Part shown: piece by piece, positions 1 to 64,000 of the stretch
Numbering within the stretch: position 1 is the first letter of the stretch
How the letters are laid out: each line of letters opens with the position of its first letter
Assembly: GCA_014237915.1 (NCBI GenBank)
Contig: JABACC010000007.1
Location: 1,446 to 65,445, forward strand
Origin: Candidatus Paceibacter sp.
GTDB taxonomy: Bacteria > Patescibacteriota > Minisyncoccia > Phycocordibacterales > GCA-2747955
DNA: 64,000 nucleotides
Direction: 5' to 3'
Position numbers and translations under genes: made by a program
The notes under the pieces: generated by a model
Told to the model about the DNA's origin: nothing
Database searches by the model: none
The model's input: only the letters and a program-made list of their open reading frames with translations

Positions 1-500
1 TTTAGTTTTTTAACTTAAATTCTTCGCTGAGAAATTTCGTTTTTTGAGTGAAAAATTTTTGTTGGCAACAAAGAAGCTGTTGCAGGTTTTATTTTTCCAC
101 CCACACAGGAACTCCGTGGTTTAAAAGAAAATCTTCTTTTTCGTCTTAAAGGCAAGAACCCATTAATTTCTTTTAATAAAGTAATTTCTTTCAACATAAA
201 AAGCAACAATATTTTCATTTTACAAACTCCTTTCTTGATTTGAATTTTTAATTTTCTACCTATTTTTTTTAGATTTAAAAAAAATAGGAATATAAAAATA
301 TAAAAATAATACGAAAATAAGTGAATATAAATATACCCCTTCTTCGAGAGTATTAATTTGTTGTTCTATCATTTTAGACTCCTTTTGTTTAATTTTAATG
401 AGAGACTTAATCTAAATTTAATTTTAGTAAATTTTATTAAAAAGTCAAGATTTATTTTTTATTTTTAGTGAAAAAAAATGGCTCGTGATATAATTTTTCT

Positions 501-2348
501 ATGTTAAAAAAAGAATACAAAGTAGCCGTGGGAGGAAAAGAAATAATTTTTGAAACAAATGATTTAAATGTTTTTTCCGACTCCTCAATTTTAGTTTCTT
601 CAGAAGGAACAAAAGTTTTAATAAACATAACAATTTCAAAAGAAGAATCGCGGCTAGACTACTTGCCTTTAAAAGTGGAATATTTAGAAAAATTTTATGC
701 TCGGGGAGAAATTTTGGGCGGAAAATACAACAAAAGAGAGGGAAAGCCTTCAGAAGAAGCAAGCTTAACAGCAAGAGCTGTTGATAGATCAGTGAGACCT
801 TTTTTTCCTAAAAATTTTAGACACGATGTAAATATTTTTGTAACCACTCTTGCTTTGGGAAAAACTGATCCAGATATTTTAGCTTTAAACGGAGCTTCTG
901 TTGCACTTTTAAATTCTTCAATTTCTTGGAATGGCCCAGTTTTTTCTTTTAGAATTGCAAGAGATAAAGAAAATAATTTTGAGCTAAACCCAAATTATGA
1001 TTTTTATCAAAACGAAAAAAATTTATACGAAGCCACAATCTCTTTTAGAGAAAATAAAATTTGTATGGTGGAGCTTGAAGGGGAAGAAGTTTTGGAAGAT
1101 TTTTTAAAAGAAGATATTAAAAAAGCTGAGGCTGAAATTTTTACTTTAGAAAAAGTTTTTTCAGAAATTCATCAAGAAAATAAAAAAGATAAAATTAAAA
1201 CCGAAGAAGAGGAATTAAAAATTTCAAAAGACAAAATTGAAACTTTGGAGAAAAAAATTTTTGAAGCTTTTCCTCAAAATGGAAAAGAAGAATTTATTAA
1301 AAAATTTTATTTAGAAAATAAATCTTTGTTTCATGTTTTTGACGATGAATATTTGCCAGAAAAAAAAGCTTTAAATTTAATAGAAAAATTTGTTAAAAAA
1401 TCTTTAAGAAAAAATGTTTTGGAAAACAAAAAAAGAATTGACGGAAGGAGTTTGGGCGAGGTTAGAAAAATTTTTGCTCAAGCTGGAGGTTTTTCTGAAA
1501 ATTTGCACGGAAGCGGAATTTTTTACAGAGGAGACACAAGGGTTTTTTCTGTTTTAACTTTAGGCTCTTTAGACGATGCGCTTTTTATTGACGGAATGGA
1601 AATTCAGGCTGAGAAAAATTTTATTCATCATTATAATTTTTTGCCTTTTACTGTGGGAGAAACAGGAAGAGTGGGCTCGCCAAAAAGAAGAGAAATTGGC
1701 CACGGAGCTTTAGCAGAAAAAGCTTTTTTAAGAATGATTCCAAACAGAGACGAATTTCCTTACACAATGAGAGTTGTTTCAGAGGTAATGAGCTCGGCAG
1801 GATCCACCTCAATGGCCTCTGTGTGCGCCACAACACTTGCTCTTTTAAACGGAGGAGTTTCTCTTAAAAAACTTGTGGCAGGAGTGGGAATTGGCCTTGT
1901 GGAAGAGGGTGAAAATTACGAGCTTTTAACTGATATTTTAGGAACGGAAGATTTTTATGGAGATATGGATTTTAAAATAGCGGGAACAGACACAGGAATA
2001 AACGCTATTCAGCTTGATATAAAAAACTTGGGGCTTTCTTTTGAAATTTTCCAAAAAGCTTTGGAAAAAGCTAAAACTGCTCGAGAAGAAATTTTGGAAA
2101 AAATAAAAAATGAAATTTCAGAGCCTGCAGAAATTTCAGAAAAAGTTGAAAGAGTAGAAAAAATGGAAATTCCAAAAGAAAAAATTGGGCTTGTTATTGG
2201 CACTGGTGGTGCAACAATTAAAAAAATTACAAAAAACTCGGGAGCCAGAATAAATATAAAAAGAGACGGACAAGCTTTTTTTTACGGAAAGATAGAAAAT
2301 ATTAAAAAAGCCAAAGAAGAAATTGAAAAAATTTTAAATAGAGATTAG
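501..2348 (+). CDS. pnp: Polynucleotide phosphorylase (PNPase). Two RNase PH domains plus KH; no S1 domain visible at the C-terminus.
   Basis: 615-aa ORF. Duplicated RNase PH cores, central alpha-helical linker, C-terminal KH motif (IGLVIGTGGATIKKIT). The protein ends about 30 aa after the KH domain. Confidence 0.88.
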   Translation: MLKKEYKVAVGGKEIIFETNDLNVFSDSSILVSSEGTKVLINITISKEESRLDYLPLKVEYLEKFYARGEILGGKYNKREGKPSEEASLTARAVDRSVRPFFPKNFRHDVNIFVTTLALGKTDPDILALNGASVALLNSSISWNGPVFSFRIARDKENNFELNPNYDFYQNEKNLYEATISFRENKICMVELEGEEVLEDFLKEDIKKAEAEIFTLEKVFSEIHQENKKDKIKTEEEELKISKDKIETLEKKIFEAFPQNGKEEFIKKFYLENKSLFHVFDDEYLPEKKALNLIEKFVKKSLRKNVLENKKRIDGRSLGEVRKIFAQAGGFSENLHGSGIFYRGDTRVFSVLTLGSLDDALFIDGMEIQAEKNFIHHYNFLPFTVGETGRVGSPKRREIGHGALAEKAFLRMIPNRDEFPYTMRVVSEVMSSAGSTSMASVCATTLALLNGGVSLKKLVAGVGIGLVEEGENYELLTDILGTEDFYGDMDFKIAGTDTGINAIQLDIKNLGLSFEIFQKALEKAKTAREEILEKIKNEISEPAEISEKVERVEKMEIPKEKIGLVIGTGGATIKKITKNSGARINIKRDGQAFFYGKIENIKKAKEEIEKILNRD

Positions 2349-2377
2349 AAATAGTTTTAAATATTTTTAAAAATTAG

Positions 2378-2420
2378 GAGTCAAAAAAACAAAAGCGAAG
2401 CTTTTGTTTTTTTGACTCCT
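2378..2420 (+). terminator. Intrinsic terminator hairpin after pnp
   Basis: Perfect inverted repeat aggagtcaaaaaaacaaaag-cgaagc-ttttgtttttttgactcct followed by a T-rich run. Confidence 0.5.
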
Positions 2421-2537
2421 AATTTTTTGGTTTTTGGTTTTCTTTTTTGGCGGATTTTGCGAAGCAAAATCCGCCAAAAAATTTAATTATTTTTTAAATT
2501 TAAAAAATTTTAATACTTTGTGTTAAAATGTTGAACA

Positions 2538-4034
2538 ATGTCAAAAAACTCTACACAAGAAAATATAAAAAAAAGATCTCCCGTTGTTTCTGTTATGGGG
2601 CATGTTGATCACGGAAAATCTTCTCTTTTAGACTACATAAGAAAAACTAATATTGTAGAAAAAGAAGCAGGAGGAATTACTCAGCATTTATCAGCCTATG
2701 AAGTGGAGCACAAAGGAGAGAAAATAACTTTTTTAGATATTCCGGGGCACGAAGCTTTTTCTGCGGTTAAAAAAAGAGGAGCTTCTGTGGCCGACCTTGT
2801 TATTTTAATTGTTTCAGCCACTGAAGGAGTAAAAGACCAAACCGTTTCAGCTATTGAATTTATTAAAGAATCAAAAACTCCGTTTTTGGTAGCTTTTACA
2901 AAAATCGATCTTCCCAACAAAGATGTAGAAAAAGCCAAACTTTCACTTTTAGAAAAAGAAGTTTATTTAGAGGGAATGGGAGGAGACGTTTCTTATACAG
3001 AAATTTCTTCAAAAACAGGAGAAGGAATTGAAAATCTTTTAGAACTTGTTTCTTTAAAAGCTGAAGTTGAAAATTTTACGGCAAATTTTGAAAAAAAAGC
3101 CACAGGTTTTGTTTTAGAAGCTCACAAAAATCCAAAAGTTGGAATTTCAGCCACACTTTTAATAAAAGAAGGAACTTTAAATGTGGGAGATTATATTGTT
3201 TCTGGAAAAACTTTTGTTTCTGTAAAAAGAATTGAAAATTCTTTAAACGAATCGATAAAAGAAGCCTCTGCTTCTTCACCTGTTTTAATTTCTGGTTTTC
3301 AAGAATTACCGCTTTCAGGCTCAGAGTTTTATACTTTTTCTTCAAAAAAAGAAGCAGAAAAATTTATTGAAGAAATGGAAGAAGCCGGCCTTGTGGAAGA
3401 GGCAGAAGATTTTTCATTAAAAAATTCCAAAAACTTTTTCCCGCTCATTGTAAAAGCAGATGTTTCAGGATCTTTGGAAGCTATAAAATCAGAGCTTAAA
3501 AAAATTACCGACGAAAGATCAGAATTTAAAATAATAGAAGAAGGCACGGGAAATATTTCAGAGTCGGACTTAAAAAAAGCAGGAGCAAAATCTTCTGTTA
3601 CGGTGGTTGGCTTTGGAGTAAAAGAAGAATCTTCAGCAAAAAATTTAGCTGAGATATTTGATATAGAAATTAAAACTTTTAATATAATTTATGAGCTTTC
3701 AGAATATTTACAAAAAAGGTTAAAAGAGCTCACACCAAAAGAAAGAATTGAAAAAGAGGTTGCAAAAGCTAAAGTTTTAAAAATTTTTTCTTGGGACAAA
3801 AAAGGCGGAGTTGTGGGAGGAGAAGTTCTTTCTGGTGAAATTTTTAGCGATTCTTTTTTCAAAATAGAAAGAAGAGGGCAGTTTTTAGAAACTGGAAAAA
3901 TTTTACAATTACAATCTGGAAAGAAAAAAGCAAGCTCCGTAAAAGAAGGAGTGCAGTTTGGGGTGGAAATTTTAACAAAAAACGAGTTAATGGAAGGAGA
4001 TATTTTAGTGGCTTTTAAAATTGAAGAAATTTAA
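2538..4034 (+). CDS. infB: Translation initiation factor IF-2 (compact form lacking the long N-terminal domain)
   Basis: G-domain motifs VVSVMGHVDHGKSSLLD, DIPGHEAF and TKID near the N-terminus; C-terminal IF2 beta-barrel domains. Sits in the conserved pnp/infB/rbfA neighbourhood. Confidence 0.88.
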   Translation: MSKNSTQENIKKRSPVVSVMGHVDHGKSSLLDYIRKTNIVEKEAGGITQHLSAYEVEHKGEKITFLDIPGHEAFSAVKKRGASVADLVILIVSATEGVKDQTVSAIEFIKESKTPFLVAFTKIDLPNKDVEKAKLSLLEKEVYLEGMGGDVSYTEISSKTGEGIENLLELVSLKAEVENFTANFEKKATGFVLEAHKNPKVGISATLLIKEGTLNVGDYIVSGKTFVSVKRIENSLNESIKEASASSPVLISGFQELPLSGSEFYTFSSKKEAEKFIEEMEEAGLVEEAEDFSLKNSKNFFPLIVKADVSGSLEAIKSELKKITDERSEFKIIEEGTGNISESDLKKAGAKSSVTVVGFGVKEESSAKNLAEIFDIEIKTFNIIYELSEYLQKRLKELTPKERIEKEVAKAKVLKIFSWDKKGGVVGGEVLSGEIFSDSFFKIERRGQFLETGKILQLQSGKKKASSVKEGVQFGVEILTKNELMEGDILVAFKIEEI

Positions 4035-4037
4035 TTT

Positions 4038-4361
4038 ATGTCAGAAAGGTTAGATAAAGTTTCAAAACTTATTAAAAAAAATGCTGGGGATTTTATCTCT
4101 CAGCAAAACAATAAAACGAGTCTTATTAGCATTACTAGAGTTGATGTTTCAAAGGATTTAAAAAATTCAAATATTTATATTTCTGTTTTTCCTGAAAAAT
4201 CAGAAGAGTCTGCTCTAAATTTTTTAAAAAGAAAAAGAAAAGATTTTAGAGATTTTTTTAAAGCTAATTCAAAAATTAGAATTGTGCCATTTTTTGATTT
4301 TGTTGTAGATGCGGGAGAGAAAAACAGAATTTTAGTGGAAGAGATTTTAAGAAAAAAATAA
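4038..4361 (+). CDS. rbfA: Ribosome-binding factor A
   Basis: 107 aa. Starts 3 nt after the infB stop. RbfA-like pattern (V..V..S.DL..A..Y.S) and classic infB-rbfA synteny. Confidence 0.65.
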   Translation: MSERLDKVSKLIKKNAGDFISQQNNKTSLISITRVDVSKDLKNSNIYISVFPEKSEESALNFLKRKRKDFRDFFKANSKIRIVPFFDFVVDAGEKNRILVEEILRKK

Positions 4362-4426
4362 AAAAGCCCTAAAAGGCTTTTGCGAAGGCTCGAGGCAAAA
4401 CCCTCGAGCCAAAAATATTTTTTGAT

Positions 4427-4609
4427 TTAGGTTTTGAAAAAATATTGTTCAAGTTTTTTCAGAGCCTTCCAGAACGTCACTACAGCAAGGGTCCCAATAA
4501 TAACCCAGAACCATATAATAGACGCAAAGTGGGAAAAAGTTATCCCCACTAATAATTGAAACTCGGAACTAAAAAATGAAAATATTTCCATTTTTTTATC
4601 CTTTCTCAC
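4427..4609 (-). CDS. Small hydrophobic protein (hypothetical)
   Basis: 60-aa ORF with one or two predicted TM helices. No recognisable motif. Confidence 0.2.
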   Translation of the reverse strand: MRKDKKMEIFSFFSSEFQLLVGITFSHFASIIWFWVIIGTLAVVTFWKALKKLEQYFFKT

Positions 4610-4727
4610 AGTTTGTTCCCCGCTATTTTAATTATATTATTTTTTTTAAAAAAGTCAAAGAAAATATTTACTTTTTCCACAACTTTTCCAATTTTTATTT
4701 AAAAAAAAACCATCAAGTTTTGCAAGT

Positions 4728-4770
4728 TTTTTTGAGTGGATTTTGCTGAAGGCAAAATCCACTCAAAAAA
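4728..4770. terminator. Palindromic GNRA-loop hairpin (family member 2), probable bidirectional terminator
   Basis: tttttttgagtggattttgc-tgaag-gcaaaatccactcaaaaaa. T-run upstream and A-run downstream make the whole element palindromic. Confidence 0.45.
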
Positions 4771-4783
4771 TATAAAAATAAAT

Positions 4784-5047
4784 TTAATTTTTAAGAGAGT
4801 TTAAAAGATTTAATTTTTCTTCCCTTTCAAGATCTGTTAAAGTTTTTTTTTCTTCTTGTAAATTTTCCAAAACTTCTTTTTTTTCTGTTTTTGTTTTTGG
4901 AATAAAAACTTCTTCTGTTTTTTCAACCACCCCTTCGACAATTTCTTTTTTTTCTACCTTTAAATCAAAATTAATAAAAAAAATAGAAAGAACTATTAAT
5001 ATAAAAAGTATTATAAAAAAAATATAAATTATTTTTCTTCTATGCAT
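4784..5047 (-). CDS. Hypothetical membrane-anchored protein (C-terminal coiled-coil, charged)
   Basis: 87 aa. N-terminal TM helix followed by a K/E-rich segment. Confidence 0.3.
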   Translation of the reverse strand: MHRRKIIYIFFIILFILIVLSIFFINFDLKVEKKEIVEGVVEKTEEVFIPKTKTEKKEVLENLQEEKKTLTDLEREEKLNLLNSLKN

Positions 5048-5100
5048 AATTTTATTATATAGAAAAAATCTTTTTTTTAAAGCCGTGTTAAAATTAGTTT

Positions 5101-5580
5101 ATGAAAATAATTTCAATTGACCCTGGATATGAAAGAATGGGTGTGGCGGTTTTGGAAAAAAAAGATGGAGTTGAAAAACTTTTATTTTCAGAAACTTTAC
5201 AAACAGATCCAAAAAAAATTTTTCCAGAAAGGCTTTTTGAGCTTGCCGAAGAAGTTGAAAAAATTATTAAAAAATTTAAAGTAGAGGTTTTGGTTTTAGA
5301 AAAAGTTTTTTTTAATAAAAATACAAAAACTTCAGGAAATATTTCAGAAATTAAAGGGGTTTTAACATATTTAGCTTTTTCAAATAAATTAGATTTTTTT
5401 GAATACACTCCGCTTGAGATAAAAACTGCTGTTTGTGGATATGGAAGAGCCGACAAAAAACAAGTTATTTTTATGGTTGAAAAACTTATAAAAATTGAAA
5501 AAAAAATAAAATACGATGATGAGTACGATGCCGTAGCTTGTGGTTTGACTTTTTTTGCTCGAGAAAAAATAAAAAAATAA
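5101..5580 (+). CDS. ruvC: Crossover junction endodeoxyribonuclease RuvC (Holliday junction resolvase)
   Basis: MKIISIDPGYERMGVAVLE N-terminus (RNase H-fold catalytic Asp). Size 159 aa. Conserved acidic residues. Confidence 0.8.
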   Translation: MKIISIDPGYERMGVAVLEKKDGVEKLLFSETLQTDPKKIFPERLFELAEEVEKIIKKFKVEVLVLEKVFFNKNTKTSGNISEIKGVLTYLAFSNKLDFFEYTPLEIKTAVCGYGRADKKQVIFMVEKLIKIEKKIKYDDEYDAVACGLTFFAREKIKK

Positions 5581-5610
5581 GCCCAAATATGTTAAAATTT
5601 AATAAATTTT

Positions 5611-8187
5611 ATGTTAAGAATAGTCAAGAAAATTTTTAATAAAAGAAATCTTTTAAATATTGGTATTTTTGTTTTATTTTTAATCTTCCCTGTTTTTACA
5701 TTAAGCGCAGATTGGGTGATGAGTATTTTAATTGAACTTTTAGGTTTAATTAACTCTCTAACTAATTTAATACTATCTGCTTCTGCTTATATTTTTGACA
5801 ATCTCCTCGCTCTCTCTATAGGATCAACACTTTTTAGTGATGGTGCAGTACTTGAGGCTTGGGGAGAGGTTAGGGATTTGGCAAACATTCTTTTTATAGT
5901 TGGAATTATTCTGATTTCTTTTTCTTACTTAACAAATCATCAAATAGGAGTAAAAAAAAATATGATGGCTCATCTTATAATACTTGCCCTTGTTATAAAT
6001 TTCTCTTTTTTTATTTCAAGAGTAATTATTGATGCTGGAAATATTACAGCCCTTGTAATGTATGATGGAATTTCAGCCCCAATAAGCCAAACCCCTGAAG
6101 ATAGATATAGATTTTTTTCTGATGTTATAAGCGGAAACATTTTAGTAGATAAAGGTTCTAACTGTAGTAAAACAGAAAAAAACCCTAAAAGTTGTGCTAA
6201 GAGTATTTCTGGGGCATTTGTTAATTATTCTGGCTTAAATAAATTTTCTTCTGCAGCAGGGTTTTCTGCAGGGGAAGAGGGTGTCAAAATAGAGACAAGA
6301 CTTTTTCTTGTTTTGATGTCTAGCATTATCTTATCTATTATTTTAGCTAAATCTTTATTTATGGCAGGATTTATGTTTTTAAACAGGCTAATTTGGCTTG
6401 TAATTTATACAATAATTTCTCCTTTAGCTTTTATGTCTTGGCTGCTTCCGAGTATGGGTGGATATTTATCAAGCGGATCATTATCAAAATGGTTTCAAGG
6501 TTTTATTAATAAATCTTTTTGTATAACAATATACCTTTTATTATTGTGGATAGTTTTTAAAATCTTAGCATCTTTTAACAAAGCTCTTGCTAGCGCCAAT
6601 AACAACAAAGGTTTTTTGGAATTATTAATAGGATTTATTTTGCAGGTTATTGTCACATTTGTTCTTTTTGAGATTGTTAATAGGTATGGTTCTAAATTTT
6701 GCGAAGATGGAGAATCTACCTTTGGAAAAATTATAGGAGGAGTTACTAGTGTGGCAACCTCAGCACTACCAGTAGCAGGAGGAGCTGCAAGAATAGCTTC
6801 AGGAGCCTTAGGAAGGGGGCTTGCTGGAAAAGCTGCTGGAAGATTGGCTTCAAGCAATAACAGAGCTGCTAGATTTTTAGGTGAAAACGCTCTTTTGGGA
6901 AGTGATAAATTAAAAAATGTAAAAATAGCTGGAGCTTCTTATAATGACAAAATTACTGACGAGAAAAAAAGAGATGCAAAAATTGAAGAAATACTTTCTA
7001 AAGGAACAGGTGGTGATAAAAATGTTTTCAACAGAAGACTTGCAACCGGTGGAGGAATCGAAAAGTTTGCTTCAAATAGAGAAGGGGTAAAACTTCAAGA
7101 AATAAAAGAAGAAAAAACAAGAGAAGGTTTTGATAATCTTCAAAGTAGTAAAGATTTAGACAACAAGAAAAAAGATCAAAAGACTTTAAATACAAATATT
7201 TTAGGAATAGATGGAGATTTAAAATTATTTTCTGATTTAAGAGAAGCTGAGTCAGAAGTACAGACACAGAGAAATTTAGCTGGAGCAGACGCAACTATTA
7301 AGGGAACATCTGGTTATGAAAATGTTCAAAAAGCTGAAAATAAAAAAACAGATCTTGAGGATAAGATGACCAATCTAGGTATTGAAGAGGCAGATCTTGA
7401 AACTAAGAAAACAGAGCTTGAGAAGAAAAAATCATATATTGAGAAAGAAATTTCAAATCTGGAAAACATAAACACAGAAGAAAAAGAACAAACGAGAGAA
7501 AAAATAGAGGAAGAAGCTAAAGTATCAACAATAGAAGAAGCGGACGCAGAAGATCTTAAAGATGGAACAATCTTAGATGTTCCAAAAGATAACCCACTTA
7601 GCTTCCTTAGAGACAGGGCTGAAAGAGAAAGACTAAGAGACCTTAATAAGGAAAAAGAAAAAGGTGCTGATTTTCTTTTAGACACAGAATCAAGAAAAGG
7701 AGGAAGATATTTAGATAAGTTTAAAGATAGAATTTTAAATTCTGGAGAAGCAGGAATAGAAGGAGCCTTAAAATCTGCTTTAAATGATACAACCAAAGAA
7801 ATTGAAGATTTAACTTATATTTCAAGAGGAGAATCAGACCAAACTCAAAAAATTCTTCGAAGCATTTCTGATAAATTATCAAAAAGCCAAACAGAAGCTT
7901 TTGAAAATGTATCTAATTTTAGAGAAAATATTGAAGACAGAAAAGCTCAAAAAACACAAGCTTTAAGTGATGGAAAAATAGATAAGGCTAAAGATTTAGA
8001 TAAAGAAATTAAGGTTTATGAAAACAGTATTGACGACATTTGGAAAGATTCTGGGTTAGATAAAATTGTTTCCGAAACAATTAACCAAGCAAAAGATAAT
8101 TTAAAAGAATCATTTGAAAAAGCAAAAAAAGATATTAAAAATTCTGCAGATAAAAAAGCAAAAAAAGAAAAAGAAGCAAAAGATTAA
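5611..8187 (+). CDS. Polytopic membrane protein with a long C-terminal charged coiled-coil region; VirB6/TrbL-like candidate
   Basis: 858 aa. Signal/anchor then about 6 TM helices in the first roughly 350 aa. Gly/Ala-rich linker (GGAARIASGALGRGLAGKAAGRLAS). Roughly 450-aa K/E/D-rich coiled-coil tail. Architecture resembles TrbL/VirB6 proteins with hydrophilic C-terminal extensions. Confidence 0.4.
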   Translation: MLRIVKKIFNKRNLLNIGIFVLFLIFPVFTLSADWVMSILIELLGLINSLTNLILSASAYIFDNLLALSIGSTLFSDGAVLEAWGEVRDLANILFIVGIILISFSYLTNHQIGVKKNMMAHLIILALVINFSFFISRVIIDAGNITALVMYDGISAPISQTPEDRYRFFSDVISGNILVDKGSNCSKTEKNPKSCAKSISGAFVNYSGLNKFSSAAGFSAGEEGVKIETRLFLVLMSSIILSIILAKSLFMAGFMFLNRLIWLVIYTIISPLAFMSWLLPSMGGYLSSGSLSKWFQGFINKSFCITIYLLLLWIVFKILASFNKALASANNNKGFLELLIGFILQVIVTFVLFEIVNRYGSKFCEDGESTFGKIIGGVTSVATSALPVAGGAARIASGALGRGLAGKAAGRLASSNNRAARFLGENALLGSDKLKNVKIAGASYNDKITDEKKRDAKIEEILSKGTGGDKNVFNRRLATGGGIEKFASNREGVKLQEIKEEKTREGFDNLQSSKDLDNKKKDQKTLNTNILGIDGDLKLFSDLREAESEVQTQRNLAGADATIKGTSGYENVQKAENKKTDLEDKMTNLGIEEADLETKKTELEKKKSYIEKEISNLENINTEEKEQTREKIEEEAKVSTIEEADAEDLKDGTILDVPKDNPLSFLRDRAERERLRDLNKEKEKGADFLLDTESRKGGRYLDKFKDRILNSGEAGIEGALKSALNDTTKEIEDLTYISRGESDQTQKILRSISDKLSKSQTEAFENVSNFRENIEDRKAQKTQALSDGKIDKAKDLDKEIKVYENSIDDIWKDSGLDKIVSETINQAKDNLKESFEKAKKDIKNSADKKAKKEKEAKD

Positions 8188-8288
8188 AAATAAAATTATT
8201 TTAAAAAAAATAAAAAATTTTTTTAGAAAATTTTTAATAAAAACAAACAAAATACTTATAAAGTATTTTTTTTGTTATAATATTTTTA

Positions 8289-9821
8289 ATGAGCTTTTCA
8301 AAAATTTATTCAACAGGTTTTTCTTCTCTAAAATCTTTTATTATTGAAATTGAAACAGATATTTCAAAAAAAGGTTTACCTTCTTTTAAAATTGTTGGCC
8401 TTGCCGACAAAGCTGTGGAAGAGTCAAGAGAAAGAGTTTTAACCGCGTTAAAAAATATCGGGTATCCAGAATTTAAAAGATGGAAAATTGTAACCTCCTT
8501 TTCTCCGGCCGATTTGAAAAAAGAAGGCCCTATTTTTGATTTAGGGATAGCAGTTTCTCTTTTAATGTCTGGAGAAGAAATAGACTTTTTAAATGAAGGA
8601 AAAATTTTCTTAGGCGAACTTTCTCTTGACGGAAGGGTAAAAAAAATCAAAGGTGTTTTGCCGATGATACGAGAAGCTAAAAAAAGAAATTTTACATCTA
8701 TTTATTTGCCAGAAAAAAATGCTCTTGAAGCTTCTTATGTTGAAGGAGTTAAAATTTTTCCTGTAAAAAATCTTAAAGAGCTTTTAGAACATTTAAATCA
8801 AGAAAAAAAAGAAAAAAAAGATATCAAAAAAATTATTTTTCCTTATAAAAAAAATGAAAATGAAAAAGAAGAAGAGAAAAGTTTTTCTTCCGAAGTTGAT
8901 TTTGAAGATATTAAGGGAAATGAATTTTCGAAAAGGGCAATTTTAATTGCAGCTTCGGGCGGACACAATCTTTCAATGTATGGAAGAGCGGGGGTGGGAA
9001 AAACAATGATGGCAAGAGCAATGTGTGGAATTTTACCAGAGCTTTCAAATGAAGAAGCTTTGGAGGTTTCTGAAATTTATTCTGTTTCTGGTCTTTTGGA
9101 GAAAAATATTATTAAAACTCCTCCTTTTTTTGCCCCGCACCATACTTCTTCTTATGTTTCGATTATTGGCGGCGGGGCTGACTTAAAACCCGGAGCAGTG
9201 ACACTTGCCCACAGAGGAATTTTGTTTATGGATGAGTTTCCAGAATTTGATAGAAGAGTTTTAGAGTCACTCAGAGAGCCTTTGGAAGACGGTTTTGTAA
9301 ATATTTCAAGAGCAAAAGGAAGTGTTTGTTTTCCAGCAAATTTTATTTTAGTAACTGCCTTTAATCCGCCAAGTGAAGTTTCAAGAGGGCAATATATAAA
9401 ACCATCAGAAATTGCAAAATTTCAGAAAAAAATTTCTGGCCCAATAATGGACAGAATTGATCTTTGGTGTGAGGTGGAAAAAGTTTCAGAGGAAAAACTT
9501 AGAGAAAACAAAAAAGGAGAAAACTCAAAAAATATAAAAGAAAAAGTAAAAAAAGCTAGAAAAATTCAAGAAAAAAGATTTGGAAAAACTGGGAAAACAA
9601 ACGCAAGCGCTAAACCAAAAGAAATTCAAGAAAATTTTTTTATAACAGAAAAATCCTACGAGCTTTTGGATGAGGCTTCAAAAAAAATGGATTTTTCATC
9701 AAGGGTTTATCACAAAATATTAAAAATAGCACGAACTTTGGCAGATCTTGAAGAGAAAAAAAACGTTGAAGAAAAACATATTTTAGAAGCTTTACAGTTT
9801 AGACCAAAAGAAATAATTTAA
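8289..9821 (+). CDS. comM: Mg-chelatase-like AAA+ ATPase, YifB/ComM family
   Basis: N-terminal Lon-protease-like domain (FKIVGLADKAVEESRERV). Walker A GRAGVGKTMMARA, Walker B ILFMDEFPEF. C-terminal Mg-chelatase subunit ChlI-type helical domain. Confidence 0.85.
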   Translation: MSFSKIYSTGFSSLKSFIIEIETDISKKGLPSFKIVGLADKAVEESRERVLTALKNIGYPEFKRWKIVTSFSPADLKKEGPIFDLGIAVSLLMSGEEIDFLNEGKIFLGELSLDGRVKKIKGVLPMIREAKKRNFTSIYLPEKNALEASYVEGVKIFPVKNLKELLEHLNQEKKEKKDIKKIIFPYKKNENEKEEEKSFSSEVDFEDIKGNEFSKRAILIAASGGHNLSMYGRAGVGKTMMARAMCGILPELSNEEALEVSEIYSVSGLLEKNIIKTPPFFAPHHTSSYVSIIGGGADLKPGAVTLAHRGILFMDEFPEFDRRVLESLREPLEDGFVNISRAKGSVCFPANFILVTAFNPPSEVSRGQYIKPSEIAKFQKKISGPIMDRIDLWCEVEKVSEEKLRENKKGENSKNIKEKVKKARKIQEKRFGKTGKTNASAKPKEIQENFFITEKSYELLDEASKKMDFSSRVYHKILKIARTLADLEEKKNVEEKHILEALQFRPKEII

Positions 9822-9980
9822 TTTTTTCTTGCATTTTTTATTTTTTACATAGAATATAAAAAAATTTGATCTTTTTAAAAAAAACAAGAAAGTAATATTT
9901 TTTTCGACCCTATCCTGTAAAAATATTAAACTTTCTTGTTTAGACAAGAAATAGTTAAGTCCTTGTATTTCTTGTCAAAC

Positions 9981-10024
9981 TAGCCCCTCTACTGAATTAT
10001 GAGTTTGGTGGAGGGGTTTTTATT
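9981..10024 (+). terminator. GC-rich hairpin + T-run (terminator-like) in the comM/ATPase intergenic region
   Basis: cccctctactgaattatgagtttggtggaggggtttttatttt. The GC-rich stem is unusual against the AT-rich background. Confidence 0.4.
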
Positions 10025-10173
10025 TTAATTTAAAAATATTTTTGATTTTTAAATTTTTAGTACAAAATAGCTGTGAGCAGAACTTACTTGTTTTGTTTTG
10101 CTCGGCGAGATGGTTTGAGATAAGATACTCACTATACCCCCCAATCAGCATCTTGAGCTGTCTCGTCACTACC

Positions 10174-10200
10174 CTCTATTTAAACAATAGGGGTTTTTTA
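10174..10200 (+). terminator. Second GC-rich hairpin + T-run closing a GC-richer untranslated segment
   Basis: ccctctatttaaacaatagggg followed by ttttttatttt. Its stem sequence is related to the 9981-10024 hairpin. Confidence 0.4.
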
Positions 10201-10240
10201 TTTTAAAAAATTTTTCTTTATTTTTTGCTATAATTATTTT

Positions 10241-13200
10241 ATGGAAAAAGAATTTTTTGGTGAGAAAATAATAAAAACCCCCGAGCAAGATAAAGAATTT
10301 TTTAATACTAATTTAAATTTAAACTCTCAAGAAAAATATAATTCTTCTTTTGGAAACTTAAACGAAAAAAAAGCTGAAGCTGTTGCTCGCGATGTTTTGG
10401 AAAAATATCCAAAAGAGGCTATAAGTTTAGCTTCTCCTGAATATTTAAATAAAAAAAATAGTGCAGAAGCCATCGTTTTAAAACTTTCTCCAGATGAAGA
10501 TGATAAAAAAATGGAAGAATTTCTATCTTTAATTAATAAGGTTGGAATTTTAAACACAATTAATGCAATTGAAAAAACAGAATCTTTCCACATTAAAGAT
10601 GATTTTCACAGATTTTTAGTTCAGTATTTAAAATCTGGATATCAACCAAAAAAATTAAAAGAAAAAGAGCCGTTTTTTATTTCTTTAAAAAGAACTTTAT
10701 TTAAAATTCAAATCCCAAATTCTGCAGAAGAGGAAGATAAAAATAAAAATTTAAAAGAATTACTTTCTTCAATGGAACAATTTTTTTCTGGAATGTTTGC
10801 TGTTTCTTCTGCTGAGGAAGAAAATTATTTTTCTTTAGAAATCGCACTGGCGCAAAACTCAGACGAAGTTGATTTTTACTGTGCCATTCCAGACGGAAAA
10901 GAAAATATTTTTAAAAATCAGCTTTTAGCAGTTTTTCCAAAAGCCAAAATTTTAGAAGCCAGTGATGACTACAATATTTTCAATAAAAAAAAACTTGTAG
11001 CAGGGTCTTTTGCAAAATTAAAAAAAAATGATTTTTTTCCTCTAACAACTTATAAAAATTTAGACTATGATCCTTTAAATTTAATCATTCAAGCTTTTTC
11101 TAATTTAAAAAAAGAGGAAGGCGCTGCCATTCAGATTAATTTAAAAACTCCGAAAAAACCTTTTTCAGAAAAAGTTAGAAAAGCTATAAAACAAGTAGAC
11201 GAAGGAAAAGATGTAAACGAAATAGTCTCTAAAAAAACTTCTTTTTTAGTAGATTTAAATAATAAAATTTACAATACTTTTTTAGCCTCAAATAAAAATG
11301 AAGAAAAATCAGGCTCAAGTGAAGAAAAAAATTTTTTCTTAGAGCAATTAAAAGAAAAAAATTCTTCTTCTGTTTTTGAAGCCAATATAAATATTGTCTC
11401 GGCTGGAGAAACAGAGCGGGGAGCTTTGCAAATTCTTTCTGCCATTGAAGCTGCTTTTATGCAGTTTGAAAATCCTGCTGGGAACAGTCTTTTTTTTGAA
11501 AAAGTTGATGGAAAAAAATTACAAAAATTAATTAAAAATTTTACTTATAGAATTTTTGATAAAAAAAATATTTTAAATTTAAATATTTCTGAACTTTCAT
11601 CTTTTTTTCATTTTCCTAAAAAAACTTTGGAAGCAGGAGAAACCCTGTCTTCAGGAGCCAGTGTTTCTTCTGGAGTAGACTTAAAATTAAAGAAAATTTC
11701 AGAAGAAGCTTTGGAAGATTTTCAAGGCTCAAGTTTTTCTGCTCCAGAAAAAAAAGTAGAAAATGAAAAAGTAGAAGCAAAAAATTTTCCTTCGGAAAAT
11801 TTTTCATCTCAAAAAGACAATAATTTAAAAAATATTTCTGAAGATAATTTTCAAGAAAAAGAAAATGAACTTTCTTATAGTTTGGGGAAGGTTGATGATT
11901 TTGAAGAAAAAATTTCAAAAAAAAGTTTTGAGGAAGAGAAAAAAAGGAATGATAATTATGAAAAATTTCAAGAAAAAAAACCAGAAGAAAAAATAAACTT
12001 TGAGAGCGAAAAAATTGAAAAACCTGAAGAGGAATTTTTCCCACAAAAAAAATCAACAGGAAAAATTTTACTTGGAATAAACGAGCACCAAGGAGAAGAA
12101 ACAAAAATTTTTATGAATGAAATCGATAGAATGAGACACCTTTATGTTATTGGGCAAACAGGAACAGGAAAAACAACTCTTTTAAAAAATGCCATAATTC
12201 AAGATATTGAAAATGGAGAAGGGGTTTGCTTTATTGATCCTCACGGCTCAGATATTGAAGATATTTTGAAAAATATTCCGCCAGAACGAGCAAAAGATGT
12301 TGTTTATTTTGATCCATCTGATATGAAAAAAGTTGTTGGTTTAAATATGCTTGAATATGACAAAAATTTTCCCGAGCAAAAAACTTTTGTTGTTGACGAA
12401 ATGCTCTCTATTTTTAATAAACTTTTCGATATGAAAGCAACAGGAGGCCCAATGTTTGAACAATATTTTAGAAACGCTGTAATGCTCACCATTGAAGATC
12501 CAGAATCAGGCTCAACCCTTTTAGATGTTTCAAGGGTTTTGTCTGACTCTGAATTTAGAGAAATGAAATTATCAAAATCTAAAAATTTAATTACAAACCA
12601 ATTTTGGCAAAAAATTGCCCAACAGGCGCAAGGAGAGGCAAGCCTTGAAAATATTGTTCCCTACATAACTTCTAAATTTGATAATTTTTTATCAAATGAC
12701 ATTATGAGACCAATAATTGCTCAGCAAAAATCATCTTTAAATTTTAGAAAAATAATGGACGAGAAAAAAATTCTTCTTGTAAATTTATCAAAAGGAAGAT
12801 TGGGCGAGCTAAACGCTCATCTTTTAGGGCTTATTATTGTTGGAAAAATTTTAATGGCTGCTTTATCTAGGGTTGATTCTGATATAAAAAATCTCCCTCC
12901 TTTTTATCTTTATATAGACGAGTTTCAAAATATTACAACTGATTCAATTTCTCAAATTTTGTCTGAGGCAAGAAAATACAAACTTTCTTTAAATATTGCT
13001 CACCAATATATTTCTCAAATTGATGAAGATATAAAAAATGCTGTTTTTGGAAATGTGGGATCTTTGGCTGTTTTTCGTGTTGGCTCTGAGGATGCAGAAT
13101 TTTTGGAAAAACAATTTTTACCAACATTTTCTAGTAAAGATATTATTGGGCTTAAAAATCACAATGCTTATATAAAATTACTTGTTGGGGGAGAGCCAGT

Positions 13201-13348
13201 TAAACCTTTTAATATAAAAACTCTGGCACCAGAAGAAGGGTCAGAGCTTAATTTAATTAGAGCAAAAGAAATTTCTTCAGAAAAATATGGTAGAGAAAAA
13301 GCTCTCGTTGATAGAGAAATTGAAGAAAAATTTAGACAATTGATTTAA
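10241..13348 (+). CDS. Conjugation/T4SS-type P-loop ATPase (VirB4/TrbE- or VirD4/TraG-family) with a roughly 600-aa N-terminal non-ATPase region
   Basis: Walker A YVIGQTGTGKTT closely followed by CFIDPHGSD (the IDP(K/H)GE motif of the HerA/VirB4/TraG clade). Walker B FYLYIDEF, then EARKYKLSLNIAHQ and VFRVGSEDAEFL, reminiscent of TraG/TraD C-terminal motifs. No searches run. Confidence 0.55.
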   Translation: MEKEFFGEKIIKTPEQDKEFFNTNLNLNSQEKYNSSFGNLNEKKAEAVARDVLEKYPKEAISLASPEYLNKKNSAEAIVLKLSPDEDDKKMEEFLSLINKVGILNTINAIEKTESFHIKDDFHRFLVQYLKSGYQPKKLKEKEPFFISLKRTLFKIQIPNSAEEEDKNKNLKELLSSMEQFFSGMFAVSSAEEENYFSLEIALAQNSDEVDFYCAIPDGKENIFKNQLLAVFPKAKILEASDDYNIFNKKKLVAGSFAKLKKNDFFPLTTYKNLDYDPLNLIIQAFSNLKKEEGAAIQINLKTPKKPFSEKVRKAIKQVDEGKDVNEIVSKKTSFLVDLNNKIYNTFLASNKNEEKSGSSEEKNFFLEQLKEKNSSSVFEANINIVSAGETERGALQILSAIEAAFMQFENPAGNSLFFEKVDGKKLQKLIKNFTYRIFDKKNILNLNISELSSFFHFPKKTLEAGETLSSGASVSSGVDLKLKKISEEALEDFQGSSFSAPEKKVENEKVEAKNFPSENFSSQKDNNLKNISEDNFQEKENELSYSLGKVDDFEEKISKKSFEEEKKRNDNYEKFQEKKPEEKINFESEKIEKPEEEFFPQKKSTGKILLGINEHQGEETKIFMNEIDRMRHLYVIGQTGTGKTTLLKNAIIQDIENGEGVCFIDPHGSDIEDILKNIPPERAKDVVYFDPSDMKKVVGLNMLEYDKNFPEQKTFVVDEMLSIFNKLFDMKATGGPMFEQYFRNAVMLTIEDPESGSTLLDVSRVLSDSEFREMKLSKSKNLITNQFWQKIAQQAQGEASLENIVPYITSKFDNFLSNDIMRPIIAQQKSSLNFRKIMDEKKILLVNLSKGRLGELNAHLLGLIIVGKILMAALSRVDSDIKNLPPFYLYIDEFQNITTDSISQILSEARKYKLSLNIAHQYISQIDEDIKNAVFGNVGSLAVFRVGSEDAEFLEKQFLPTFSSKDIIGLKNHNAYIKLLVGGEPVKPFNIKTLAPEEGSELNLIRAKEISSEKYGREKALVDREIEEKFRQLI

Positions 13349-13352
13349 AGAT

Positions 13353-13928
13353 TTAATTTTTCTTTTTTAAAGATTTTAAGAAAAATAATACGTAGTTAAC
13401 AAGGATAGCAAACAAGAAAAGCCCGATAAACCTAGATATAACAACCAAAAAGTTTCCTGGAAAAGTTAAAGGTTGTGCCTGAGATACTCCGCCCATAAGA
13501 ACTTTTAGAGACCATAAAAAAGAACTCGGTATTGAAGAAAAGACTGCTATTTGTGAATTTTTCTCAAAAATAAAAATTAATATAGAAATAAAGACTGAAG
13601 ATATGAAAAGTATTGTAAGGTAAACTTCTATTGTTATTGAAAGTATTTTTTCTTTATTTTTTAGATTATTTTTTATTGTCCTTAGGAATTTTAATAATCT
13701 TAAACTTCTAAATATTTTTAAATAAGTCGTATTTGGTAAGTTTATAAAAGTCGGCACTACTGCGACAAGATCTATAAATCCCCATATAGAAAAAATATAT
13801 TTTAAGGGTTTTTCAGATCCAATTATTCTACCAATGTATTCTATTGAAAAAATAAAAACAAAAACATATTCAAAAATATCAAAAACTTTTTGGTATTTAA
13901 AAAACTCTGGAACGGTCGATAGAGCCAA
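13353..13928 (-). CDS. Voltage-sensor-containing ion transport protein (cation channel-like); possibly N-terminally truncated in the ATG-based ORF call
   Basis: S4-like segment with Arg/Lys every third residue (IFRSLRLLKFLRTIKN), then a pore-loop-like segment (SFLWSLKVLMGGVSQ) and a final TM helix. Resembles Ion_trans (NaChBac/Kv-like) architecture. Confidence 0.4.
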   Translation of the reverse strand: MALSTVPEFFKYQKVFDIFEYVFVFIFSIEYIGRIIGSEKPLKYIFSIWGFIDLVAVVPTFINLPNTTYLKIFRSLRLLKFLRTIKNNLKNKEKILSITIEVYLTILFISSVFISILIFIFEKNSQIAVFSSIPSSFLWSLKVLMGGVSQAQPLTFPGNFLVVISRFIGLFLFAILVNYVLFFLKSLKKKN

Positions 13929-14129
13929 ATTTAGTATAGATAATATTATTATTATATTTAAAAAATAATGTACTCTAAAAAATTTTTTTTATTTGATTGG
14001 TAGAAAATTTTTTTACAAAATTCTTTAATCATTTTTAAATAATACCATATTTTTCTAGCTTATAAGTATACAAGAATTATCTTTTTATAATTTTTAAAAC
14101 TTATTTATTATTTTGTTATACTATTTTTT

Positions 14130-14720
14130 ATGTATGAAGTTTATTCTGATGAAATTTTTGTTTTAAAAACTGAAGAAAAAAAAGAAAAAAGCTTGGAAGT
14201 TTTAGCTTTTTCAAAATTTTTTGGAATTATAAAAATAGAAGTAGTAGACGGAAGATCAGAAAAATCAAAATTAAAAAATGCTTTTTTAAAATACTCTTTT
14301 TCGGAAGTTGAAATTATAAAAGGAAAATATTCTTGGAGAGCCGTTGGTGGAAAAATGATTAAAAATTTTTATTTTGAAAATAAAAATCAAGAAAAAATAA
14401 TTTTTTTAGAAAAATTCTTTTTTTATTTAGAAAAATTTATGATTTTAGAAAAGAGCGAAGAGGAACTTTTTTCTTTTTGTAAAAATTTTTTCTTTTTCTA
14501 TTTTAAAGATAAAGATCAAGATTTTTCAAAAAAATTAGAAATTTTTTTTATGGCCTATTTTTTAACTTTTTTCGGGTACTTTTCTTTAAAAGGTTTTGAT
14601 TTTGTTAAGAAAGATTTTTCACAAAAAAAAGATTTTTATTTTCTAGAAAAAATTTCAAATGAAAAATTTGAAAAAATAGAAAAAGAAATTAAAATTTTTT
14701 TAGAAGGTTTTACTTTTTAA
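14130..14720 (+). CDS. Hypothetical protein (Phe/Lys-rich)
   Basis: 196-aa ORF with coding-like composition. No recognisable motifs. Confidence 0.25.
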   Translation: MYEVYSDEIFVLKTEEKKEKSLEVLAFSKFFGIIKIEVVDGRSEKSKLKNAFLKYSFSEVEIIKGKYSWRAVGGKMIKNFYFENKNQEKIIFLEKFFFYLEKFMILEKSEEELFSFCKNFFFFYFKDKDQDFSKKLEIFFMAYFLTFFGYFSLKGFDFVKKDFSQKKDFYFLEKISNEKFEKIEKEIKIFLEGFTF

Positions 14721-14723
14721 TTT

Positions 14724-15416
14724 CTATTTATGAGGTTTGTGAATAAACATTGAAAGTAAAAAAGCGGAAATTAAAAATAAAACAGGCTCAAGAGAATTTC
14801 CTAAATTCATACCTCCGTTTTTTCCAACCCATAAAGAAAAAAGCCAAAAAATAAAAAAAATAAAAAAAGAAACAAGCTTTTGAAAATTTTTTCTCCAGAA
14901 AAAAGAAGAAAGGAGAAAAACAATAATAATATCAATTAAAAAGTGAGTTAAAAATCCGACAGAAGCTAAAATTATCAAAAAATCTCCCGTTTGAAAATCT
15001 GAAATAATTTGATATCTAATAATACTTTCTGGAAATAGATGAAATATGAATGCAAGACTTGCTAAAAAGTGACCAATTTTTTCTTTATGAGTACAAACAG
15101 AATGAGAACATGGGACAAAATTTTTCATTTTTGGGTTATGCCAAACATTTACAAATAAACCTAAAATTAAAATTGCCAATAAGTTTTGAAGAGAAAAAAA
15201 ATCAACTATTATGCTAAAAAAATTGTCATGAGAATGATCGTGATCGTGAGAAAAACTTCCAAAAGATGAAAGAAAAATGTTTATTAGGTGTAGAGTTAAA
15301 AAAATAAATATTGGAACGGAAACTATCTCTAAATAATATCTTGTGTTTAATAAGTTTTTCATAATTTTTATTTTAAATATTAATATTTCTAATTTCTTGT
15401 TTTTCTTTTCTGACAA
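14724..15416 (-). CDS. Polytopic membrane protein with His-rich loop (HDHDHSHD); possible membrane-bound metal-dependent hydrolase or metal transporter-like
   Basis: 230 aa, about 6 TM segments. HDHDHSHD and CSHSVCTHKEK motifs suggest metal binding. Confidence 0.3.
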   Translation of the reverse strand: MSEKKNKKLEILIFKIKIMKNLLNTRYYLEIVSVPIFIFLTLHLINIFLSSFGSFSHDHDHSHDNFFSIIVDFFSLQNLLAILILGLFVNVWHNPKMKNFVPCSHSVCTHKEKIGHFLASLAFIFHLFPESIIRYQIISDFQTGDFLIILASVGFLTHFLIDIIIVFLLSSFFWRKNFQKLVSFFIFFIFWLFSLWVGKNGGMNLGNSLEPVLFLISAFLLSMFIHKPHK

Positions 15417-16122
15417 GATGTTCTTGCATTATCATAAAAAGATTTGAGCTTATCCAGTAAAGAGCAATGGCCGCATGAAGCCAAAAAGCAAGAAGCAGGA
15501 AAATAAAAACTGGCAGACCATATTTTATATTTGCAGAAAAGGAAGTTGCCATATCTTTTTTAAAATCTCCAGAAATATTTTTAAAATCTTTTAATTTTAC
15601 GTCTGGCATTGAAATATGGAAATGTACATATTGGCTGACTCCTGCAATTATAGCAAGCACTATTGAAGATTTTGTTAAATCAACAAAACCTAAAAAATTC
15701 ATAATAATATTTTCAGGAATCGAAATGAATGAATATAAAATTTCTGTATTAACTTCTGGCAAACCACCAGAATAAAAAACCCAGTACATTGCTAAAATTA
15801 TTGGAATTTGAATTATTAAAACAAAAAAAGAAATAAAAGGATTCATCTGATATTTTTTATATAAGTCCATTGTTTCAAAAGCCATTTTTTGTTTATTTTC
15901 TTTGTCCGTTTTTCCTTCGTATTTTTTTTTCAGATCATCAAGCTCTGGCTTCATTTTTTTTAGAGCAATTTGAGTTTTAATTTGTTTTTTGAAAAGAGGA
16001 TATAAAATTATTTTTATTAAAATTGTAGTTAAAATAATTGCAATTCCAGCATCCATCCAAGAAAAATTTAAGAAAAAAATTAAAAGATTGTAAATAGGGT
16101 TATAAAAAATTGTTGCAAACAT
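15373..16122 (-). CDS. yidC: Membrane protein insertase YidC/Oxa1 (short form)
   Basis: 249 aa. Conserved YidC core with LYPLFKKQIKTQIALKKMKPELDDLKKKY amphipathic region, MNPFISFFVLIIQIPIILAMYWVF and C-terminal TM helices. Confidence 0.85.
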   Translation of the reverse strand: MFATIFYNPIYNLLIFFLNFSWMDAGIAIILTTILIKIILYPLFKKQIKTQIALKKMKPELDDLKKKYEGKTDKENKQKMAFETMDLYKKYQMNPFISFFVLIIQIPIILAMYWVFYSGGLPEVNTEILYSFISIPENIIMNFLGFVDLTKSSIVLAIIAGVSQYVHFHISMPDVKLKDFKNISGDFKKDMATSFSANIKYGLPVFIFLLLAFWLHAAIALYWISSNLFMIMQEHLVRKEKQEIRNINI

Positions 16123-16202
16123 AATTAAATTTTTAAGTTATTTATATTTTCAGATTATAACAGAAAAAAAAGTAAATATTTAAATTTTTTGGATTTTTAT
16201 AT

Positions 16203-16247
16203 TTTTTTGTGGCGGATTTGCCGAAGGCAAATCCGCCACAAAAAAAT
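16203..16247. terminator. Palindromic GNRA-loop hairpin (family member 3)
   Basis: tttttttgtggcggatttgcc-gaag-gcaaatccgccacaaaaaaa, between divergent yidC (-) and pilB (+). Confidence 0.45.
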
Positions 16248-16289
16248 ATAAAAATAAAATTTTTTAAAAAAACATAGTATAATTAAATT

Positions 16290-17978
16290 ATGTTGGAATT
16301 TAAAGATTCAAAATCAATGCAAAGATTTAGAAAACTCAAGGCAAATAATGCAGAAAGAATTATTTCAGTCCTTGCTAAAAAATATGGAATTTCATATGTA
16401 AATTTAACAAATGTTTCTATAAATACAGACGCTTTAAGGCTTATTTCTGAGGAAACCGCAAGGGCTACAAAAATCGCAGGCTTTGAAATTAAAGGAAGAA
16501 AAATTTATTTAGCGGTAATTTCGCCATTTCCCGAAGAGATTCAAATGGAAATTGAAAAATTAAAAGCAAAAAAATATGAGGTTGTTTTATTTATGGCTTC
16601 AGAAAAATCTTTAGAAAAAGCTTGGTCTCGTTATGGAGATATTTCTTACGCTGTAAAAACTGAAAAAGGAGTTATCGATATTTCTTCTATTGAAATCGAA
16701 GATGTTTTAAATGATTTAAAAAATATTGACTCAGCTAAAAAAATTATTGATCAAGCTCTAGCTTCAACCAAATCTTATAGAATTTCAAAAGTTATAGAGC
16801 TTATTTTATATTCTGCAGATGCTCTTGGAGCTTCAGATATCCATATTGAGCCAGAAGAAAAAAATTGCAGGTTGAGGTTTAGAGTTGATGGAATTTTAAC
16901 AAATATAACTTTTTTAGACTTACAAACTTACAACAGAATTTTATCTAGAATAAAAATTACATCAGGAATGAAATTAAATATAAAACAATCAGCTCAAGAC
17001 GGGAGATTTTCTATAAAAATGAAAGAGTCAAAATTAGAAATTAGAGTCTCCTCAGTTCCAAATCCATACGGAGAATCTATTGTTTTAAGGCTTTTAGATC
17101 CAGATTCAATTTCAGTTTCAATTGAGCATTTAGGAATGTTTTCGTATTTTAGAGAAATAATGCAAGAACAAATAAAAAGGCCAAATGGAATGATTTTAAA
17201 TACCGGCCCAACTGGATCTGGAAAATCAACAACTCTTTTTGCTTTTTTGAAAAAAATTCAAAATCCAAGTATAAAAATAATGACAATTGAAAACCCAGTC
17301 GAATATCATGTTCCGGGGATTGTTCAAACTCAAGTAAACAGAGAAAAAGGTTACGGATTTTCAGAAGGGTTAAGAGCTGCCCTAAGACAAGACCCAGATG
17401 TGGTGATGATAGGTGAGATCAGAGACAAAGAAACAGCAAACGTTTCTGCAAACGCAGCGCTTACGGGGCATTTAGTTTTATCAACTTTACATACAAACTC
17501 AGCCGCAGCTTCTTTTTCTAGAATTTTAGATTTAGGAGTAAACCCAAAAATTTTATCAACAGCTGTTAATTTAATTATTGCTCAAAGACTTGTCAGGAGG
17601 CTCTGCACGCACTGCAAAAGAGAAACATCTTTTATAGAAATTGATGGAAAAACAAGAGAAATTTTAGAAAAAGTTTATGATGGAATTGGTGATATTGAGA
17701 AAAAAACAGGCGAAAAAATTTTAAAAGAAAAAATTTTTGAACCAGCTGGCTGTGAAAAATGTAACAACACAGGTTATAGGGGTAGAGTTGGAGTTTTTGA
17801 AGCAATTTTAATGGATAATAAATTAGAAGAGATTTTAAAAACTTCCCCAACGGAAAAAGAGATTAAAGAGGGCACCAAACATCAAAATATTTTATTTTTA
17901 AAAGAAGATGCAGTTTTAAAAGTTTTAAATGGAACAACAAGCACCGAAGAGATTTTTAGAGTAATTGATTTTTATTAA
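16290..17978 (+). CDS. pilB: Type IV pilus assembly / type II secretion ATPase, GspE/PilB family
   Basis: Walker A ILNTGPTGSGKSTT. Asp box and His box (VMIGEIRD ... LVLSTLHTNSAAASFSRI). Tetracysteine motif CTHCK...CEKCNNTGYRGRVGVFE. N-terminal GSPII_E_N-like domain. Confidence 0.9.
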   Translation: MLEFKDSKSMQRFRKLKANNAERIISVLAKKYGISYVNLTNVSINTDALRLISEETARATKIAGFEIKGRKIYLAVISPFPEEIQMEIEKLKAKKYEVVLFMASEKSLEKAWSRYGDISYAVKTEKGVIDISSIEIEDVLNDLKNIDSAKKIIDQALASTKSYRISKVIELILYSADALGASDIHIEPEEKNCRLRFRVDGILTNITFLDLQTYNRILSRIKITSGMKLNIKQSAQDGRFSIKMKESKLEIRVSSVPNPYGESIVLRLLDPDSISVSIEHLGMFSYFREIMQEQIKRPNGMILNTGPTGSGKSTTLFAFLKKIQNPSIKIMTIENPVEYHVPGIVQTQVNREKGYGFSEGLRAALRQDPDVVMIGEIRDKETANVSANAALTGHLVLSTLHTNSAAASFSRILDLGVNPKILSTAVNLIIAQRLVRRLCTHCKRETSFIEIDGKTREILEKVYDGIGDIEKKTGEKILKEKIFEPAGCEKCNNTGYRGRVGVFEAILMDNKLEEILKTSPTEKEIKEGTKHQNILFLKEDAVLKVLNGTTSTEEIFRVIDFY

Positions 17979-18045
17979 TTTTTTAATTTTTTGTTTTTTA
18001 GATATATTGATATATAATTTATATTATTAAATTTTAAAAATTTTT

Positions 18046-18525
18046 ATGTCAAAAAACACTATCACCACACTAACCGTTCTAATAATTTTAATTTTAGCTG
18101 GTTTTTTCTATTATTTTTTTATGGAAAAAACTGAAAATCAAAATTTAGAAGAAACACCTTCTGCAGAAGAATCAAGAAATGTTACAAAATTAGAAATTTC
18201 TGAGGAAGAATCTGATATTTTAGCCAAAGAAAATGAAATTTCCTTAATCGAATTTGAAGAAATTATGAATGAATACAAAGAAAGTGGAAATATTTCTGGC
18301 TGTGAAAAAGTTTCTCAGTTCGGCCTTAAAGATTCTTGCGTTTTTTCTTATCTTTTAACAGACGCTTTTTATAACAACAATATTGATTTTTGTGAAAGCT
18401 CACAAACAGTTCCAGAGTTTAAAGATGCCTGCCTCGATGTTTTTTCAAGAGAAAAAACCGAAGAGATAAAATTTTACAGAGTTGAAGATATTTTTATGAA
18501 AAGTTTTTTCGTAGAAAATAACTAA
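18046..18525 (+). CDS. Hypothetical membrane-anchored protein (4 Cys in ectodomain)
   Basis: 159 aa. N-terminal TM helix and an acidic extracytoplasmic domain with several Cys. Confidence 0.3.
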   Translation: MSKNTITTLTVLIILILAGFFYYFFMEKTENQNLEETPSAEESRNVTKLEISEEESDILAKENEISLIEFEEIMNEYKESGNISGCEKVSQFGLKDSCVFSYLLTDAFYNNNIDFCESSQTVPEFKDACLDVFSREKTEEIKFYRVEDIFMKSFFVENN

Positions 18526-18603
18526 AAAATTAAAACTAATTTTTTAAACAAAAATCCTTTCTATTTTTTGTTTATTTTTCTTTTATACAATATAATATAA
18601 TTA

Positions 18604-19134
18604 ATGTTTGTTGATCCTAAAAAAGTTTTAGAACAAATAGAAATTTTAGAAGGCACTAATGTGGCCGATTTTGGAGCAGGCTCTGGTTTTTATACAAAGC
18701 TTCTTTCAGAAAAAGTTGGACCAAGCGGAAATGTTTTTTCTGTTGAGTTAAACAAAGAGATAAGTCAAAAATTAGCACAAGAGCTGCAAGGAGAAAATTA
18801 TAGAAATATAAATTTTTTAATTTCTGATTTAGAGAAAAAAAATTCTTTAAAAATTGAAAATGAAAAAATTTCCCTGGTGGTTGCTTCTTTTATGTTGTTT
18901 CAAATAAACGATAAAAATTCTTTTGCTGAAGAGGTAAAGAGAGTTTTAATTTCAAAAGGCAGAATTTTGGTAATCGATTGGAAAGATTCTTTTTCTGGAA
19001 TTGGCCCAAACGAAAATCTTGTTTTTTCTGAAAATAAAGCCTTAAAGCTTTTTGAAACTTTTGATTTTAAAGTTGAAAAAAAACTTGATTTGGGAAAATA
19101 CGCTTACGGAATTTTATTTAGAAAAATTAATTAA
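18604..19134 (+). CDS. Class I SAM-dependent methyltransferase
   Basis: Motif I VADFGAGSGFYT. Post-I acidic residue (VFSVE). Motif IV-like LVVASFML. 176 aa. Confidence 0.6.
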   Translation: MFVDPKKVLEQIEILEGTNVADFGAGSGFYTKLLSEKVGPSGNVFSVELNKEISQKLAQELQGENYRNINFLISDLEKKNSLKIENEKISLVVASFMLFQINDKNSFAEEVKRVLISKGRILVIDWKDSFSGIGPNENLVFSENKALKLFETFDFKVEKKLDLGKYAYGILFRKIN

Positions 19135-19143
19135 AAATATAAA

Positions 19144-20448
19144 ATGAAAAAAAAAATAAGTATCTTTCAAATAATTCTTTTAATTTTTTTTGGGGTAACC
19201 GGACTTTTTGGATTTATTGCATTTACAAACTACAGCCCAAGCGGAAATACAGAAACAGAAAATTTAGGGCAAATGCAAATCTGGGGAACTTTAGATGAAG
19301 ATATTTTTAATGAAGGACTTTCTTTTTTGAAAAATTTAGATGAGGGATATTCAAAAGTTTCTTATGTTCAAAAAAGCGAAGAGAGTTTTAATCAAGAATT
19401 TTTAGAAGCGGTAGCTGAAGGAAATATTCCAGACCTTATTTTAGTTTCTAATTCCACAATTTTTAATAATATAAATAAAATTTACAAAATTCCAACTTCT
19501 AGTATTTCTGAAAGTGTTTTTTTTGGGACTTTTTTAGAATCTTTTTCTCCTTTTTTTGAAGAAGATGGATCTTTGGCTATTCCTTTTTTAGCTGATCCAA
19601 TTGTAATGTATTACAACAAAGACCTTTTTTTCTCAGCAGGAATTCCAATCCCTCCTCAAGAATGGAAAGATTTTTTAGAAATGGCTCCTAAGATAAATAA
19701 AATAGATGAAAATAAAAATATTATAAAATCTATTGTGGCTTTTGGAGACGGAGATAACGTGGAAAATTTAAAAGAAATTTTGGCAACACTTTTTTTTCAA
19801 AGCGGAAATCCAATTATAAAAAAAGAAAACGGAATTTATAAATCAACTCTTTATGAAAATTCTTCTTTTCAAACCCCTTACGACGCACTAGATTTTTTCT
19901 CTTCTTTTTCAAATCCAAATGCTCCACAATATTCTTGGAATACCGCTATGCCAAACTCTAAAGATTTTTTCATAGGAGGCTCTTTAGGGGTTTATTTTGG
20001 TTATGCTTCAGAAATTTCTGATATAAGGTTAAAAAATCCAAACTTAAATTTTGATGTAACAGAAATTCCAAGAACATCTTCTGACTTAAGAAATAATGTA
20101 ATGTTAAAAACTTTTGCTTTTGCTATTCCAAAAAGCGCTAAAAATATAGAAAATTCTTCAATTCTTGCCTTTAGAATTGCAAATAAAGATATTTTAGAAA
20201 AAATTGAAGAAAAAACACAACTTCCGCCAGTGCGAAAAGAAATGGTTGCGAATTTAAAAGGTGATAAATATTTGGATATTTTTTATAAAGAAGCAATTTA
20301 CGGAAGCTCTTTTATGGATCCAGACGAAGAAAAAACTGACAAAATTTTTTCTGACCTTGTAAATAATTATATTAGTGGAAGATTTTCCGCCAAAGAATCT
20401 TTTTCTTCTGCTTCAAGATCTATTGACTTACTTCTTCTTGGCAAGTAA
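19144..20448 (+). CDS. Hypothetical secreted/membrane-anchored protein
   Basis: 434 aa. N-terminal hydrophobic anchor and a large extracytoplasmic domain. Vaguely solute-binding-protein-like; no firm motif. Confidence 0.3.
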   Translation: MKKKISIFQIILLIFFGVTGLFGFIAFTNYSPSGNTETENLGQMQIWGTLDEDIFNEGLSFLKNLDEGYSKVSYVQKSEESFNQEFLEAVAEGNIPDLILVSNSTIFNNINKIYKIPTSSISESVFFGTFLESFSPFFEEDGSLAIPFLADPIVMYYNKDLFFSAGIPIPPQEWKDFLEMAPKINKIDENKNIIKSIVAFGDGDNVENLKEILATLFFQSGNPIIKKENGIYKSTLYENSSFQTPYDALDFFSSFSNPNAPQYSWNTAMPNSKDFFIGGSLGVYFGYASEISDIRLKNPNLNFDVTEIPRTSSDLRNNVMLKTFAFAIPKSAKNIENSSILAFRIANKDILEKIEEKTQLPPVRKEMVANLKGDKYLDIFYKEAIYGSSFMDPDEEKTDKIFSDLVNNYISGRFSAKESFSSASRSIDLLLLGK

Positions 20449-20454
20449 AATGTA

Positions 20455-21828
20455 TTGATAATGCATATTTTTTCTAATCTTAAAAAAATTTTAAAAATAT
20501 TTTTTCTTTCAGTTTTTTTTGTATTCAACTTTGTTTTTTCTGAAATTCCAGCAGAAGAAGTTTTTCAGTATTTTTTAGAAAACCCAGAAAAAATATTTGA
20601 AACTGAAGTTCAGGAAGTTTTTTATTCAGCTCAAAATTCTCGGTATGAAATTTCATCTTTAAGTAAAGACAACTCAAATATTTCTTATATTTTTTTTGCT
20701 GAAGAGCAAAGCGGAGAAATTTTTTTTCTTGATGGAGATGGAGAAAAAAAATACACAGGCTACACCGTCACAATTTTACAAGAAAATTCAGATAATGAAG
20801 ACGAAGATATTGAAGATAAAATTTTGGATAACTTAACAGATTTTGAAGGGGTTTACAACGATCAACTTGGGGGAAATAACAAAAGAAATAGTTTTGCTGA
20901 AAACGAAGATGAGGTTGAAAAAACTTTAACACCCTCAGAGCAATTAGAAGAAGCAAATAAAAGTTTGGAAGATACAGATGAAGATATTAAAGATTTAGCA
21001 ATTGAAACGTTAGAAAATTATAGTTCGCTAAAAGAATTTGTACAGTTTAAAGAAACTTTAGATGAGGACGAAGATGGACTTTCTCCTAACTCGGGTACTG
21101 ATCTTTACAGAGACATACTTGAAGATTATTTAGCAAGCGAAGACGGAAAAGAAAAAATCCAAGATCTTTTTGAAAAAAGTTCTGTAGAAGATATTGAAGA
21201 ATTTGTCGATAAGTTTTTTATAGAAAATCCAAATTTAACTAATACTGAAAAAGAAAATTGGATATTTTATCTAGAAGAGTTAAAAGAAGTTGATGAGCAA
21301 AGAGAAATAAGAAAAGCTGAAAATTTCAGCGCTCCAGAAATTAATGAAGATGGGCTAAGTAATTTTGTAGAAGCCGGCCTAAAGGCTGTTTTGAGTGATT
21401 CTCAAGAAGGACGAGGGTCAGAAGAAGGAGATGGCCAAGATCCTAACTGCTATAAATATGACGAAAAAGGGAATCCAGTAAATGATACCAGCAGGGGATA
21501 TGAAAGAGGGCTTGTGAAATATGATCCAGTATGTGATAAAAATACTAAAGGATTTGATGGTTTAATAATGACAATAAATGCGGTCACTAGTTTTGTTACA
21601 GGTATTGCTATTTTTTTATTTGTCGTTACCTTAATTTGGGCAGGAGGAATTTTAATGTTTCAAGGATCAAGTACCGGAGGAAGAGATAAAGCAAAAAAAA
21701 TGATAAACGGGGCAGTTATTGGAATATTTTTCATATTAGGAGCAACATTTATTGTAAGCTCGATTTTTTCTGTTTTCGGATTAGAAGATGAAGATTTAAT
21801 CGAAGGGAGTGTTGAAATATCTCAATAG
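20455..21828 (+). CDS. Secreted acidic protein with C-terminal VirB2/TrbC-like two-helix pilin module (long-form paralog)
   Basis: 457 aa. Signal peptide, roughly 330-aa D/E-rich region, then a C-terminal module (AVTSFVTGIAIFLFVVTLIWAGGILMFQGSSTGGRDKAKKMINGAVIGIFFILGATFIVSSIFSVFG) matching the downstream small paralogs. Confidence 0.4.
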   Translation: MIMHIFSNLKKILKIFFLSVFFVFNFVFSEIPAEEVFQYFLENPEKIFETEVQEVFYSAQNSRYEISSLSKDNSNISYIFFAEEQSGEIFFLDGDGEKKYTGYTVTILQENSDNEDEDIEDKILDNLTDFEGVYNDQLGGNNKRNSFAENEDEVEKTLTPSEQLEEANKSLEDTDEDIKDLAIETLENYSSLKEFVQFKETLDEDEDGLSPNSGTDLYRDILEDYLASEDGKEKIQDLFEKSSVEDIEEFVDKFFIENPNLTNTEKENWIFYLEELKEVDEQREIRKAENFSAPEINEDGLSNFVEAGLKAVLSDSQEGRGSEEGDGQDPNCYKYDEKGNPVNDTSRGYERGLVKYDPVCDKNTKGFDGLIMTINAVTSFVTGIAIFLFVVTLIWAGGILMFQGSSTGGRDKAKKMINGAVIGIFFILGATFIVSSIFSVFGLEDEDLIEGSVEISQ

Positions 21829-21873
21829 ATAAATTTGTTTTTTCTTTTTTTTAGCTTATAATATATTAATATC

Positions 21874-22314
21874 ATGAATCAAATTTTTTCAAAAAAATAT
21901 TTATTTTTTCTAATAATCCCTTTTTTATTTTCTATTTATTTTGTTACTTTTTCTTATAGTGCAGAATCTTGCGCTGGAGATTTTGAGTGTTTACAAAACC
22001 CATTAAAAGATAGCAATATTGGCTCAATTTCAGATTTAATTTCCACAATTTTAAATTTAATAATGATTTTAGCCGTTCCTTTTATAGTTATCGCTATAGT
22101 TTACTCAGGTTTTCTATTTATTCAAGCTCAAGGAAATCCAGAAAAAATAAAAACAGCTAGAAGTTTTTTACTTTGGTCCCTTGTTGGAGCTGGTATTGTT
22201 CTGGGTGCAAATGTTATTTATACCGTCATGGAAGATACATTTAAAAAATTTATTGCAGAAGAGGGTATAGAAAAAATAGAAGAAAAAAATTTAATAGAAG
22301 ATTATTATGTTTAA
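21874..22314 (+). CDS. VirB2/TrbC-like pilin candidate (paralog 2)
   Basis: 146 aa. Signal peptide, hydrophobic helix (LIMILAVPFIVIAIVYSGFLFI), short basic loop (QAQGNPEKIKTARS), second helix (FLLWSLVGAGIVLGANVIY). Confidence 0.45.
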   Translation: MNQIFSKKYLFFLIIPFLFSIYFVTFSYSAESCAGDFECLQNPLKDSNIGSISDLISTILNLIMILAVPFIVIAIVYSGFLFIQAQGNPEKIKTARSFLLWSLVGAGIVLGANVIYTVMEDTFKKFIAEEGIEKIEEKNLIEDYYV

Positions 22315-22663
22315 AAAAAAACAATTTAAAATATTTTTTTTGTTTTTATTAATTCCCTTTTTTTCTTTTTCAGCCAGCTTTTCAGAATTAGTAGACACAA
22401 TTTTTGTCGGAAGTTTAATTAAAGGTTTTGTTGGTTTAATTTTTTCTCTTTCTTTTCTATTTTTTTTATGGAAAGCCTTGCAGGTTATTTTAAACTTTGC
22501 TTCTTCAAAAAGAGGAGAATATTTAAAAGGGCTTTTTTTCAGTATTTTTCTTTTATTTGTAATGTTTTCAATTTGGTCTTTGGTAAACATTGTTTTAAGC
22601 ACTAATTTAAAAACAGGAACAGGATCTTCCGAAGATGTTATTTTTGATAAAATTAAATTTTAA
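22307..22663 (+). CDS. VirB2/TrbC-like pilin candidate (paralog 3)
   Basis: 118 aa. Same signal, helix, K/R loop, helix layout (…FLFFLWKALQVILNFASSKRGEYLKGLFFSIFLLFVMFSIWSLVN). Confidence 0.45.
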   Translation: MFKKKQFKIFFLFLLIPFFSFSASFSELVDTIFVGSLIKGFVGLIFSLSFLFFLWKALQVILNFASSKRGEYLKGLFFSIFLLFVMFSIWSLVNIVLSTNLKTGTGSSEDVIFDKIKF

Positions 22664-22771
22664 ATAAATTTTAAATAAATTTTTAACCCTTCAAATTCTT
22701 TAATCTTTAATTTTGACTTTATTTATTTTTTTTGATATAAAGGTATTATTAATAAGTAAATTTATTTTAAT

Positions 22772-23116
22772 ATGAAAAAAATTTTATTAACTTTGTCAGG
22801 GATTTCAGTTTTACCTGTTTTAGCTTTAGCTGATAATGGAATTGAAGAACTTATAAACACATTAGGAGAATTAATTCAAAGCGCTTCTACTGTTATTTTT
22901 GCTCTTGCAGCTCTTGTTTTCTTTTGGTCTTTAATTACCTACTTATGGGGAGCTGAAGAAAAAAAAGAAGGTGCTACAAAAGGAATTACTTTAAGTATCG
23001 TAGTTTTGTTTATAATGTTTTCAATTTGGGGAATTATTCAAATCCTTCAAGAAACAGTAGATGTTGATGGAGACGACTCAATAGATGTTCCAGAGTTTCC
23101 TGCTTTAAAATCTTAA
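22772..23116 (+). CDS. VirB2/TrbC-like pilin candidate (paralog 4)
   Basis: 114 aa. Cleavable signal (…LPVLALA). Helix 1 STVIFALAALVFFWSLITYLWGA, loop EEKKEGATKG, helix 2 ITLSIVVLFIMFSIWGIIQIL. Confidence 0.5.
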   Translation: MKKILLTLSGISVLPVLALADNGIEELINTLGELIQSASTVIFALAALVFFWSLITYLWGAEEKKEGATKGITLSIVVLFIMFSIWGIIQILQETVDVDGDDSIDVPEFPALKS

Positions 23117-23139
23117 AATAAAATAGTTTTAATTTAACT

Positions 23140-23421
23140 ATGGATAAAGTTGCCAAAATAATTCAAATTTTTGTTACAGAAATTTTAAATCCAATTATTG
23201 TAATTTTGATTTCTCTTTCTGTTGTTTATTTTTTTTGGGGAATGATGGTTTTTATTTTAAATTCTGACGATGAAACAAAAAGAACAGAAGCTAAATCTCA
23301 CATTTTTTGGAGCATTATAGGATTTGTTATTATTTTTGGAGTTTGGGGGATATTAAATTTTGTTGTTTTCAGTATTTATGATTTAACAAACCCAACCTCT
23401 GTTTCAGCAGCAGAAGCTTAA
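23140..23421 (+). CDS. VirB2/TrbC-like pilin candidate (paralog 5)
   Basis: 93 aa. Helix 1 …VVYFFWGMMVFILNS, loop DDETKRTEAKS, helix 2 HIFWSIIGFVIIFGVWGILNFVVF. A terminator hairpin (aaaaagcccgaagggctttttt) follows at about 23445-23470. Confidence 0.45.
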   Translation: MDKVAKIIQIFVTEILNPIIVILISLSVVYFFWGMMVFILNSDDETKRTEAKSHIFWSIIGFVIIFGVWGILNFVVFSIYDLTNPTSVSAAEA

Positions 23422-23534
23422 ATTTAAAAAATTAAATTTAAATAAAAAAGCCCGAAGGGCTTTTTTATTTAAATAACTTAAGATAAATTTGACAGGCATG
23501 TTATAATTTTAAAATCCTAAAATTTAGGATAAAA

Positions 23535-24089
23535 ATGAAAGTTATGAAAAAAAATAAAATTGATAAAAAAAATTCAGAAGAAGAAAATTCTTCTGAAAAT
23601 GAAACAAAAAAAGAAAACGAAAGCACGGAAGAAATTTCAGATCTGGAAAAATTAAAAAAAGAAAACGATGAGTATTTAGGAGGTTGGCAAAGAGCTTTGG
23701 CTGATATTGCTAACTTAAAAAAAAATCACGAAGAAGAAAAAAAACTTTTTACTTCTTTGGGAAAAGAAAATATTGTTTTAGAAATTATCCCTGTTTTGGA
23801 TAATTTTGATGCCGCTTTTTCTAACAAAGAAGTTTGGAATTCTGCTCCAGAAAATTGGAGAGTGGGAGTTGAATATATTTATAAACAACTTTTGGGAATT
23901 TTAGAAAATGAAAAAATAGAAAGTTTTGGATCTTCCGGAGAAATTTTTGACCCTAAAATTCATTTTTCTTTAGAAAAAATAAAATCAGAAAAAAAGGAAG
24001 ATTCTGGAAAAATTTCTGATGTTATTCAAAAAGGATATAAAAAAGAAGAAAAAATTTTAAGAGAAGCAAAAGTAAAAATTTTTGAATAA
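23535..24089 (+). CDS. grpE: Nucleotide exchange factor GrpE
   Basis: 184 aa. Coiled-coil N-terminal region then a GrpE core (WQRALADIANLKKN… IIPVLDNFD…). Directly upstream of dnaK. Confidence 0.85.
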   Translation: MKVMKKNKIDKKNSEEENSSENETKKENESTEEISDLEKLKKENDEYLGGWQRALADIANLKKNHEEEKKLFTSLGKENIVLEIIPVLDNFDAAFSNKEVWNSAPENWRVGVEYIYKQLLGILENEKIESFGSSGEIFDPKIHFSLEKIKSEKKEDSGKISDVIQKGYKKEEKILREAKVKIFE

Positions 24090-24168
24090 TTTAAAATTAT
24101 CTAAAAATTTTTCTTTATTTTCTTTATTTTTTCTATTAAAAATTATTATTAATTAATTTACAAAAAAT

Positions 24169-26109
24169 ATGAGTAAAATTATAGGAATAGATTTAGGAAC
24201 TACAAACTCTGCTGTTTCTGTGATGGAAGGAGGAGAGCCTAAAATTTTGGAAAATGCTGAAGGCTCCAGAACCTCACCTTCTGTTGTTGCAAAAACAAAA
24301 GCAGGAGAAAGAGTTGTTGGAATGCTCGCAAGACGCCAAGCAGTTACAAACCCAGAAAATACAGTTGTAGGAATTAAAAGATTTATTGGTCATTCTTTTG
24401 ACGAAAACGAAGTTCAGGAAAATATAAAAAAAGTTCCTTTTCAAACAAGAAAATCTAAAAACGGAGGAGTTGAAATAAAAATGGGAGAAGATTGGCATAG
24501 GCCAGAGGAAATTTCCGCTTTTATTTTACAAAAACTTAAAGCGGATGCAGAAGAAAAATTAGGTTCTGAAGTTAAAGAAGCTGTTATAACAGTTCCAGCT
24601 TATTTTAACGATTCTCAAAGACAAGCCACAAAAGACGCAGGAAAAATCGCAGGCCTTGAAGTAAAAAGAATTATAAACGAACCAACAGCAGCAGCCCTTG
24701 CTTATGGTTTTAACAAAAACACAGATCAAAAAATAGTTGTGTTTGATTTTGGAGGAGGAACATTTGATGTTTCTGTTTTAGAAGTTGGAGACGGAGTTGT
24801 GGAAGTTAGATCAACAGCAGGAGATCATAATATGGGAGGTCGAGATATTGATTATAAAATTATCGATTGGATTGCAGATGAATTTAAAAAAGAAAGTGGA
24901 ATTGATCTTAAGAAAGATCCACTTGCTCTGCAAAGATTAGATGAAGCGGCTGAAAAAGCAAAACTTGAACTTTCAACTTCAAACGAATCTAACATAAACA
25001 TTCCCTTTGTTACTTCTACAGACGAAGGTCCAAAACATTTAGACTTAACTTTATCGAGAGCAAAGCTTGAAGAAATTGCAGATAAATATATTTCAAAATC
25101 AATAGAAATTACAAAAAAAGCTATCGCAGATTCACCTTTTGAAATTTCTGACATAAATGAAATTATTTTAGTTGGAGGACAAACAAGAATGCCAAAAATT
25201 ACCGAAGAGGTAAAAAATCTTTTTGGAAAAGAGCCAAATAAATCGATTAACCCCGATGAAGTTGTGGCAAATGGAGCCGCTATTCAGGCGGGAATTTTGC
25301 AAGGAGATGTGAAAGATGTTCTTCTTCTAGATGTCACACCGCTTTCTCTTGGAATCGAAACACTTGGAGGAGTTTCCACAAAATTAATTGAAAAAAACAC
25401 AACAATTCCAGCTTCAAAATCTCAAGTTTTTTCAACAGCGGCAGAAAACCAAACTTCAACAGAAATTCATGTTGTGCAAGGTGAAAGATCAATGGCATCT
25501 GACAATAAATCTTTAGGAAGATTTGTTTTGGAAGGAATTCCACCAGCTCCAAGAGGTGTACCTCAAATTGAAGTTACCTTTGATTTAGACGCTAACGGAA
25601 TTTTAAACGTTAAAGCAAAAGACAAAACTTCAGGAAAAGAAAATTCTATTAAAATTGAAGGGTCGTCAGGTCTTTCAGAAGATGAAATAAACAAAATGAA
25701 AGCAGATGCTGAAACTAATGCAGAAGAAGATAAAAAGAAAAAAGAAGTTGTGGATGTAAAAAACCAAGCTGAACAAATAATTTTTCTTGCAGAAAAATCT
25801 TTAAAAGATGCTGAAGGAAAAATTTCAGAAGAAACGAAAAAAGAAATTGAAGAAAAAATAGCTTCTTTGAAAACAGTTAAAGAAGGAGAAGATTTAGAGG
25901 CAATTAAAAAATTTTCCGACGAGCTAAATCTTTCTTTGCAAAAAATTATGGCAGAGATGCAAAAAGCAGGAGAAGAAAAAAAAGAGGAAGGAGAAAAATC
26001 GGAAGATGAAAATTCTTCAGAAGAACAAGAAGCAGAAGTTGTTGAAGACGAAAACAAAAACGAGGAAGAAGAAAAAAAAGATTCTGAAAGCGAAGAAGAA
26101 AAAAAATAA
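24169..26109 (+). CDS. dnaK: Molecular chaperone DnaK (Hsp70)
   Basis: Hsp70 signatures [27 protein letters not shown]-terminal acidic/EEKK tail. Confidence 0.95.
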
Positions 26110-26131
26110 AAAATTTTATTTCAATTCTAAA

Positions 26132-26160
26132 AAAAATCACCCGAAAGGGTGATTATTTTT
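26132..26160 (+). terminator. Intrinsic terminator after dnaK
   Basis: aaaaaaatcacccgaaagggtgattatttttttg: GAAA-loop hairpin plus T-run. Confidence 0.5.
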
Positions 26161-26250
26161 TTGAAATAAAAAACTTATCCCCAGAAATTTTTTTTGAAAT
26201 TTTTTTATGTGTTAATATAAATTTAAATTAGTAACTTTAACAATATAAAA

Positions 26251-29200
26251 ATGGCAAATCGATCTTTTAAAATTTTTTTAACTTTAGTATTTTTTTTAAC
26301 ACCTTTTATTTCTTTTGGGGCTGATATTTATCTTCAAAAAGATAATGCTTTATGGTCTGATCCCACAGCTTGGAGTGGAGGAGTTTTACCAACAAGTTCC
26401 GATAATGTTTATTTAAAAAAAGAGGACGGAACGGAGTTTGATAAAATTACAATTGATTCTGTCGCAACCTATTTATCTATGGATGCTTCAAACATTAAAG
26501 AAATTGATGTAAAGTATAATTTATATAGATCAATAGAAGCGCCAAATTCCATTGTAAATTTTTACAATGGAAGCAACCAAATAGCATCATCTAATTTTAA
26601 AATAAAAGCCAAAGAAATATATTTTAAAGAAGGCACCGTAGAAATTATTCGCTATCCTTATTTTGAGGCAGATAAAATAGTAGTAGAGGAGAATGCTAGT
26701 ATTTATATTTCTATAACCGCGTTAGGTTATTATAATTCTATAGAAATAAAAGGAGACTTAATTCATAATGGAAAATTTTTTGGAGTAAGGGATTTTGATA
26801 TAAATCTCGATGGAAGTTTTATTAATAATGGAGAGATGGAAGATGTTCATCACTTTTATATTTCAAAAAATATTGAAAACAATTCAGTTTTACCAGATGA
26901 TTTTTATTTTCGGTATAAAACAAGCACATCAAAAAATCACCCAGTTGAAATAAAAGGTTCTGAAAAAGTTTCCTTAATTGTGACAAATGATTCAAACAAT
27001 ATTTTTTATTTTCATGATTCCGTTGATCTTAAAAATTTTTATTCTTATTATGATTCATCAGTTATAGACACAGAAAATAGTTTAAGTATTTATCTTGAAG
27101 ATGGAAAAAGTTTTAAAGCAGAAAAAGTTTATGGTCATAACGTATATTTTTTAAACAATAATAATTTTCATTTAGAATCATACGGCTCTATTACTTTTTC
27201 TCCGTATCGACTTCCAAATATTTATGCAGAAAAATCAACTGTGATTATTGAGGGAGATGGTATTTTTAAGGAAATAAAAGCAAAAGAAATATATTTTTTG
27301 GAAGGGATTCATGAGTATCCCTATAAAGGAAATACAATCACAGCGGATAATATAGTTTTAGAAGAGGGCTCATATATTCGTAATAATCAAGACCCGTACC
27401 AAAGTGGGGTAGAACCACTGACCATAAATGGAGATGTGAAAAACATGGGTTCCTTAGGAGATGATAACTTTATTATAAATGGAAACCTAGAAAATAATGG
27501 GAATGTAACAAACTTCAAGACAATTAAGGTGTATGGAGATGTATATAATAATGGTACATTTCAAGAAAACTCAAGAGGCGATTCTCCAACAATTTTTGCA
27601 TATGGAGATTTCTATAATTTTGGAACATACACATCACGAAACTTTTATTCCTATGGAAATATAGATTCAAGTGATATATTAGAAACAAGTATTAATCTAT
27701 ATGAAAACGTTGATGGAATCCATAAAAAGCTATCTTTTTCTGGAGATTATTTAAATTCAAATCTTATTATTAGGGAAAATATAACCTTAGATAAATCAGT
27801 AAGAGAAATTCCTTTTGATATTGAAGATGCAGAAATTATTGTAAATTCTAACTTCCTAGAGGTTCCAACTTTAAAGAATTCTAAACTTGAAGGAGATTTT
27901 GTTTTAGAAGTAAGAAATATTATAGACACTGAAGCTTTAAACGTAAAAGTTAGTGTAAGTAACGATATCGGAGGAAATATTTCGGTGAAAAATATAGTGC
28001 TCACTTCAGGAGATTTAGAAAATGGAGTAAACAGAGTAAGTGATGACGTGGTAAGGTTTGAAACGCTCGAGATAGAAGAGAATGTCTCTCTAGAGGTTTA
28101 CAAAAGGGCACCAAAACTTTATGGAAAAATTCTAAACAAGGGAACAATTTATGGCCTCGACAACTATCAAGAATTGTTATTCATTTTTGAGGATTTCAAC
28201 AATCAAGGAATAATTGAAAATGAAATATCTGTGTATTTTTATTTTAACAAAGAAATTAACCAAACCAATCAATATTTCATAAAAGAAGGAACTTCTTTTT
28301 CAGAACCATCAGTTGATGAAATAAAAACAGGATATTCAGCTAGGGTTGAGGACTATCTAAACCAAACAGACAAAGAATTTTCAATTTGGTATAAACTTCC
28401 AGAAGAATCCGAATGGAAAGTAAATTATTTTAATGTTGATTTTGAAATTCCAGAAATTGTTGTTCCTCCTCCAGAACCTGAAACTTTAGAATTTTCTTTT
28501 TCTAACATCGAAGATCATTTAAAAAACGAAGAAGTAGAAATTACACTAAGCGCTGCAAGGAATTTGCAAGATAGGGATTCTAAAGTAAGAAGAAAAGAAA
28601 TGTATTTTTATCTTTCTACAAACAAAGGAGATATTGTTTATCCTTCTGTTGTAACTTTTGCAGAAGATGGAGATTATTATGAAAAAGAAAAAACTTTTTC
28701 TATGAAAATAGATGAAGCAGAAAGTGATATTGAAATATATATTAAAGATAGTGAGGGAAATCTTTTAGGAACTTCAAAACCTTTTTCTGTAGTAGAGTCG
28801 GGAAAAGCTTATTTTAAATTTAGAGAGGATCATTATCATAGGTATGATTTGGACATAAAATTAGGAACAAAAGACTACTCTTTTGAATCCACAAAATCTA
28901 TAAATTTAATGGTTTTACCTTGCGATGAAAATCTCTCTGTTATACCAAAAGGTAATATTTTTATTCCAAGCGACACAGGCCTTATACATCAAGAATTTTT
29001 TTATCTACCAATACAAGTTAACATATCTTGCGACACAACAGATACGATAGAAATAGCAAAATCTATTCCCTACGAAAATTGGGTTTGTGAAGACTCAGAC
29101 AAAACCCCAGTTTTACTTTTACCGGGGATTATGGGCTCTGATACAAAATTTAACCTTTCTGTTTACCCTCAAATACCAAAAGATTCCCCTGCTTGGGATT

Positions 29201-30201
29201 CTGAAAAACTTGTTTTACATGATCCAGGACCAGCTAATTTTTCAGTAGGTTGGGAAAATCTTAAAGATGAGCTTAGGAGCGAAGGTTACAGAGGAGGTTG
29301 CAATATTATAGATGTTCCCTACGATTGGAGGTTAGAAATTCCAGAAATTAGAGATTTATACCTAATCCCTTGGATCGAAGAAGCAAAAAGACTAACAGGT
29401 AAAGATGAAGTTGATATTGTAGCTCATTCAATGGGCGGGCTTGTGGCCAGATCTTTTATTCAATCTTCAAAACATTTAAACGAAGTGAGAAATTTTGTAA
29501 TGGTAGGAACTCCAAACTCTGGCTCAGCCTCAACTTATCCTATCTGGGAAGGAGGGGATCCAATTTTAGTAGATAAAAATACTCAAGATTTATCAACTAT
29601 TGGAGGATATGTATCAAAGTATTTTTACACCAACACTATAAATAAAAATTATAAAAAAGTTATCGAAGATAAAGATTTATGCATTTGGGAATCAGGATTT
29701 TTACCTGCTCCAATTTATTGCAACAAAGAAAAAGTTTATGATTTTTTACATACATACTCTCCTTCTGTTGGAAACTTAATGCCAACATACCCCGGAGCTT
29801 TAAAAGATCATCTTAGCGAAGCAGATTTAAATATATCAGCTGAGCCAAATAATTTTCTTCTTGCTTTAAATAGTGGAGGAGATTACGGCAGAGATACATA
29901 TATTCACCCAGACGATATTAATAATAAAATATCAGGAGAGAGTATTCTTTTTTATGGAGATAATTTTGATACAATAGAAAATATAAAGGTAGATCAAAGC
30001 TTTTCTCATCAATTTTTGTATCAAGATGGAAAACCTTCTGGCCTAGATTTTATAATTAAAAATCAAGGAGACAAGACAGTTCCTAAAGTCTCAATACCGA
30101 TAGGTAATATTAATTTATCTTCTGATGTTTCAGATCAGGAACACGGGCGACTTATAAATGATTTAAAAGAAGAAATTGTTGAGTTTATTAATAATAATTA
30201 A
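26251..30201 (+). CDS. Giant secreted surface protein with C-terminal LCAT-like alpha/beta-hydrolase (phospholipase/acyltransferase) domain
   Basis: 1316 aa. N-terminal signal peptide (FLTPFISFGADIY). Roughly 900 aa of Asn/Gly/Tyr-rich repetitive beta-type sequence. C-terminal domain with PYDWR (the LCAT/PDAT-family YDWR motif), nucleophile elbow VAHSMGGLVAR (GxSxG), and downstream Asp/His candidates. Confidence 0.6.
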   Translation: MANRSFKIFLTLVFFLTPFISFGADIYLQKDNALWSDPTAWSGGVLPTSSDNVYLKKEDGTEFDKITIDSVATYLSMDASNIKEIDVKYNLYRSIEAPNSIVNFYNGSNQIASSNFKIKAKEIYFKEGTVEIIRYPYFEADKIVVEENASIYISITALGYYNSIEIKGDLIHNGKFFGVRDFDINLDGSFINNGEMEDVHHFYISKNIENNSVLPDDFYFRYKTSTSKNHPVEIKGSEKVSLIVTNDSNNIFYFHDSVDLKNFYSYYDSSVIDTENSLSIYLEDGKSFKAEKVYGHNVYFLNNNNFHLESYGSITFSPYRLPNIYAEKSTVIIEGDGIFKEIKAKEIYFLEGIHEYPYKGNTITADNIVLEEGSYIRNNQDPYQSGVEPLTINGDVKNMGSLGDDNFIINGNLENNGNVTNFKTIKVYGDVYNNGTFQENSRGDSPTIFAYGDFYNFGTYTSRNFYSYGNIDSSDILETSINLYENVDGIHKKLSFSGDYLNSNLIIRENITLDKSVREIPFDIEDAEIIVNSNFLEVPTLKNSKLEGDFVLEVRNIIDTEALNVKVSVSNDIGGNISVKNIVLTSGDLENGVNRVSDDVVRFETLEIEENVSLEVYKRAPKLYGKILNKGTIYGLDNYQELLFIFEDFNNQGIIENEISVYFYFNKEINQTNQYFIKEGTSFSEPSVDEIKTGYSARVEDYLNQTDKEFSIWYKLPEESEWKVNYFNVDFEIPEIVVPPPEPETLEFSFSNIEDHLKNEEVEITLSAARNLQDRDSKVRRKEMYFYLSTNKGDIVYPSVVTFAEDGDYYEKEKTFSMKIDEAESDIEIYIKDSEGNLLGTSKPFSVVESGKAYFKFREDHYHRYDLDIKLGTKDYSFESTKSINLMVLPCDENLSVIPKGNIFIPSDTGLIHQEFFYLPIQVNISCDTTDTIEIAKSIPYENWVCEDSDKTPVLLLPGIMGSDTKFNLSVYPQIPKDSPAWDSEKLVLHDPGPANFSVGWENLKDELRSEGYRGGCNIIDVPYDWRLEIPEIRDLYLIPWIEEAKRLTGKDEVDIVAHSMGGLVARSFIQSSKHLNEVRNFVMVGTPNSGSASTYPIWEGGDPILVDKNTQDLSTIGGYVSKYFYTNTINKNYKKVIEDKDLCIWESGFLPAPIYCNKEKVYDFLHTYSPSVGNLMPTYPGALKDHLSEADLNISAEPNNFLLALNSGGDYGRDTYIHPDDINNKISGESILFYGDNFDTIENIKVDQSFSHQFLYQDGKPSGLDFIIKNQGDKTVPKVSIPIGNINLSSDVSDQEHGRLINDLKEEIVEFINNN

Positions 30202-30203
30202 AT
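30141..30203 (+). repeat. Junction repeat copy 1 (3' end of giant-protein CDS + RBS/start of downstream gene)
   Basis: …aatgatttaaaagaagaaattgttgagtttattaataataattaaatATG…, repeated nearly identically at 30541 and 30921. Confidence 0.8.
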
Positions 30204-30539
30204 ATGAATATTATAGAAAAAATAAATATAAAATTAATATTGTTAACAATATATATATATATATATATAAATTTAGGCGGAGCTTATTTGGTATTTCAAT
30301 TTTCTAGAAGTTCTATGTGGGGTCAAGATTTTGACAATATTTTAAGTCATTTATTAGAAGTTCTAAATACTCTTTTTAACTTAATGTATTCTAACTTTTT
30401 AATATTTTTATTATTATTTACTTTTTCTTTTTTTCTTTCCAAGTTTTTCTTAAAAAAAGAAAATAAATTATATTATATTTTATTCCACATTTTAGCCTTA
30501 CCTGCATCTTTTTTTGGGTATTTTATTTTAGTTGTATAG
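30204..30539 (+). CDS. Small polytopic membrane protein (cassette paralog A); immunity-protein-like position
   Basis: 111 aa. Conserved N-terminus MNIIEKINIKLILLTIYIYIYI and C-terminus YILFHILALPASFFGYFILVV shared with the next ORF; middle diverged. Contains (AT)10 at 30249-30269. Confidence 0.4.
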   Translation: MNIIEKINIKLILLTIYIYIYINLGGAYLVFQFSRSSMWGQDFDNILSHLLEVLNTLFNLMYSNFLIFLLLFTFSFFLSKFFLKKENKLYYILFHILALPASFFGYFILVV

Positions 30540-30540
30540 G

Positions 30541-30600
30541 TTAGTAAATGACTTAAAAGAAGAAATTGTTGAGTTTATTAATAATAATTAAATATGAATA
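30541..30600 (+). repeat. Junction repeat copy 2
   Basis: gttagtaaatgacttaaaagaagaaattgttgagtttattaataataattaaatatgaatattatag: duplicates the last roughly 50 nt of the giant CDS plus the start of the small gene. Confidence 0.8.
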
Positions 30601-30920
30601 TTATAGAAAAAATAAATATAAAATTAATATTATTAACAATATATATATATATATATATTAGTCTGGGGGGAGTTTTTGCAACAATGATATTTTCAGATTT
30701 TCGTATAGATGAATTAGTTACCGCTTTTTTTTATTCTTTTATTCCTTTTTTTATTTATATTTGGAGTAAACACTTTGTTATTTCTTTGATTTCGGTGATC
30801 ATCTCTTTTTCACTTGTTAAATTTAATATGATAAAAAAAATAAAAAAAATCTACATAATACTATTTCATATTTTAATTTTACCCCTTTCTTTTTTTGGGT
30901 ATTTTATTTTATTTGTATAG
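30594..30920 (+). CDS. Small polytopic membrane protein (cassette paralog B)
   Basis: 108 aa. Same conserved termini as paralog A with a different central segment. (AT)10 tract at 30639-30658. Confidence 0.4.
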   Translation: MNIIEKINIKLILLTIYIYIYISLGGVFATMIFSDFRIDELVTAFFYSFIPFFIYIWSKHFVISLISVIISFSLVKFNMIKKIKKIYIILFHILILPLSFFGYFILFV

Positions 30921-30980
30921 GTTAGTAAATGACTTAAAAGAAGAAATTGTTGAGTTTATAATTAATAATAATTAAATATG
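30921..30980 (+). repeat. Junction repeat copy 3 (with 5-nt insertion)
   Basis: gttagtaaatgacttaaaagaagaaattgttgagtttataattaataataattaaatATGaaaaatc… The ATG at 30976 opens a 21-codon frame that stops inside an (AT)6 tract, 1 nt out of frame with the 31010 ORF. Confidence 0.75.
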
Positions 30981-31009
30981 AAAAATCTAAAAGAATTTAT
31001 TAAAAAAGA

Positions 31010-31627
31010 TTGGTGGAGATTAATATTAATATATATATATTAATATTAGTAATTTTCCCTAATATTTTAATAGGATTATCATTTAGTATAACATATTTTG
31101 AATTTATTACATATTACCTTGAAGAAACAAAAACAATCTTTCTTACACTAGGTATAGCTTTTGGTTTTTTCTTATTTTTTCTATCAATATTTAAATTTAT
31201 TTTTGTAGAAAAATATTTTCTAGCATTTAACACATTTTTCGCAATCTCCCTGCCTACGATATACAGCGTTTTACGTATAGGAGAAGTATCAAGTCTTTTT
31301 TACGCAATACTTATGATGTTTATTTTTTTCGTAATTGTCCCTTTGGTATTTGAAAGTATATTTAAAGAAAAATATTTTTTATTTTTTAATGCGTTTATAC
31401 TCTTATTAGCAATTTTTATTTTTTCTTTTTTAAATTCGATAGTTTTATATTTTTTTTTAGCTCTTGCTGTATACATAATTTTACTTTTATTTTTTCTATC
31501 AATATTTAAATTTTCTCTTAATGAAAAAGTTAGAAATTACATAACAATATCTTTATTTTTTTTCTATATATTTTTCTTCGTAGCTCTATATTTTTATTTT
31601 TATAATATTTTTATACCCAGTCTTTAA
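31010..31627 (+). CDS. Polytopic membrane protein (cassette-associated); N-terminus possibly phase-variable via (AT)n
   Basis: 205 aa, roughly 6 TM helices. An internal near-repeat (FFLFFLSIFKFIFVEKYFL ... LLLFFLSIFKFSLNEK) suggests internal duplication. Confidence 0.35.
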   Translation: MVEININIYILILVIFPNILIGLSFSITYFEFITYYLEETKTIFLTLGIAFGFFLFFLSIFKFIFVEKYFLAFNTFFAISLPTIYSVLRIGEVSSLFYAILMMFIFFVIVPLVFESIFKEKYFLFFNAFILLLAIFIFSFLNSIVLYFFLALAVYIILLLFFLSIFKFSLNEKVRNYITISLFFFYIFFFVALYFYFYNIFIPSL

Positions 31628-31637
31628 TTTTTAAAAA

Positions 31638-32219
31638 ATGCAAAGTTTAGAAAAATTAAAAAAAAATATTCAAAAAAACTTTTATGTAATTTTAGCTTTT
31701 TTAATTCCATTAATTCTTATTATTTCAGTAGCTTTAAATATTTATTTTTCTGCACTTTCTGTTAATTCCAGCCATGAATTTATCTACACTTCTTGCATGA
31801 AAAAAAATACAGATTGCGATAATAGTTATAGAGAAAATTATAAAGAAAATTTTTATTCTGTTTCTAATAAAAAAATAATTAAAAATTTTGAAGAAGGCCA
31901 AGTTGTAGATGAAAAAGAGATTGAAAAAAGAGATATTCCAAATCTTTTTATATACAATCCTGAAAATAATTCTAGCAGAGAGGTTCTCTTTGAAGAGATA
32001 GAAAATCTAAAAATTAGAGAACAAATCACTTCCCCAGAAGGAGTTATACTTTTATATGATTTTGACAGAAATCCTGGAGGTTTTTTATTGTTTGAGGGAG
32101 GTGGTTATGACTATGAATTTTTTTTAGCAAAAGAAAATAAAAAAAGAAAAATAAATCTAATTTCAAATGGAACAAGGTGGGAAAAACCAATCCATTTTAT
32201 TGGTTGGATAGAAAATTAA
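31638..32219 (+). CDS. Hypothetical membrane-anchored/secreted protein
   Basis: 193 aa. N-terminal TM and a soluble domain with two Cys. No motif recognised. Confidence 0.3.
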   Translation: MQSLEKLKKNIQKNFYVILAFLIPLILIISVALNIYFSALSVNSSHEFIYTSCMKKNTDCDNSYRENYKENFYSVSNKKIIKNFEEGQVVDEKEIEKRDIPNLFIYNPENNSSREVLFEEIENLKIREQITSPEGVILLYDFDRNPGGFLLFEGGGYDYEFFLAKENKKRKINLISNGTRWEKPIHFIGWIEN

Positions 32220-32236
32220 TTAAATAATCAAAAAAT

Positions 32237-32770
32237 ATGAAAAAAGAAAAAATATTAGAAGAGCTTGCTTTAAAAATTATAAAAAAAGAAATAAGTAAAG
32301 ATGAAGTTGATATAGTGGCTCATTCAATGGGCGGGCTTGTGGCCAGATCTTTTATTCAATCTTCAAAACATTTAAACGAAGTGAGAAATTTTGTAATGGT
32401 AGGAACTCCAAACTCTGGCTCAGCCTCAACTTATCCTATCTGGGAAGGAGGGGATCCTATGGAAGTAGATATTTTACTAGGCGGAACTTTCGCTATCATT
32501 TTTTTTAACGAAGGAGATATATCGATGCTCAAATGGAATATTTTATATTTTTTGTTTACCATCTTTTGTGTTTTTCTATCTGTTAAAATGAAGAGTACTT
32601 CCATTTTATCTATTAATACATTATTTTTACTTTTATATATTTCTTATAATGTTAATGAATATTTTTCAAACTCCGTCAGCTTTCCTTTTTTGATCATCGT
32701 TTTAGGTTTTATTTTTTTACTTTTCGGATATCTTGCATTTCATTTTAATAAAAAATATATTAAAAACTAG
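32237..32770 (+). CDS. Orphan fragment: duplicated lipase active-site segment fused to a hydrophobic C-terminal region (possible pseudogene or recombination cassette)
   Basis: nt 32300-32460 are near-identical (one or two mismatches over about 160 nt) to nt 29401-29560 of the giant CDS. These encode EVDIVAHSMGGLVARSFIQSSKHLNEVRNFVMVGTPNSGSASTYPIWEGGDP. Flanks are unrelated; the C-terminal 100 aa are TM-rich. Confidence 0.35.
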   Translation: MKKEKILEELALKIIKKEISKDEVDIVAHSMGGLVARSFIQSSKHLNEVRNFVMVGTPNSGSASTYPIWEGGDPMEVDILLGGTFAIIFFNEGDISMLKWNILYFLFTIFCVFLSVKMKSTSILSINTLFLLLYISYNVNEYFSNSVSFPFLIIVLGFIFLLFGYLAFHFNKKYIKN

Positions 32771-32879
32771 AACTTAAAAATATCTGGGGATAAGTTTTTT
32801 ATTTTTTTAAAAAAGTGTGCTTTAATGTATTTAAGCGAAAATAACTTTTTTCTGCTCTTTGTAATATAATTAATTCGAT

Positions 32880-33761
32880 ATGATAAATTTTAAAAATAAT
32901 TTTAAAAAAATATTTTATATATTTTTTTGTTTACCGGCAATGTCTTTTGCTTCTGACTTTTCTTTTTCTTTCCCTGGATTTGTTAACGGATATGTGGAAA
33001 ACCAAAATGGAGAAAAAGCCGGAATTTTTGATTTGGATATTTGGGAAGAAATTGAAGGATATGATTTATATTTAAGCACTGAAAACGGAAGCAGAATAAC
33101 CTTGAATGAAATTGAAGACGGAAATTATAAAATATTTTTACAAGCATATGAAGAAATTGGAGAATATGAAACAAGTATTTTATTTGTTAATGATTTAGGC
33201 GATGTAAATTATTATTCACAAAATCATTATTTAAAGACTGGAAGAAACATAGATCTTCTAAATTTTTCTATAGAAAACGGAGAACTTGTTCTAGGTAAAG
33301 AATTTTCTCCAGTTGACGGAGTGAAGATAGATTATAGAAGTGGCCAAGAATTTTTACTTTGGAATGAAGTAGCTGGAGCCATAGCTTATGATATTTTTAA
33401 AAAAATGCCCGGAGAGGAAATACAAAATTTATATTCTATATCTGGAACGGAAACCCAGCTTATGGTCACAACTCCAAAAAGTTCAGAGTTTTATATTTCT
33501 GCAGTTTTTTCTAGAGAAAGTGGAGTTAAAGAAAAATCAGTCTTACATTATGGATCTTTAGGAACTTATGCTCCTGGGAAAGATGACGACGAAGATTCTA
33601 TCTCTGATTACTGGGAAGATGTTATTGGAACAGACAAAAACAATCCAGACTCAGATGGAGACGGAGTGGGAGATTTGGAAGAGATTTTAGGGGGGACAGA
33701 CCCAACCGTTGCAGATGTTTGGGAAGAAATCGTTTTATTTTTTAAGAGACTTTTTAGTTAA
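32880..33761 (+). CDS. Secreted protein with C-terminal thrombospondin type-3-like Ca-binding repeats
   Basis: 293 aa. Signal peptide (…CLPAMSFASDF). C-terminal D-rich DxDxDG-type motifs (DDDEDSISDYWEDVIGTDKNNPDSDGDGVGDLEEILGGTDP). Confidence 0.4.
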   Translation: MINFKNNFKKIFYIFFCLPAMSFASDFSFSFPGFVNGYVENQNGEKAGIFDLDIWEEIEGYDLYLSTENGSRITLNEIEDGNYKIFLQAYEEIGEYETSILFVNDLGDVNYYSQNHYLKTGRNIDLLNFSIENGELVLGKEFSPVDGVKIDYRSGQEFLLWNEVAGAIAYDIFKKMPGEEIQNLYSISGTETQLMVTTPKSSEFYISAVFSRESGVKEKSVLHYGSLGTYAPGKDDDEDSISDYWEDVIGTDKNNPDSDGDGVGDLEEILGGTDPTVADVWEEIVLFFKRLFS

Positions 33762-33797
33762 TTTATAAAATTTATTTTTTTGTTAAAATAGCTTTAA

Positions 33798-34103
33798 ATG
33801 AAAAAAAATTTTCAACAAAAAGTTTTGGAAAAAATAGAAAAAATTCCTAAAGGAAAAATAGTTACTTATAAAATTTTAGCTAAAAGTTTAAACTCAGATG
33901 CTTATCGCGCCGTAGGATCTTGTTTGGCAAAAAATAAAAATCCTGAAAAATTTCCTTGCCACCGAGTTGTTCGTTCGGATGGAAAAATTGGTGATTATGC
34001 TTTTGGAGGAGAAAAAAATAAAAGTAAGATTTTAAAAAAAGAGGGGATAAATATAAAAAATAATAAAATTGTAGAAATGGAAAAATTTTTATATAAATTA
34101 TAA
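33798..34103 (+). CDS. Methylated-DNA-protein-cysteine methyltransferase DNA-binding/active-site domain protein (Ogt/MGMT-like, stand-alone C-terminal domain)
   Basis: 101 aa with a PCHRVV active-site motif and the helix-turn-helix of the MGMT C-domain. Confidence 0.65.
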   Translation: MKKNFQQKVLEKIEKIPKGKIVTYKILAKSLNSDAYRAVGSCLAKNKNPEKFPCHRVVRSDGKIGDYAFGGEKNKSKILKKEGINIKNNKIVEMEKFLYKL

Positions 34104-34128
34104 AAAATATTAATTTAATTAATTTATT

Positions 34129-34410
34129 ATGAAAGCAATTTGGAAAGACAAGATTTTAGCAGAAAGTGACAAAACTATTGTTATTGAAAATAATCATTAT
34201 TTTCCAGCAGAATCTTTAAATATGGAATTTTTTGAAGAAAGTTCACACACCTCTGACTGCCCTTGGAAAGGACATGCAAAATATTATTCGGTTGTTGTTG
34301 ACGGAGAAAAAAAATCTGACTCAGCTTGGTATTACCCAGAACCTTTTGATGCAGCTCAAGAAATAAAAGGAATGGTTGCTTTTTGGAAAGGAATTGAGAT
34401 TATTCAATAA
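34129..34410 (+). CDS. DUF427-family small protein
   Basis: 93 aa. Pattern …HYFPAESL…CPWKGHAKYYSVVVDG…AWYYPEP… recalled as typical of DUF427. Confidence 0.45.
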   Translation: MKAIWKDKILAESDKTIVIENNHYFPAESLNMEFFEESSHTSDCPWKGHAKYYSVVVDGEKKSDSAWYYPEPFDAAQEIKGMVAFWKGIEIIQ

Positions 34411-34453
34411 TTTTTTTTAATTTTTCTAATTTGGAAATTTAAATAAATTTGGG

Positions 34454-34487
34454 GGCGGAAAAATTGGCGAAGCCAATTTTTCCGCCG
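34454..34487. terminator. Palindromic GNRA-loop hairpin (family member 4)
   Basis: ggcggaaaaattggc-gaag-ccaatttttccgcc between the DUF427 gene and tyrS. Confidence 0.4.
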
Positions 34488-34539
34488 CACTTATTTCTAT
34501 TTTAAAAATTTTATAAAAAAAATTTGCTATAATTTAAAA

Positions 34540-35760
34540 ATGTTAAAAAATTTTTTTGAAAAAAAAATAAAAATAAATACTGATGAGAAAAAAATTTCGG
34601 AAGTTGTTTCCAGAGGCGTTGTGAAAAATTTTCCCTCTGATGAATTTTTAAGAAAAAAACTTTCTTCAGGAGTTGCTCAAAAAATTTATTTAGGAATCGA
34701 TCCGACTGGCCCAACTTTGCATATGGGGCACGCCGTTTCTTTAAAAAAATTACAAGCTCTTCAAAAAATGGGCCATAAAATTATTTTATTGATTGGGGAT
34801 TTTACTGCCCGAATTGGTGATCCTGACAAAAAAAATGTCAGATCTCAACTTTCACATAAAGAGGTTTTAGAAAACTCTAAACTTTATAAAAAACAAGCAG
34901 AAGTTTTTTTGAATTTTTCTGGAAAAAATCCAGCTTCTTTAAAATATAATCACAATTGGCTTTCTAAATTAAATTTTGAAGATGTTATAAAACTTTGTTC
35001 GAAGGTGACAGTTCAAAGAATGCTTGATAGAGATATGTTTAGAAAAAGAATGACAGAAGAAAAACCAATTTATCTTCATGAATTTTTATATCCATTAATG
35101 CAAGGTTATGACGCAGTTGCAATGGATGTAGATGGAGAAATCGGAGGAAACGACCAAACTTTTAATATGCTCACAGGGCGAGATTTAATGAAAGAATATT
35201 CAGGAAAAGAAAAATTTGTTATTCCTATGAAACTTTTAGTTGATAATTCTGGTTCCAAAATGGGAAAAACAACAGGAAACATGCTTTCTTTTTTAGATTC
35301 AGCAGACGAAATGTTTGGAAAAATTATGTCTTGGAATGATGAAATGATTGTTTTAGGATTTGAGCTTTTAACAGACAAAAATTTAGAAGAAATTACAAAA
35401 AGATTAGAAAGTGGAGAAAACCCAAAAAATTTAAAAACAGAACTTGCTTTAGAAATTATTGAAATTTTTTACAACAAAGAAAAAGCACAAAAAGCACAGA
35501 AAAATTGGCAAGCTCAGTTTTCAGAAAGAGGAATTCCGGAAAATTTAGAAGAGATAGAAATTTTAAATGGCGAGAAAATTTTAGAGGTTTTGAAAAAAGC
35601 AGAATTTATTTTTTCCAACAAAGAAGGAAAAAGAAAAATTGACGAAAAGGCAGTGCAAATTGATGGAGAAAAAATTTTAGATTATGATTTTTCTTTTAAT
35701 AAAAACGGGGAAAAAATTTTAAAACTTGGAAAAAAAATGAAAAAAATTATTATTAAATAA
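34540..35760 (+). CDS. tyrS: Tyrosyl-tRNA synthetase
   Basis: Class I signatures GIDPTGPTLHMGHAV (HIGH) and KMGKT (KMSKS). C-terminal S4-like domain. 406 aa. Confidence 0.85.
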   Translation: MLKNFFEKKIKINTDEKKISEVVSRGVVKNFPSDEFLRKKLSSGVAQKIYLGIDPTGPTLHMGHAVSLKKLQALQKMGHKIILLIGDFTARIGDPDKKNVRSQLSHKEVLENSKLYKKQAEVFLNFSGKNPASLKYNHNWLSKLNFEDVIKLCSKVTVQRMLDRDMFRKRMTEEKPIYLHEFLYPLMQGYDAVAMDVDGEIGGNDQTFNMLTGRDLMKEYSGKEKFVIPMKLLVDNSGSKMGKTTGNMLSFLDSADEMFGKIMSWNDEMIVLGFELLTDKNLEEITKRLESGENPKNLKTELALEIIEIFYNKEKAQKAQKNWQAQFSERGIPENLEEIEILNGEKILEVLKKAEFIFSNKEGKRKIDEKAVQIDGEKILDYDFSFNKNGEKILKLGKKMKKIIIK

Positions 35761-35768
35761 TTAAAAAA

Positions 35769-36212
35769 ATGGACGATAAATATTTTTTAAAAAAAGCATA
35801 TGAGCAAGCAAAAAAAAGTTACGACGAGGGAGGAATTCCTATCGGTTCTGTTATTGTAAATAATGGAGAAATTATAGGGGCAGGGCATAATCAAAGAATT
35901 CAAAAAGGCAGTCCTATTTTACACGGAGAAATGGATGCTTTTGAAAATGCAGGAAGAGTAAAAGCTTCAGTTTATAAAAACTCAGTTTTGTACACAACAC
36001 TTTCTCCTTGTCCGATGTGTTCTGGAACAATTTTGCTTTATGGAATAAAAAAAGTTGTTATTGGTGAAAATAAAAATTTTTTAGGAAGTGAAGAGCTTTT
36101 AAAAAAAAACGGAGTGGAAGTTTTAGTTTTGGACGATAAAAATTGTATTTTTTTGATGGAAAAATTTATTAAAGAAAAACCAGAAATTTGGAATGAAGAT
36201 ATTGGAGTTTAG
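35769..36212 (+). CDS. Cytidine/deoxycytidylate-type zinc deaminase (nucleoside/nucleotide or tRNA-adenosine deaminase family)
   Basis: CDA-fold Zn motifs HGEMDAF (H-x-E) and SPCPMCSG (PCxxC). 147 aa. Confidence 0.7.
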   Translation: MDDKYFLKKAYEQAKKSYDEGGIPIGSVIVNNGEIIGAGHNQRIQKGSPILHGEMDAFENAGRVKASVYKNSVLYTTLSPCPMCSGTILLYGIKKVVIGENKNFLGSEELLKKNGVEVLVLDDKNCIFLMEKFIKEKPEIWNEDIGV

Positions 36213-36242
36213 CCTCAGAAATATTATAAATTAGAATAAAAA

Positions 36243-36287
36243 TTTTTTTGAGTGAAAATTGCTGAAAGCAATTTTCACTCAAAAAAA
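36243..36287. terminator. Palindromic GNRA-loop hairpin (family member 5)
   Basis: tttttttgagtgaaaattgc-tgaaag-caattttcactcaaaaaaa. A second canonical terminator (aaagcccgaaagggcttttt) lies at about 36348-36368. Confidence 0.45.
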
Positions 36288-36401
36288 TTTCCATTCTTTA
36301 CTTTTCTTGCTTTTTTTAAAAAAAAATATAAAATAGAGATATTAGAAAAGCCCGAAAGGGCTTTTTAAAATAAATTATTAAATATAAAATTAAATAAAAT
36401 T

Positions 36402-36569
36402 ATGGAATATCTTAAAGGCGTACGCGAAGAGTTTGGAAAAATTACTTGGCCAACTCAAAAAACAACTTTATATTTTACAATCGCAGTTGTTTGTATATCT
36501 TTATTTTTTGCAGCTTATTTAGGAATTTTAGATTATTTGTTTTCAATGTTTACAAATAGTTTGATATAA
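36402..36569 (+). CDS. secE: Preprotein translocase subunit SecE (short form). Not in the supplied ORF track (<60 aa).
   Basis: 55-aa ORF MEYLKGVREEFGKITWPTQKTTLYFTIAVVCISLFFAAYLGILDYLFSMF… with the conserved (V/T)-x-W-P-T motif before a single TM helix. Sits immediately upstream of nusG-rplK (classic secE-nusG-rplK order). Confidence 0.6.
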   Translation: MEYLKGVREEFGKITWPTQKTTLYFTIAVVCISLFFAAYLGILDYLFSMFTNSLI

Positions 36570-36594
36570 AATTATTAATTAAATAAATAAAATT

Positions 36595-37143
36595 ATGGCA
36601 AAACAAGGAGATGAGGCAGTAAGAAATTGGTATGCAGTGCATACATATTCAGGTTACGAAAAAGCTGTGGTAAAAAATATTAAACAAAGAATTGAATCAC
36701 TCGGAATGGATCATTTAATTTTTGATGTAGTTTTACCAACAGAAAAAGTTATAAAAATTAAAGGAAAAAATAGAGTGGAAGAAGAAAAAACTATCTACCC
36801 CGGATATCTTTTAGTAGACATGAAAGTAACAGATGAATCTTGGCACGTTATTAGAAATACTCCAAGAGTAACAGGTTTTGTTGGTGCTGGAGTTCATCCT
36901 GTTCCTATTTCTGAAACCGAAATGGCGTTTTTAATAGAAAGTATGAGAGAAGACAAAAAAGCAGATTACAAAATAGATTTTGCATCAGGAGATCTTGTAA
37001 AAATTATCGACGGCCCGTTTAAAGGCACAGAAGGAAAAATTATTTCTTTAGATCCTCAAGCTGGGCAAGTAAAAGTTTCAGTTTCAATGTTTGGAAGAGA
37101 CACAGAATTAGAATTAGATTATTTGCAAATTCAAAGAATATAA
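36595..37143 (+). CDS. nusG: Transcription termination/antitermination factor NusG
   Basis: NGN domain (WYAVHTYSGYEKAV…) and C-terminal KOW motif (GDLVKIIDGPFKGTEGKI). Confidence 0.9.
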   Translation: MAKQGDEAVRNWYAVHTYSGYEKAVVKNIKQRIESLGMDHLIFDVVLPTEKVIKIKGKNRVEEEKTIYPGYLLVDMKVTDESWHVIRNTPRVTGFVGAGVHPVPISETEMAFLIESMREDKKADYKIDFASGDLVKIIDGPFKGTEGKIISLDPQAGQVKVSVSMFGRDTELELDYLQIQRI

Positions 37144-37205
37144 AATTTCTAAAAATTTTATATTATTCTTAAAATTGTTATAATAATAAAAAATAAATTA
37201 AAAAT

Positions 37206-37631
37206 ATGGCTAAAGAAATCATAAATACATTAAAATTACAAATTCCAGCAGGAGGAGCATCACCCGCGCCACCAGTGGGGCCAGCTTTAGGGCAAGCCGG
37301 AATAAATATTGGGGAATTTACAACTCAATTTAACGAAACGACAAAAGAAAAAGCAGGAGACATTATTCCAGTTGTTATTTCTGTTTTTGACGACAGAACT
37401 TTTGAAATAAAATATAAAACTCCGCCAGCATCTTCACTTATTTTAAAAGCTATTAATCAAAAAAAAGGTTCTGGAAAAAATTTGGTTAAAAAAGTTGGAA
37501 AAATAACAAAATCTCAGATTAAAGAAATCGCCGAAAAGAAAATGGAAGATCTTTCTGCTACAGATTTAGACGCTGCTTGTAAAATTATCGAAGGAACTTG
37601 TAGATCAATGGGAGTTGAAGTTGAAGCTTAA
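37206..37631 (+). CDS. rplK: 50S ribosomal protein L11
   Basis: LQIPAGGASPAPPVGPALGQAGINIGEF signature. 141 aa. Confidence 0.95.
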   Translation: MAKEIINTLKLQIPAGGASPAPPVGPALGQAGINIGEFTTQFNETTKEKAGDIIPVVISVFDDRTFEIKYKTPPASSLILKAINQKKGSGKNLVKKVGKITKSQIKEIAEKKMEDLSATDLDAACKIIEGTCRSMGVEVEA

Positions 37632-37680
37632 AATTTTTACATAAAAAGTAAAATAAAAAATGCCAATTTTTTGGCGTTTT

Positions 37681-39012
37681 TTATTTTAATTCAACCCAAG
37701 ATTTTCCCATATTTTTTTCAACTTTTAGAGAAATAGGAATTTTGGAAATTTTTCTATTTTCTTTTAAATATTTTTTAACTTCTTTTTCTTCAAAAACATT
37801 TTCCATTATGTTTTCAATTTCTTCAATATTTTTTTTTGAAACAGAATCTTTGATTTCAAAAATTAGCTCATCGTGAACTTGAACTAAAATTTTTATATCA
37901 TTTAGTAAATTTTCTTTTTCTAAAAACTCGTAAACAGAACCCATTGCTATTTTTACAACGTCAGCCGCACTTCCTTGAACAGGAGCATTAATAGCGGTTC
38001 TTTCAGCCATAGCTTTTAGAAAAGGAATTTTAGAATTTATTTCTGGAAAAAACCTAACTCTTCCAAAAAAAGTTTCAGAATAACCTTTTTCTGTAACTTT
38101 TTTTTTAGTTTCTTCTAAAAAATTTGCAAGTCCTGAAAATTTTTCAAAATAATTATCTAAATATTTTCGAGCTTCGTCTAAAGAAATTTCTCCACCTAAA
38201 TTTTTTCTTAAAGCAGACGGCCCCATTCCATACAAAATTCCAAAATTTATAACCTTAGCTTTTCTTCTTGTTTCTTGGTTTTCTTCTCCGAAAACTTCTT
38301 TTGCAACCTCAGAATGAAAATCAGCCCCAGAAGAAAAAGCTTTTATCATTTTTTTATCTTTTGATAAAATTGCCGCAAGGCGTAGTTCGATTTGAGAATA
38401 GTCAAAAGAATAAAGAGAAAAATTTTTTTCAGTTACAAAAAATTCTCTAATTTTTTTCCCATAATTTCCTCCAACGGGAATATTTTGAAGATTAGGGTCT
38501 CTTGAAGACATTCTTCCTGTGGATGTTCCATTTTGTAAAAATCTTGCAAAAATTCTTTCTGTTTTTTTATCAATCATTTTTTTTAAATTGTCGGTGTAAG
38601 TAGTGGTTAGTTTTGTTAGTTCCCGGTATTCTAAAATTAGTGGAATAATTTTATGTTCGTTTTTTATTTTTTCCAGCTCTGGTTCTGCTGTGGAAATTAC
38701 CCCTTTTGGTGTTTTTTTTAAGCCTTTTGTTGGAATTAATAATTTCTCAAAAAGAATTTTTGAAAGTTGCTGAGTTGATTTTATGTTAAAAACCTCATCT
38801 GAAATTTCAAAAATCTTACTTTCAAGTGAAGAAATTTTTTTAGCAAAATCACGAGAAATTTTTTCTAAAAGTTTTTTGTCAATTTTGAAACCATTCTTTT
38901 CCATTTCTGAAGTTGCTTTTAAACATCTTTTTTCAACATAATTTAAAACAAAATCTAATTTGAATTTTTTAATTTCTTTTTTTATATTTTTTTCAATTTT
39001 TTTGAAATCCAT
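37681..39012 (-). CDS. polA: DNA polymerase I, polymerase (family A) domain only. No 5'-3' or 3'-5' exonuclease domains in this ORF.
   Basis: Motif A (…SFDYSQIELR), motif B (RRKAKVINFGILYGMGPSAL) and motif C (VQVHDELIFE). The ORF begins at the thumb/palm boundary (EMEKNGFKIDKKLL). The upstream DNA on that strand carries a divergent + strand gene. Confidence 0.85.
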   Translation of the reverse strand: MDFKKIEKNIKKEIKKFKLDFVLNYVEKRCLKATSEMEKNGFKIDKKLLEKISRDFAKKISSLESKIFEISDEVFNIKSTQQLSKILFEKLLIPTKGLKKTPKGVISTAEPELEKIKNEHKIIPLILEYRELTKLTTTYTDNLKKMIDKKTERIFARFLQNGTSTGRMSSRDPNLQNIPVGGNYGKKIREFFVTEKNFSLYSFDYSQIELRLAAILSKDKKMIKAFSSGADFHSEVAKEVFGEENQETRRKAKVINFGILYGMGPSALRKNLGGEISLDEARKYLDNYFEKFSGLANFLEETKKKVTEKGYSETFFGRVRFFPEINSKIPFLKAMAERTAINAPVQGSAADVVKIAMGSVYEFLEKENLLNDIKILVQVHDELIFEIKDSVSKKNIEEIENIMENVFEEKEVKKYLKENRKISKIPISLKVEKNMGKSWVELK

Positions 39013-39131
39013 TTTATTAATTTGATTATAACAAAAAATATTTTAAATTTTATTTAACTTTTTTATTTAAAAATTTTTATTATTGATTTTGTTTAAGTTT
39101 AAAGCTATAATTGAAGAATATTTAATTTAAA

Positions 39132-39797
39132 ATGACTGTTATTAAACACAAAGATCAGCGAGTGGCTGTTTTAATAGATACGCAAAATATTTACCACTCA
39201 GCAAAAAATTTATATAAAAAAAACGTTAATTTTCCAAAAATTGTCGATGACATGGTTGGAGACAGACTTTTAGTTAGGTCTATTGCTTATGCAATTACAA
39301 CAGAATCAGGAGAGGAAAAAACTTTTTTAGAAGCTTTAGAAAAAGGAGGAATTGAAACTAAATTAAAAGATTTACAGATTTTTTTAGGTGGAGCAAAAAA
39401 AGGTGATTGGGATGTTGGCCTTGCGGTTGATGCTATAAAACTTGCTCCAAAAGTGGACGCCCTTATTTTAATAGCTGGAGACGGGGACTTTGTTCCAATG
39501 GTTGAATACATAAAAGCTAAAGATTTTTGCCAAATTGAAGTTGTTTCTTTTTTAAAATCTTCATCTGCAAAATTAGTTGAAATTTCAGATGATTTTACAG
39601 ATTTATCGGAAAATCCGAGAAAATATTTAATGGGGAAATTTTCAAAAAGAGTTAGGATTGAAAAAAAAACTCCAGAAAAAATCTCTAAAACAAAAATCAG
39701 TAAAACTTCTAAAAAAATAGCTCCTACAAAGAAAAAAGGAAGCTCAGATGTTTTAGACAGACTCAATGAAGAGATTAAAAAAATAGAAAATGGATAA
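39132..39797 (+). CDS. NYN-domain (LabA-like, PIN-fold) protein
   Basis: VAVLIDTQNIYH… DVGLAVDAI… LILIAGDGDF motifs typical of NYN/LabA nucleases. K-rich C-terminal tail. Confidence 0.65.
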   Translation: MTVIKHKDQRVAVLIDTQNIYHSAKNLYKKNVNFPKIVDDMVGDRLLVRSIAYAITTESGEEKTFLEALEKGGIETKLKDLQIFLGGAKKGDWDVGLAVDAIKLAPKVDALILIAGDGDFVPMVEYIKAKDFCQIEVVSFLKSSSAKLVEISDDFTDLSENPRKYLMGKFSKRVRIEKKTPEKISKTKISKTSKKIAPTKKKGSSDVLDRLNEEIKKIENG

Positions 39798-40701
39798 TGA
39801 AAATGATTTAAATAAAAATAATAATTCTCAAAAAGTATCTCAAAAAAAAACACCTTCCAAAAAAAGAAGCGCAATTAAAACTTATAGGGATTATGCCGCA
39901 GAGTCTTTAAAAGGAGACACAAAATCTTTAGCTGAGCTAATCATTCAAGAAAAAAGAAAAAAAGAAGAAAAACAAAGGAATTCTCCAAAAAGAGGAAAAA
40001 ATGTTTTACTTATTTTCCTCTCTTCGGTTTTTGTTATTATTGGAGTTGTTACAATTTTTATAATTATTTATTTTGTTCAAATAAAAAACCAGCAAGACGA
40101 AATAGACAGTGCTCCTGTGCAAGCAGAGCTTTTAATTGATGTAGAATTTAGATCAGAAATAGACCTTGAAAATATAAATGTTAGGGAGCTAACCTCTATT
40201 TTTAGAAGTGAAATCGAAGGAGCCACTGTGCCAGTTAGTGAAATAAAATTACTTTATTTTACAAATAAAAATCAATTTGGAAGAAAAGTTTTATCAACAG
40301 CTGGAGATTTTTTAGAAAAAATAACTTCAAGGCAAATTGGTCCACTCATAAGATCTTTAGGGCCACATTTTAATACTGGAATTTATTCTGGAATTGATAA
40401 CTATCCTTTTCTAATTTTTGAAGTAGATGTTTATAGCACATTTTTTCCAGAAATTTTAAATCTTGAAGAGCATCTTCTCTCAACCTTAGGTGTTGCAATG
40501 GGGGTTCCGTTTGACCACAGCGGAAAAGGTTTCTCTGACTTGGTACTTTTTAATCAAGACACAAGAGTTGTTTTAAACGAAGAAGCTAAAATTGTTTTTG
40601 GATATAGTTTTATAGGTAAAGACAAAGTAGTTTTTTTCACTGACGAGCAAGCCCTTAGAGAAGTTTTAAATAGATTAGAAGATTTCCACATTAGACATTA
40701 A
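39790..40701 (+). CDS. Hypothetical membrane-anchored protein (basic N-terminus, single TM, extracytoplasmic domain)
   Basis: 303 aa. No motif recognised. Confidence 0.3.
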   Translation: MDNENDLNKNNNSQKVSQKKTPSKKRSAIKTYRDYAAESLKGDTKSLAELIIQEKRKKEEKQRNSPKRGKNVLLIFLSSVFVIIGVVTIFIIIYFVQIKNQQDEIDSAPVQAELLIDVEFRSEIDLENINVRELTSIFRSEIEGATVPVSEIKLLYFTNKNQFGRKVLSTAGDFLEKITSRQIGPLIRSLGPHFNTGIYSGIDNYPFLIFEVDVYSTFFPEILNLEEHLLSTLGVAMGVPFDHSGKGFSDLVLFNQDTRVVLNEEAKIVFGYSFIGKDKVVFFTDEQALREVLNRLEDFHIRH

Positions 40702-40785
40702 AAGTAAATAAAAAATCAAAAATCATTTTTTTATTTTTTTCTAAAATTTCTTATATTAATTTTTTTATGTTAAAATTTTCTCACT

Positions 40786-41364
40786 ATGAATAAAAATAGT
40801 ATTTATGAAGTTGGGTTTTTATTAAACCCAGAAATGTCACAACAGGAGGCTGATGAAAAAGTTTTAGAAATTGAAAAATTTTTAACTGAATCTGGCGCTT
40901 CTGTTATATCCAAAGGTGAGAACGTTTTTATAGATCTCGCTTACCAAATTATTACTAAAATAGGGCCAAAAAACGAAAGATTTGATAAGGCTTATTTTTC
41001 TTGGATTAAATTTAACTTATCTCCTGAAAAAATTTCAGATTTTAAGAAAAAGGTCGAAGAAAATAAAGATTTTGTTTTTAGATTTTTAATCACCAAAACA
41101 AAAGAAGACGATTCTTTAACTGATTTTTCAGTTTTAGACATCGAAGAAGAGGAAGCTGAAAAAAAAGAAGACAAGAAATTAACAGAAAATATTGATAAAA
41201 ATATAAAAGAAGTTGAAAAAGAAGATTCAGAAAAGAAGGTAGAAGAAAATTCTGAAAATGAAGAAAAAACCGATGACAATCAAGAACCAAAAGAAGTAGA
41301 AGAAAATTCTGAAAATGAAGAAAAAACAGAAGAAAAGAAAGGAAAAATGTTTGGTCTTTTTTAA
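40786..41364 (+). CDS. rpsF: 30S ribosomal protein S6 with long acidic C-terminal extension
   Basis: YEVGFLLNPEMSQQEADEKV… S6 fold at the N-terminus. E/K-rich tail with an internal direct repeat (VEENSENEEKT twice). rpsF-ssb-rpsR synteny. Confidence 0.8.
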   Translation: MNKNSIYEVGFLLNPEMSQQEADEKVLEIEKFLTESGASVISKGENVFIDLAYQIITKIGPKNERFDKAYFSWIKFNLSPEKISDFKKKVEENKDFVFRFLITKTKEDDSLTDFSVLDIEEEEAEKKEDKKLTENIDKNIKEVEKEDSEKKVEENSENEEKTDDNQEPKEVEENSENEEKTEEKKGKMFGLF

Positions 41365-41387
41365 AATCTTTTTAAGATAATAAATTT

Positions 41388-41849
41388 ATGAATGTAAATA
41401 AAGCAACAATAGTCGGAAGAATCACAAATGATTTAGAACTTAAGACAACACCAACAGGGCGATCCGTTCTTTCTTTTGGAGTTGCCACAAATTTTGTTTA
41501 CAAAGATCAAAACGGAGAAAAACAAGAAAAAACTTCTTTTCATAATATAGTTGCTTGGGGAAAACAAGGAGAAGTAATCGCACAATATTGTGTAAAAGGA
41601 CAAGAAATTTTTGTTGAAGGAAGATTAGAAACAAGATCTTGGGACGATCAAGAAAGTGGTAAAAAAATGTATAGAACTGAAATTATTTTAGAAAATTTTC
41701 AATTCGGTCAAAAGCCAAATGGATCTGGGAATTTTTCTCAAGATTCACAAAACAATCAAAGTGCTAAAAACGAAGAAAGTAAAGCTCCTGAAAAAAATAA
41801 TGTAGATTATCCAGAAGAGGAAATTAACCCAGAAGATATTCCTTTTTAA
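41388..41849 (+). CDS. ssb: Single-stranded DNA-binding protein
   Basis: OB-fold (ATIVGRITNDLELKTTPTGRSV…NIVAWGKQGE…) and C-terminal acidic tip ending DIPF. Confidence 0.9.
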   Translation: MNVNKATIVGRITNDLELKTTPTGRSVLSFGVATNFVYKDQNGEKQEKTSFHNIVAWGKQGEVIAQYCVKGQEIFVEGRLETRSWDDQESGKKMYRTEIILENFQFGQKPNGSGNFSQDSQNNQSAKNEESKAPEKNNVDYPEEEINPEDIPF

Positions 41850-41859
41850 AATTAGAATT

Positions 41860-42063
41860 ATGCAAATAAAAAAAGATAAGAAAAAAATTAGTTTAAAATT
41901 TGTTGATTATAAAGATATTAAAACTTTAAAAAAATACACAAATCAACACGGAAGAATTTTAGCTAGAAAATATACAGGGCTTGATAGAAAATCTCAAAAA
42001 AACTTTAGCCAAGCGGTTAAAAGAGCAAGATTTTTATCTTTAATTCCTTACGTTTCAGAATAA
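41860..42063 (+). CDS. rpsR: 30S ribosomal protein S18
   Basis: 67 aa. …KYTNQHGRILARKYTGLDRKSQKNFSQAVKRARFLSLIPY. Confidence 0.85.
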   Translation: MQIKKDKKKISLKFVDYKDIKTLKKYTNQHGRILARKYTGLDRKSQKNFSQAVKRARFLSLIPYVSE

Positions 42064-42120
42064 AATTAATTTTTTAAAAATAAAAACTCAATATAAAATA
42101 TTGAGTTTTTATTTTTTAAT

Positions 42121-42161
42121 TTTTTTTGATGGATTTTGCCTTCGGCAAAATCCATCAAAAA
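42121..42161. terminator. Palindromic hairpin (family member 6, UUCG-type loop)
   Basis: tttttttgatggattttgcc-ttcg-gcaaaatccatcaaaaaa, downstream of rpsR (+) and tRNA-Pro (-). Confidence 0.45.
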
Positions 42162-42186
42162 ACAAATAACTAAACTTTCAAATTTG

Positions 42187-42260
42187 TCGGAGCGCCGAGA
42201 TTCGAACTCGGTCTACATGATCCCAAATCATGCGTGCTAGCCGTTAACACTACGCTCCGA
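42187..42260 (-). tRNA. tRNA-Pro (anticodon UGG)
   Basis: Reverse complement TCGGAGCGTAGTGTTAACGGCTAGCACGCATGATTTGGGATCATGTAGACCGAGTTCGAATCTCGGCGCTCCGA. 7-bp acceptor stem, anticodon stem CATGA/TCATG with loop TTTGGGA, T-arm GAGTTCGAATCTC. CCA not encoded. Confidence 0.75.
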
Positions 42261-42286
42261 ATTTAAAAATAATAGCAAAAAAGATT

Positions 42287-42769
42287 CTAAAAACCAATAA
42301 TTTTTTGCATAAAAATTTCAACTTTTGGAATTTCCAGATCTTCATCTTTGCTTATTTCTTTTTCAGCGAGAAGCTCCTCAATTTTTTCAAGAGGAGAATT
42401 TTCATCAATAGGAATTTTTTTTAAAAAATCAGTTTTTGATTTTGTTTTTAAGAGAAGTTTTTGGTTTTGTTTATCAAAGTTAAAAGTTTCTAAATCTTCT
42501 ATTTTGATTTTTCCTTCTCCGTTTTCGATAATTTTTTTCTCTGTTATTTCAAAAAAATAATTTTGAGGCTTTTTTGTTGATCCTATGGAAATTGCAATCG
42601 TTATGAAAAATATTAAAAAAGCGAAGCTTGCGTCATCAAACACAAAATAAATAAATAAAATTAAGAAAATAGAAATTGTCCACAAAAACCAATACCACTC
42701 GGTGCTTTTTTTTTGAAATTTATATTCAGGAGCAACCCAGTTAACTAAAGCTTCTTTTTTTTCTGACAT
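42287..42769 (-). CDS. Hypothetical membrane protein
   Basis: 160 aa. Two TM helices near the N-terminus and a charged C-terminal domain. Confidence 0.3.
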   Translation of the reverse strand: MSEKKEALVNWVAPEYKFQKKSTEWYWFLWTISIFLILFIYFVFDDASFAFLIFFITIAISIGSTKKPQNYFFEITEKKIIENGEGKIKIEDLETFNFDKQNQKLLLKTKSKTDFLKKIPIDENSPLEKIEELLAEKEISKDEDLEIPKVEIFMQKIIGF

Positions 42770-42839
42770 ATTATAAATAAGTATACAGAAAAAATTTGAA
42801 AAAAAAACCTCTTTGTTTTAAAATTTAATTTATATTTTT

Positions 42840-44231
42840 ATGATTGAGGTTAATTCACTAAAAAAAGAATATGGTGAAAATTTTTTATTTAAGGAGCTAT
42901 CCTTTAATTTGCTTAAAAATGAAAACCTAGCTCTTGTTGGGAAAAACGGATCAGGTAAATCGACTTTATTTAAAATTTTAAATAGTGAAGATGAGGATTT
43001 TTCTGGAAATTTTAATATTTTGAGTAAAAATATTTTTTACGTAAATCAAGATATTAATATTTTTTTAAAAAAACAAAATATTGAGAATATTCTATTTTCA
43101 GACTTTTTAGAAAGAAATAGAAAAGTTTTTAAATTTTTTGATTTTAGTAATTTTAATCATAATTTAATTATTAAAAATTTAAGTTTAGGGCAAAAAACAA
43201 AACTTGCTCTAGCATACATATATTCAAAAGACCCAGATATTGTTTTTTTAGATGAGCCAACAAATAATTTAGATTTTTCAGCAATAGAAAATTTAAAAAA
43301 AAACATTAAAAAAAACACTAAATATATTAACTGGAGAGATGAAAAGAAAAAAGAATATTATAAAAAGATGAATATTTATAAAAATGAAATTGAAAAATCT
43401 AAAAAAATAAAAGAACAGGCAAGAAAGTTTCATCAAAACAGCATCAAAGGTGTTAAAAAAAAACTCATGGATGAAAAAGACCACCTTATAAGATCCTACA
43501 AAAAACAAGGTTTTGTAAATATAAAATCTAGATCAGGGTTATTGAAAAAAAAAACTTTAGAAATTAAGGAAAATGCTGAGAAACCAGAAAAAGAATTTGA
43601 GACAAAATTTTTTACTGAAAATGTTTCTTTTTTTGAAAATAAACCAACATTGAAAATCAAAAATGGAAATATCGGATATGAAAGAATACTGGTAGAAAAT
43701 ATTTTTATAGAAATTTTTTTTGGAGATAAGATAGCTATTGTTGGAAACAACGGAGAGGGGAAATCTACGCTTTTAAAAACAATAACAAGAGAAATCCCTA
43801 TTTTTTCAGGAGAAATAGAAGTTGGGAAGAACATAGTTTTTGGAAATTTGATCCAAGATAGATCTTTGGTAGGGGATGAAAATTTATATAATTTTTTTAA
43901 GTTAGAAACAGGAGAGAGTGATGGTATTATTTTTCATTACCTTAAAAAAGCTGGAATCTCAGAAGAAAAAATAAAAAAAGATATAAAATATTTATCCCAT
44001 GGGGAAAGAACAAGAGCTCTCCTTAGTTTTTTTTCCCTAAAGAAAGTAAACACTTTAATTTTAGACGAACCAACAAATCATTTGGATATTGACGGAATAT
44101 TCTCTCTTGAAGAATTTGTTAAAGATTTTAAAGGAAGTGTTATTTTAGTTTCCCATAATAAATATTTTTTAGAAAATTGTCAGATAGATAGGATTTATGA
44201 AGTAAAAGATAAGAAATTAAAACTAATTTAA
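42840..44231 (+). CDS. ABC-F family ATPase (tandem ABC domains, no TMD; translation-associated)
   Basis: Two sets of Walker A (LVGKNGSGKST / IVGNNGEGKST), signature (LSLGQKTK / LSHGERTR) and Walker B (VFLDEPTNNLD / LILDEPTNHLD), with a K/E-rich inter-domain linker. Confidence 0.75.
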   Translation: MIEVNSLKKEYGENFLFKELSFNLLKNENLALVGKNGSGKSTLFKILNSEDEDFSGNFNILSKNIFYVNQDINIFLKKQNIENILFSDFLERNRKVFKFFDFSNFNHNLIIKNLSLGQKTKLALAYIYSKDPDIVFLDEPTNNLDFSAIENLKKNIKKNTKYINWRDEKKKEYYKKMNIYKNEIEKSKKIKEQARKFHQNSIKGVKKKLMDEKDHLIRSYKKQGFVNIKSRSGLLKKKTLEIKENAEKPEKEFETKFFTENVSFFENKPTLKIKNGNIGYERILVENIFIEIFFGDKIAIVGNNGEGKSTLLKTITREIPIFSGEIEVGKNIVFGNLIQDRSLVGDENLYNFFKLETGESDGIIFHYLKKAGISEEKIKKDIKYLSHGERTRALLSFFSLKKVNTLILDEPTNHLDIDGIFSLEEFVKDFKGSVILVSHNKYFLENCQIDRIYEVKDKKLKLI

Positions 44232-44319
44232 TTTTTATAAAAAAATTTGAAAAAAAAACCTTTTTAGTTTAAAATTTTAGGACTTTTTAAATTTTATCTA
44301 AATTTAATTTAAAAAACTC

Positions 44320-44405
44320 GGAGGTGTGGCAGAGTGGTCGAATGCACCGGTCTTGAAAACCGGAGTGCGGCAACGTACCGGGGGTTCGAATCCCTCCACC
44401 TCCGC
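44320..44405 (+). tRNA. tRNA-Ser (anticodon UGA), long variable arm
   Basis: GGAGGTGTGGCAGAGTGGTCGAATGCACCGGTCTTGAAAACCGGAGTGCGGCAACGTACCGGGGGTTCGAATCCCTCCACCTCCG. Anticodon loop CTTGAAA, class II variable arm, T-loop GGTTCGAATCC. Followed by a hairpin terminator. Confidence 0.8.
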
Positions 44406-44460
44406 AACAAAATTTAAAATCTTGTTTTGAAAACTTGGAAAAACAAGTTTTTTTATTTTT

Positions 44461-44576
44461 GTAGGAAGTGTGAAGATTCGAAAAGTCGGGGCAGCGAGTA
44501 CTTAAATTTTTGAGCCACGAAGTGGTGATAAAAATTTTAGTATTGGCGCCGAATCCCTCCACCTCCGCAACAAAAT
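44461..44576 (+). pseudogene. Degenerate tandem copy of tRNA-Ser (5' half decayed, 3' end + terminator intact)
   Basis: 44550-44622 repeats 44386-44459 (T-arm 3' half + acceptor 3' strand + terminator) with 1 mismatch. The preceding roughly 90 nt (GTAGGAAGTGTGAAGATTCGAAAAG…) is a recognisable but mutated version of the tRNA 5' half and cannot form an acceptor stem. Confidence 0.4.
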
Positions 44577-44795
44577 TTAAAATCTTGTTTTAAAAACTTG
44601 GAAAAACAAGTTTTTTTATTTTTTAAAATTTAAATACAACTTCTGGACAACCCTAAGTTTCGTAACTTATTTTTTAAGAGGTTTTTTCCAGAATTAAAAA
44701 TTTGCTAAATAGAAAGCCAATCTTGTCTGTGGATAAGTCAAGAGTGTCAAATAAACTTTACTATTTTATTTAAAAAAATATGATATAATCTTTCT

Positions 44796-45422
44796 ATGCA
44801 CTTAACACAAAAAAAAATAATAGAGGTTATTTCAGAACAAACAGGTGCAGGAAAATTAAGTTTAAGAAAAATGGCAGATTTAATTGAAGTATCTGGAAAA
44901 CCACAAATAGTTAAACATCATTTAACCCAACTTGTTAAAAAAGGTTTTTTGAGGTTTACAGAAGCTGGGTACCAGCTCGTTAAAAACGAAAGTGGAAAAA
45001 GCACTTCTTCTTTAATAGCTATTCCGATAGTGGGAGCTACTAACTATGGCTCTCCCACGATCTTTGCAAAAGAAAATATAGAAAAATACTTAAGAGTCTC
45101 ATCCAAACTTCTTCCAAAAAAGAAAAAATTATTTGGATTAGTGGCAAATGGAGTCTCTATGAACAAAAGCCTTGTTAATGGAAAAAATATAGAAAATGGA
45201 GATTTTGTTATTGTAGACTCAGAAGCTAAAAATTTTAAAAATGAAGATATAGTGGTGGCAATTATAGACGGCATGGCAACTGCTAAAAAAATTATTAAAG
45301 AAAAAGCGAAAAAAAGAATTGTTTTACTTTCAGAATCAACGGATGATTTTTTACCTATTTATTTAGATGAATCTGATGATTTTATTATTAATGGAAAAGT
45401 TGTCGATGTTATTAAAAGATAA
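44796..45422 (+). CDS. lexA: LexA-like repressor (S24 peptidase family)
   Basis: N-terminal winged HTH. Ala-Gly-like cleavage region (VGATNYG). Catalytic Ser in GVSM and Lys in ATAKKI. 208 aa. Confidence 0.7.
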   Translation: MHLTQKKIIEVISEQTGAGKLSLRKMADLIEVSGKPQIVKHHLTQLVKKGFLRFTEAGYQLVKNESGKSTSSLIAIPIVGATNYGSPTIFAKENIEKYLRVSSKLLPKKKKLFGLVANGVSMNKSLVNGKNIENGDFVIVDSEAKNFKNEDIVVAIIDGMATAKKIIKEKAKKRIVLLSESTDDFLPIYLDESDDFIINGKVVDVIKR

Positions 45423-45515
45423 TTTATATCTATTTTTTGTTAAAAATGTTATAATATAAAAAATAAATAAAAAAATGAGCGGAGTGAACCTGTGGTGTGA
45501 TTAATTTAAGCACCG

Positions 45516-46406
45516 TTGGTATTCCGCTCATTTTTTATAATAATATGGTTTATGGTGAAAAAGAAAAGAAATAACAAGACAAAACAAGAATTAGTACGAA
45601 AAATGCAAAAAAAAGAATCGGATAAATATTTTTATGAAAATAAATATAAAAACTTAGGTTATAAAGAAATCCCGTATTCTAAAATAAAGGAAAAATTAAC
45701 AAAAAAAGAATTACATCTTTTTTTGTCTTTAAATTTAATAAAAAATCATTTTATAACCTTAGGGGACTTAAACATAAATTTGGAAAAATCATTAGAAGAC
45801 GAAAGCAAAGATGACGTCTTTGATGGATTAAAGAATGAAAGACAGCTTTTTATGCTCAGGTTGTTATCATCTCAAATTTATGAATCCCTAATATTTTTTA
45901 GAAATTATAAAAAGCAAATATGGACAATAAAAAATCTTGATGAAATAAAAGAAATTGGCGGAAGTAAGGATGCTACGAAATTTTTTCCGTTTATATTGAA
46001 AGTAATAGATATTAAAGACAGTGAATGGAAAGAAAGAAGTAATGAATTATTAGAAATAGATAAAACATTTGGAAATAAAGCTGTAAGGTTTTTTGAATTT
46101 ATATATCATTCAAGAAATGCTACTTTTCACTTTGGAAACAAACTTGATTGTGGATTTGAAAAGTTTTTTAATGATAAAAAAATAAAAAAAAAAGTAAATA
46201 ATCCTTGTTTTATTAAGATAGATGAAATGTCAGAGAAAAATCAACCTCTGTTTATAAATAATGTTTTTTATCATCAATATCATGAAAAATTTACTACAGA
46301 AAAAGAGCAAGAAAATTTAAATATGGAAATAAGTTTTTTTTTTATTTTAATGTCTAAGGTTTGTGATATTTTGATTGAAGAATTATTTAAGAAGATAGAT
46401 GGTTAA
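45516..46406 (+). CDS. Hypothetical protein
   Basis: 296-aa ORF. The start is uncertain: the first roughly 10 codons overlap a long hairpin, so the start may be the internal MVKKK. No motif recognised. Confidence 0.3.
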   Translation: MVFRSFFIIIWFMVKKKRNNKTKQELVRKMQKKESDKYFYENKYKNLGYKEIPYSKIKEKLTKKELHLFLSLNLIKNHFITLGDLNINLEKSLEDESKDDVFDGLKNERQLFMLRLLSSQIYESLIFFRNYKKQIWTIKNLDEIKEIGGSKDATKFFPFILKVIDIKDSEWKERSNELLEIDKTFGNKAVRFFEFIYHSRNATFHFGNKLDCGFEKFFNDKKIKKKVNNPCFIKIDEMSEKNQPLFINNVFYHQYHEKFTTEKEQENLNMEISFFFILMSKVCDILIEELFKKIDG

Positions 46407-46465
46407 CTTTTGTTTTAAAAATATGTATATAAATTTTTGAAATTAAATGTTATAATTTTTGGATT

Positions 46466-46945
46466 ATGGAAGAAAATACAAATAAAACAAAAAAAATAAT
46501 AATTACTGTTGTTGTAATTTTAGTTATTATCTTACTAATTTTTATTTTTTCAAAAGATAAAAATGAAGAAGTAGATAATAGTGAAATTTCAGAAACAGCT
46601 TCAGAAGTAAGTTCTGTTGAAGAAGTTGAGTCTGAAAAAGATATTGAAAATAATATTGCAGAAGAAGATATTTCTGAAATTTTTATAAATGAAAACGAAG
46701 ATGGAAACTTAGAAAATCTTTCAGAAGAAAAAAAACCAAGTCTTTCTTTTTCTTTTAAACAAAAATTTGAAGTTGTTTCAAATGAAAACAGAAAAATTTC
46801 TCTGCTACCGAAAATAAAACAAACTCTAATTTACGTAGATGAAAAACTTGAAAATTTAAAAGGAGTGGTTAAAGATGGAAATCCTATTTTGACAAAAATT
46901 GGCGGAATTTTAAATTCATTTGAAGAATTTATTTCTAGTATTTAA
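46466..46945 (+). CDS. Hypothetical membrane-anchored acidic protein
   Basis: 159 aa. One TM helix then an E/S-rich segment. Confidence 0.3.
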   Translation: MEENTNKTKKIIITVVVILVIILLIFIFSKDKNEEVDNSEISETASEVSSVEEVESEKDIENNIAEEDISEIFINENEDGNLENLSEEKKPSLSFSFKQKFEVVSNENRKISLLPKIKQTLIYVDEKLENLKGVVKDGNPILTKIGGILNSFEEFISSI

Positions 46946-47002
46946 TTTTTAAAAAATAAAAAATTTAGTTTTTATTTTTTATAAAAATGTTAAAATTATT
47001 TT

Positions 47003-48031
47003 ATGATTTTTGAGCATACTCTTTGGGAATATTTTTTATTTTTAATAGTTTTCCTGATTTTAATTTTTGTCTTTGGTATTTTTAGAGATTTTTTGGCAAA
47101 ATATTTAAAAAAAATTTTCTCTAAAACATCTAATAAATATGATGATTTTATAGTTGAACAAATTGGAAAAAGCAGAAAAATTTTTTATTATTTTATTTCC
47201 TTTTATTTACCATTTATTTCTTTTTTTAGTTTTGAAAAAGCAGAAGAATTTTTGAAATATATTTTTATTTTGGTAGTTGTAATTGAAGTTGCAAAAATAT
47301 TTTCATCTTTAATTAATTTTGTGGAGAGCCTTCTACAGAAAAAAAATCAAAAAGATAAACACGCTAAAACCGCTTATAATGCAATTTCTAAAGTTCTGAA
47401 AATTCTTGTTTGGATTTTTGCATTTTTATTTTTATTTTCAAATTGGGGAATTGACATCACTGCTCTTGTCGCTGGGCTGGGAATAGGAGGTATTGCAATA
47501 GCTTTTGCTTTTCAATCTATTTTAAAAGATTTATTTGCCTACCTTTCAATTTTATTAGATGCGCCAATTGATATTGGTGATTACGTTGAAGTTGAAAATT
47601 CTGGGGGCTGGGTTAAAAAAATCGGAATTAAAACGACAAGACTTTTAGGCGCAGGTGGAGAGGAACTTATTATTTCAAATGATAAATTGGTTTCTGGTAT
47701 TTTAGATAATTCTGGAAAAAGAAGTCACAGAAGATTTAGTTTTAAAGTTGGGGCAGCTTATGGGACAAAAACTGAAAAATTAAAAAAAATAAGAACTGGA
47801 ATTGAAGAAATTATAAAATCAGAAAAAGATGTTGAATTTATAAGATGCCATTTAAAAGATATGTCAGATTTTTCTTTAGATTTTCATGCAACTTATAAAG
47901 TTGAAGACCAAGGATATAATCATTATATGGATATTAGAGAAAGAATTAATCTTTCAATTTTAGAACTTTTTGAAAAAGAAGGAGTGGAAATTCCTTTTCC
48001 AACCCAAACTCAATACAACAGAGAAGGATAA
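47003..48031 (+). CDS. mscS: Small-conductance mechanosensitive channel (MscS family)
   Basis: TM3 pore-helix pattern ITALVAGLGIGGIAIAFAFQSILKDLFA followed by a beta-domain (IDIGDYVEV…GWVKKIGIKTTRL). Confidence 0.8.
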   Translation: MIFEHTLWEYFLFLIVFLILIFVFGIFRDFLAKYLKKIFSKTSNKYDDFIVEQIGKSRKIFYYFISFYLPFISFFSFEKAEEFLKYIFILVVVIEVAKIFSSLINFVESLLQKKNQKDKHAKTAYNAISKVLKILVWIFAFLFLFSNWGIDITALVAGLGIGGIAIAFAFQSILKDLFAYLSILLDAPIDIGDYVEVENSGGWVKKIGIKTTRLLGAGGEELIISNDKLVSGILDNSGKRSHRRFSFKVGAAYGTKTEKLKKIRTGIEEIIKSEKDVEFIRCHLKDMSDFSLDFHATYKVEDQGYNHYMDIRERINLSILELFEKEGVEIPFPTQTQYNREG

Positions 48032-48088
48032 AAATTGTTTTTTCTTTTTTAAAATTTATTTTGTGTTAAAATATTTTTATAAATTTTT

Positions 48089-48676
48089 ATGTTAATTCCT
48101 ACTGTAATAGAAAAAACAAATATGGGAGAAAGAGCCTATGATATTTACTCAAGGCTTTTAAAAGATAGAATTATTTTTGTCTATGGTCCGATTAGAGACG
48201 AAAGCATAAATTTAATAATTGCTCAACTGCTTTACCTAGAAGCAGAAGATTCTGAAAAAGATATAACTCTTTACGTAAACTCTCCTGGAGGATCTGTTAT
48301 GGCGGGACTTGCCCTTATAGACACCATGAATAATATAAAACCTGATATCTCCACCGTTTGTGTAGGAATGGCAGCATCTATGGGCGCTATGATACTCTCT
48401 TCCGGAGCTAAGGGAAAAAGATTTTCTCTGCCAAATTCTGAGGTTATGATTCATCAGCCTTGGGGTGGATTTGAGGGTCAAGTATCTGATTTAGAAATTA
48501 CAACAAAACAATTTGTAAAACATAAAAAATTGTTAACAGAAATGCTTTCAAAAAACACTAAACAAAAATTTTCTAAACTAGAAGAAGATATGGATAGGGA
48601 TTTTTGGCTCTCAGCTGACGAGGCTAAAAAATATGGAATTATCGACAAAGTCTTGGAAAATAAAAAGAAAAAATAA
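48089..48676 (+). CDS. clpP: ATP-dependent Clp protease proteolytic subunit
   Basis: Ser-His-Asp triad context: [18 protein letters not shown], …D. 195 aa. Confidence 0.95.
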
Positions 48677-48683
48677 TTATAAT

Positions 48684-48712
48684 TTATGCGGGCCCCTACG
48701 GTGCCCGCATTT
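48684..48712 (+). terminator. Intrinsic terminator after clpP
   Basis: atgcgggcccctacggtgcccgcattttt: GC-rich hairpin plus T-run. Confidence 0.55.
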
Positions 48713-48732
48713 TTAAAAAATAAAAAATAAAA

Positions 48733-49428
48733 ATGAAAAGAATCTTAATAAAATTATCAGGAGGAGCACTTGCAGAAGGTGAGGAAAAATTTTCACATTC
48801 TGTTTTGGAAAATACTGCAAAAAAAATTAAAAATATTCAAAAAAAAGGAGTTGAAATTGCAGTCGTTGTTGGCGGTGGAAATTTATTTAGAGGAAGGGAT
48901 TTGGAATCAGGAGATAAATTAAAAAGACCAACAGCTGATTATGTTGGAATGCTTGGAACTATTCAGAATGCCCTTATTGTGCGAGACTTTTTTATTTCAC
49001 AAGAAATTCCAACCATTGTTTCTTCTGCAATTTCAATGCCGCAAGTTTGCGAGCCATATATGCCAAGAAAAGTAACCAGTAATTTAAAAAAAGAAAGAGT
49101 TGTAATTTTAGCTGGAGGATTAGGACAGCCATATTTTTCTACAGATTCAGCAGCAGTCCAGAGAACTTTAGAGCTCGGTTGTGAAAAACTTATTTTAGCT
49201 AAAGACGGAGTTGATGGAGTTTATGATTCAGATCCAAAAGAAAACCCAGAGGCTAAAAAAATTGACAGATTAACTTGTTCTGAGATTTTAGAAAAAAATT
49301 TAAAAGTAGCTGACTCTTCAGCGGTTTCTCTTGCCAGAGAAAACGGACTTTCTATGAAAGTTGTTTCAATGGAAAATATTGAAGATTTTGATAATAAAAA
49401 TATTGGAACAGAAATTTTCCCAGAGTAA
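48733..49428 (+). CDS. pyrH: Uridylate (UMP) kinase
   Basis: ILIKLSGGAL… VVGGGNLFRG… amino-acid-kinase-fold motifs. 231 aa. Confidence 0.88.
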   Translation: MKRILIKLSGGALAEGEEKFSHSVLENTAKKIKNIQKKGVEIAVVVGGGNLFRGRDLESGDKLKRPTADYVGMLGTIQNALIVRDFFISQEIPTIVSSAISMPQVCEPYMPRKVTSNLKKERVVILAGGLGQPYFSTDSAAVQRTLELGCEKLILAKDGVDGVYDSDPKENPEAKKIDRLTCSEILEKNLKVADSSAVSLARENGLSMKVVSMENIEDFDNKNIGTEIFPE

Positions 49429-49441
49429 ATCACAATAAAAA

Positions 49442-50569
49442 ATGAAAAAAGAAAAATTTTCGTTAAAAGACCATCTTTTTAATAAGGAAAAAGTTATATA
49501 TTTTTCAAAACTTTTAAAAAAAGCTGACAAGAATTTTCCAGAGAAAAAATTTACAAAAGAAGTTTTAGAAAATTTTCCGCAATTGGAATTAAAAGAGAGG
49601 ATTTTTTTAATGAGGCAAAAACTCGAAGAGTTTTTGCCTCAAAAGTTTGAAAAATCAGCAGAAATTATTTTAAAAGCACTGCCTCCAGAATTTGATTCTA
49701 AAAAAACAGATGATGATTTTGGAGATTTTATTTTAGCTCCTTTTCAATATTTTGTAGCTAAAAATGGAAATAATAAAAAAGATTTAAAACTTTCACTAAA
49801 AACTCTTTCTGAAATTACAAAAAGATTTACGACAGAAGACGGAATAAGATATTTTATAAATTCATACCCAAAAGAAACTTTTTCTTTTTTACAAAAAATG
49901 TCTAAATCAAAAAACTATCACCAAAGAAGACTTTCCTCAGAAGGATTAAGACCAAATCTTCCTTGGTGTATTTCCATAAATTTTTCATACAAAAAAGGAG
50001 CTGAGATTTTGGATAATTTATATTTTGATAAAACTCGCTATGTTGTACGTTCAGTGGCAAATCATTTAAACGACATTTCAAAAATAGATTCAGATTTTGT
50101 TATAGAAAAATTAATTTTTTGGCAAAAAGAAAATAAGCAAAATGAAGATGAGTTCCGGTATTTAAAAACACATTCGCTAAGAACCCTCTTAAAAGATGGA
50201 AACGATAGCGCGCTTAATTTTTTAGGTTATAAGAAAAATATAAAAATAAAAAATTTTAAGTTTTTTTTGAAGAAAAAAAAAATATTTTTGGGAGAAAATT
50301 TGGATTTTCAAATTTCTTTTGAAAATTTTGAAAAAGAGAATATTTTATTAAATTATAAAATATATTTTTTGAAAAAAAATAGAAATTTAATTTCCAAAAC
50401 TTTTAGAATTAAAAAATTTTCTTCAGAAAAAAATAAAAAATATATTTTTGATAAAAAACATTCTTTTGCTGAAATTTCTACAAAAAAATATTATTCTGGT
50501 AAACACAAAATAGAAATTATTTTAAATGGAAAGATTTTAGCTTCAGAAAATTTTGATTTAAAGATTTAG
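49442..50569 (+). CDS. HEAT-repeat protein, possibly DNA alkylation repair enzyme (AlkD/AlkC-like)
   Basis: 375 aa, helical-repeat composition. The …RRLSSEGLRPNLPW…VRSVANHLNDISK… segment recalls the DNA_alkylation family. Weak, from memory. Confidence 0.3.
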   Translation: MKKEKFSLKDHLFNKEKVIYFSKLLKKADKNFPEKKFTKEVLENFPQLELKERIFLMRQKLEEFLPQKFEKSAEIILKALPPEFDSKKTDDDFGDFILAPFQYFVAKNGNNKKDLKLSLKTLSEITKRFTTEDGIRYFINSYPKETFSFLQKMSKSKNYHQRRLSSEGLRPNLPWCISINFSYKKGAEILDNLYFDKTRYVVRSVANHLNDISKIDSDFVIEKLIFWQKENKQNEDEFRYLKTHSLRTLLKDGNDSALNFLGYKKNIKIKNFKFFLKKKKIFLGENLDFQISFENFEKENILLNYKIYFLKKNRNLISKTFRIKKFSSEKNKKYIFDKKHSFAEISTKKYYSGKHKIEIILNGKILASENFDLKI

Positions 50570-50590
50570 TTTTTGAGGATTTTGTTTTTT

Positions 50591-50634
50591 GTTTTGGCGG
50601 AAAAATTGGCTCCGCCAATTTTTCCGCCAAAACC
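50591..50634. terminator. Palindromic hairpin (family member 7)
   Basis: ttttggcggaaaaattggc-tccg-ccaatttttccgccaaaa. The stem is almost identical to member 4 (34454-34487) but with a different loop. Confidence 0.45.
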
Positions 50635-50673
50635 CAAAGATTTAAAAAAAATTAAATTTGTTATAATAATTTT

Positions 50674-51135
50674 ATGTTTAATAAAGAAAAAATTACTATA
50701 AATTTAGCCACAGATCATGCTGGATTTTCTCATAAAGAAAAAGTCAGAAAAATTTTAGAAGAGAAAAATTTTAAAGTTTATGATTTTGGCGCTTTTGAAA
50801 ATAATCCAGATGATGATTATCCAGATTTTATTTCACCCTTAGCTTCCAAAATTTCAGAAAACTCAGAAGAAAACATAGGGATAATTTTTGGAGGATCTGG
50901 GCAAGGTGAAGCAATGTGTGCAAATAGATTTAAAAATGTAAGAGCAGTTATTTTTTATGGAAATTTTGAAGAAAAAAAGGAAATTTTAGAACTTTCAAGA
51001 AAACACAATAATGCAAATATTTTATCAATCGGAGCAAGGTTTGTAGCAGAAGGGGATTTAGAAAAAATCTTGAATTTTTGGCTTGAAACTAAATTTGAGG
51101 GTGGAAGACACTTAAGAAGAATTGAAAAATTTTAA
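50674..51135 (+). CDS. rpiB: Ribose-5-phosphate isomerase B (RpiB/LacAB family)
   Basis: …INLATDHAGF… GIIFGGSGQGEAMCANR… motifs. 153 aa. Confidence 0.85.
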   Translation: MFNKEKITINLATDHAGFSHKEKVRKILEEKNFKVYDFGAFENNPDDDYPDFISPLASKISENSEENIGIIFGGSGQGEAMCANRFKNVRAVIFYGNFEEKKEILELSRKHNNANILSIGARFVAEGDLEKILNFWLETKFEGGRHLRRIEKF

Positions 51136-51168
51136 AAAAATATTTTTTGAAAATGTTATAATTTTAAA

Positions 51169-52227
51169 ATGTTAGAGTTAAGTATTTTTAAAGTATTAAT
51201 TCCCGCACTTTTTTCTTTTTTATTAGGAATTTTAATGGCTCCAAAAATCTTAAATTTTTTATACAAAAAAGAAGTTTGGAAAAAAAAAGCTGGAAATGAA
51301 AAAGGCCTAGGAGACAACAAAGGAACTCCAATTTTTAATAAACTACATAAAGAAAAAGATGTTAAAACTCCTAGAATGGGGGGCCTTGTAATTGTTTTTT
51401 CTGTTTTTTTAACAATCGTTGTTTTTTGGTCTTTATCATTTTTTTTAACAGGAGGCCCTTCTGGAAAAACTGACTTTTTATCTCGTGATCAAACTTGGCT
51501 TATTTTTGCTACTTTTTTATTTGGAGCAATTATTGGTTTTTTTGATGATTTTTTTACTATTAAAAAAGAAGGATTGTTTGCGGGAGGAATTTCTATAAAA
51601 TACAGACTTTTAGCCGTTGCCTTTTTTTCTTTTTTTATTTCTTTGTGGTTTTATTTTAATTTAGAAATGACCTCCATAAAAATTCCTTTTTATGGAGATT
51701 TCTTTTTGGGAATATTTTTTATTCCATTTTTTATTTTAGTTTTTGTATCTCTTTTTGCCACATCAAATATTGACGGACTAGATGGTCTAGCAGGAGGAAT
51801 AATGGCAATTATTTACGGAGCGTATGGATTTATTTCTTTTTTTTATGATCAAATAAATATCTCAGCTTTTTGTTTTACTATTTGCGGATCGGTTTTAGCT
51901 TTTTTATGGTTTAACATTCCGCCAGCAAAATTTTATATGACAGAAGTTGGCTATACTGCACTTTCTCTCACGTTAGGAGTAATTGCTTTTTTAACAGATA
52001 CAGTTATTTTGCTTCCAATAATTGCCTTTATGCTTTTTTTCACAGAGATCACAACAATTTTACAAGTTTTATCAAAGAAATTTAGAGGAAAAAAAATATT
52101 TCTCTCAGCGCCAATTCACCATCATTTTGAAGCTTTAGGAATGAAACATCACACAATTGTTATGAAATATTGGATTATAAGCGCAATTTTTGCCATTTTT
52201 GGAGCTATTTTGGCTGTAATGGGATAA
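51169..52227 (+). CDS. mraY: Phospho-N-acetylmuramoyl-pentapeptide transferase
   Basis: DGLDGLAGG and PIHHHFE motifs. Roughly 10 TM segments. Confidence 0.9.
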   Translation: MLELSIFKVLIPALFSFLLGILMAPKILNFLYKKEVWKKKAGNEKGLGDNKGTPIFNKLHKEKDVKTPRMGGLVIVFSVFLTIVVFWSLSFFLTGGPSGKTDFLSRDQTWLIFATFLFGAIIGFFDDFFTIKKEGLFAGGISIKYRLLAVAFFSFFISLWFYFNLEMTSIKIPFYGDFFLGIFFIPFFILVFVSLFATSNIDGLDGLAGGIMAIIYGAYGFISFFYDQINISAFCFTICGSVLAFLWFNIPPAKFYMTEVGYTALSLTLGVIAFLTDTVILLPIIAFMLFFTEITTILQVLSKKFRGKKIFLSAPIHHHFEALGMKHHTIVMKYWIISAIFAIFGAILAVMG

Positions 52228-52231
52228 TTTT

Positions 52232-53812
52232 ATGGATGAAGTTTTTAACCAAAAAAAAATATTAAATACAAATATTAAAATAATTTCTTTTTTTACAGCC
52301 ATTTCCTTACTTTTAGCAATTTTTAGAGACAAAATTTTTTCAATTTTTATAGGATCTGGCCCAGAATTAGATATTTATTACACAGCTTTTAAAATTCCAG
52401 ATTTAATTTTTTTACTTATAGCTACTACTTTTGGACCTTTTGTCTTAATCCCATATTTAAAAAAAATAAAAGAAAGTGGAAAAAATATCGAAGAAAGTTT
52501 GGCAAAAATTTTTTCTCTTTTTTTTCTAATAATTTTTTTTGTTTCAGCTTTGGTCTATTTTTTATTACCTTATTTTTTAAATTATTTTTTTCCAGATTTT
52601 GTAGGAGAGAATTATAAAAATTTATTAAATTTAACGAGATTTTTTCTTCTCTCCCCAATCTTAATTGGGCTTGGAAATATTTTTCTTTCTTTAAATAACT
52701 TTTCTGAGAAATTTTTCGTAAGTTCTATTACAGGAATTTTATACAATCTTTCAATAATATTTTCTGTTTTTATTTTTTTCCCATTTTTTGGAGTTTATGG
52801 GCTTGGTCTAGGGGTTGTTTTAGGAGCGTTTTTTTATTTTTTAGCAAGTTTTTTTTCAGTAAACAAAAAACAAATAAAAATTTTTTTTCTTTTTTTGAAA
52901 AATTCCGCAACCTCAATAAAAAAAGAAGAGTTTTTGTATTTTTTTAAAAAAGGAATACCGCGATCGCTTTCCGTTTTTGTTTATTCTTTGGGGGTTTTTT
53001 TAATTTTCTCTAAAATTTCTCGTTTAGGTTCTGGTTCAGTTACGATTTTTTCATTTGCTTCAGGTTTATTTGCCGTTCCAGTTTCTGTTTTTTCTGGAGC
53101 ATTTTCTTCAGCTATTTTTCCTAGACTTTCAGAAAATTTTATAAAAAATAAAATTGATAAGTTTAGAGAAAATATAAAAAAGATTTTAAACCAGATTTTG
53201 TTCTTCACTCTACCAACGTCTGCAGTTTTTTTCCTTCTTTCTCACGAGATTTCAAGTATTATTTTTGCCTCGAACCTTTACGGCCCAGAAGAGGTTTATA
53301 AAACAAGCATTTTGTTAAAAATTTTTTCAGTGGCGATTATTTTTCAAAGCCTAATTATTTTTATAACAAGAGCTATTTATTCAACAGGTAAAAATTTAAT
53401 TGTTTTTTTACTTTCATTTTTATTTTTTCTTTTTATTTTAATTTCGTATTTTTTTATAAAAGAGGGTGATTTATTTTTTTGGACTGCGCTTTATTCTTTT
53501 TCCATAATTTTAATTTCACTTTTATTTTATTTTATTTTCAAAAAAGTTTTTTTTAAAAATTTTAAATTGTTAGATAAAAATTCTTTCAAAATTATCGGAG
53601 CAAACATTCTAACTTTTATTTTTATATATTTTTTGAAATTTTCTTTTCTAAAAAATATTCAAAATTTTATTTTAGAAAATATTTTTTTAAACTTTATTTT
53701 TTTTGGTTTTTTGTTTTCGATTTTTTTGTTGGTAGTACTTATTTTTTTGAAAGAAGAAAATATTCTCTCTTACAAAAATTTTGTTTTCAATTTTTTTAAA
53801 AAACAGACTTAA
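52232..53812 (+). CDS. murJ: Probable lipid II flippase MurJ (MOP/MATE-superfamily polytopic membrane protein)
   Basis: 526 aa, roughly 14 TM. N-terminal R…IF…G…LD.YY.AFKIPDL pattern similar to MurJ. Located between mraY and the ftsW-murG region. Confidence 0.5.
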   Translation: MDEVFNQKKILNTNIKIISFFTAISLLLAIFRDKIFSIFIGSGPELDIYYTAFKIPDLIFLLIATTFGPFVLIPYLKKIKESGKNIEESLAKIFSLFFLIIFFVSALVYFLLPYFLNYFFPDFVGENYKNLLNLTRFFLLSPILIGLGNIFLSLNNFSEKFFVSSITGILYNLSIIFSVFIFFPFFGVYGLGLGVVLGAFFYFLASFFSVNKKQIKIFFLFLKNSATSIKKEEFLYFFKKGIPRSLSVFVYSLGVFLIFSKISRLGSGSVTIFSFASGLFAVPVSVFSGAFSSAIFPRLSENFIKNKIDKFRENIKKILNQILFFTLPTSAVFFLLSHEISSIIFASNLYGPEEVYKTSILLKIFSVAIIFQSLIIFITRAIYSTGKNLIVFLLSFLFFLFILISYFFIKEGDLFFWTALYSFSIILISLLFYFIFKKVFFKNFKLLDKNSFKIIGANILTFIFIYFLKFSFLKNIQNFILENIFLNFIFFGFLFSIFLLVVLIFLKEENILSYKNFVFNFFKKQT

Positions 53813-53842
53813 ATATGGCTTTGTTTTTGCTATAATTTCAAA

Positions 53843-55360
53843 ATGTTAAAAAAGTTTCTAATTTTTTTAGATAATACAACAATGTATCGATTAACTTTAG
53901 TCTGTCTTTTTTTAATTTCCATATTTTCTCTATTTTTTTCTTTTTTTGGTTTAATTTATTATCCAATATTTAATTTATTTTTCTCTCTCGGAGTTATTTT
54001 GCTTTCTTGTGTTTTTTTTCATTATCTTTTTTCTTTTTTAAAAAAAGCTCCTTCAAACATTGAATCAACTTTAATTTCAGCTTTTTTAATTTTTTTAATT
54101 TTTGACCCGTTTTTTAACTCAGAAGGTTTGTTTTCTTTAGTTTTAATTTCATTTTTAACAATCGCCTCAAAATATTTAATCGTTTATAGAAAAAATCATT
54201 TTATAAATCCTGTTATTTTTGGAGCAGTTTTAATTTCTCTCTTGGGTTTAAATTATGCAACTTGGTGGGTGGCAAACCCATATCTTTTTTTACCAGTTTT
54301 AATTTTAGGTTTTTTATTAATTTACAAAATTAGAAAAATTGAAATGGCAGTAACATTTATTTTAAGTTCATTTATTTTTTCTTTTTTAGTTTTATTTTTT
54401 GAAAATTCTTTAGATTTTTCTTTTTTTTATACTTTTTTCTTAGCTTGGCCTATTTTATTTTTTTCTTTTTTCATGCTTACAGAACCTATAGGAATTCCCT
54501 CGGAAAGAAAAAATCAGATTTTTTATGCAATTTTAGTGGGAGCCCTCTCTTCTGTATCTTTTTCTTTTTTATTTTTTAATTCTTCTTTTGAAATGTCACT
54601 TTTTTTAGCCAATCTTTTGTTTTTTTTCTTTTTTCAAAAATCAGGAAAATTTATTTTGAAGTTAAAAGAAATTAAAAAAGTTTCTGAAAATAGTTTTTTA
54701 TATATTTTTTCTCGTCCAAAAAATTTAAACTTCAAAGCAGGACAATATTTAGAAGCGGTTTTGCCACACAAAGAGCAAGATTCTCGGGGAGTTTCTAGAT
54801 ATTTTAGTTTAGCCTCATCTCCCACAGAAAAAGATTTGGCTTTTTTAATAAAAATGGAAAATAAAAAAAGCTCTTTTAAAGAAAAATTAAAAAATATGAA
54901 AAAAGAAGATATTCTTTTTGCTAAAAATATTTCTGGAGATTTTATTTTGAAAAAAAATGAAAAAAAGGAAATAGTTTTTGTTGCAGGAGGTGTTGGGATA
55001 ACTCCTTTTTTTTCGATGATTAAATATATTATTGATAAAAAACAGGAAAGTCAGATTAAACTTTTTTTATGTGCTCAAAACCATAATTCTATTACAAACA
55101 TTTCTCTTTTGAAAAAATGGCAAAAAGAAAACAAAAATTTAAAAATAATTTATGTTCTAGATGAAAAAACCGATTTATTAAATTGCAAAAAAGGAAGGTT
55201 AAACAAGAAAATTTTAGATGAAGAAAATGTTTCTTTTAAAGATTCTATTTTTTATATTTCAGGCCCTACGGCCATGGTTAAATCGGTAGAAAGTCTACTT
55301 AGAAATTCACAAACGCCAAAAGAAAATATTAAAACAGATTATTTTCCAGGATTTTCTTAA
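53843..55360 (+). CDS. Membrane-embedded FAD/NAD(P)-binding oxidoreductase (ferredoxin-NADP-reductase-type C-terminal domain fused to a roughly 300-aa polytopic N-terminal domain)
   Basis: C-terminal FAD_binding_6/NAD_binding_1 motifs: FKAGQYLEAVLP…RYFSLASSP (RxYS), VFVAGGVGITPFFSMI (GGxGxxP), …YISGP. The N-terminal roughly 8 TM segments are His-poor, so not a ferric-reductase heme domain. Confidence 0.55.
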   Translation: MLKKFLIFLDNTTMYRLTLVCLFLISIFSLFFSFFGLIYYPIFNLFFSLGVILLSCVFFHYLFSFLKKAPSNIESTLISAFLIFLIFDPFFNSEGLFSLVLISFLTIASKYLIVYRKNHFINPVIFGAVLISLLGLNYATWWVANPYLFLPVLILGFLLIYKIRKIEMAVTFILSSFIFSFLVLFFENSLDFSFFYTFFLAWPILFFSFFMLTEPIGIPSERKNQIFYAILVGALSSVSFSFLFFNSSFEMSLFLANLLFFFFFQKSGKFILKLKEIKKVSENSFLYIFSRPKNLNFKAGQYLEAVLPHKEQDSRGVSRYFSLASSPTEKDLAFLIKMENKKSSFKEKLKNMKKEDILFAKNISGDFILKKNEKKEIVFVAGGVGITPFFSMIKYIIDKKQESQIKLFLCAQNHNSITNISLLKKWQKENKNLKIIYVLDEKTDLLNCKKGRLNKKILDEENVSFKDSIFYISGPTAMVKSVESLLRNSQTPKENIKTDYFPGFS

Positions 55361-55380
55361 TTTAATGTTATAATTTTTTT

Positions 55381-55803
55381 ATGAAATATTTTTTAATTAT
55401 TTTGATTATAATTTTTTTAGGAGCTTTTTCTATTTTTTACTGGAGAGGAAACGAAGAAGAAAGTCTTAGTGAAAATTTTCAAGATCAAGAGATTTTAGAT
55501 TATAAAAATGGAAATTACCAAGCATCTTCCTCCTACAGAGTTCCAAACGGAAATTCTCATAATATTGATGTAGATTTAGAAATTAAAGAAGACAAAATTA
55601 TTGAAATGAAACTTTCTTTTGACGGCCAAGAAGGCGCAGGAGCTTCCACTTTAAGCAACCAAAGATTTTCTTCAGAAATAGATTTTTATGTTTTAGATAA
55701 AGATATTGACGAGCTTTCACTTTCAAGAATTGGCGGGGCTTCTTTAACAACAAATTCTTTTAACGAGGCTTTAAAAGTTATAAAAAATACAGCCTCTAAC
55801 TAA
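55381..55803 (+). CDS. Membrane-anchored FMN-binding domain protein (ApbE substrate candidate)
   Basis: 140 aa. N-terminal TM. A C-terminal segment …DIDELSLSRIGGASLTTNSFNEAL… resembles the FMN_bind flavinylation motif (D-x-x-SGAT-x-T/S). Confidence 0.5.
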   Translation: MKYFLIILIIIFLGAFSIFYWRGNEEESLSENFQDQEILDYKNGNYQASSSYRVPNGNSHNIDVDLEIKEDKIIEMKLSFDGQEGAGASTLSNQRFSSEIDFYVLDKDIDELSLSRIGGASLTTNSFNEALKVIKNTASN

Positions 55804-55816
55804 TTTGTAATAATTT

Positions 55817-56629
55817 ATGATAAAAATTGGGCCAATTGAAAAACTTGGAACAATTTGGTTTTTTGAGTTTTTTGATTTAGAAAAAAAAGATTTAGATAAA
55901 ATTGAAAATAAAATTTTTCAAATTATGGATAATTTTGAAAATGATTATTCTCGTTTTTTAGAAAATTCAAAATTAAACATTTTAAATAAAAATAAAATTT
56001 TTGAAAATCCAGATAAAGAATTTTTAGAACTTTTGAGCCTTGCAGAAAAATCTTTTTTCCAAACAAATGGAGCTTTTAATATTTTAGTCGGAGATTTTTT
56101 AGAAAAATCAGGTTATGATAAAAAATATTCTTTTAAAGCCCAAAAAAAATTGCCAAAAATTCCAGATTTTCAAGAAGCTATTTTTTTCGATAAAAATAAA
56201 ATTATTTTAAAAGGGGATTTCAAAATTGATTTTGGAGGTTTTGGGAAAGGTTATTTAATCGACAAGTTAGCATTTTTTTTAAAAGAAAATAAAATAAAAC
56301 ATTTTTTAATAAATGGCGGAGGAGATATTTATGCTACAGAAAATAAAAAAAAAAAAGGTTTTGAGATTTTTTTAAAAAATCCTCAAGATGAGAAAAAAAT
56401 TTTTGCAAAAATTATTTTAAAAAATGAAGCTCTTTGCGTTTCATCTTCTTTTTATAGAAAATGGCAGTCTGAAAATAAAGAATTTTCGCATCTTGTAGGA
56501 TCTGAAAACCCAGAAAATTCTTTTGTTATTTCAAAAAAAGCAGTTGATGCAGATATTTGGGCAACAGCACTTTCCATAAATTCTAAAATCAAAAACCCAA
56601 AAAATATAAATTTTTTAAAAAATTTTTAA
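55817..56629 (+). CDS. apbE: FAD:protein FMN transferase (ApbE/Ftp family)
   Basis: …IDFGGFGKGYLIDKLA… and …INGGGDIYA… ApbE signatures. 270 aa. Confidence 0.75.
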   Translation: MIKIGPIEKLGTIWFFEFFDLEKKDLDKIENKIFQIMDNFENDYSRFLENSKLNILNKNKIFENPDKEFLELLSLAEKSFFQTNGAFNILVGDFLEKSGYDKKYSFKAQKKLPKIPDFQEAIFFDKNKIILKGDFKIDFGGFGKGYLIDKLAFFLKENKIKHFLINGGGDIYATENKKKKGFEIFLKNPQDEKKIFAKIILKNEALCVSSSFYRKWQSENKEFSHLVGSENPENSFVISKKAVDADIWATALSINSKIKNPKNINFLKNF

Positions 56630-56684
56630 AAACAAAACGGCGGATATTGAAGCTTTTTACAAAACTTTCAACATCCGCCAACAA

Positions 56685-57053
56685 CTAAGCAGCGAGAGAA
56701 TCTTCTTGCAAAAAAGTAATTATTAATATTATACTTTTTCCCCCATCTTTATTTTTTCTGCCCTTTGCTCGCACAGCACACATAGTTCCTTCTTCAGGAC
56801 AGCCCTTTTTTCTCGGGGCACATATTTTTATTTTAAGAAGTTTTTCAGACCCTTTAATGTTTTTGAGAACAGCTGGAAGACCTTCCATGTCTTGACGGAG
56901 AGTTGTTGACTTCTTTTTTTCCTCAAGTGCTTTTTTCAATAAATTGTATATTTTCTCCAGAACATGCGTCTGAAGGACGGTGGTTTGTTTGATATTCAAA
57001 ACAATTCTCCTGATTGAAAATTTGCCACTATCAGCAAACTTATAATATTTTAT
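56685..57053 (-). CDS. Hypothetical Cys-containing small protein; start uncertain
   Basis: The ATG-based ORF (to 57344) overlaps tRNA-Gln and is therefore over-extended. An in-frame TTG at 57053 or the internal Met (MEGLPAVLK…) are more plausible starts. C-terminal CAPRKKGCPEEGTMC. Confidence 0.2.
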   Translation of the reverse strand: MKYYKFADSGKFSIRRIVLNIKQTTVLQTHVLEKIYNLLKKALEEKKKSTTLRQDMEGLPAVLKNIKGSEKLLKIKICAPRKKGCPEEGTMCAVRAKGRKNKDGGKSIILIITFLQEDSLAA

Positions 57054-57134
57054 ATTAACAATTTTTTTTGTCAAACATTTTTTAATTAAAAAATTTAAAA
57101 AACCAAGAAAAATCTTGGTTTTTAATTTTCTAGT

Positions 57135-57203
57135 TGCCAGACAGGGACTCGAACCCCGATTAACCGGACCAGAACCGATTGTCCTACCGTTAGACGATCT
57201 GGC
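57135..57203 (-). tRNA. tRNA-Gln (anticodon CUG), compact D-loop
   Basis: Reverse complement GCCAGATCGTCTAACGGTAGGACAATCGGTTCTGGTCCGGTTAATCGGGGTTCGAGTCCCTGTCTGGCA. Anticodon loop TTCTGGT, T-loop GGTTCGAGTCC, 7-bp acceptor stem with one G·U pair. Confidence 0.6.
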
Positions 57204-57360
57204 AAAAATTATGAAAGCTGAAAGCTTGATAAAATTTTTAATGCCAGTCGTCGGGCGATTTCTGGCAAAAACGCTGGTTAAAAATTTCACTGCGGTTTTT
57301 TGTGGAAAAATTTTCCACAAAAAACCGCAATGAAATTTTAGCAAAAATAAATATTTAAAA

Positions 57361-57413
57361 AAGGCGAAAAGAAATTTAAAAAATATTTTTTAAATTTTTT
57401 TTCGCCTTTTTTA
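57361..57413. terminator. Long AT-loop palindrome (bidirectional terminator candidate) at the 3' side of rnpB
   Basis: aaggcgaaaagaaatttaaaaaatattttttaaattttttttcgcctttttt. Confidence 0.4.
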
Positions 57414-57416
57414 AAA

Positions 57417-57707
57417 CCTTTTACAATAAGCCGAGTTCTGTCTCAAAAATGAGTGATGATATTTATCTACTTTTTTTGTTGCCAAAAAAATTTAGCGACT
57501 CTCCCCAAACGGGGCGCGGTCTTGCATACAGGCAAGGATTTAGCCGTTTCATTTTTTAGTTTCCTAAAAATTTATCCCGAAGGATAGTTTTTGATTACTC
57601 AAAAAACCGTCACTGCTCGCACCTCTTTAAGATGGCCGTTAGCCACTACCAAATTATATGCTCGGACTTTCCTCTTTGTAAAAACAAAGCATCAGCATAG
57701 TAAAAGG
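57417..57707 (-). ncRNA. rnpB: RNase P RNA (bacterial type, reduced, roughly 290 nt)
   Basis: On the minus strand: P4 5' strand GAGGAAAGTCCGAGC (canonical GGAAAGUCCGGGCUCC). P4 3' strand ACAGAACTCGGCTTA (canonical ACAGAACCCGGCUUA). P1 pairing CCTTTTAC (57417-57424) with GTAAAAGG (57700-57707). GC-rich island with no ORF. Confidence 0.7.
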
Positions 57708-57741
57708 TTTATTTATTTTAACAAAAAAAATATAAATAGCA

Positions 57742-58890
57742 TTGAAAAGAAAAAAAATTTTATATAATAAGAAAATGTTAAAAGTTTTTAAAATTGCTGA
57801 CAAAATTTTTCTAAGTAGTTTTTTTATTCTTGTTGTTTTAGGATTTTTTATTTTTCTCTCTGCTTCTTTTGGAAGCTTACACGATATGAAATTTTTTTTA
57901 AGTTTAACCTTAAAACAATTAATTTCTATTTTTTTAGGAATATTAGTTTTTTATTTTTTAGCTTATTCTAAAAAAATAAATGAAAAATGTTTTCGAAAAT
58001 ATTCTGTTTGGATTTTTTTTATAACTCTTATTATTCAGCTTTTAGTTTTTTTTCCGGGTCTTGGAATTGAAATAAAAGGAGCCACAAGGTGGCTTGATCT
58101 TGGGTTTTTAACAATTCAGCCATCTGAAATTTTAAAATTAGGAATTGTAGTTTTTGCTCCAGCTCTCGTTTTAGCTTTTGTGGAAAATTTTTATAAAAAT
58201 AAATTTTTTAATTTACTGCTTTTTTTAACAATTTTCACAATTCCTCTTTTTTTAATATTTTTTTTTATTAAAGATTTCGGAACTCTAACTACAATTTTAT
58301 TTTCTATCTTTTCGGTAATTTTAGTTTCGAAAGTTAAATTTACGCACACACTTTTTTCTGCTTTTTTGGGAATTTTATTTTTATTTATTTTAATCTTTTT
58401 CTTGGTTCCACACGGAAAAGAGAGAATTGAAAATTTTTTAGGCTCCGAAGAAGATCCTCTCGGAAGTTCTTTTCACACAAACCAATCTATAATGACAATC
58501 GGCTCGGGGGAAATTTTAGGAATTGGTTTTGGAAAATCATTGCAAAAATTTGATTACCTACCAGAGCCTTTAGGAGACTCAATTTTTGCCGTCTACGCGG
58601 AAGAAAAAGGTTTTTTAGGCTCTGTCTTCTTTCTTTTAGTTTTTATGGTTTTTACAGGAAGAGGTCTTTACCTTTCTTATAAAAATAAAAATAAATATTC
58701 AAGACTTGTTTCTGTTGGAATAATTTCATTAATAGTTTTTCCTGTTTTTTTAAATATCGCTTCGGTTTTAAAACTTTTTCCACTTTCTGGGCTCCCTATA
58801 AATTTTGTCTCAAAAGGAGGGTCTGCAATTTTAATTTCTATAATTTTAGTAGGAATTTTTATTAATTTAAATCGAAAAATAAGAGTTTAA
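57742..58890 (+). CDS. ftsW: SEDS-family peptidoglycan glycosyltransferase FtsW/RodA
   Basis: 382 aa, roughly 10 TM. Conserved periplasmic loop (…RWLDLGFLTIQPSE…) and C-terminal …PLSGLPINFVSKGGSA…. Confidence 0.8.
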   Translation: MKRKKILYNKKMLKVFKIADKIFLSSFFILVVLGFFIFLSASFGSLHDMKFFLSLTLKQLISIFLGILVFYFLAYSKKINEKCFRKYSVWIFFITLIIQLLVFFPGLGIEIKGATRWLDLGFLTIQPSEILKLGIVVFAPALVLAFVENFYKNKFFNLLLFLTIFTIPLFLIFFFIKDFGTLTTILFSIFSVILVSKVKFTHTLFSAFLGILFLFILIFFLVPHGKERIENFLGSEEDPLGSSFHTNQSIMTIGSGEILGIGFGKSLQKFDYLPEPLGDSIFAVYAEEKGFLGSVFFLLVFMVFTGRGLYLSYKNKNKYSRLVSVGIISLIVFPVFLNIASVLKLFPLSGLPINFVSKGGSAILISIILVGIFINLNRKIRV

Positions 58891-58938
58891 TTTTTAATTC
58901 TTATTTTTTCTCCTTTAAAAATTTAGTATAATCTAAGT

Positions 58939-60069
58939 ATGAAAATAGTATTAACAGCGGGAGGCTCTGGGGGGCATTTTTATCCACTTATTTCCGTGGC
59001 AGATAAAATAAGAGAAATTTCTGAAAAAGAAAAAATGGTTTCTCCTGATATTTATTATTTAGCCAACGATCCTTATGACAGGGATATTTTATTTAAAAAT
59101 GATATTCAGTTTGTAAAAATTTATGCTGGAAAAATGAGAACATATTTTTCTGTTAGAAATTTTTTTGGTTTATTTAAAACTTTTTTTGGAACATTAAAAT
59201 CTATTTATATAATTTTTAAAATTTTTCCAGATGTTGTTTTTACAAATGGATCTTATGTAGCTTTTCCTGTTTTGGTGGCTGCAAGAATTTTTGGAATTCC
59301 TGTGGTTTTGCATTCTTCAGACACGATTCCCTCAAGAGTAATTTTATTTGCTTCAAAATATGCTAAAAAAATTTCGGTTGCTTTTTCTGAATCGGCCGAT
59401 TATTTACCAAAAGAAAAAATTGTCCTTTTGGGGAATCCTGTTCGTGATGAGATAAAAAATAAAGAAGTTGGGGATTCAAAATCTTTTTTAGGTTTAGAAT
59501 ACGGAATAAAGACAATTTTTGTTTTGGGAGGTTCGCAAGGAGCAAAAGCCATAAATGATGTTATTTTAGGATCATTACCAGAGCTTTTAAAAGAATATCA
59601 AATTATTCACCAAGTTGGTAAAAAAAATATTGAAGAGGTTTATGGAAGATCGGGAGTGATTTTATATGACAATCCTTTAAAAAAAAGATACAAAATTTTT
59701 GATTATATGGATGATTTAAATTTAAGAATGGCGGCAGGAGCGGCTGATTTAATAATTTCAAGAGCGGGCGCTGGATCTATTTATGAAATTGCAAACTGGG
59801 GCGTGCCGAGCATTTTAATTCCTATTGATGGAAAAGTTTCAAGAGACCAAGAGACAAACGCTTTTTCTTATGCTCGAGATGGAGGCGGAATTTTTATAAA
59901 AGAGAAAAATCTTAGTTCAGGAATTTTACGTTTAGAAATTAAGAGAATTTTAGAAAATGAAAAAATTTATAACGATATGAAATTAAAATCAAAAGCTTTT
60001 TCAAAACCAGAAGCTTCAGAAAAAATTGCAGAACAAATTATAAAAATTGGAATTTCTCATAAAAAATAA
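58939..60069 (+). CDS. murG: Undecaprenyldiphospho-muramoylpentapeptide beta-N-acetylglucosaminyltransferase
   Basis: N-terminal GGSGGHFYP (G-loop). GT-B fold. C-terminal …GAGSIYEIANWGVPSILIP… motif. Confidence 0.9.
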   Translation: MKIVLTAGGSGGHFYPLISVADKIREISEKEKMVSPDIYYLANDPYDRDILFKNDIQFVKIYAGKMRTYFSVRNFFGLFKTFFGTLKSIYIIFKIFPDVVFTNGSYVAFPVLVAARIFGIPVVLHSSDTIPSRVILFASKYAKKISVAFSESADYLPKEKIVLLGNPVRDEIKNKEVGDSKSFLGLEYGIKTIFVLGGSQGAKAINDVILGSLPELLKEYQIIHQVGKKNIEEVYGRSGVILYDNPLKKRYKIFDYMDDLNLRMAAGAADLIISRAGAGSIYEIANWGVPSILIPIDGKVSRDQETNAFSYARDGGGIFIKEKNLSSGILRLEIKRILENEKIYNDMKLKSKAFSKPEASEKIAEQIIKIGISHKK

Positions 60070-60078
60070 TTTTTTAAA

Positions 60079-60411
60079 ATGAATGTAGTTAAAAAATTTC
60101 AAAAGAAAAAAGAAGATTTTTCTTGCTCCAATTGCGGTTTTTTGGTTAAAGGTGATGGTTTTACAAATCATTGCTCGCAATGTTTTTTTTCTAAACATGT
60201 TGATATTTTTCCGGGAGATAGACTTGAAAATTGTGGTGGAAAAATGGAAGTTACTGATATTGTTTCTTCAAAAAGAGGAAAATATATTATAGAGCATAAG
60301 TGTTTAAAATGCGGAGAAATTTCAAAAGATAAGTTTAGAGACGGGCTGGATAATTTTGAAAATTTTTTAGAATTAGTAAAAAAAATTAATAAAAAGAAAG
60401 GTTTGAATTAA
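60079..60411 (+). CDS. RNHCP-domain zinc-ribbon protein
   Basis: CSNCG…TNHCSQCFFSKH… matches the RNHCP (C-x2-C…RNHCP-x-C) pattern. Second CLKCG ribbon. 110 aa. Confidence 0.4.
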   Translation: MNVVKKFQKKKEDFSCSNCGFLVKGDGFTNHCSQCFFSKHVDIFPGDRLENCGGKMEVTDIVSSKRGKYIIEHKCLKCGEISKDKFRDGLDNFENFLELVKKINKKKGLN

Positions 60412-60461
60412 TTTTTTTTGAAAAATTGTGTTAAGATATTAATATATTTTAATAAATAAAA

Positions 60462-61670
60462 ATGCTTTTTAAATATAAGGTTTTAGATAGAAATTCTGGT
60501 ACAGAAAAAAATGGAGTTATCGAAGCGCATTCAAAAGATGTTGCAATTTCATCTCTTCAAGATAGAGGTTTTTATGTTATTTCTGTTGTTGATGGAGATA
60601 AAAAATCTTTTTTAGAGCAAAATGTTTTTTTAGGGAAGGTAAAAAACAAAGATATTGTTATTTTATCTAAACAACTAGCTACACTTTTTGACGCTCAAGT
60701 TTCAGCTTTAAAAATTTTCGAATTAATTTCAGTTGAGACAAAAAATGAAAATTTAAAAAATGCTCTTGTTGAAATTGCAGCCGACATTGCTGATGGATCT
60801 TCTGTAAATAAAGCTTTAGCCAAGCAGTCGCATATTTTTTCATCTTTTTATATAAATATGGTTGCAGCAGGAGAAGAGTCGGGTAAGTTATCAGAAACTT
60901 TTATTTATCTTTCAGATTATTTAGATAGATCTTACGAAATTTCTTCAAAAGCAAAAACGGCTTTTATTTACCCTGCTTTTGTTATTTCTGTTTTCATCAT
61001 CGTTATTTATTTAATGCTTACTATGGTTATTCCAAATATTGCTGGAATTTTAATTGATTCTGGACAGGATCTTCCACTTCCAACAGTTATTATTTTAGCT
61101 CTTTCTTCTTTTATGACTGATTACGGAATTTATTTAATTATTATTTTAATTATTGGAGCAATATCTTTATTTAGATACTCAAAAAGTGCTGCTGGAAAAT
61201 ATATTTTTGATGAGTTTAAAATAAAAATTCCATACATAGGGAGTTTGTATAAAAATCTTTATTATTCAAGAATTTCTGGAAATCTAAATTTAATGCTTTC
61301 TTCAGGGGTTGCGATGGTTAAATCTCTTGAAAATACAGCAAAAATTGTTGATAATAAAATTTATGAAGATATGTTGATGGAAATAGCGGAAGATGTTAGA
61401 GGAGGAGCTTCTGTTTCAAATTCTTTTATGAAAGGCGAAAAATATATTCCGTCACTTTTAATACAAATGATTAAAGTTGGAGAGGAAACTGGAAAATTAT
61501 CTGACATTTTAAAAACAATGAGTAAATTTTATGAAAGAGAGGTTTTAAACTCTGTAAATAGTTTGGTCAGTTTGATAGAACCAGCTTTAATTGTAGCTTT
61601 GGGAGTTGGAGTTGGAGGAATGCTTTCAGCTGTTTTAATCCCGATTTACAGCATCACAGGAACTGTTTAA
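60462..61670 (+). CDS. pilC: Type IV pilus assembly / T2SS platform protein, GspF/PilC family
   Basis: Two T2SSF repeats (…MVAAGEESGKLSETF… and …MIKVGEETGKLSDIL…), each followed by TM helices. 402 aa. Confidence 0.85.
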   Translation: MLFKYKVLDRNSGTEKNGVIEAHSKDVAISSLQDRGFYVISVVDGDKKSFLEQNVFLGKVKNKDIVILSKQLATLFDAQVSALKIFELISVETKNENLKNALVEIAADIADGSSVNKALAKQSHIFSSFYINMVAAGEESGKLSETFIYLSDYLDRSYEISSKAKTAFIYPAFVISVFIIVIYLMLTMVIPNIAGILIDSGQDLPLPTVIILALSSFMTDYGIYLIIILIIGAISLFRYSKSAAGKYIFDEFKIKIPYIGSLYKNLYYSRISGNLNLMLSSGVAMVKSLENTAKIVDNKIYEDMLMEIAEDVRGGASVSNSFMKGEKYIPSLLIQMIKVGEETGKLSDILKTMSKFYEREVLNSVNSLVSLIEPALIVALGVGVGGMLSAVLIPIYSITGTV

Positions 61671-61742
61671 AAAACTTTAAATTTAAAAAATAAAAAAGTG
61701 GAAAATTTTCCACTTTTTTATTTTTATAAATTTTTTATAAAT

Positions 61743-62090
61743 TTATTTTTTCACTTGCTCTACAATTCTTGCAAAAGTCTCAGGGTTTTCTTTAGCGATT
61801 TCTGAAAGCATTTTTCTATTTATACTAAAATCTTTTTTGTGAACAAGGTCCATAAATTTAGAATAAGAAATTTCGTACTCTTTTAGGGCACCAGATATTT
61901 TTATTTGCCAAAATTTTCTAAATTCTCTTTTTTTCTTTCTTCTGTGAGCAAAAGCGTGTTGCCCAGCTCTTAACACTGCTTGTTTGGCTTGTTTGTATTT
62001 CGAGTTTCTGGCATTTGTAAAACCTTTTGCTAAAGCTAAAATTTTACTTTTTCTCTTATTTTTTAATGTTCCTCTTTTTACTCTTGTCAT
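61743..62090 (-). CDS. rplT: 50S ribosomal protein L20
   Basis: MTRVKRGTLKNKRKSKILALAKGF…AFAHRRKKKREFRKFWQ. 115 aa. Confidence 0.9.
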   Translation of the reverse strand: MTRVKRGTLKNKRKSKILALAKGFTNARNSKYKQAKQAVLRAGQHAFAHRRKKKREFRKFWQIKISGALKEYEISYSKFMDLVHKKDFSINRKMLSEIAKENPETFARIVEQVKK

Positions 62091-62153
62091 AATTATTTTT
62101 TAGTTACCCGGACATCTTAATTTTTCAAATTAAGGAAACCAGAGCTTTTAATT

Positions 62154-62342
62154 TTATTTTTTTGGAAGAAATCTTGCTTTAATTTTATTTGTTAAAAGAT
62201 TAAAATTCATCAATTTTTTCTTACCCATTTTTGTACTATTTGATTCTTTAGCATTGTAATGGTTTCTTCCTTTTTTTCTCATTTTTACCTTATTATTTTT
62301 AGATATTTTAAGTCTTTTGGTAAATGATTTATTTGTTTTCAT
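62154..62342 (-). CDS. rpmI: 50S ribosomal protein L35 (start at internal Met of the tracked ORF)
   Basis: MKTNKSFTKRLKISKNNKVKMRKKGRNHYNAK… fits the L35 basic pattern (K..K…KRfK.t..GK…R.GK.H). Immediately upstream of rplT as in infC-rpmI-rplT operons. Confidence 0.55.
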   Translation of the reverse strand: MKTNKSFTKRLKISKNNKVKMRKKGRNHYNAKESNSTKMGKKKLMNFNLLTNKIKARFLPKK

Positions 62343-62411
62343 AGCGGGGGTATTATAGCACAAATGAAAATAAAAAAACAATTTTTACTTTTTTTGATAT
62401 AATTTAAAAAT

Positions 62412-63134
62412 ATGATTAATTTTCAATCCGAATTTAAAATAAAAAACTCAAATTTCGAAGGCCCGTTTGAGGTTTTATTAAAGATGATTGATAAAAAAAA
62501 AATTTTTATCAATGAAATTAACCTCTCAAAAATAACAGATGAATTTATTTTATTTGTGAAAGAAAATGAAAATACTCTAAAAGATATTTCCTATTTCATC
62601 TCAACAGCCTCAACTCTTCTTTTATTAAAATCAAAAAACCTTTTGCCTAAAATGAGTCTCTCAGACGAAGAAGAGCAAGAAGTTAAAAATCTTTCTGAAA
62701 AGTTATTACTTTACAAAAAATTTGTTGAAATTTCAGAAAAAATCAAAGAAAAATATGGTAAAAAAATTCTTCCTTTAAAAAAGAAAAATTTTAAAAGAAA
62801 AATTGTTTTCTCCCCCCATGAAAGTATAAATAAAGAAAATATTTCTGCATCAATTGAAAATCTATTTTTCGTTTCACCAATTTTTATTCCAAAGCCAGAA
62901 AAAAAAGTTGAAAAAATAATTTCTTTAAAAGATGTAATTGAAAAAATATCTTCTAGAATAAAAGTTTTAACAAAAATGTCTCTTTCTGAAATTTTTAGCG
63001 GTCAGGATAAAAAAAACAAAGCAGTTTCTTTTTTAGCTTGTTTGGAGCTTTTTCGAGAAGGGAAAATTGACATGTCTCAATCTGAATCTTTTTGTGATAT
63101 TATTATTGAAAATAAAGATGAGAAAAAAAATTAA
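62412..63134 (+). CDS. scpA: Segregation and condensation protein A (kleisin)
   Basis: N-terminal F-x-GPFEVLLKMI motif. 240 aa. Followed by scpB. Confidence 0.7.
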   Translation: MINFQSEFKIKNSNFEGPFEVLLKMIDKKKIFINEINLSKITDEFILFVKENENTLKDISYFISTASTLLLLKSKNLLPKMSLSDEEEQEVKNLSEKLLLYKKFVEISEKIKEKYGKKILPLKKKNFKRKIVFSPHESINKENISASIENLFFVSPIFIPKPEKKVEKIISLKDVIEKISSRIKVLTKMSLSEIFSGQDKKNKAVSFLACLELFREGKIDMSQSESFCDIIIENKDEKKN

Positions 63135-63150
63135 AGTTAGAAAATAAAAA

Positions 63151-63765
63151 ATGGAAGAAAAAGAGTTAGAAAATTTTGAAGATCAAAAACCAGAAGCTTT
63201 AATAGAAAGCTATCTTTTTTATAAAGGAAGTGAAATTTCATTTTCTGAGCTTTCAAAAAAAATGGGGTTTTTAGCAAGAGATATTGAAAATTTTTGTAAA
63301 ATTTTAGTAGAAAAATATGAAGAAGATGAAAAATCTTCACTAAATTTAGTTTTAACAGAAAACTCAGCCACGCTTTCTTTAAAAAAAGATTTTTTAAAAA
63401 TTTTAGACAATGCAAATCAAGAAGAAATTTCTGGCGAACTTTCAAAACCAGCCCTTGAAACACTTTCTATTATTTTATACAAATCTCCAATTTCTCGTTT
63501 TGAAATTGATTCTGTCAGAGGAGTAAATTCAACATATATTTTAAGAAACTTATCTATTAGAGGATTAATTTCAATACAAAAAAAAGACGGAAAAATTTTT
63601 TATGTTCCCACAACTGATCTATATCGTTTTTTAGGAATTAGTAAAAAAGATGAATTACCTGATTATGAAAAATTTTTAAAAAAAATTGAAATGATAGAAA
63701 AGGGCGATGAAGAGAATTTAGAAAAATCAGACCAAAATAAAGATGAGAAAAATAATGAAAATTAA
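63151..63765 (+). CDS. scpB: Segregation and condensation protein B
   Basis: Tandem winged helix: …ALIESYLFYKGSEISFSEL… and …SKPALETLSIILYKSPISRFEIDSVRGVN…. Confidence 0.8.
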   Translation: MEEKELENFEDQKPEALIESYLFYKGSEISFSELSKKMGFLARDIENFCKILVEKYEEDEKSSLNLVLTENSATLSLKKDFLKILDNANQEEISGELSKPALETLSIILYKSPISRFEIDSVRGVNSTYILRNLSIRGLISIQKKDGKIFYVPTTDLYRFLGISKKDELPDYEKFLKKIEMIEKGDEENLEKSDQNKDEKNNEN

Positions 63766-63780
63766 AAATAATTTTATTTT

Positions 63781-64000
63781 ATGGAAAATACTTTTTTAAA
63801 AAAAGAAAAAAATAATAATAAAATTTTTGTAAATATAGTTTTTTTGTTTTTAGGTTTTTTAATTTTTTACTCTTACAATTATTATGTTGAAAAAAAAGTT
63901 TTAGATGAAGATTTAGAGAAAAAAACACAGCAAAACACAAAAGAACAGGAAATTCTAAAAATAAAGGCTGAGAATGAAAAAATTTTGGAAAATATTTTTG
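63781..64000 (+). CDS. Hypothetical membrane-anchored protein (5' partial; runs off window end)
   Basis: MENTFLKKEKNNNKIFVNIVFLFLGFLIFY… TM anchor then coiled-coil. No stop before the window end. Confidence 0.3.
   Translation, partial: MENTFLKKEKNNNKIFVNIVFLFLGFLIFYSYNYYVEKKVLDEDLEKKTQQNTKEQEILKIKAENEKILENIF

Follow-up and report, generated by a model that had tools for sequence, protein, structure and literature searches.

A gene for a 1316-aa exported multidomain lipase (positions 26251-30201; unless stated otherwise, features lie on the forward strand) heads a larger repeated locus, which extends to about 33.8 kb of the window, i.e. the whole 64-kb stretch of DNA that was analysed. This locus is new and was missed in the earlier note. 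With a probability of roughly 45%, we propose that it encodes a secreted membrane-attacking lipase together with a partner for self-protection, and that the enzyme is diversified by means of cassettes. From the earlier note we retain the giant signal-peptide protein, its hydrolase domain and the CPR origin, while surface display, the repeats and the beta-helix found no support.

Gene boundaries and lineage

The main gene (P0001) runs from an ATG start to a TAA stop. The upstream boundary of the unit is a terminator-like hairpin 3' of dnaK (26135-26154), and downstream of this hairpin lies a promoter-like site, TTGAAA-18-TAAATT (26194-26223), both found in a consensus scan. The named best hits of the adjacent DnaK all belong to the Parcubacteria, Paceibacterota or Patescibacteria, which supports the CPR lineage, and the gene product is best explained as a Sec-exported protein of ~150 kDa from a Paceibacteria-type (CPR) bacterium. 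Genes for peptidoglycan synthesis and pili are present in the 64-kb window, and no lipid-synthesis gene was found in it.

The lipase domain

Residues 946-1316 (29086-30198) form an LCAT/LPLA2-like alpha/beta-hydrolase (lipase) domain. The first core strand and the oxyanion-hole region are found in PVLLLPGIMGS (29107-29139). The two motifs named earlier were confirmed: PYDWR at aa 1023-1027 (29317-29331), identical to that of LPLA2, and AHSMGG at aa 1058-1063 (29422-29439); PYDWR and AHSMG match LPLA2 at every position. A Ser-Asp-His triad is present in Ser1060 (codon 29428-29430), Asp1274 (30070-30072, in GDKTV) and His1298 (30142-30144), unchanged across 20 homologues. In the AF2 model of the domain (pLDDT 86) the serine occupies a canonical strand-Ser-helix nucleophile elbow. 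The best structural match is LPLA2, and the structure is also similar to that of Tle4. In line with the proposed hydrolase domain, the score with Pfam LCAT (PF02450) is 59.8 bits (cutoff 21), and the PGAP1, Palm_thioest and Lipase_2 profiles are above their respective cutoffs too.

The LCAT alignment is confined to positions 69-176 of a profile with 392 positions. Bacillus LipA (1.5e-12), moreover, matches the family profile no worse than LPLA2 (4.7e-11) and LCAT (5.7e-10) do. For these two reasons 'LCAT-like' denotes here the broad lipase/LCAT/PGAP1 group; of the phospholipase/acyltransferase proposed earlier, the alpha/beta-hydrolase stands, whereas acyltransferase chemistry does not follow from these matches. 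In LPLA2 (PLA2G15) and LCAT the cap differs from the one found here, which has loops that are hypervariable within the clade, and only the N-terminal third of the PF02450 profile aligns. Moreover, the present protein is bacterial, is fused to ~900 aa of all-beta domains and is encoded within a cassette locus.

Export and the N-terminal region

The N-terminus consists of MANRSFK followed by a 16-aa hydrophobic core and a predicted cleavage site between SFG and AD (signal peptide aa 1-23, 26251-26319; Kyte-Doolittle 1.85-1.96 at aa 5-28). This hydropathy heuristic, with the equivalent signal-like N-terminus of the orthologue P0052, supports a Sec-type signal, and the alignment contains signal-like N-termini in most homologues. 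The main protein was searched for a lipobox, an LPXTG motif, a C-terminal TM helix, a wall-binding domain and a targeting determinant, none of which was found; since no anchor is present among these, the sequence supports export and not the surface location claimed before.

The region that follows (aa 24-735, 26320-28455), which begins with WSDPTAWSGGVLP, is nearly an orphan, with only four relatives among 1.84 billion representatives. The AF2 model of the N-terminal part is all-beta, of low confidence (mean pLDDT 53; 60-88 at aa 25-470 and below 50 at aa 473-933), and a structure search returned no fold match at E<0.089, so that an adhesin-like or beta-helical stalk is not supported. Likewise, BLASTP of the main protein against itself revealed no internal repeats. 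Relative to the other proteins of the window, the richness in N/G/Y holds for N (10.7 vs 5.8%) and Y (7.0 vs 2.8%) but not for G (6.3 vs 5.9%). A beta-rich linker (aa 736-945, 28456-29085; low-confidence model), kept in the homologues P0002 and P0052, connects this region to the lipase. It probably consists of beta-sandwich (Ig-like) domains; the equivalent position in the homologue P0054 is matched by Pfam Bact_surface_Ig-like.

Small membrane ORFs and lipase remnants

Downstream of the main gene lie three small membrane ORFs, for which no known family was found. ORF 1 (30204-30539) encodes 111 aa with ~3 TM segments and ORF 2 (30594-30920; dN/dS 0.40) encodes 108 aa; the two products are 53% identical, with conserved ends and a variable middle. 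Both ORFs contain a (TA)n tract, at 30249-30269 and 30639-30658, respectively. In ORF 3 (30978-31627) the frame is broken near a (TA)6 tract (31029-31040): the ATG frame from 30978 ends at 31040, directly past the tract, and the long TM frame (31004-31624) is +2 relative to it. Removal of one TA unit yields an ORF of 215 aa with three internal units of ~52 aa. The 64-kb window contains just these three (TA) tracts of at least six units, all at the same place, the 5' end, of the three small ORFs, where the tract also codes for part of a TM helix (IYIYIY). The reading frame changes at the tract in ORF 3 and, on related contigs, in one ORF of L084 and in the last small ORF of L086 and of L002; the offset is one TA unit in ORF 3 and in the L084 case. 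Errors in the assembly or the consensus could also account for frameshifts at such dinucleotide repeats. Dinucleotide and tetranucleotide repeats also constitute the simple-sequence contingency loci of Haemophilus and Neisseria surface genes. The present locus resembles these in having a microsatellite near the 5' end of the coding region and paralogues in and out of frame, and the (TA)n tracts may similarly flip the small ORFs in and out of frame.

Within the window, only remnants of lipase modules and no intact one were found. Two of these derive from the C-terminal tail of the lipase, follow the small ORFs and are located at 30538-30588 (RLVNDLKEEIVEFINNN, 16 of 17 residues identical) and at 30919-30957. 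The third is an ORF of 177 aa (32237-32770; the exact product is on record in NCBI and ENA), in which a remnant is fused to a segment with 2-3 TM helices. Its residues 21-74 correspond to aa 1046-1108 of the main protein (90%); the product is unable to fold as a hydrolase and is clearly non-functional as an enzyme. The homologous stretch that underlies it surrounds the Ser elbow (KDEVDIVAHSMGG...WEGGDP) and is located at 29385-29575 in the main gene, with the second copy at 32281-32471. It comprises 191 nt (94%), with a core of ~164 nt that contains 2 mismatches. Because this core is near-identical to the main gene while the flanks are unrelated, a recent exchange is suggested.

Related genomes and pairing across the CPR

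Only four other low-GC contig groups, which come from three or four organisms, show the cassette layout: L084, L104, L085 and L086/L002. Relatives at a greater distance are single-copy. In the window and in L084, L104 and L085 a small TM ORF begins 2-46 nt past the lipase stop codon. L085 contains an array in which three 5'-truncated modules alternate with two small ORFs, L084 has a 248-aa partial lipase that begins just past the Ser elbow along with a fragment of the Ig-like region, and a fragment copy of the latter is present in L104 too. The truncated modules in the related genomes are devoid of the signal peptide, the PGIMGS strand and PYDWR, and form intact ORFs with their own ATG. They are mosaics of blocks with 90-100% and 22-50% identity, and their dN/dS ranges from 0.23 to 0.52. 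In P0054 the same N-terminal stalk is combined with a different lipase-type head (GHSLG).

Among CPR species representatives, a small ORF with at least two TM segments is the next gene downstream for 11 of 17 LCAT-like genes but for only 1 of 71 control genes (p=4e-9). An HMM made from the small ORFs of the other CPR loci did not retrieve those of the window, so this pairing should be read as positional and not as proven homology. The partners are 75-125 aa long, have 2-5 TM helices and consist of little else. They differ in this from the Lif foldase of family I.1/I.2 lipases (lipA-lipH of Pseudomonas and Burkholderia), which has ~340 aa and a single TM helix, with a large helical domain in the periplasm.

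Functional interpretation

The small membrane ORF downstream, the truncated modules and the hypervariable cap loops lead us to favour a membrane-attacking effector over lipid scavenging, the less probable of the two functions considered in the earlier note. In the main protein, the all-beta N-terminal region and the beta-sandwich-like linker carry a C-terminal lipase/phospholipase of the LCAT/LPLA2-PGAP1-lipase group, which, once exported, may cleave acyl esters in the membrane glycerolipids of a host or neighbouring cell. The breached membrane would then release fatty acids and lysolipids, for use by a cell that is auxotrophic for lipids. The small multi-TM protein is expected to reside in the membrane of the producer and to guard it in an immunity-like manner. 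The 5'-truncated copies, which share the nucleophile-elbow block with the full-length gene, may supply it with other cap loops, together with the Asp/His half, through homologous recombination. Points against this proposal include the small number of contig groups with the cassette layout, the presence of mere module remnants in the window and the lack of a known family for the small ORFs. The lipase immunity proteins known so far (Tli, TilA) are binders of a soluble or lipoprotein type and not tiny polytopic proteins, and the swap point is inside the catalytic domain, unlike that of classical polymorphic toxins. [quoted passage not shown]

The alternative that survives best, though we consider it unlikely, is that of an interbacterial polymorphic toxin, by which the lipase kills competing bacteria, among them further CPR cells that share a host with the producer, instead of serving nutrition. 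The small TM proteins would then be the cognate immunity proteins and the modules with their small ORFs would be orphan cassettes, as in CDI (cdiA-CT/cdiI), Rhs, MafB and LXG systems. Indeed, as in CDI, Rhs and MafB, 5'-truncated C-terminal modules come after a full-length gene, with which each of them shares a short block of homology, and each has a small ORF of its own downstream. Modules and small ORFs form an array in L085, and a conserved 5' block precedes variable regions. The variable middle of ORFs 1 and 2 and the different head of P0054 agree with this as well. However, the junction, which in those systems is found at a pre-toxin motif such as VENN or PxxxxDPxGL, here falls in the catalytic fold, just before or at the nucleophile elbow; neither a dedicated secretion system (T5SS or T6SS) nor a pre-toxin demarcation motif was identified, and L084 and L104 also copy the non-toxic Ig-like region, contrary to what orphan-toxin logic predicts. 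The similarity to Tle4/TplE, the PGAP1-like T6SS phospholipase effector of Pseudomonas aeruginosa, also suits a toxin, but a Sec signal peptide takes the place of the T6SS, and a tiny polytopic membrane protein that of the periplasmic binder Tli4. We know of no truncated-module arrays described for Tle4. PF02450 proteins do occur in T6SS variable regions (PMC3942780), and a lipase toxin with variable immunity arrays is known in TslA/TilA, the T7SS phospholipase A toxin system of Staphylococcus aureus (PMC10730906). There, too, an antibacterial lipase with a Ser-Asp-His triad in a monoderm-type cell is tied to variable, multi-copy, membrane-associated protective proteins (PMC10730906), as may be the case here; the secretion route and domain order differ, immunity is provided by DUF576 lipoproteins, and it is the immunity copy number that varies, instead of partial toxin modules. 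A polymorphic toxin would share its mechanism with the favoured effector and differ in target and purpose, and the target is not readable from sequence.

Somewhat less likely still is an extracellular enzyme of a common kind (a lipase, an esterase or a polyester depolymerase) with substrates in the environment, with unrelated small ORFs and with partial copies that are functionless, decaying duplications. The similarity to the PHB depolymerase PhaZ7 and to Bacillus LipA, the wide occurrence of single-gene relatives in free-living Proteobacteria, Acidobacteriota and others, and the enzymatically dead copy at 32237-32770 would fit such a role. The PhaZ7 match, though, reaches 28.5 bits against an NCBIfam cutoff of 450, the adjacency of lipase and small TM ORF in the CPR is strongly non-random, the layout is repeated on related contigs, and the dN/dS values, the mosaic of identical and hypervariable blocks and the near-identical 164-nt block between unrelated flanks all speak against it.

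LCAT and LPLA2 are transacylases, and we regard it as improbable that the present enzyme, in the same manner, takes acyl chains off the phospholipids of the host and passes them to an acceptor such as the cell's own lysolipids. A CPR membrane could thus be built or remodelled without fatty-acid synthesis, with the small TM protein presenting the acceptor or taking up the product. The family signature common to LCAT and LPLA2, the identity of PYDWR and AHSMG to those of LPLA2, the structural match to LPLA2, which is the best one, and the conserved membrane-protein pairing agree with this, as do the lack of lipid synthesis in CPR (PMC11665869) and their reported enrichment in lysolipids (PMC7242380). 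The limited Pfam match and the at least equally good match of hydrolytic lipases such as LipA nevertheless argue against it; sequence cannot separate transfer from hydrolysis, and hypervariable cap loops are more in keeping with an arms race than with lipid assembly as a housekeeping task.

Equally improbable is silent-cassette antigenic variation, in which the large exported protein would be an adhesin or enzyme that is exposed to recognition by phages or the defences of the host, with the truncated copies as gene-conversion donors (as in MgPar/mgpB, pilS/pilE and vls). The copies span different regions of the main gene (lipase half and Ig-like), have neither a signal peptide nor the fold's 5' third and show the conserved/hypervariable mosaic, and hosts actively defend against Patescibacteria epibionts according to a 2026 preprint (PMC13622651). 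Against this, the modules are intact ORFs, each with an ATG of its own, and between them stand conserved small ORFs, which are absent from classical donor arrays.

Two further ORFs are located in the downstream part of the locus. The first (31638-32219) encodes 193 aa with one N-terminal TM helix and matches no known family. The second (32880-33761), of which the membership of the locus is uncertain, encodes a secreted protein of 293 aa with a sub-threshold match to TSP3_bac (E 0.0056) and a weak match (E 0.005) to aa 673-703 of L004, part of a domain that is found C-terminal to the lipase in longer members.

Lipase domain

The gene at 26251-30201 on the forward strand is a single ORF, from an ATG start to a TAA stop, encoding a protein of 1316 aa (P0001). 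A consensus scan placed a terminator-like hairpin upstream of it, 3' of dnaK (26135-26154), and the next comparable hairpin downstream only at 34454, with a weak 6-bp one at 32480. Homologues were searched for separately with the N- and C-terminal parts of the protein.

An earlier note had described the C-terminal part as an LCAT-like alpha/beta-hydrolase carrying a PYDWR motif and an AHSMGG nucleophile elbow, and this description was borne out. The curated Pfam cutoffs were exceeded for LCAT (PF02450; 59.8 bits against 21, with only profile positions 69-176 of 392 aligned), PGAP1 (33.1 against 24.3) and Lipase_2 (21.8 against 20.3), as well as for Palm_thioest (32.1 against 26.8). PYDWR spans aa 1023-1027 and AHSMGG aa 1058-1063; in the alignment with the top PDB sequence match, lysosomal phospholipase A2 (4x90; E 8.6e-7), PYDWR and AHSMG stand opposite identical motifs. 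Ser1060, Asp1274 and His1298 are invariant among the 20 aligned sequences (P0001 and 19 homologues). In the AF2 model made from this alignment (pLDDT 86, pTM 0.86) the serine lies between a strand and a helix, the aspartate follows a strand and the histidine stands at the start of a helix after the last strand, which in the model is the canonical alpha/beta-hydrolase arrangement of the Ser-Asp-His triad.

Structural comparison of the domain returned LPLA2 (score 21.6, 270 residues aligned), bacterial lipases (19-20.5), the T6SS phospholipase effector Tle4 (19.5), Pseudomonas and Burkholderia lipases (about 19), Legionella PlaB (17.7) and PhaZ7 (17.3). A profile of the family matched Bacillus LipA (1.5e-12), LPLA2 (4.7e-11), LCAT (5.7e-10), PhaZ7 (5e-9) and Tle4 (2.9e-7). 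From the Pfam, triad, model and family-profile matches we predict the C-domain to be a lipase or phospholipase with an intact catalytic site, belonging to the LCAT/PGAP1/class-2-lipase group. Identity with the PhaZ7 depolymerase was rejected, the NCBIfam PhaZ7 model giving 28.5 bits against a cutoff of 450.

Export and the N-terminal region

The protein begins with MANRSFK, followed by a hydrophobic core of 16 residues and the sequence SFG/AD (the slash marking the predicted cleavage site), as judged from hydropathy. An equivalent N-terminus is present in P0052, a full-length orthologue that is 30% identical and has the same architecture. We read this N-terminus as a predicted Sec signal peptide, in agreement with the earlier proposal, and export of P0001 is thereby supported. 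Display at the cell surface, which had also been proposed, is not established: the Pfam scan of P0001 revealed no anchor or wall-binding domain, and likewise a lipobox and a C-terminal TM segment are lacking.

The N-terminal stretch of about 900 aa had been called N/G/Y-rich and repetitive. Compared with the other proteins of the window it is indeed enriched in Asn and Tyr, and also in Asp, but not in Gly, and self-BLASTP detected no repeats in it. Among 1.84 billion representative proteins the region has four relatives only (P0052, P0053, P0054 and P0055). P0054, a metagenomic protein of 1577 aa, has the rare all-beta N-terminal region of P0001 (E 3.2e-6) together with Bact_surface_Ig-like domains. 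Its head is different: it is of a lipase type with a GHSLG elbow, for which only weak matches were obtained (DUF900, E 0.006; PLRP2, E 0.0047). The comparison of the two sequences hints at a possible common delivery module with exchangeable lipase heads.

The AF2 model of the N-terminal region, based on an alignment of five sequences, shows short beta strands throughout, with a pLDDT of 53 and moderate confidence only for aa 25-470. A Foldseek search of the PDB with this model gave nothing below E 0.089. The W..W.GG.xP start, a sub-threshold match to the G8 domain (E 0.066) and the short all-beta strands make a beta-helix a lead; neither this fold nor the adhesin function put forward earlier is established.

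The lipase gene is the head of a repeated locus

The main gene is the head of a repeated locus, a feature that the first reading had missed. Immediately 3' of it lies a small hydrophobic ORF (ORF 1; 30204-30539, 111 aa), which is followed by a remnant of the last 17 codons of the lipase (30538-30588; 16/17 identical). A second small ORF (ORF 2; 30594-30920, 108 aa) shares 53% identity with ORF 1, the two being conserved at their ends and variable in between. It is again followed by a remnant of the C-terminal tail of the lipase (30919-30957). A third, also hydrophobic, starts at the ATG at 30978. For ORFs 1 and 2, which are polytopic, no Pfam family was matched.

Further downstream, in the ORF at 32237-32770, a block of about 164 nt matches the main gene around the Ser elbow (KDEVDIVAHSMGG...WEGGDP) at all but 2 positions; the flanks of this block are unrelated to the main gene, and it is fused to a TM segment. 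An assembly chimera is an unlikely source of this fragment, since both NCBI and ENA have its exact product on record and the layout recurs in other samples and assemblies. The ORF at 32880-33761 encodes a secreted protein of 293 aa with a bacterial TSP3 repeat below threshold. In longer family members, of which the 846-aa protein of locus L004 is one, a further domain comes after the lipase; the 293-aa protein resembles it over 33 residues only (E 0.005) and is at most a candidate for a detached C-terminal domain of the family.

Related genomes show this layout in its intact form, of which the window itself contains module remnants only. In L084, a Pacebacteria MAG with a lipase 51% identical to that of the window, the main gene is followed by a 96-aa TM ORF, a 248-aa partial lipase that begins just after the Ser elbow and has 56% aa identity to the main gene, an 80-aa TM ORF and a copy of a fragment of the Ig-like region (88% nt identity). 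An IFKEKYF-like motif common to the small ORFs of this genome and ORF 3 of the window was found by a weak, uncorrected BLASTP match. In L104 the main gene, which encodes P0052, is followed by a 109-aa TM ORF and an Ig-region fragment. The contig L085 carries an array in which small TM ORFs alternate with 5'-truncated lipase modules (a small TM ORF, a 362-aa module, a 75-aa TM ORF, a 378-aa module, a 73-aa TM ORF and a third module, in which the Ser is replaced: AHVMGR), and the contigs L086 and L002 hold the last module of such an array.

All modules lack the signal peptide, the PGIMGS strand and PYDWR, and should, as predicted from these sequences, be neither exported nor catalytically competent on their own. 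Their junction with main-gene sequence, YLRPW..VDIVAHSMGG, is located inside the hydrolase fold. The two complete modules of L085 are mosaics, in which blocks of 90-100% nt identity alternate with blocks of 22-50%. The variable blocks are found right after WEGGDP, in a Cys-bounded CIW...C loop and in the part of the tail that separates the Asp from the His; by reference to the model, the first two would belong to the segment inserted between core strands six and seven, i.e. the active-site cap.

The more distant relatives are single-copy. A metagenome scan for further arrays yielded none, the relatives found being all distant (at most 36% identity) and single-copy. On a separate metagenomic contig of 44% GC (L003) two LCAT-like genes occur (2911-5355, 814 aa, and 7280-9154, 624 aa), separated by proteins with faint Glug-domain matches; here the lipase is multi-copy without small TM ORFs.

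(TA)n tracts in the small ORFs

The 64-kb window contains just three TA tracts of at least six units, one in each of small ORFs 1-3 and at an equivalent position close to the 5' end (30249-30269, 30639-30658 and 31029-31040), where they encode IYIYIY. The small ORFs of the related loci have (TA)n tracts too, not always 5'-terminal. In ORF 3 the frame of the ATG ends directly past the tract, the long TM frame being offset by +2; removal of one TA unit gives a protein of 215 aa. The second small ORF of the Pacebacteria MAG is likewise off by one TA unit. In the last small ORF of L086 (1833-2160) and of L002 (1322-1651) the frame changes at a (TA)15 tract of 30 nt. A second frame change follows shortly downstream, at a GGG-rich stretch, and the ORF may be either a pseudogene or doubly switchable. 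As read from these sequences, the pattern of tracts and frames has the signature of slipped-strand phase variation; it could also be a consensus error.

Pairs of lipase and small membrane protein in CPR bacteria

The combination of an LCAT-like gene and a small membrane protein gene extends beyond the close relatives. We considered the 17 Patescibacteria species-representative loci in which an LCAT-like gene ends inside the fetched DNA, and counted as partner any ORF that has 50-150 aa and two or more TM segments and starts within 120 nt of the stop codon. Such a partner follows the LCAT-like gene in 11 of the 17 loci, but only 1 of the 71 other ORFs in these loci that reach 200 aa (Fisher p=4e-9); outside the CPR about 3 of roughly 55 loci have one. 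In the 11 loci (L011, L016, L017, L019, L020, L023, L024, L025, L026, L038 and L047) the partner comes directly after the lipase gene and has 94-146 aa and 2-5 TM segments, with a basic N-terminus, TM1, a loop, TM2, a short basic loop and TM3 as its architecture. The pair is present in Saccharibacteria, Falkowbacteria, Moranbacteria, Yanofskybacteria and Paceibacterota. No Pfam family was found for these partners. Homology to the small ORFs of the window is not supported: Pfam gave nothing, and an HMM built from 13 partners misses the window ORFs. We therefore claim conservation of position and architecture, not homology.

Interpretation and comparison with known systems

Judged from sequence, P0001 is most likely exported and acts as a lipase or phospholipase on the membrane of a host or a neighbouring cell. 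The observation of the earlier note is largely confirmed, and its interpretation, scavenging of host-membrane lipids or contact-dependent attack on membranes, supported in part. The adjacent small membrane protein would most plausibly shield the membrane of the producer, whose lipids are of the same kind. The sequence does not discriminate between competition and feeding on or entry into a host as the purpose.

Recombinational exchange could proceed through the truncated modules and the conserved Ser-elbow block, and the small ORFs could be switched on and off by way of their (TA)n tracts. We give roughly one chance in four to the reading of the locus as a polymorphic effector system, the first in the CPR, with a Sec-exported lipase, half-domain swaps with module arrays and phase-variable protection partners. 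The part swapped, at the conserved nucleophile-Ser block, would be the cap loops together with the Asp/His half of the triad, and every module would have its own small polytopic protein for self-protection, phase-variable through its (TA)n tract. If true, the design would be new in combining a swap point inside the enzyme fold with immunity genes switched by SSRs.

Several known systems resemble parts of this layout. By analogy, the lipase and its small-ORF partner recall lipase effectors of the Tle and TslA types, which come with protective proteins, and the P0001 C-domain shares the PGAP1-like GXSXG lipase fold with T6SS effectors of the Tle4 type. In contrast to the latter, P0001 has a Sec-type signal peptide, the 64-kb window is devoid of T6SS genes (VgrG, Hcp, PAAR), and the neighbours are polytopic membrane proteins of 108-111 aa rather than a periplasmic immunity protein of the Tli type. 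Genes for T5SS, T6SS or T7SS were not found, and export of P0001 by its Sec signal is predicted. As in the CDI, Rhs, MafB and LXG systems, a small ORF, here a putative immunity gene, lies immediately 3' of the toxin end (in the window, L084, L104 and L085), and there are 5'-truncated modules with a homology block and their own small ORF (the array of L085, the orphan of L084). Unlike those systems, the lipase locus has no demarcation motif or pre-toxin domain, and the junction lies inside the catalytic fold. It differs from orphan toxin/immunity arrays in that the non-enzymatic Ig-like region is also copied and the small ORFs carry simple-sequence tracts, and from the known lipase-effector and orphan-array systems in general in that the partner is a tiny polytopic protein. 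The small ORFs also resemble simple-sequence contingency genes, with a microsatellite in the 5' coding region and paralogues in and out of frame.

Silent-cassette antigenic variation, in which partial copies would serve as donors for an exported protein, is a rival reading; the likeness to MgPar, pilS and vls, with partial copies of an exported protein and a mosaic of conserved and hypervariable blocks, favours it. Another rival is an ordinary environmental lipase with decaying duplicates. The dN/dS values are 0.23-0.43 between modules, 0.52 for the main gene of L084 against its orphan and 0.40 for small ORFs 1 and 2 of the window, and speak against neutral decay. A true transacylase is a rival as well. 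The features of the LCAT family that can be tested from sequence or model (a score above the Pfam threshold, AHSMG with PYDWR, the placed triad) are present and make "LCAT-like" fair as a family label, but the label is no evidence of acyl transfer.

The locus bears on how CPR/Patescibacteria, in which lipid synthesis is absent according to the literature (PMC11665869), get their membrane lipids and damage or tap their hosts. Its exported LCAT/LPLA2-like lipase, taken together with the small membrane protein, is a tangible candidate for this that is conserved across many CPR groups; if true, the CPR-wide pair would be the missing module for acquisition of host lipids or for attack. The truncated-module arrays and (TA)n tracts suggest, from their sequences, that CPR bacteria recombine and phase-vary exported machinery; if true, this would speak for an arms race between them and their hosts or competitors. 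In the literature we found nothing on this lipase family or layout in CPR; proposed phospholipases of Patescibacteria are mentioned only generally.

Lineage and genomic setting

The window is chromosomal. It encodes PNPase, IF-2, RuvC, YidC, PilB/PilC, a T4SS_pilin run, GrpE-DnaK, SecE-NusG-L11, SSB, LexA, ClpP and MraY-MurJ-FtsW-MurG. The named best matches of its DnaK (69-73% identity) are all from Parcubacteria, Campbellbacteria, Nomurabacteria, Paceibacterota or Patescibacteria, which supports the CPR lineage suspected earlier.

The genes of L002, L085 and L086, the closest module-bearing relatives, were called with a code in which UGA is Trp; their contigs also contain ribosomal proteins and T4SS_pilin genes. 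In-frame TGA codons occur in them (in L002 at 151-1293) at positions aligned to conserved Trp residues (PW, IWEGG, CIW). In the window, the genes examined end in TAA (38) or TAG (6) and never in TGA, and all Trp codons are TGG. A Mollicutes origin, considered in view of this reading of UGA, was rejected given the MraY, MurJ, FtsW and MurG genes of the window and the Parcubacteria matches of DnaK. A code with UGA as Gly is known for Gracilibacteria and Absconditabacteria; UGA as Trp in a Parcubacteria-like lineage, as these sequences would have it, may be worth checking.

For several sizeable ORFs of the window, the largest of 858 aa, Pfam gave no match at E<=1e-5 (5611-8187, 14130-14720, 39790-40701, 45516-46945 and 49442-50569). 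Directly upstream of grpE-dnaK and the lipase locus lie genes for a VirD4/TraG-like ATPase (1035 aa) and a PilB-type ATPase and four or five T4SS_pilin (PF18895) genes (10241-13348 and 16290-23500).

Follow-up and report, generated by a model that had tools for sequence, protein, structure and literature searches.

A candidate cassette locus of a giant secreted lipase and small membrane proteins in a Paceibacteria-type CPR bacterium

Why should the boundary between a giant secreted-protein gene and the small membrane protein gene behind it occur three times in tandem? The earlier note on this DNA had read these copies as the cassette-exchange architecture of a polymorphic toxin/immunity locus, an interpretation that is partly supported by the present analysis. 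All coordinates are positions within the whole 64-kb stretch that was analysed (the window), and the features of the locus are collected in Table 1.

Table 1. Positions of the features of the locus within the 64-kb window
Feature	Position	Strand	Basis
28-nt inverted repeat (AAATAAAAAACTTATCCCCAGAAATTTT), left arm	26166..26192	+	Repeat search
Giant secreted protein, 1316 aa	26251..30201	+	ORF list
LCAT/PGAP1-like alpha/beta-hydrolase (lipase) domain, residues 953-1316	29107..30201	+	Pfam, 4x90 match, alignment A3
Junction copy 1: lipase terminal 16 codons (terminal helix), TAA, AT spacer	30155..30203	+	Repeat alignment; tail predicted helical
sm1, 111-aa small membrane protein, ~3 TM helices	30204..30539	+	ORF, TM prediction, alignment A4
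(TA)10 tract of sm1, encoding IYIYIYI in TM1, in frame	30249..30269	+	Repeat scan
Junction copy 2: non-coding lipase 3' end remnant (LVNDLKEEIVEFINNN, then stop), onset 6 nt past the sm1 stop	30545..30593	+	Repeat alignment
sm2, 108-aa sm1 paralogue, conserved ends, unalignable centre	30594..30920	+	ORF, pairwise comparison
(TA)n tract of sm2, 20 nt ((TA)10), in frame	30639..30658	+	Repeat scan
G6 tract of sm2, 3' of the TA tract	30665-30670	+	Repeat scan
Junction copy 3: lipase-tail remnant with 3-nt insertion	30926..30977	+	Repeat alignment
sm3, frameshifted; (TA)6 tract at 31029-31040	30978..31627	+	Restored translation
orf193, N-terminal TM anchor and ~150-aa extracytoplasmic domain of no recognised family; within the locus	31638..32219	+	ORF, profile search, TM prediction
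orf177, chimera of lipase-core copy and sm-like C-terminus	32237..32770	+	Repeat alignment, ORF, sm family alignment
28-nt inverted repeat (AAATAAAAAACTTATCCCCAGAAATTTT), right arm, just 3' of orf177	32777..32804	-	Repeat search

Junction repeats and the small genes between them

Each junction unit comprises the last 47 nt of the giant gene, its stop codon, a 2-nt spacer and ~70 nt of the start of the next gene, in the order 16 final codons of the giant ORF (LINDLKEEIVEFINNN), TAA, 'AT', ATG and ~45 nt of small gene, followed by a (TA)n tract. The three tandem copies reported previously were confirmed, with an array period of 390/384 nt. Copies 1 and 2 (30155-30285 and 30545-30675) share 94% identity over 131 nt, including 100% identity in alignment columns 31-90, and copy 3 (30926-31049) exhibits ~80% identity, with inserts of 3 nt (ATA) in the tail and 6 nt in the gene start. 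The 23-mer AAAGAAGAAATTGTTGAGTTTAT occurs exactly three times in the window, compared with 0 expected from 100 dinucleotide-preserving shuffles. Furthermore, a second repeat (30451-30588 versus 30832-30969, 83% identity) places the 3' ends of sm1 and sm2 within the same repeat unit. The non-coding tail remnants are conserved to the same degree as coding sequence, and the centres of the sm genes are saturated.

The start codon of sm1 lies 2 nt past the stop of the giant gene. Identical termini and unrelated centres had been proposed for sm1 and sm2, and this description holds for their N-terminal 22 aa, which are identical, and for their centres at the nucleotide level, where similarity was undetectable (z = -0.75). 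However, the C-terminal 22 aa are similar only (18/22 identical), and at the protein level the centres are still marginally similar (z = 2.3, p about 0.02). Flanks of 94-100% identity thus enclose an unalignable centre, in agreement with the proposed conserved junctions and variable cores, and plain divergence after duplication therefore cannot give this pattern. As a correction to the earlier note, the third junction does not open an intact gene: the frame that begins with the ATG at 30978 closes after 21 codons, where the TA tract lies.

The sm proteins are predicted to be integral membrane proteins with three TM helices and without a soluble domain able to act as a foldase. They did not match any protein family profile, and no homologue beyond this clade was found among 1.84e9 representative proteins. 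Only small genes lie between the junction copies of the window, with no candidate replacement for the C-terminal module there, so that crossovers between the direct repeats can only delete, duplicate or re-order small genes.

The giant lipase and the downstream genes

The 1316-aa protein opens with a signal peptide (MANRSFKIFLTLVFFLTPFISFG/AD), continues as a repetitive stalk of 950 aa and ends in a lipase domain. This C-terminus is an LCAT/PGAP1-like serine lipase according to profile matches and its catalytic triad, with a predicted activity. It matches Pfam PF02450 LCAT (3.7e-16, 59.8 bits, cut-off 21), Pfam PGAP1 (33.1, cut-off 24.3) and group XV phospholipase A2 4x90 (E 7.5e-7). The nucleophile Ser1060 is located in AHSMGG (nt 29428-29430), representing a GxSxG nucleophile elbow, while Asp1274 is found in GDKTVP and His1298 in EHG (nt 30142-30144), four codons 5' of the onset of the junction repeat; none of the three residues varies across alignment A3. 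An AF2 model of the domain is of low confidence (pLDDT 58.9), and Foldseek searches with this low-confidence model returned PhaZ7, bacterial lipases and LPLA2 as best matches (TM 0.25-0.29), with family I bacterial lipases among them. No full-length homologue of the protein or of its stalk was found in 5.8e9 proteins, and distant lipase homologues from other phyla show neither the C-terminal placement nor sm genes.

Residues 16-78 (63 aa) of orf177 were shown to be a copy of the lipase nucleophile-elbow region, 2.9 kb downstream of the original (nt 32283-32471 versus 29385-29575; 191-nt copy, 94.8% identity), and are followed by a C-terminus of ~100 aa that is sm-like, with three TM helices and an LLGG motif. 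The lipase-cassette content of the window thereby amounts to two 16-codon tails and this 63-aa fragment, with no complete silent cassette, and evidence for recombination therefore comes from relatives, at ~55% protein identity. The arms of a 28-nt inverted repeat flank the entire locus and may be a component of the cassette system. Neighbouring genes encode a T2SS-type ATPase, T4SS-type pilins, GrpE and DnaK, and no T5, T6 or T7 secretion genes were found in this neighbourhood.

Repeat tracts and related loci

Only three tracts of at least five TA units are present in the 64 kb, which occupy the homologous position in sm1, sm2 and sm3, and the expected count of (TA)6 in dinucleotide-preserving shuffles is 0. 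A perfect SSR above chance within the coding frame, as found in contingency genes, is represented by the (TA)10, (TA)10 and (TA)6 tracts of the three genes. Of the three genes, sm3 alone is OFF in the assembly, with the other two ON, and a change of one TA unit would turn sm3 ON: removal of one TA (or addition of two) fuses its start with the ORF at 31010-31627 into a 215-aa multi-TM protein, which contains three internal modules of ~52 aa and resembles the 96-aa sm protein of contig L003 at its N-terminus. A second, slippage-based switching mechanism is suggested by these tracts and by the frameshift in sm3.

In the closest relatives of the locus, which are Paceibacteria-type contigs, silent cassettes of the lipase 3' end (378 to 93 codons) form arrays, and an sm gene lies behind each cassette. 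Contig L003 carries the main lipase, an sm gene, a 248-aa orphan lipase cassette, an sm gene frameshifted at (AT)10 and an orphan mid-domain copy, whereas the order in L046 is sm, orphan (362 aa), sm, orphan (378 aa), sm, orphan; partial lipase copies thus number two and three, respectively. In L045, a 93-codon orphan lies immediately 3' of an sm stop codon. One sm gene is located 3' of each lipase 3' end in L003, L045 and L046, and tail types and sm types go together across genomes (smB with type-B tails in L003, L045, L004 and L046; smA with the type-A tail in L045 and the window), except for one smA-type gene behind another tail type in L046. The earlier note had further suggested alternative C-terminal modules, with alternative domains on the same stalk in relatives as a check. 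Neither was seen: all cassettes found belong to one LCAT-like lipase family with no other toxin fold, and the stalk has no full-length homologue. Moreover, the 5' homology block of the cassettes is the VDIVAHSMGG...IWEGGDP catalytic core (GHSMGG elbow), which lies inside the catalytic domain and not at a stalk/toxin boundary; no demarcation motif separates a constant region from a variable C-terminus.

Comparison of closely related contigs revealed both recombination and differences in SSR length. L003 and L042/L043 are 99% identical, with 32/43 differences concentrated within 100 nt of the main gene, and in L042 this patch carries the allele of the downstream orphan copy at 14/18 differing sites, indicative of gene conversion. 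Such a mosaic patch was found in relatives only (L042/L043 versus L003). L045 and L004 are 98.7% identical solely 3' of the lipase-homologous start of the cassette, which represents a structural variant at a cassette boundary. The proposal that C-terminal modules can be swapped thus gains support from the orphan cassettes, conversion patch and boundary variant of relatives, and from the truncated core copy in orf177, while the junctions of the window itself enclose small genes only.

Every (TA)n tract in the loci of relatives lies inside an sm gene, and the tracts are kept at the same two sm positions even across genomes with different genetic codes. Five sm copies are out of frame solely at an SSR, with open and conserved frames downstream; for example, smB of L003 is OFF and needs one additional TA. 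The TA tract measures 15 nt in L045/L004 and 19 nt in L046, with a switch of frame, and a poly-G tract differs between L045 (G11) and L004 (G13) within 550 nt that are otherwise 100% identical, a difference that may reflect a homopolymer assembly error. Paralogues or alleles with another repeat number and a switched frame, in an otherwise intact ORF, are thus represented by sm3 of the window and by L003, L046 and L045/L004. Across four contigs of the L003 lineage that are 99% identical, TA-tract length does not vary, and switching, if any, is therefore not dominant in consensus sequences. The window locus itself is a single assembly.

Interpretation of the locus

We consider it somewhat more probable than an even chance that this lineage-specific locus is made of cassettes for a lipase and its membrane partner and varies through both homologous recombination and repeat slippage. 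The three junction copies would represent the unit boundaries of a cassette array on the 3' end of the giant surface lipase gene of a Paceibacteria-type CPR bacterium. Each unit would consist of a lipase 3' fragment, shrunk in the window to the final 16 codons and stop, and a ~100-aa three-helix sm gene with its first TM helix written in a (TA)n tract. Homologous recombination between units, through unequal crossing-over and gene conversion, would create, delete and homogenise them, holding the junctions at 94-100% identity while the centres (exposed loop and TM2) would remain deeply diverged; in relatives, long silent lipase C-terminal cassettes would be copied into the expressed gene. Slipped-strand mispairing at (TA)n, and at poly-G in relatives, would toggle single sm genes on and off, and we infer such switching within a population. 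The out-of-frame sm copies could instead be early pseudogenes. The sm proteins are presumably the membrane partner of the lipase, most likely shielding the producer's own membrane, and this putative immunity-like role is plausible.

A classical polymorphic toxin/immunity locus, with an interbacterial lipase toxin, sm1-sm3 as cognate or orphan immunity proteins and the junctions as handles for swapping pairs, is in our view unlikely, albeit worth serious consideration. Polymorphic toxin systems, reportedly described by Zhang, Aravind and colleagues in 2012, are said to carry orphan C-terminal/immunity cassettes (CdiA-CT/CdiI, Rhs, MafB). The lipase locus resembles them in its giant secreted protein with an enzymatic C-terminus and a small gene directly 3', in the downstream array, evident in relatives, of 5'-truncated orphan cassettes, each with its own small gene (1:1 behind every lipase 3' end in relatives, with co-occurring tail and sm types across genomes), and in a conserved homology block permitting recombination into the expressed gene. 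It departs from them in that every cassette encodes the same LCAT-like lipase, with no alternative toxin fold; in that the homology block is the nucleophile elbow within the catalytic domain rather than a demarcating VENN or PxxxxDPxGL-type boundary; in partners that are 3-TM proteins bearing SSRs; and in the reduction of the window cassettes to 16-codon tails and one 63-aa fragment. Furthermore, a phase-variable OFF state is unexpected for immunity genes, the neighbourhood offers no T5, T6 or T7 genes or other known dedicated secretion system, and the smA-type gene of L046 follows a differing tail type. Similarly, T6SS Tle/Tli pairs share an exported GxSxG serine lipase and an adjacent small gene with potential for producer protection; here, however, the lipase forms the C-terminal part of a 1316-aa protein exported by Sec, and the partner is an integral membrane mini-protein. 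To our knowledge, the immunity proteins of lipases (Tle/Tli) are soluble or lipoprotein binders, none of them a 3-TM mini-protein such as sm. Neither T6SS components (VgrG, PAAR, Hcp) nor a soluble or lipoprotein immunity protein were found at the locus, and profile searches revealed no sequence relationship of its proteins to Tle or Tli families.

If a small gene had simply been duplicated in tandem and recently converted, with no functional meaning, the breakpoint would have fallen by chance 47 nt inside the giant gene, and the TA tracts would be incidental to AT-rich Ile-Tyr coding. The continuous block of sm 3' end, tail and sm 5' end shared by copies 2 and 3, and the 28% GC of the genome, fit this explanation, yet it is quite improbable: perfect (TA)n is missing from the remaining 63 kb and from shuffles, IYIYI can be encoded without a perfect repeat, and the tracts recur at the same two sm positions under differing genetic codes. 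Chance duplication also sits poorly with non-coding tails as conserved as coding sequence beside saturated centres, and with the graded orphan lengths and the gene-conversion patch of relatives. It is very improbable that the junction was kept for expression signals (a promoter, stop-start coupling or an initiation region), with the sm proteins as helpers of lipase folding, anchoring or export. The same TAA-AT-ATG geometry precedes all three genes, and a sigma70-like match (10/12) is present in copy 3 (30934-30962), but promoter-like matches are not enriched (58 found versus 46 +/- 6.5 expected from shuffles). Family I bacterial lipases need a membrane-anchored foldase encoded just downstream, and such foldase-dependent lipases are among the Foldseek matches (2es4 and 9g8u are lipase:foldase complexes); the sm proteins, however, lack a foldase-capable soluble domain, and the unalignable centres, orphan lipase fragments and SSRs would be left unexplained. 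An assembly artefact of duplicated or collapsed reads, which the earlier note had named as its refutation, is barely credible: the sequence comes from a metagenome scaffold, and a paired-end insert exceeds the repeats in length, but the copies differ by substitutions and indels, each is bordered by unique sequence, and independently assembled contigs of other samples and lineages show the same architecture.

The locus is real and unusual, and a cassette locus of this kind adds a variant to the known variation systems without introducing a new principle. SSR contingency loci include Neisseria opa, with CTCTT repeats in the signal-peptide region, Campylobacter poly-G genes and Haemophilus (TA)n at hif. 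Common to these and the sm genes are perfect short repeats near the 5' end of reading frames for surface or membrane proteins, a multigene family with in-frame and out-of-frame members, and tract lengths that vary between close strains. The sm repeat differs in being a TA dinucleotide read as a transmembrane IYIYIYI segment, with two or three independent tracts in some copies (TA, poly-G, TA), in an uncultured CPR bacterium with putative switching. Silent-cassette gene-conversion systems (pilE/pilS, vlsE, Mycoplasma genitalium MgPa/MgPar, tprK) combine one full-length expressed gene with nearby partial, promoterless segment copies, an arrangement that the locus and its relatives may share, and mosaic patches in strains match a silent copy (as in L003 versus L042). 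Unlike these, the lipase locus varies an enzyme domain together with a stalk domain, its cassettes are interleaved with a partner gene, and a complete silent cassette is missing from the window.

Lipid synthesis is missing in Patescibacteria, and an attack on the host envelope by surface phospholipases has been suggested (PMC11665869); lipid acquisition and surface adaptation to hosts in CPR/Patescibacteria are little understood (PMC11665869). Because CPR bacteria cannot make lipids, the lipase probably acts on host-cell membranes. Tentative, and somewhat doubtful, is the broader claim that no diversity-generating contingency system of Patescibacteria (CPR) may have been described before this one, in which a giant lipase would be varied from silent cassettes and a clade-specific three-helix partner toggled by (TA)n/poly-G slippage. 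If so, an obligate epibiont could shift its host range or evade host or phage recognition, and the giant surface lipase would plausibly be the long-sought means of lipid capture from host membranes. The Sec-exported 1316-aa protein, with its LCAT/phospholipase-A-like end and private family of membrane mini-proteins, is a concrete testable candidate for lipid acquisition and surface adaptation. The locus also suggests that such minimal genomes make room for both silent-cassette recombination and repeat slippage, each a classic means of variation; a literature search found no report of either in Patescibacteria.

On the practical side, switched-off members of such families are missed or truncated by gene callers, as with sm3, which was left uncalled by the original gene caller. 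The identity of the lipase, the (TA)n tracts, the sm3 frameshift and the lipase-core copy in orf177 had been absent from the earlier note.

Architecture of the lipase locus

The C-terminal domain of the giant secreted stalk protein was identified as an LCAT/PGAP1-like serine hydrolase (Pfam LCAT, 3.7e-16), with group XV phospholipase A2 as its closest solved relative and a predicted catalytic triad of Ser1060, Asp1274 and His1298. Fold comparison returned generic lipases only, because the AF2 model of this domain is of low confidence. The last 47 nt of the ORF, which start just 4 codons past the catalytic His and encode a predicted terminal helix, were found to recur twice more, together with the TAA stop codon, a spacer of 2 nt and the following ATG with ~70 nt beyond it. 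Junction copies 1 and 2 share 94% identity over 131 nt, and copy 3 is ~80% identical, with one 3-nt and one 6-nt insertion. The 23-mer within the tail is present exactly three times in the window, against a chance expectation of none, and the threefold junction described in the earlier note was thus borne out.

A second repeat (83% identity) takes in the 3' ends of sm1 and sm2, which belong to the ~100-aa three-helix membrane-protein (sm) genes behind the lipase, and links these ends to the repeat unit, which therefore forms a tandem array with a period of 390/384 nt. The termini of the two proteins had been described as identical; this holds for the first 22 residues, while the last 22 are similar (18/22). 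Their centres, described as unrelated, indeed showed no similarity in nucleotide comparison and marginal protein similarity (z 2.3). As the flanks are near-identical and the centre is saturated, this mosaic requires gene conversion or cassette replacement.

Positions of features in the lipase locus, its surroundings and related contigs (window positions unless a contig is named)
Feature	Position	Description
Giant lipase gene	26251-30201	1316 aa, Sec signal peptide
Junction copy 1	30155-30285	
Junction copy 2	30545-30675	
Junction copy 3	30926-31049	
Second repeat	30451-30588; 30832-30969	
(TA)n tracts	30249-30269; 30639-30658; 31029-31040	One per junction copy
sm1		111 aa
sm2		108 aa
sm3	ATG 30978; ORF 31010-31627	Module repeats at 31165, 31324, 31480
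orf193	31638-32219	N-terminal membrane anchor, ~150-aa extracytoplasmic domain, no family match; between sm3 and orf177
orf177	32237-32770	
Lipase-core copy	29385-29575, copied at 32283-32471	191 nt
Inverted repeat	26166-26192 (+); 32777-32804 (-)	28 nt, near-perfect (AAATAAAAAACTTATCCCCAGAAATTTT)
T4SS-pilin/TrbC-like cluster	20455-23421	Five genes
Asp-rich secreted protein	32880-33761	293 aa
~200-nt leader	L045 704-909, 2266-2460; L046 299-500, 1720-1930	
L003/L006 element 1		Main lipase gene
L003/L006 element 2		sm gene, 96 aa
L003/L006 element 3		Orphan lipase cassette, 248 aa, start just past GHSMGG; 80% nt identity to main gene
L003/L006 element 4		Second sm gene, frameshifted at (AT)10; +1 TA restores 100-aa protein
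L003/L006 element 5		Orphan copy of pre-lipase domain, 88.7% nt identity

The third sm gene, absent from the original gene calls, loses its frame precisely at its own TA tract, with a stop after 21 codons; deletion of one TA joins it to an ORF and yields a multi-TM protein of 215 aa that contains three modules. These modules are tandem and ~52 aa long, each closing with an IFK-x-x-x-EKYF-like motif, and sm3 resembles an sm gene that has been triplicated internally. The protein encoded by orf193 could represent a soluble-domain partner of the lipase, of the immunity or foldase type. Further downstream, the catalytic core of the lipase is found again (94.8% identity) as part of orf177, joined there to a three-helix C-terminus that is sm-like. 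The inverted repeat encloses the whole 6.6-kb locus, from just past the dnaK terminator to just past orf177, and its 17-nt core has no other mismatch-free occurrence in the window. No recombinase or transposase was found near this repeat, which may delimit an inserted island or an invertible segment.

Against 5.8e9 proteins, the full-length giant protein matched only itself, so that stalks with alternative C-termini could not be compared. The lipase domain alone does have homologues, the closest (55% identity) being encoded by a Paceibacterota MAG (contigs L003/L006). A scan of metagenome contigs with this domain returned one distant locus (39% identity), and a scan of genome contigs returned 36 loci, in which, outside the Paceibacterota MAG, the domain is internal with no sm gene behind it. 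Distant homologues with this internal arrangement come from Proteobacteria, Nitrospirota, Desulfobacterota and others, so that the architecture does not typify the lipase family at large. Pfam and NCBIfam searches gave no match for sm1, sm2, sm3 or orf193, and an sm family profile, searched against 5.8e9 proteins and, with full HMMER, against 1.84e9 representatives, recovered only the four called members. The sm family is clade-private, and both stalk and sm families are private to a small CPR clade.

Simple-sequence repeats in the sm genes

Within the 64-kb window, (TA)n tracts of at least five units are confined to the three junction copies, and dinucleotide-preserving shuffles gave an expectation of zero for (TA)6. 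Translation of the tract gives IYIYIYI, which lies in the first transmembrane helix. Each related locus likewise has its (TA)n tracts exclusively inside sm genes, at two conserved positions, namely TM1 and directly ahead of a KKIFKxKxF motif; in some sm copies a poly-G tract (G9 to G13) is present as well, the genomes having ~29% GC. Perfect tracts are kept across genomes of differing genetic code, though IYIYI requires none, which points to maintenance at the DNA level.

Four interpretable copies are in frame (window sm1 and sm2, and the smA type of L003 and L045), while five (window sm3, smB of L003, smB of L045/L004 and two in L046) are out of frame at the simple-sequence repeat (SSR) only, and past the repeat their frame remains open and conserved. 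Over 550 nt, contigs L045 and L004 differ in G11 versus G13 and are otherwise 100% identical, and a tract of 15 nt in these two contigs versus 19 nt in L046 puts the last helix into another reading frame. No TA-length variation was seen among the consensus sequences of four 99%-identical L003-lineage contigs. Judged from sequence, each sm gene carries an SSR, with ON and OFF states mixed, as expected of SSR contingency loci.

Cassettes and recombination in related lineages

The earlier idea of cassette exchange survives, since homologous loci with alternative modules were found in relatives, both in L003 and in a second lineage (L045, L004 and L046). In the latter, sm genes alternate with 5'-truncated lipase cassettes of 362 aa, 378 aa and a third ending at the contig edge, and in L045 a lipase 3' fragment of 93 codons abuts the stop codon of the preceding sm gene. 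Lipase 3' fragments are accordingly graded (378, 362, 248, 93 and 16 codons), and the two 16-codon tails of the window may be read as the smallest members of this series or, equivalently, as duplication products of a unit whose left edge lies 47 nt inside the lipase gene. The locus is a cassette array of units composed of a lipase 3' fragment and an sm gene.

In the code-4 relatives, a conserved leader of ~200 nt (translated ...VMQGINEKQNEVY.YT...AKQITQQDANF) precedes every orphan lipase cassette and occurs once more at the array end with no cassette behind it. This leader is a further type of boundary element that is repeated in these arrays. Across genomes, tail type and sm type go together, which fits cognate pairing and, equally, simple linkage.

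Recombination and SSR differences among strains were apparent in these related lineages. L045 and L004 share 98.7% identity once the lipase-homologous codons of an orphan cassette begin, and are unrelated upstream. L003 and L042/L043, from different samples, are 99% identical, with 32 of their 43 differences falling within 100 nt of the expressed gene; where a downstream orphan copy exists, L042 carries the base of the orphan at 14 of the 18 differing sites, the pattern that conversion by a silent gene copy leaves behind. The proposal that C-terminal modules are swappable was upheld in so far as cassettes exist in relatives, but all are variants of one lipase and none is a different toxin. Swapping of modules through the direct junction repeats of the window was not supported, as these allow sm genes to be gained, lost or rearranged and nothing more.

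L045 (GCA_027056285.1 JALULL010000391), L004 and L046 (ENA REYS20-1) read TGA as Trp: where Trp is invariant in their lipase cassettes (PW, IWEGGDP and CIW), three to five TGAs stand in frame, and the MetRS of L045 contains five in-frame TGAs, two of which align to conserved Trp residues of solved MetRS structures (K/P-W-G-I-P). [quoted passage not shown]

Possible function and genomic setting

The locus is of real interest to CPR biology, and its key functions, as we infer them, are as follows. Unequal crossing-over and gene conversion between units would keep the junctions homogeneous while reshuffling the units, and slippage at (TA)n would toggle single sm genes. Since CPR bacteria lack lipid synthesis and an attack on host envelopes has been proposed for surface phospholipases (PMC11665869), the lipase may be displayed on its long stalk and act on host membranes. 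The sm proteins would be its membrane partners and would most likely shield the membrane of the producer itself.

The locus resembles a hybrid of three known kinds, i.e. polymorphic-toxin orphan arrays, silent-cassette gene conversion (for which the sequence hallmarks are present in the relatives) and SSR contingency genes. It lacks two features that define polymorphic toxin systems, namely a stalk shared by diverse C-terminal families and a motif that demarcates the C-terminus, and a pure interbacterial toxin/immunity locus is unlikely, as a single enzyme family, phase-variable 'immunity' genes and 3-TM partners all fit it poorly. Conservation of the junction as an expression signal may be partly true in view of the identical TAA-AT-ATG geometry, but leaves the sm cores and orphans unexplained. 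Neutral duplication, which accounts neither for the SSR statistics nor for the conservation between lineages, is distinctly improbable, and an assembly artefact is scarcely credible: the repeat copies differ from one another and independent assemblies share the design, and the repeats are considered genuine.

The window derives from a metagenome scaffold (ENA ERZ23487945, BUSC20-1 scaffold_178, 66 kb) of ~28% GC with CPR/Patescibacteria-typical gene content, including T4SS-type pilins and a small housekeeping set, and dnaK lies immediately upstream of the locus. The window follows the standard code (code 11), as in-frame TGAs are confined to spurious frames, and TGA recoding was on the same ground rejected as a source of wrong ORF boundaries. 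Promoter and terminator matches were not enriched over shuffles, an Rfam scan of 25-35 kb gave no match and no tRNA was found near the locus. Over the window, AT content peaks in the sm array (30001-32000), at 20.5% GC. Four of the five genes in a cluster upstream of grpE-dnaK have T4SS-pilin/TrbC-like Pfam matches (PF18895), and similar pilin genes lie near the cassette array of L004. Just beyond the right inverted repeat, a secreted protein with bacterial thrombospondin type-3-like Asp-rich repeats (DSDGDGVGD) is encoded, its PF18884 match being weak.

Follow-up and report, generated by a model that had tools for sequence, protein, structure and literature searches.

The three AT dinucleotide tracts found near the 5' ends of three consecutive membrane-protein cassettes (A, B and C), which follow the gene of a secreted lipase in a Patescibacteria contig, are best read as sites of slipped-strand on/off switching. 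We consider the chances evenly balanced that they are simple-sequence contingency switches acting in translation. The same reading was offered in the initial annotation of this DNA, and it fits all the anatomy that can be tested, although the frame arithmetic and the claim of three paralogous genes were wrong in detail. The DNA analyzed here (hereafter the window) is 64 kb long, has a GC content of 27% (73% A+T) and comes from an ultra-small, uncultured bacterium of the Patescibacteria.

The tract of gene A, (AT)10 followed by one more A, spans positions 30249-30269 and encodes IYIYIYI in helix 1. That of gene B, (AT)10, spans 30639-30658, and that of C, (AT)6, spans 31029-31040 at the center of a 29-nt near-palindrome composed of A and T only (31020-31048). 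All three are on the + strand, and their coordinates, as well as the IYIYIYI peptide proposed for A and B, agreed with the initial annotation; A and B both read in frame through the tract. In each of the three genes, the tract starts 45-51 nt after the ATG that follows a repeated junction sequence and lies within the first predicted membrane helix or hydrophobic segment, as judged by hydropathy. The pattern ATATATATATAT matched the window three times, each time at one of the tracts, and never matched in 100 dinucleotide-preserving shuffles. AT runs of at least 5 units were restricted to the three tracts in the entire 64 kb (chance expectation, 0), and a census of SSRs identified a single further AT run, an (AT)4 at 28735. 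Given that hypermutability is expected of perfect dinucleotide repeats from about 5 units (10 bp) upwards (PMC2651432; PMC3315296), the (AT)10, (AT)10 and (AT)6 tracts, which are all perfect, pass the threshold. Long SSRs, of roughly 10 bp and above, tend to be avoided, and their N-terminal placement is the signature of phase variation (PMC3315296).

The local GC content around the tracts is only 20%. A TTAACA hexamer is found immediately 5' of the tracts of A and B, and the sequence that follows the tract is TATAAA in A vs. TATTAG in B. The tract of C is embedded in a period-6 ATTAAT array detected by TRF (31019-31048), and the RNA fold predicted at its palindrome has a z-score of -2.7. Folding around the A and B tracts was no better than in shuffles, and only the C palindrome stands out. 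A search of positions 26000-33000 against Rfam returned nothing.

The lipase gene (26251-30201, + strand) encodes a protein of 1316 aa that matches the Pfam families LCAT (3.7e-16) and PGAP1 (6e-8). Its layout consists of an N-terminal signal-peptide-like leader, read from the sequence, a long repetitive body and a C-terminal LCAT/PGAP1-like domain at approximately aa 1000-1150 of 1316 with the nucleophile motif HSMGG. The nearest relative among solved structures is Group XV phospholipase A2 (4x90, E 7.6e-7). The protein ahead of the first small membrane gene was also termed a beta-helix plus lipase protein. Gene A starts 2 nt past the lipase stop, and the native 3' end of the lipase gene, which ends in DLKEEIVEFINNN and a stop codon, together with the 2-nt spacer (30163-30203, + strand) is the original of the repeated junction. 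Upstream of both B and C lies a duplicate of the final ~50 nt of the lipase gene. Within the junction, the 26-mer TTAAAAGAAGAAATTGTTGAGTTTAT occurs exactly three times (30163, 30553 and 30934) vs. 0 expected. The second copy, a non-coding duplicate of the lipase 3' end, precedes B (30540-30593, + strand), and the third precedes C (30921-30977, + strand). In the latter, an insertion of 3 nt gives rise to a perfect TATAAT that precedes the ATG by 15 nt and forms part of a promoter-like TTAAAA-17-TATAAT arrangement at 30934-30962.

Genes A and B are real genes under purifying selection. Gene A (30204-30539, + strand; 111 aa) was taken from the list of open reading frames, and hydropathy predicts about three membrane helices in its product. 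Gene B (30594-30920, + strand; 108 aa) is its paralogue, as revealed by BLASTP (52% identity, E 5e-21), and the hydropathy of its product likewise indicates three helices. When the six frames were compared by codon score, the coding frame ranked first in both genes. Between A and B, dN/dS is 0.40 over the full length and falls to 0.18 in the C-terminal 25 codons, with dS of about 0.8-1.1. The initial annotation had counted C as a third paralogue. While the relationship of A to B stands, C has no significant protein similarity to either of them in BLASTP (E 0.33 and 1.1) and shares with them only the upstream junction and the position of the tract. None of A, B, C and a 193-aa protein encoded further downstream matched Pfam, NCBIfam or PADLOC.

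Cassette C is split at its tract. From the conserved ATG, the 5' piece (30978-31043, + strand) reads MKNLKEFIKKDWWRLILIYIY and terminates at the stop codon at 31041-31043, which is the OFF reading at 6 units; this piece also ranks first among the six frames in codon score, over 21 codons only. The body of C (31010-31627, + strand) is an open frame of 205 aa with about five membrane helices predicted from hydropathy and three internal repeats of 52-53 codons. It is intact: it remains open for 207 codons, a length that none of 5000 shuffles reached (shuffle maximum, 137). The leader, which is ATG-led and Lys-rich, is displaced from the body exactly at the tract. The junction ATG had been placed at 30976, 1 nt out of frame with the 205-aa open reading frame at 31010, and one extra TA unit had been expected to fuse them. 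The ATG is at 30978-30980, and the two frames are indeed apart, but by 2 nt; thus fusion needs (AT)5 or (AT)8, i.e., one unit fewer or two units more, and one extra unit yields a product of 28 aa in the frame simulation. No gene was called for C in the source annotation.

We find no credible alternative start for C. The TTG at 31010 lacks an acidic-free or positively charged leader and a nearby -10 box. No Shine-Dalgarno sites were seen in this genome, and approximately half of the genes have a TGnTATAAT that ends 6-9 nt before an ATG. The genome is thus largely leaderless, a pattern that favors ATG starts, and initiation of C at the TTG is therefore unlikely. The absence of C from the source gene calls points the same way. 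The (AT)6 of C was also found in an independent Logan assembly of SRR11455651, which is identical over positions 30930-32347 and carries the tract unbroken, so that the C tract has the same length in both assemblies compared.

Whether other repeat lengths restore or disrupt the reading frames, a check suggested in the initial annotation, was addressed by simulating unit counts, and they do both. A and B, which are ON at their present 10 units, are ON at 4, 7, 10 and 13 units, and C is ON at 2, 5, 8 and 11 units. Off-frame lengths give products of 18-37 aa, and a shift by three units restores the full length. In the mechanism that we propose, each cassette would start with a shared 5' module that consists of a copy of the lipase 3' end, the ATG, a short charged leader and the beginning of membrane helix 1, with the (AT)n run embedded in the helix-1 codons, where ATA-TAT is read as Ile-Tyr. 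Strand slippage during replication would add or remove AT units. The frame would be kept at 10 units plus or minus multiples of three in A and B and at 5, 8 or 11 units in C, and at any other length translation would end after 18-37 residues, such that each gene could be switched off and on independently and reversibly. The sequenced consensus would then represent a state with A and B ON and C OFF, in which C would be turned ON by the loss of one unit. That the three tracts are in unlike states (ON, ON, OFF) in one consensus is the only hint of length variation. We infer that slippage takes place in this organism at a useful rate, is reversible and has been selected rather than tolerated.

A and B share a near-identical block of 106 nt (30163-30268 in A) with a single mismatch, which ends at the last base of the tract, and just past the tract divergence rises abruptly, with 20 mismatches in 30 nt. 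That the two tracts are equally long is due to recent gene conversion rather than to independent maintenance, and since both tracts lie in one converted block, they count as one observation. Conversion would move the 5' module with its tract from cassette to cassette, the exchanges ending at the tract. Further downstream, the same gene string continues with the 193-aa protein (31638-32219, + strand), which has one N-terminal membrane helix, an unassigned soluble part and no tract, and whose AlphaFold model is poor (pLDDT 45). It is followed by a chimeric open reading frame of 177 aa (32237-32770, + strand) in which a new 20-aa start is joined to a second copy of an internal piece of the lipase (32281-32471, 94% identity to 29385-29575) and then to a hydrophobic body that begins with LLGGTFAIIFF. 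The motif LGG.[FY][AL] is confined to three places, following tract A, following tract B and at the breakpoint of this chimera, and the 8-mer TAGGCGGA occurs only at 30274 and 32478. The chimera crosses from lipase to cassette sequence where A and B hold their tract. Two recombination boundaries coincide with the tract, namely the point at which the A/B conversion block ends and the lipase-cassette breakpoint of the chimera. Judged by this short motif and the DNA 8-mer, which are the only links in view of a non-significant BLASTP comparison with A and B, the 177-aa frame is probably a fourth cassette body in which leader and tract have been replaced. A 29-nt inverted repeat (left arm, 26164-26192; right arm, 32776-32804; 97% complementary) brackets the whole locus, and a weaker third copy is found at 4535. 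According to the Pfam lists, no recombinase, integrase or reverse transcriptase is present among the called genes within 10 kb on either side, and variation driven by such enzymes, as in shufflons, integrons or DGRs, was rejected because no such gene lies beside the cassettes.

No close relative of the locus was found in any collection. Among 5.8 billion proteins, the only homologues of gene A were A and B themselves, and a profile built from A and B again retrieved only these two from 1.84 billion representatives. The restored form of C had no homologue, not even C itself, because the gene was never called in the annotation. The lipase matched only itself in the homologue search, and a lipase-based search for related loci in GTDB genomes identified none. 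In a cluster look-up at 90% identity every protein, DnaK included, was a singleton, and no sister strain was found. The one lipase found in JGI metagenomes is distant (40% identity over 52 aa) and was rejected as a relative of the locus; a (TA)5 there lies in an intergenic stretch. In a distant Patescibacteria MAG, the locus designated L009 shares the combination of a lipase 3' end with a membrane gene, but the position equivalent to the tract is free of repeats. It also contains a 65-codon lipase fragment and a paralogue of the small gene, and its array shows the arrangement of A and B, with a near-identical upstream region and leader and divergent bodies. From their position and motif, the A/B proteins are probably homologous to the L009 membrane proteins; this is rated as probable only, since the profile-profile comparison is weak (E 0.11) and the pairwise BLASTP match (E 6e-4) covers 45 residues. 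The presence in L009 of the same lipase and membrane-gene module without the repeat was counted against a switch, as was the lack of other homologues of A, B, C and the lipase.

The most serious alternative, which we regard as a real possibility but somewhat short of probable, is that the tracts are neutral, fragile microsatellites with no adaptive switch and that C is a frameshifted, inactive copy or gives a low-level product from the TTG at 31010. According to this explanation, slippage within the extremely AT-rich helix-1 codons gave rise to the run in one cassette, conversion then copied it to the neighboring cassette, and the main effect of the run is structural, as a breakpoint for conversion and illegitimate recombination. 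Such an origin is possible, for Ile/Tyr-rich helix codons in a stretch of 20% GC could seed an AT run. The C tract, which is short and flanked by interrupted AT and ATTAAT, may be a decaying microsatellite in a dead gene. Consistent with neutrality are the low local GC (20%), the conversion block (30163-30268, 1 mismatch) that stops at the end of the tract before 20 mismatches in 30 nt, the break of the chimera (32237-32770) at the tract-equivalent position, the location of the C tract within a 29-nt AT palindrome, the same cassette logic without any repeat in L009 and the same (AT)6 at C in the second assembly. However, equally AT-rich parts of the window, including membrane-protein genes and intergenic DNA, have no AT run of at least 5 units. 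A and B retain a 20-nt frameshift hazard at their 5' ends despite being under purifying selection, and the 207 codons of C contain no second lesion, which would be unexpected for an old pseudogene. It should be noted that neutrality and switching are compatible, as a 10-unit AT run slips whatever its origin.

Two other explanations appear far less probable. A transcriptional switch, in which the AT run is a variable promoter spacer for a downstream or opposite-strand target, is very improbable in our view. In its favor, the two TA-repeat switches documented so far act as promoter spacers (PMC2651432; PMC3053259), the tracts of A and B come straight after a TTAACA hexamer, and promoters in this genome are AT-rich. 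The tracts, however, are 45 nt inside open reading frames that are under protein-level selection. Moreover, a promoter scan found 49 sites vs. 42.9 in shuffles, which is not above chance, and among the sites listed no + strand promoter used the A or B tract as a spacer. There is no ATG 6-9 nt past the tract, the distance typical of promoters in this genome, and the sequences after the tracts of A and B are unlike each other (TATAAA vs. TATTAG). It is similarly hard to believe that the tract lengths or the frameshift of C are artefacts of PCR stutter or of repeat collapse in the assembly of a tandem array. AT dinucleotide runs do stutter in PCR-based libraries, exact stretches of 80 nt or more common to the cassettes can mislead assemblers, and the ENA and NCBI versions of the contig are unequal in length (66229 vs. 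66386). Nevertheless, positions 30930-32347, including the (AT)6, are reproduced base for base in the independent Logan assembly, a 12-nt run is well within read accuracy, and the sequence directly 3' of each tract is unique, which allows reads to anchor each tract.

If the tracts switch, ultra-small host-dependent Patescibacteria would share a bet-hedging trick of classical pathogens. A secreted phospholipase would be linked to the switch, which would be convergent with the surface variation of Helicobacter and Mycoplasma. In a limited literature search on phase variation, no description of SSR-based on/off switching in the Candidate Phyla Radiation was found, only an in-frame 9-mer repeat. 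Tentatively, and with less than even confidence, we propose that no contingency locus of the simple-sequence type had been observed in the Candidate Phyla Radiation before this one. An episymbiotic Patescibacterium would maintain an array of individually switchable ORFan membrane proteins coupled to an LCAT-like phospholipase that is secreted, and gene conversion would spread a portable switch module between the cassettes. The conservation of the lipase and membrane-gene module in a distant relative would then indicate a lineage-wide effector/partner system that has been made phase-variable here. Lipid handling is regarded as central to the life of Patescibacteria on their hosts, and a lineage-wide module of this kind would be an effector/partner system for dealing with the membranes of the host or with their own. 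More speculatively, the membrane proteins might be partners of the lipase, e.g., in self-protection or anchoring. If the tracts do not switch, they would amount to an ordinary microsatellite in a duplicated ORFan. Independent of switching, the lipase and the small membrane gene, whose layout recurs in a second, distant genome, are a concrete candidate effector/partner pair in organisms in which hardly any function has been assigned.

Several known systems resemble parts of this locus. The closest in repeat unit are hif of Haemophilus influenzae, where hifA/hifB are switched by (TA)9-11 (PMC2651432), and the variable lipoprotein genes (Vmm-type) of Mycoplasma mycoides, which are preceded by a poly-TA of 10 or more (PMC3053259). 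The unit and the length range, about 10 units, are the same as here, and M. mycoides is likewise an AT-rich, reduced-genome, host-dependent organism with clustered surface-protein genes (PMC3053259). In both of these systems, however, the tract lies between -35 and -10 and changes transcription, whereas the tracts described here are inside open reading frames and would cause frameshifts. A promoter-spacer switch of the hif or Vmm type was rejected for this locus on the grounds that the tracts are intra-ORF, no tract-spanning promoter was listed and no ATG follows at 6-9 nt. The vlp/vsp surface-protein families of Mollicutes have a homogenized 5' module, made of promoter and leader, and divergent bodies. 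The cassettes share with them the tandem paralogues, the near-identical upstream region and N-terminal leader and the diverged bodies, but none of their proteins is a lipoprotein or has a repetitive extracellular region, and the shared module includes a piece of the lipase gene.

Polymorphic toxin/immunity loci, such as CDI, Rhs and T7SS lipase-immunity arrays, are similar in having a large secreted protein with a C-terminal enzymatic domain, here a lipase, a small gene within 1-2 nt of it and further copies of the small gene that each follow a 3' fragment of the big gene. An extra internal fragment of the enzymatic domain is also found downstream, and a second Patescibacteria genome is organized likewise. 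The locus differs in that no secretion-system marker or match to a toxin or immunity family was found at the locus, that the small membrane protein varies here rather than the enzymatic tip and that SSR switches are not known from loci of this kind.

In logic, the locus resembles outer-membrane protein genes of Helicobacter pylori, oipA and also those of the sabA/babA class, which are switched by CT dinucleotide repeats in the region encoding the signal peptide (PMC10564699). The repeat is CT (Leu-Ser) in H. pylori and AT (Ile-Tyr) here, and the H. pylori proteins are beta-barrel adhesins, in contrast to the tiny multi-pass inner-membrane-type ORFans of this array, to which they have no sequence homology. 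Switching has been documented in hundreds of H. pylori isolates, whereas it is only predicted here, in an environmental Patescibacterium. In both cases, a dinucleotide repeat lies within the 5' codons for a hydrophobic N-terminal leader, that of an envelope protein in H. pylori and of a predicted membrane protein here. In both, too, several paralogues have their own tract, in which the gain or loss of units shifts the frame and would turn the gene ON or OFF, as it does in H. pylori (PMC10564699).

Direct reading of the window confirmed the AT tracts that the initial annotation had reported inside the 5' coding ends of three consecutive membrane-protein genes, cassettes that we find to lie downstream of a lipase gene: (AT)10+A in cassette A (30249-30269), (AT)10 in B (30639-30658) and (AT)6 in C (31029-31040). 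The GC content of the window is 27.4%. Matches to the 12-mer ATATATATATAT are confined to the three tracts in the 64-kb window, and it was found in 0 of 100 dinucleotide-preserving shuffles. A census of all simple repeats returned a single further AT run in the window (four units, at 28735) and no other dinucleotide run of more than four units. The three AT tracts are thus genuine and well beyond what chance would produce. Window positions 30930-32347, (AT)6 included, are reproduced exactly in an independent Logan assembly of SRR11455651.

The 1316-aa product of the lipase gene (26251-30201) begins like a signal peptide and carries its lipase domain at the C-terminus (Pfam LCAT, 3.7e-16); among solved structures, group XV phospholipase A2 is the nearest to this protein. 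Cassette A (30204-30539; 111 aa) starts two bases past the lipase stop, whereas B (30594-30920; 108 aa) and C each follow a duplicate of the final ~50 nt of the lipase gene (the junction); the window contains exactly three copies of the 26-mer TTAAAAGAAGAAATTGTTGAGTTTAT. The identity between A and B is 52% (BLASTP, E 5e-21). Given a dN/dS of 0.40 overall and 0.18 in the last 25 codons, with a dS of ~0.8-1.1, A and B represent an old duplication under purifying selection. BLASTP detected no significant similarity of the C protein to A or B, so that the description of the three genes as paralogues holds for A and B but is overstated for C. The proposed frame tops the six-frame codon scores in all three units; these scores are below those of housekeeping genes, as expected of very hydrophobic proteins. 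The C frame is open for 207 codons, compared to a maximum of 137 among 5000 shuffles. By hydropathy, A and B have ~3 predicted helices and C has ~5, with the tract falling within helix 1. C also holds three in-frame internal repeats (31165-31528), spaced by 159 and 156 nt (53 and 52 codons) and each ending with a ...SIFKF..EK-like motif, which suggests that C grew through in-frame duplication of a two-helix unit. Over the cassette array (30000-32000), GC content falls to 20%, compared to 27% for the window, and the negative AT skew reflects T-rich membrane-protein codons.

In frame simulations, A and B were full length at 4, 7, 10 and 13 AT units, other numbers yielding 18-37 aa. C was full length at 2, 5, 8 and 11 units, while its assembled six units yielded 21 aa. 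The conserved ATG of C is at 30978, rather than at 30976 as previously placed; it reads MKNLKEFIKKDWWRLILIYIY, meets a stop at 31041 and lies in a frame 2 nt away from that of the long 205-aa ORF, whose listed start is TTG 31010. The principle that unit number sets the fusion of this ATG to the body of C therefore stands, but the accompanying arithmetic does not: one extra unit, which had been proposed to fuse them, yields 28 aa, and given the full-length unit numbers, fusion takes one unit fewer or two more.

No Shine-Dalgarno motif was found for any gene in the window, while an extended -10 box (TGnTATAAT) ends 6-9 nt before the ATG in about half of the 42 genes (at exactly 6 nt in 12 genes), which implies that the mRNAs of this Patescibacterium are mostly leaderless. 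Sites with this box are found window-wide (e.g., 8289, 10241, 34540, 51169, 53843 and 58939). TTG 31010 is without an adjacent -10 box and a positively charged leader, whereas ATG-led C has five Lys/Arg residues ahead of the helix, and C is uncalled in the source annotation (ENA scaffold BUSC20-1_SAMN14422900_METAG-scaffold_178, 66 kb, which contains the window). Together with the leaderless pattern, these observations lead us to read C as OFF, with its ATG out of frame, in the consensus.

A and B differ at a single position over the 106 nt of a block (30163-30268) that spans the junction, the 22 opening codons and the tract; in the next 30 nt, from the first base past the tract, they show 20 mismatches. 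Given a dS of ~1 elsewhere, this block reflects a recent gene conversion ending at the tract, and the equal tract lengths of A and B therefore count as one observation, not two. Farther downstream, a chimeric 177-aa ORF (32237-32770) combines a new start, a lipase nucleophile-motif fragment and a cassette-like hydrophobic body starting LLGGTFAIIFF. Its change from lipase to cassette-like sequence falls where the tract sits in A and B and forms a second boundary. The fragment (32281-32471) is a duplicated internal part of the lipase gene, 94% identical to 29385-29575. Across all six translated frames of the window, LGG.[FY][AL] occurs only directly after tract A, after tract B and in this ORF, and the 8-mer TAGGCGGA is found only at 30274 and 32478. 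BLASTP of this body against the cassette bodies was not significant; the ORF is probably a fourth cassette body that had its leader and tract replaced. Recombination between the direct repeats, which lie 2.9 kb apart, could delete the lipase C-terminus, A, B, C and a 193-aa gene together. The C tract lies inside a 29-nt AT palindrome. The A/B block end, the chimera switch point and this palindrome show that the tract position doubles as a recombination boundary.

In a set of 15 billion sequences, every protein looked up is a singleton at 90% identity, and the best identities of DnaK, to Patescibacteria (CPR) MAGs, are 74-77%; therefore, the lineage has been sampled once. The layout of the window is matched in Patescibacteria MAG H41-bin075_1 (JBBTQZ010000031.1, 3143-9226), where dnaK and dnaJ are followed by a gene for a 953-aa beta-helix and lipase protein (sharing 29% identity over 379 aa with the lipase of the window) and, one base past its stop, by that for a 124-aa membrane protein. 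Ahead of a paralogue of the latter, 2.85 kb downstream, the final 65 codons of the lipase gene recur with 98% protein-level identity, and this repeat, 293 nt long, also reaches 30 codons into the membrane gene. A matches the 124-aa protein at E 6e-4 (BLASTP) around a common ILxxILxLPAxxFxY motif, and profile comparison of A/B with these membrane proteins was weak. As this MAG sequence contains the module and no dinucleotide run of at least five units, the module of lipase 3' end and membrane gene probably predates the AT tract, which in the very AT-rich genome of the window would be derived. GC-rich hairpins TGGGGGAGGGTCACCCTCCCCCA lie between the modules of this MAG (3144, 6393 and 9670).

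In the closest DnaK relative (L010, 10001-21656), ogt and tyrS lie ~7.5 kb past dnaK, as in the window (24169-35760), while the intervening genes differ and include no lipase gene; the lipase/cassette locus thus lies in a variable island with conserved anchors on both sides. Flanking the whole locus is an inverted repeat of 29 nt (97% complementary; 26164-26192 and 32776-32804, arms 6.6 kb apart), with a weaker copy at 4535-4553. Its core CTTATCCCCAG resembles the DnaA-box-like TTATCCACA, and the repeat could mark island ends or a regulator site. Directly upstream of grpE-dnaK are five small genes with T4SS-pilin/TrbC-like Pfam matches (20455-23300; 258-3218 of the annotated source scaffold part, L001). 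In a JGI metagenome (Ga0265596_1001840, 4851-4860), (TA)5 in the AT-rich intergenic DNA that precedes a distantly related lipase-domain gene may function as a promoter element.

Slipped-strand switching of translation is the best-supported mechanism for these tracts, and we give it even chances: strand slippage would switch translation of the cassette genes, and gene conversion would spread the 5' module among cassettes. The chief alternative, possible but somewhat doubtful, is a microsatellite that is neutral and fragile, with the recombination boundaries and one dead copy as its visible effects. Long SSRs are generally avoided, and their location at the N-terminus is recognised as a mark of phase variation (PMC3315296).

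Phase variation through simple repeats is textbook knowledge, and no description of it in CPR was found in the literature searched. A Gracilibacteria paper that mentions phase variation deals with a 9-mer repeat that is in frame. The lipase-linked cassette architecture is a more original by-product than the repeat tracts. The TA-repeat switches of H. influenzae hif and M. mycoides Vmm-type genes are promoter spacers (PMC2651432, PMC3053259), a layout from which the window tracts differ; the closest documented analogue of slipped-strand switching here is H. pylori oipA, whose CT repeat sits in the signal-peptide region (PMC10564699).
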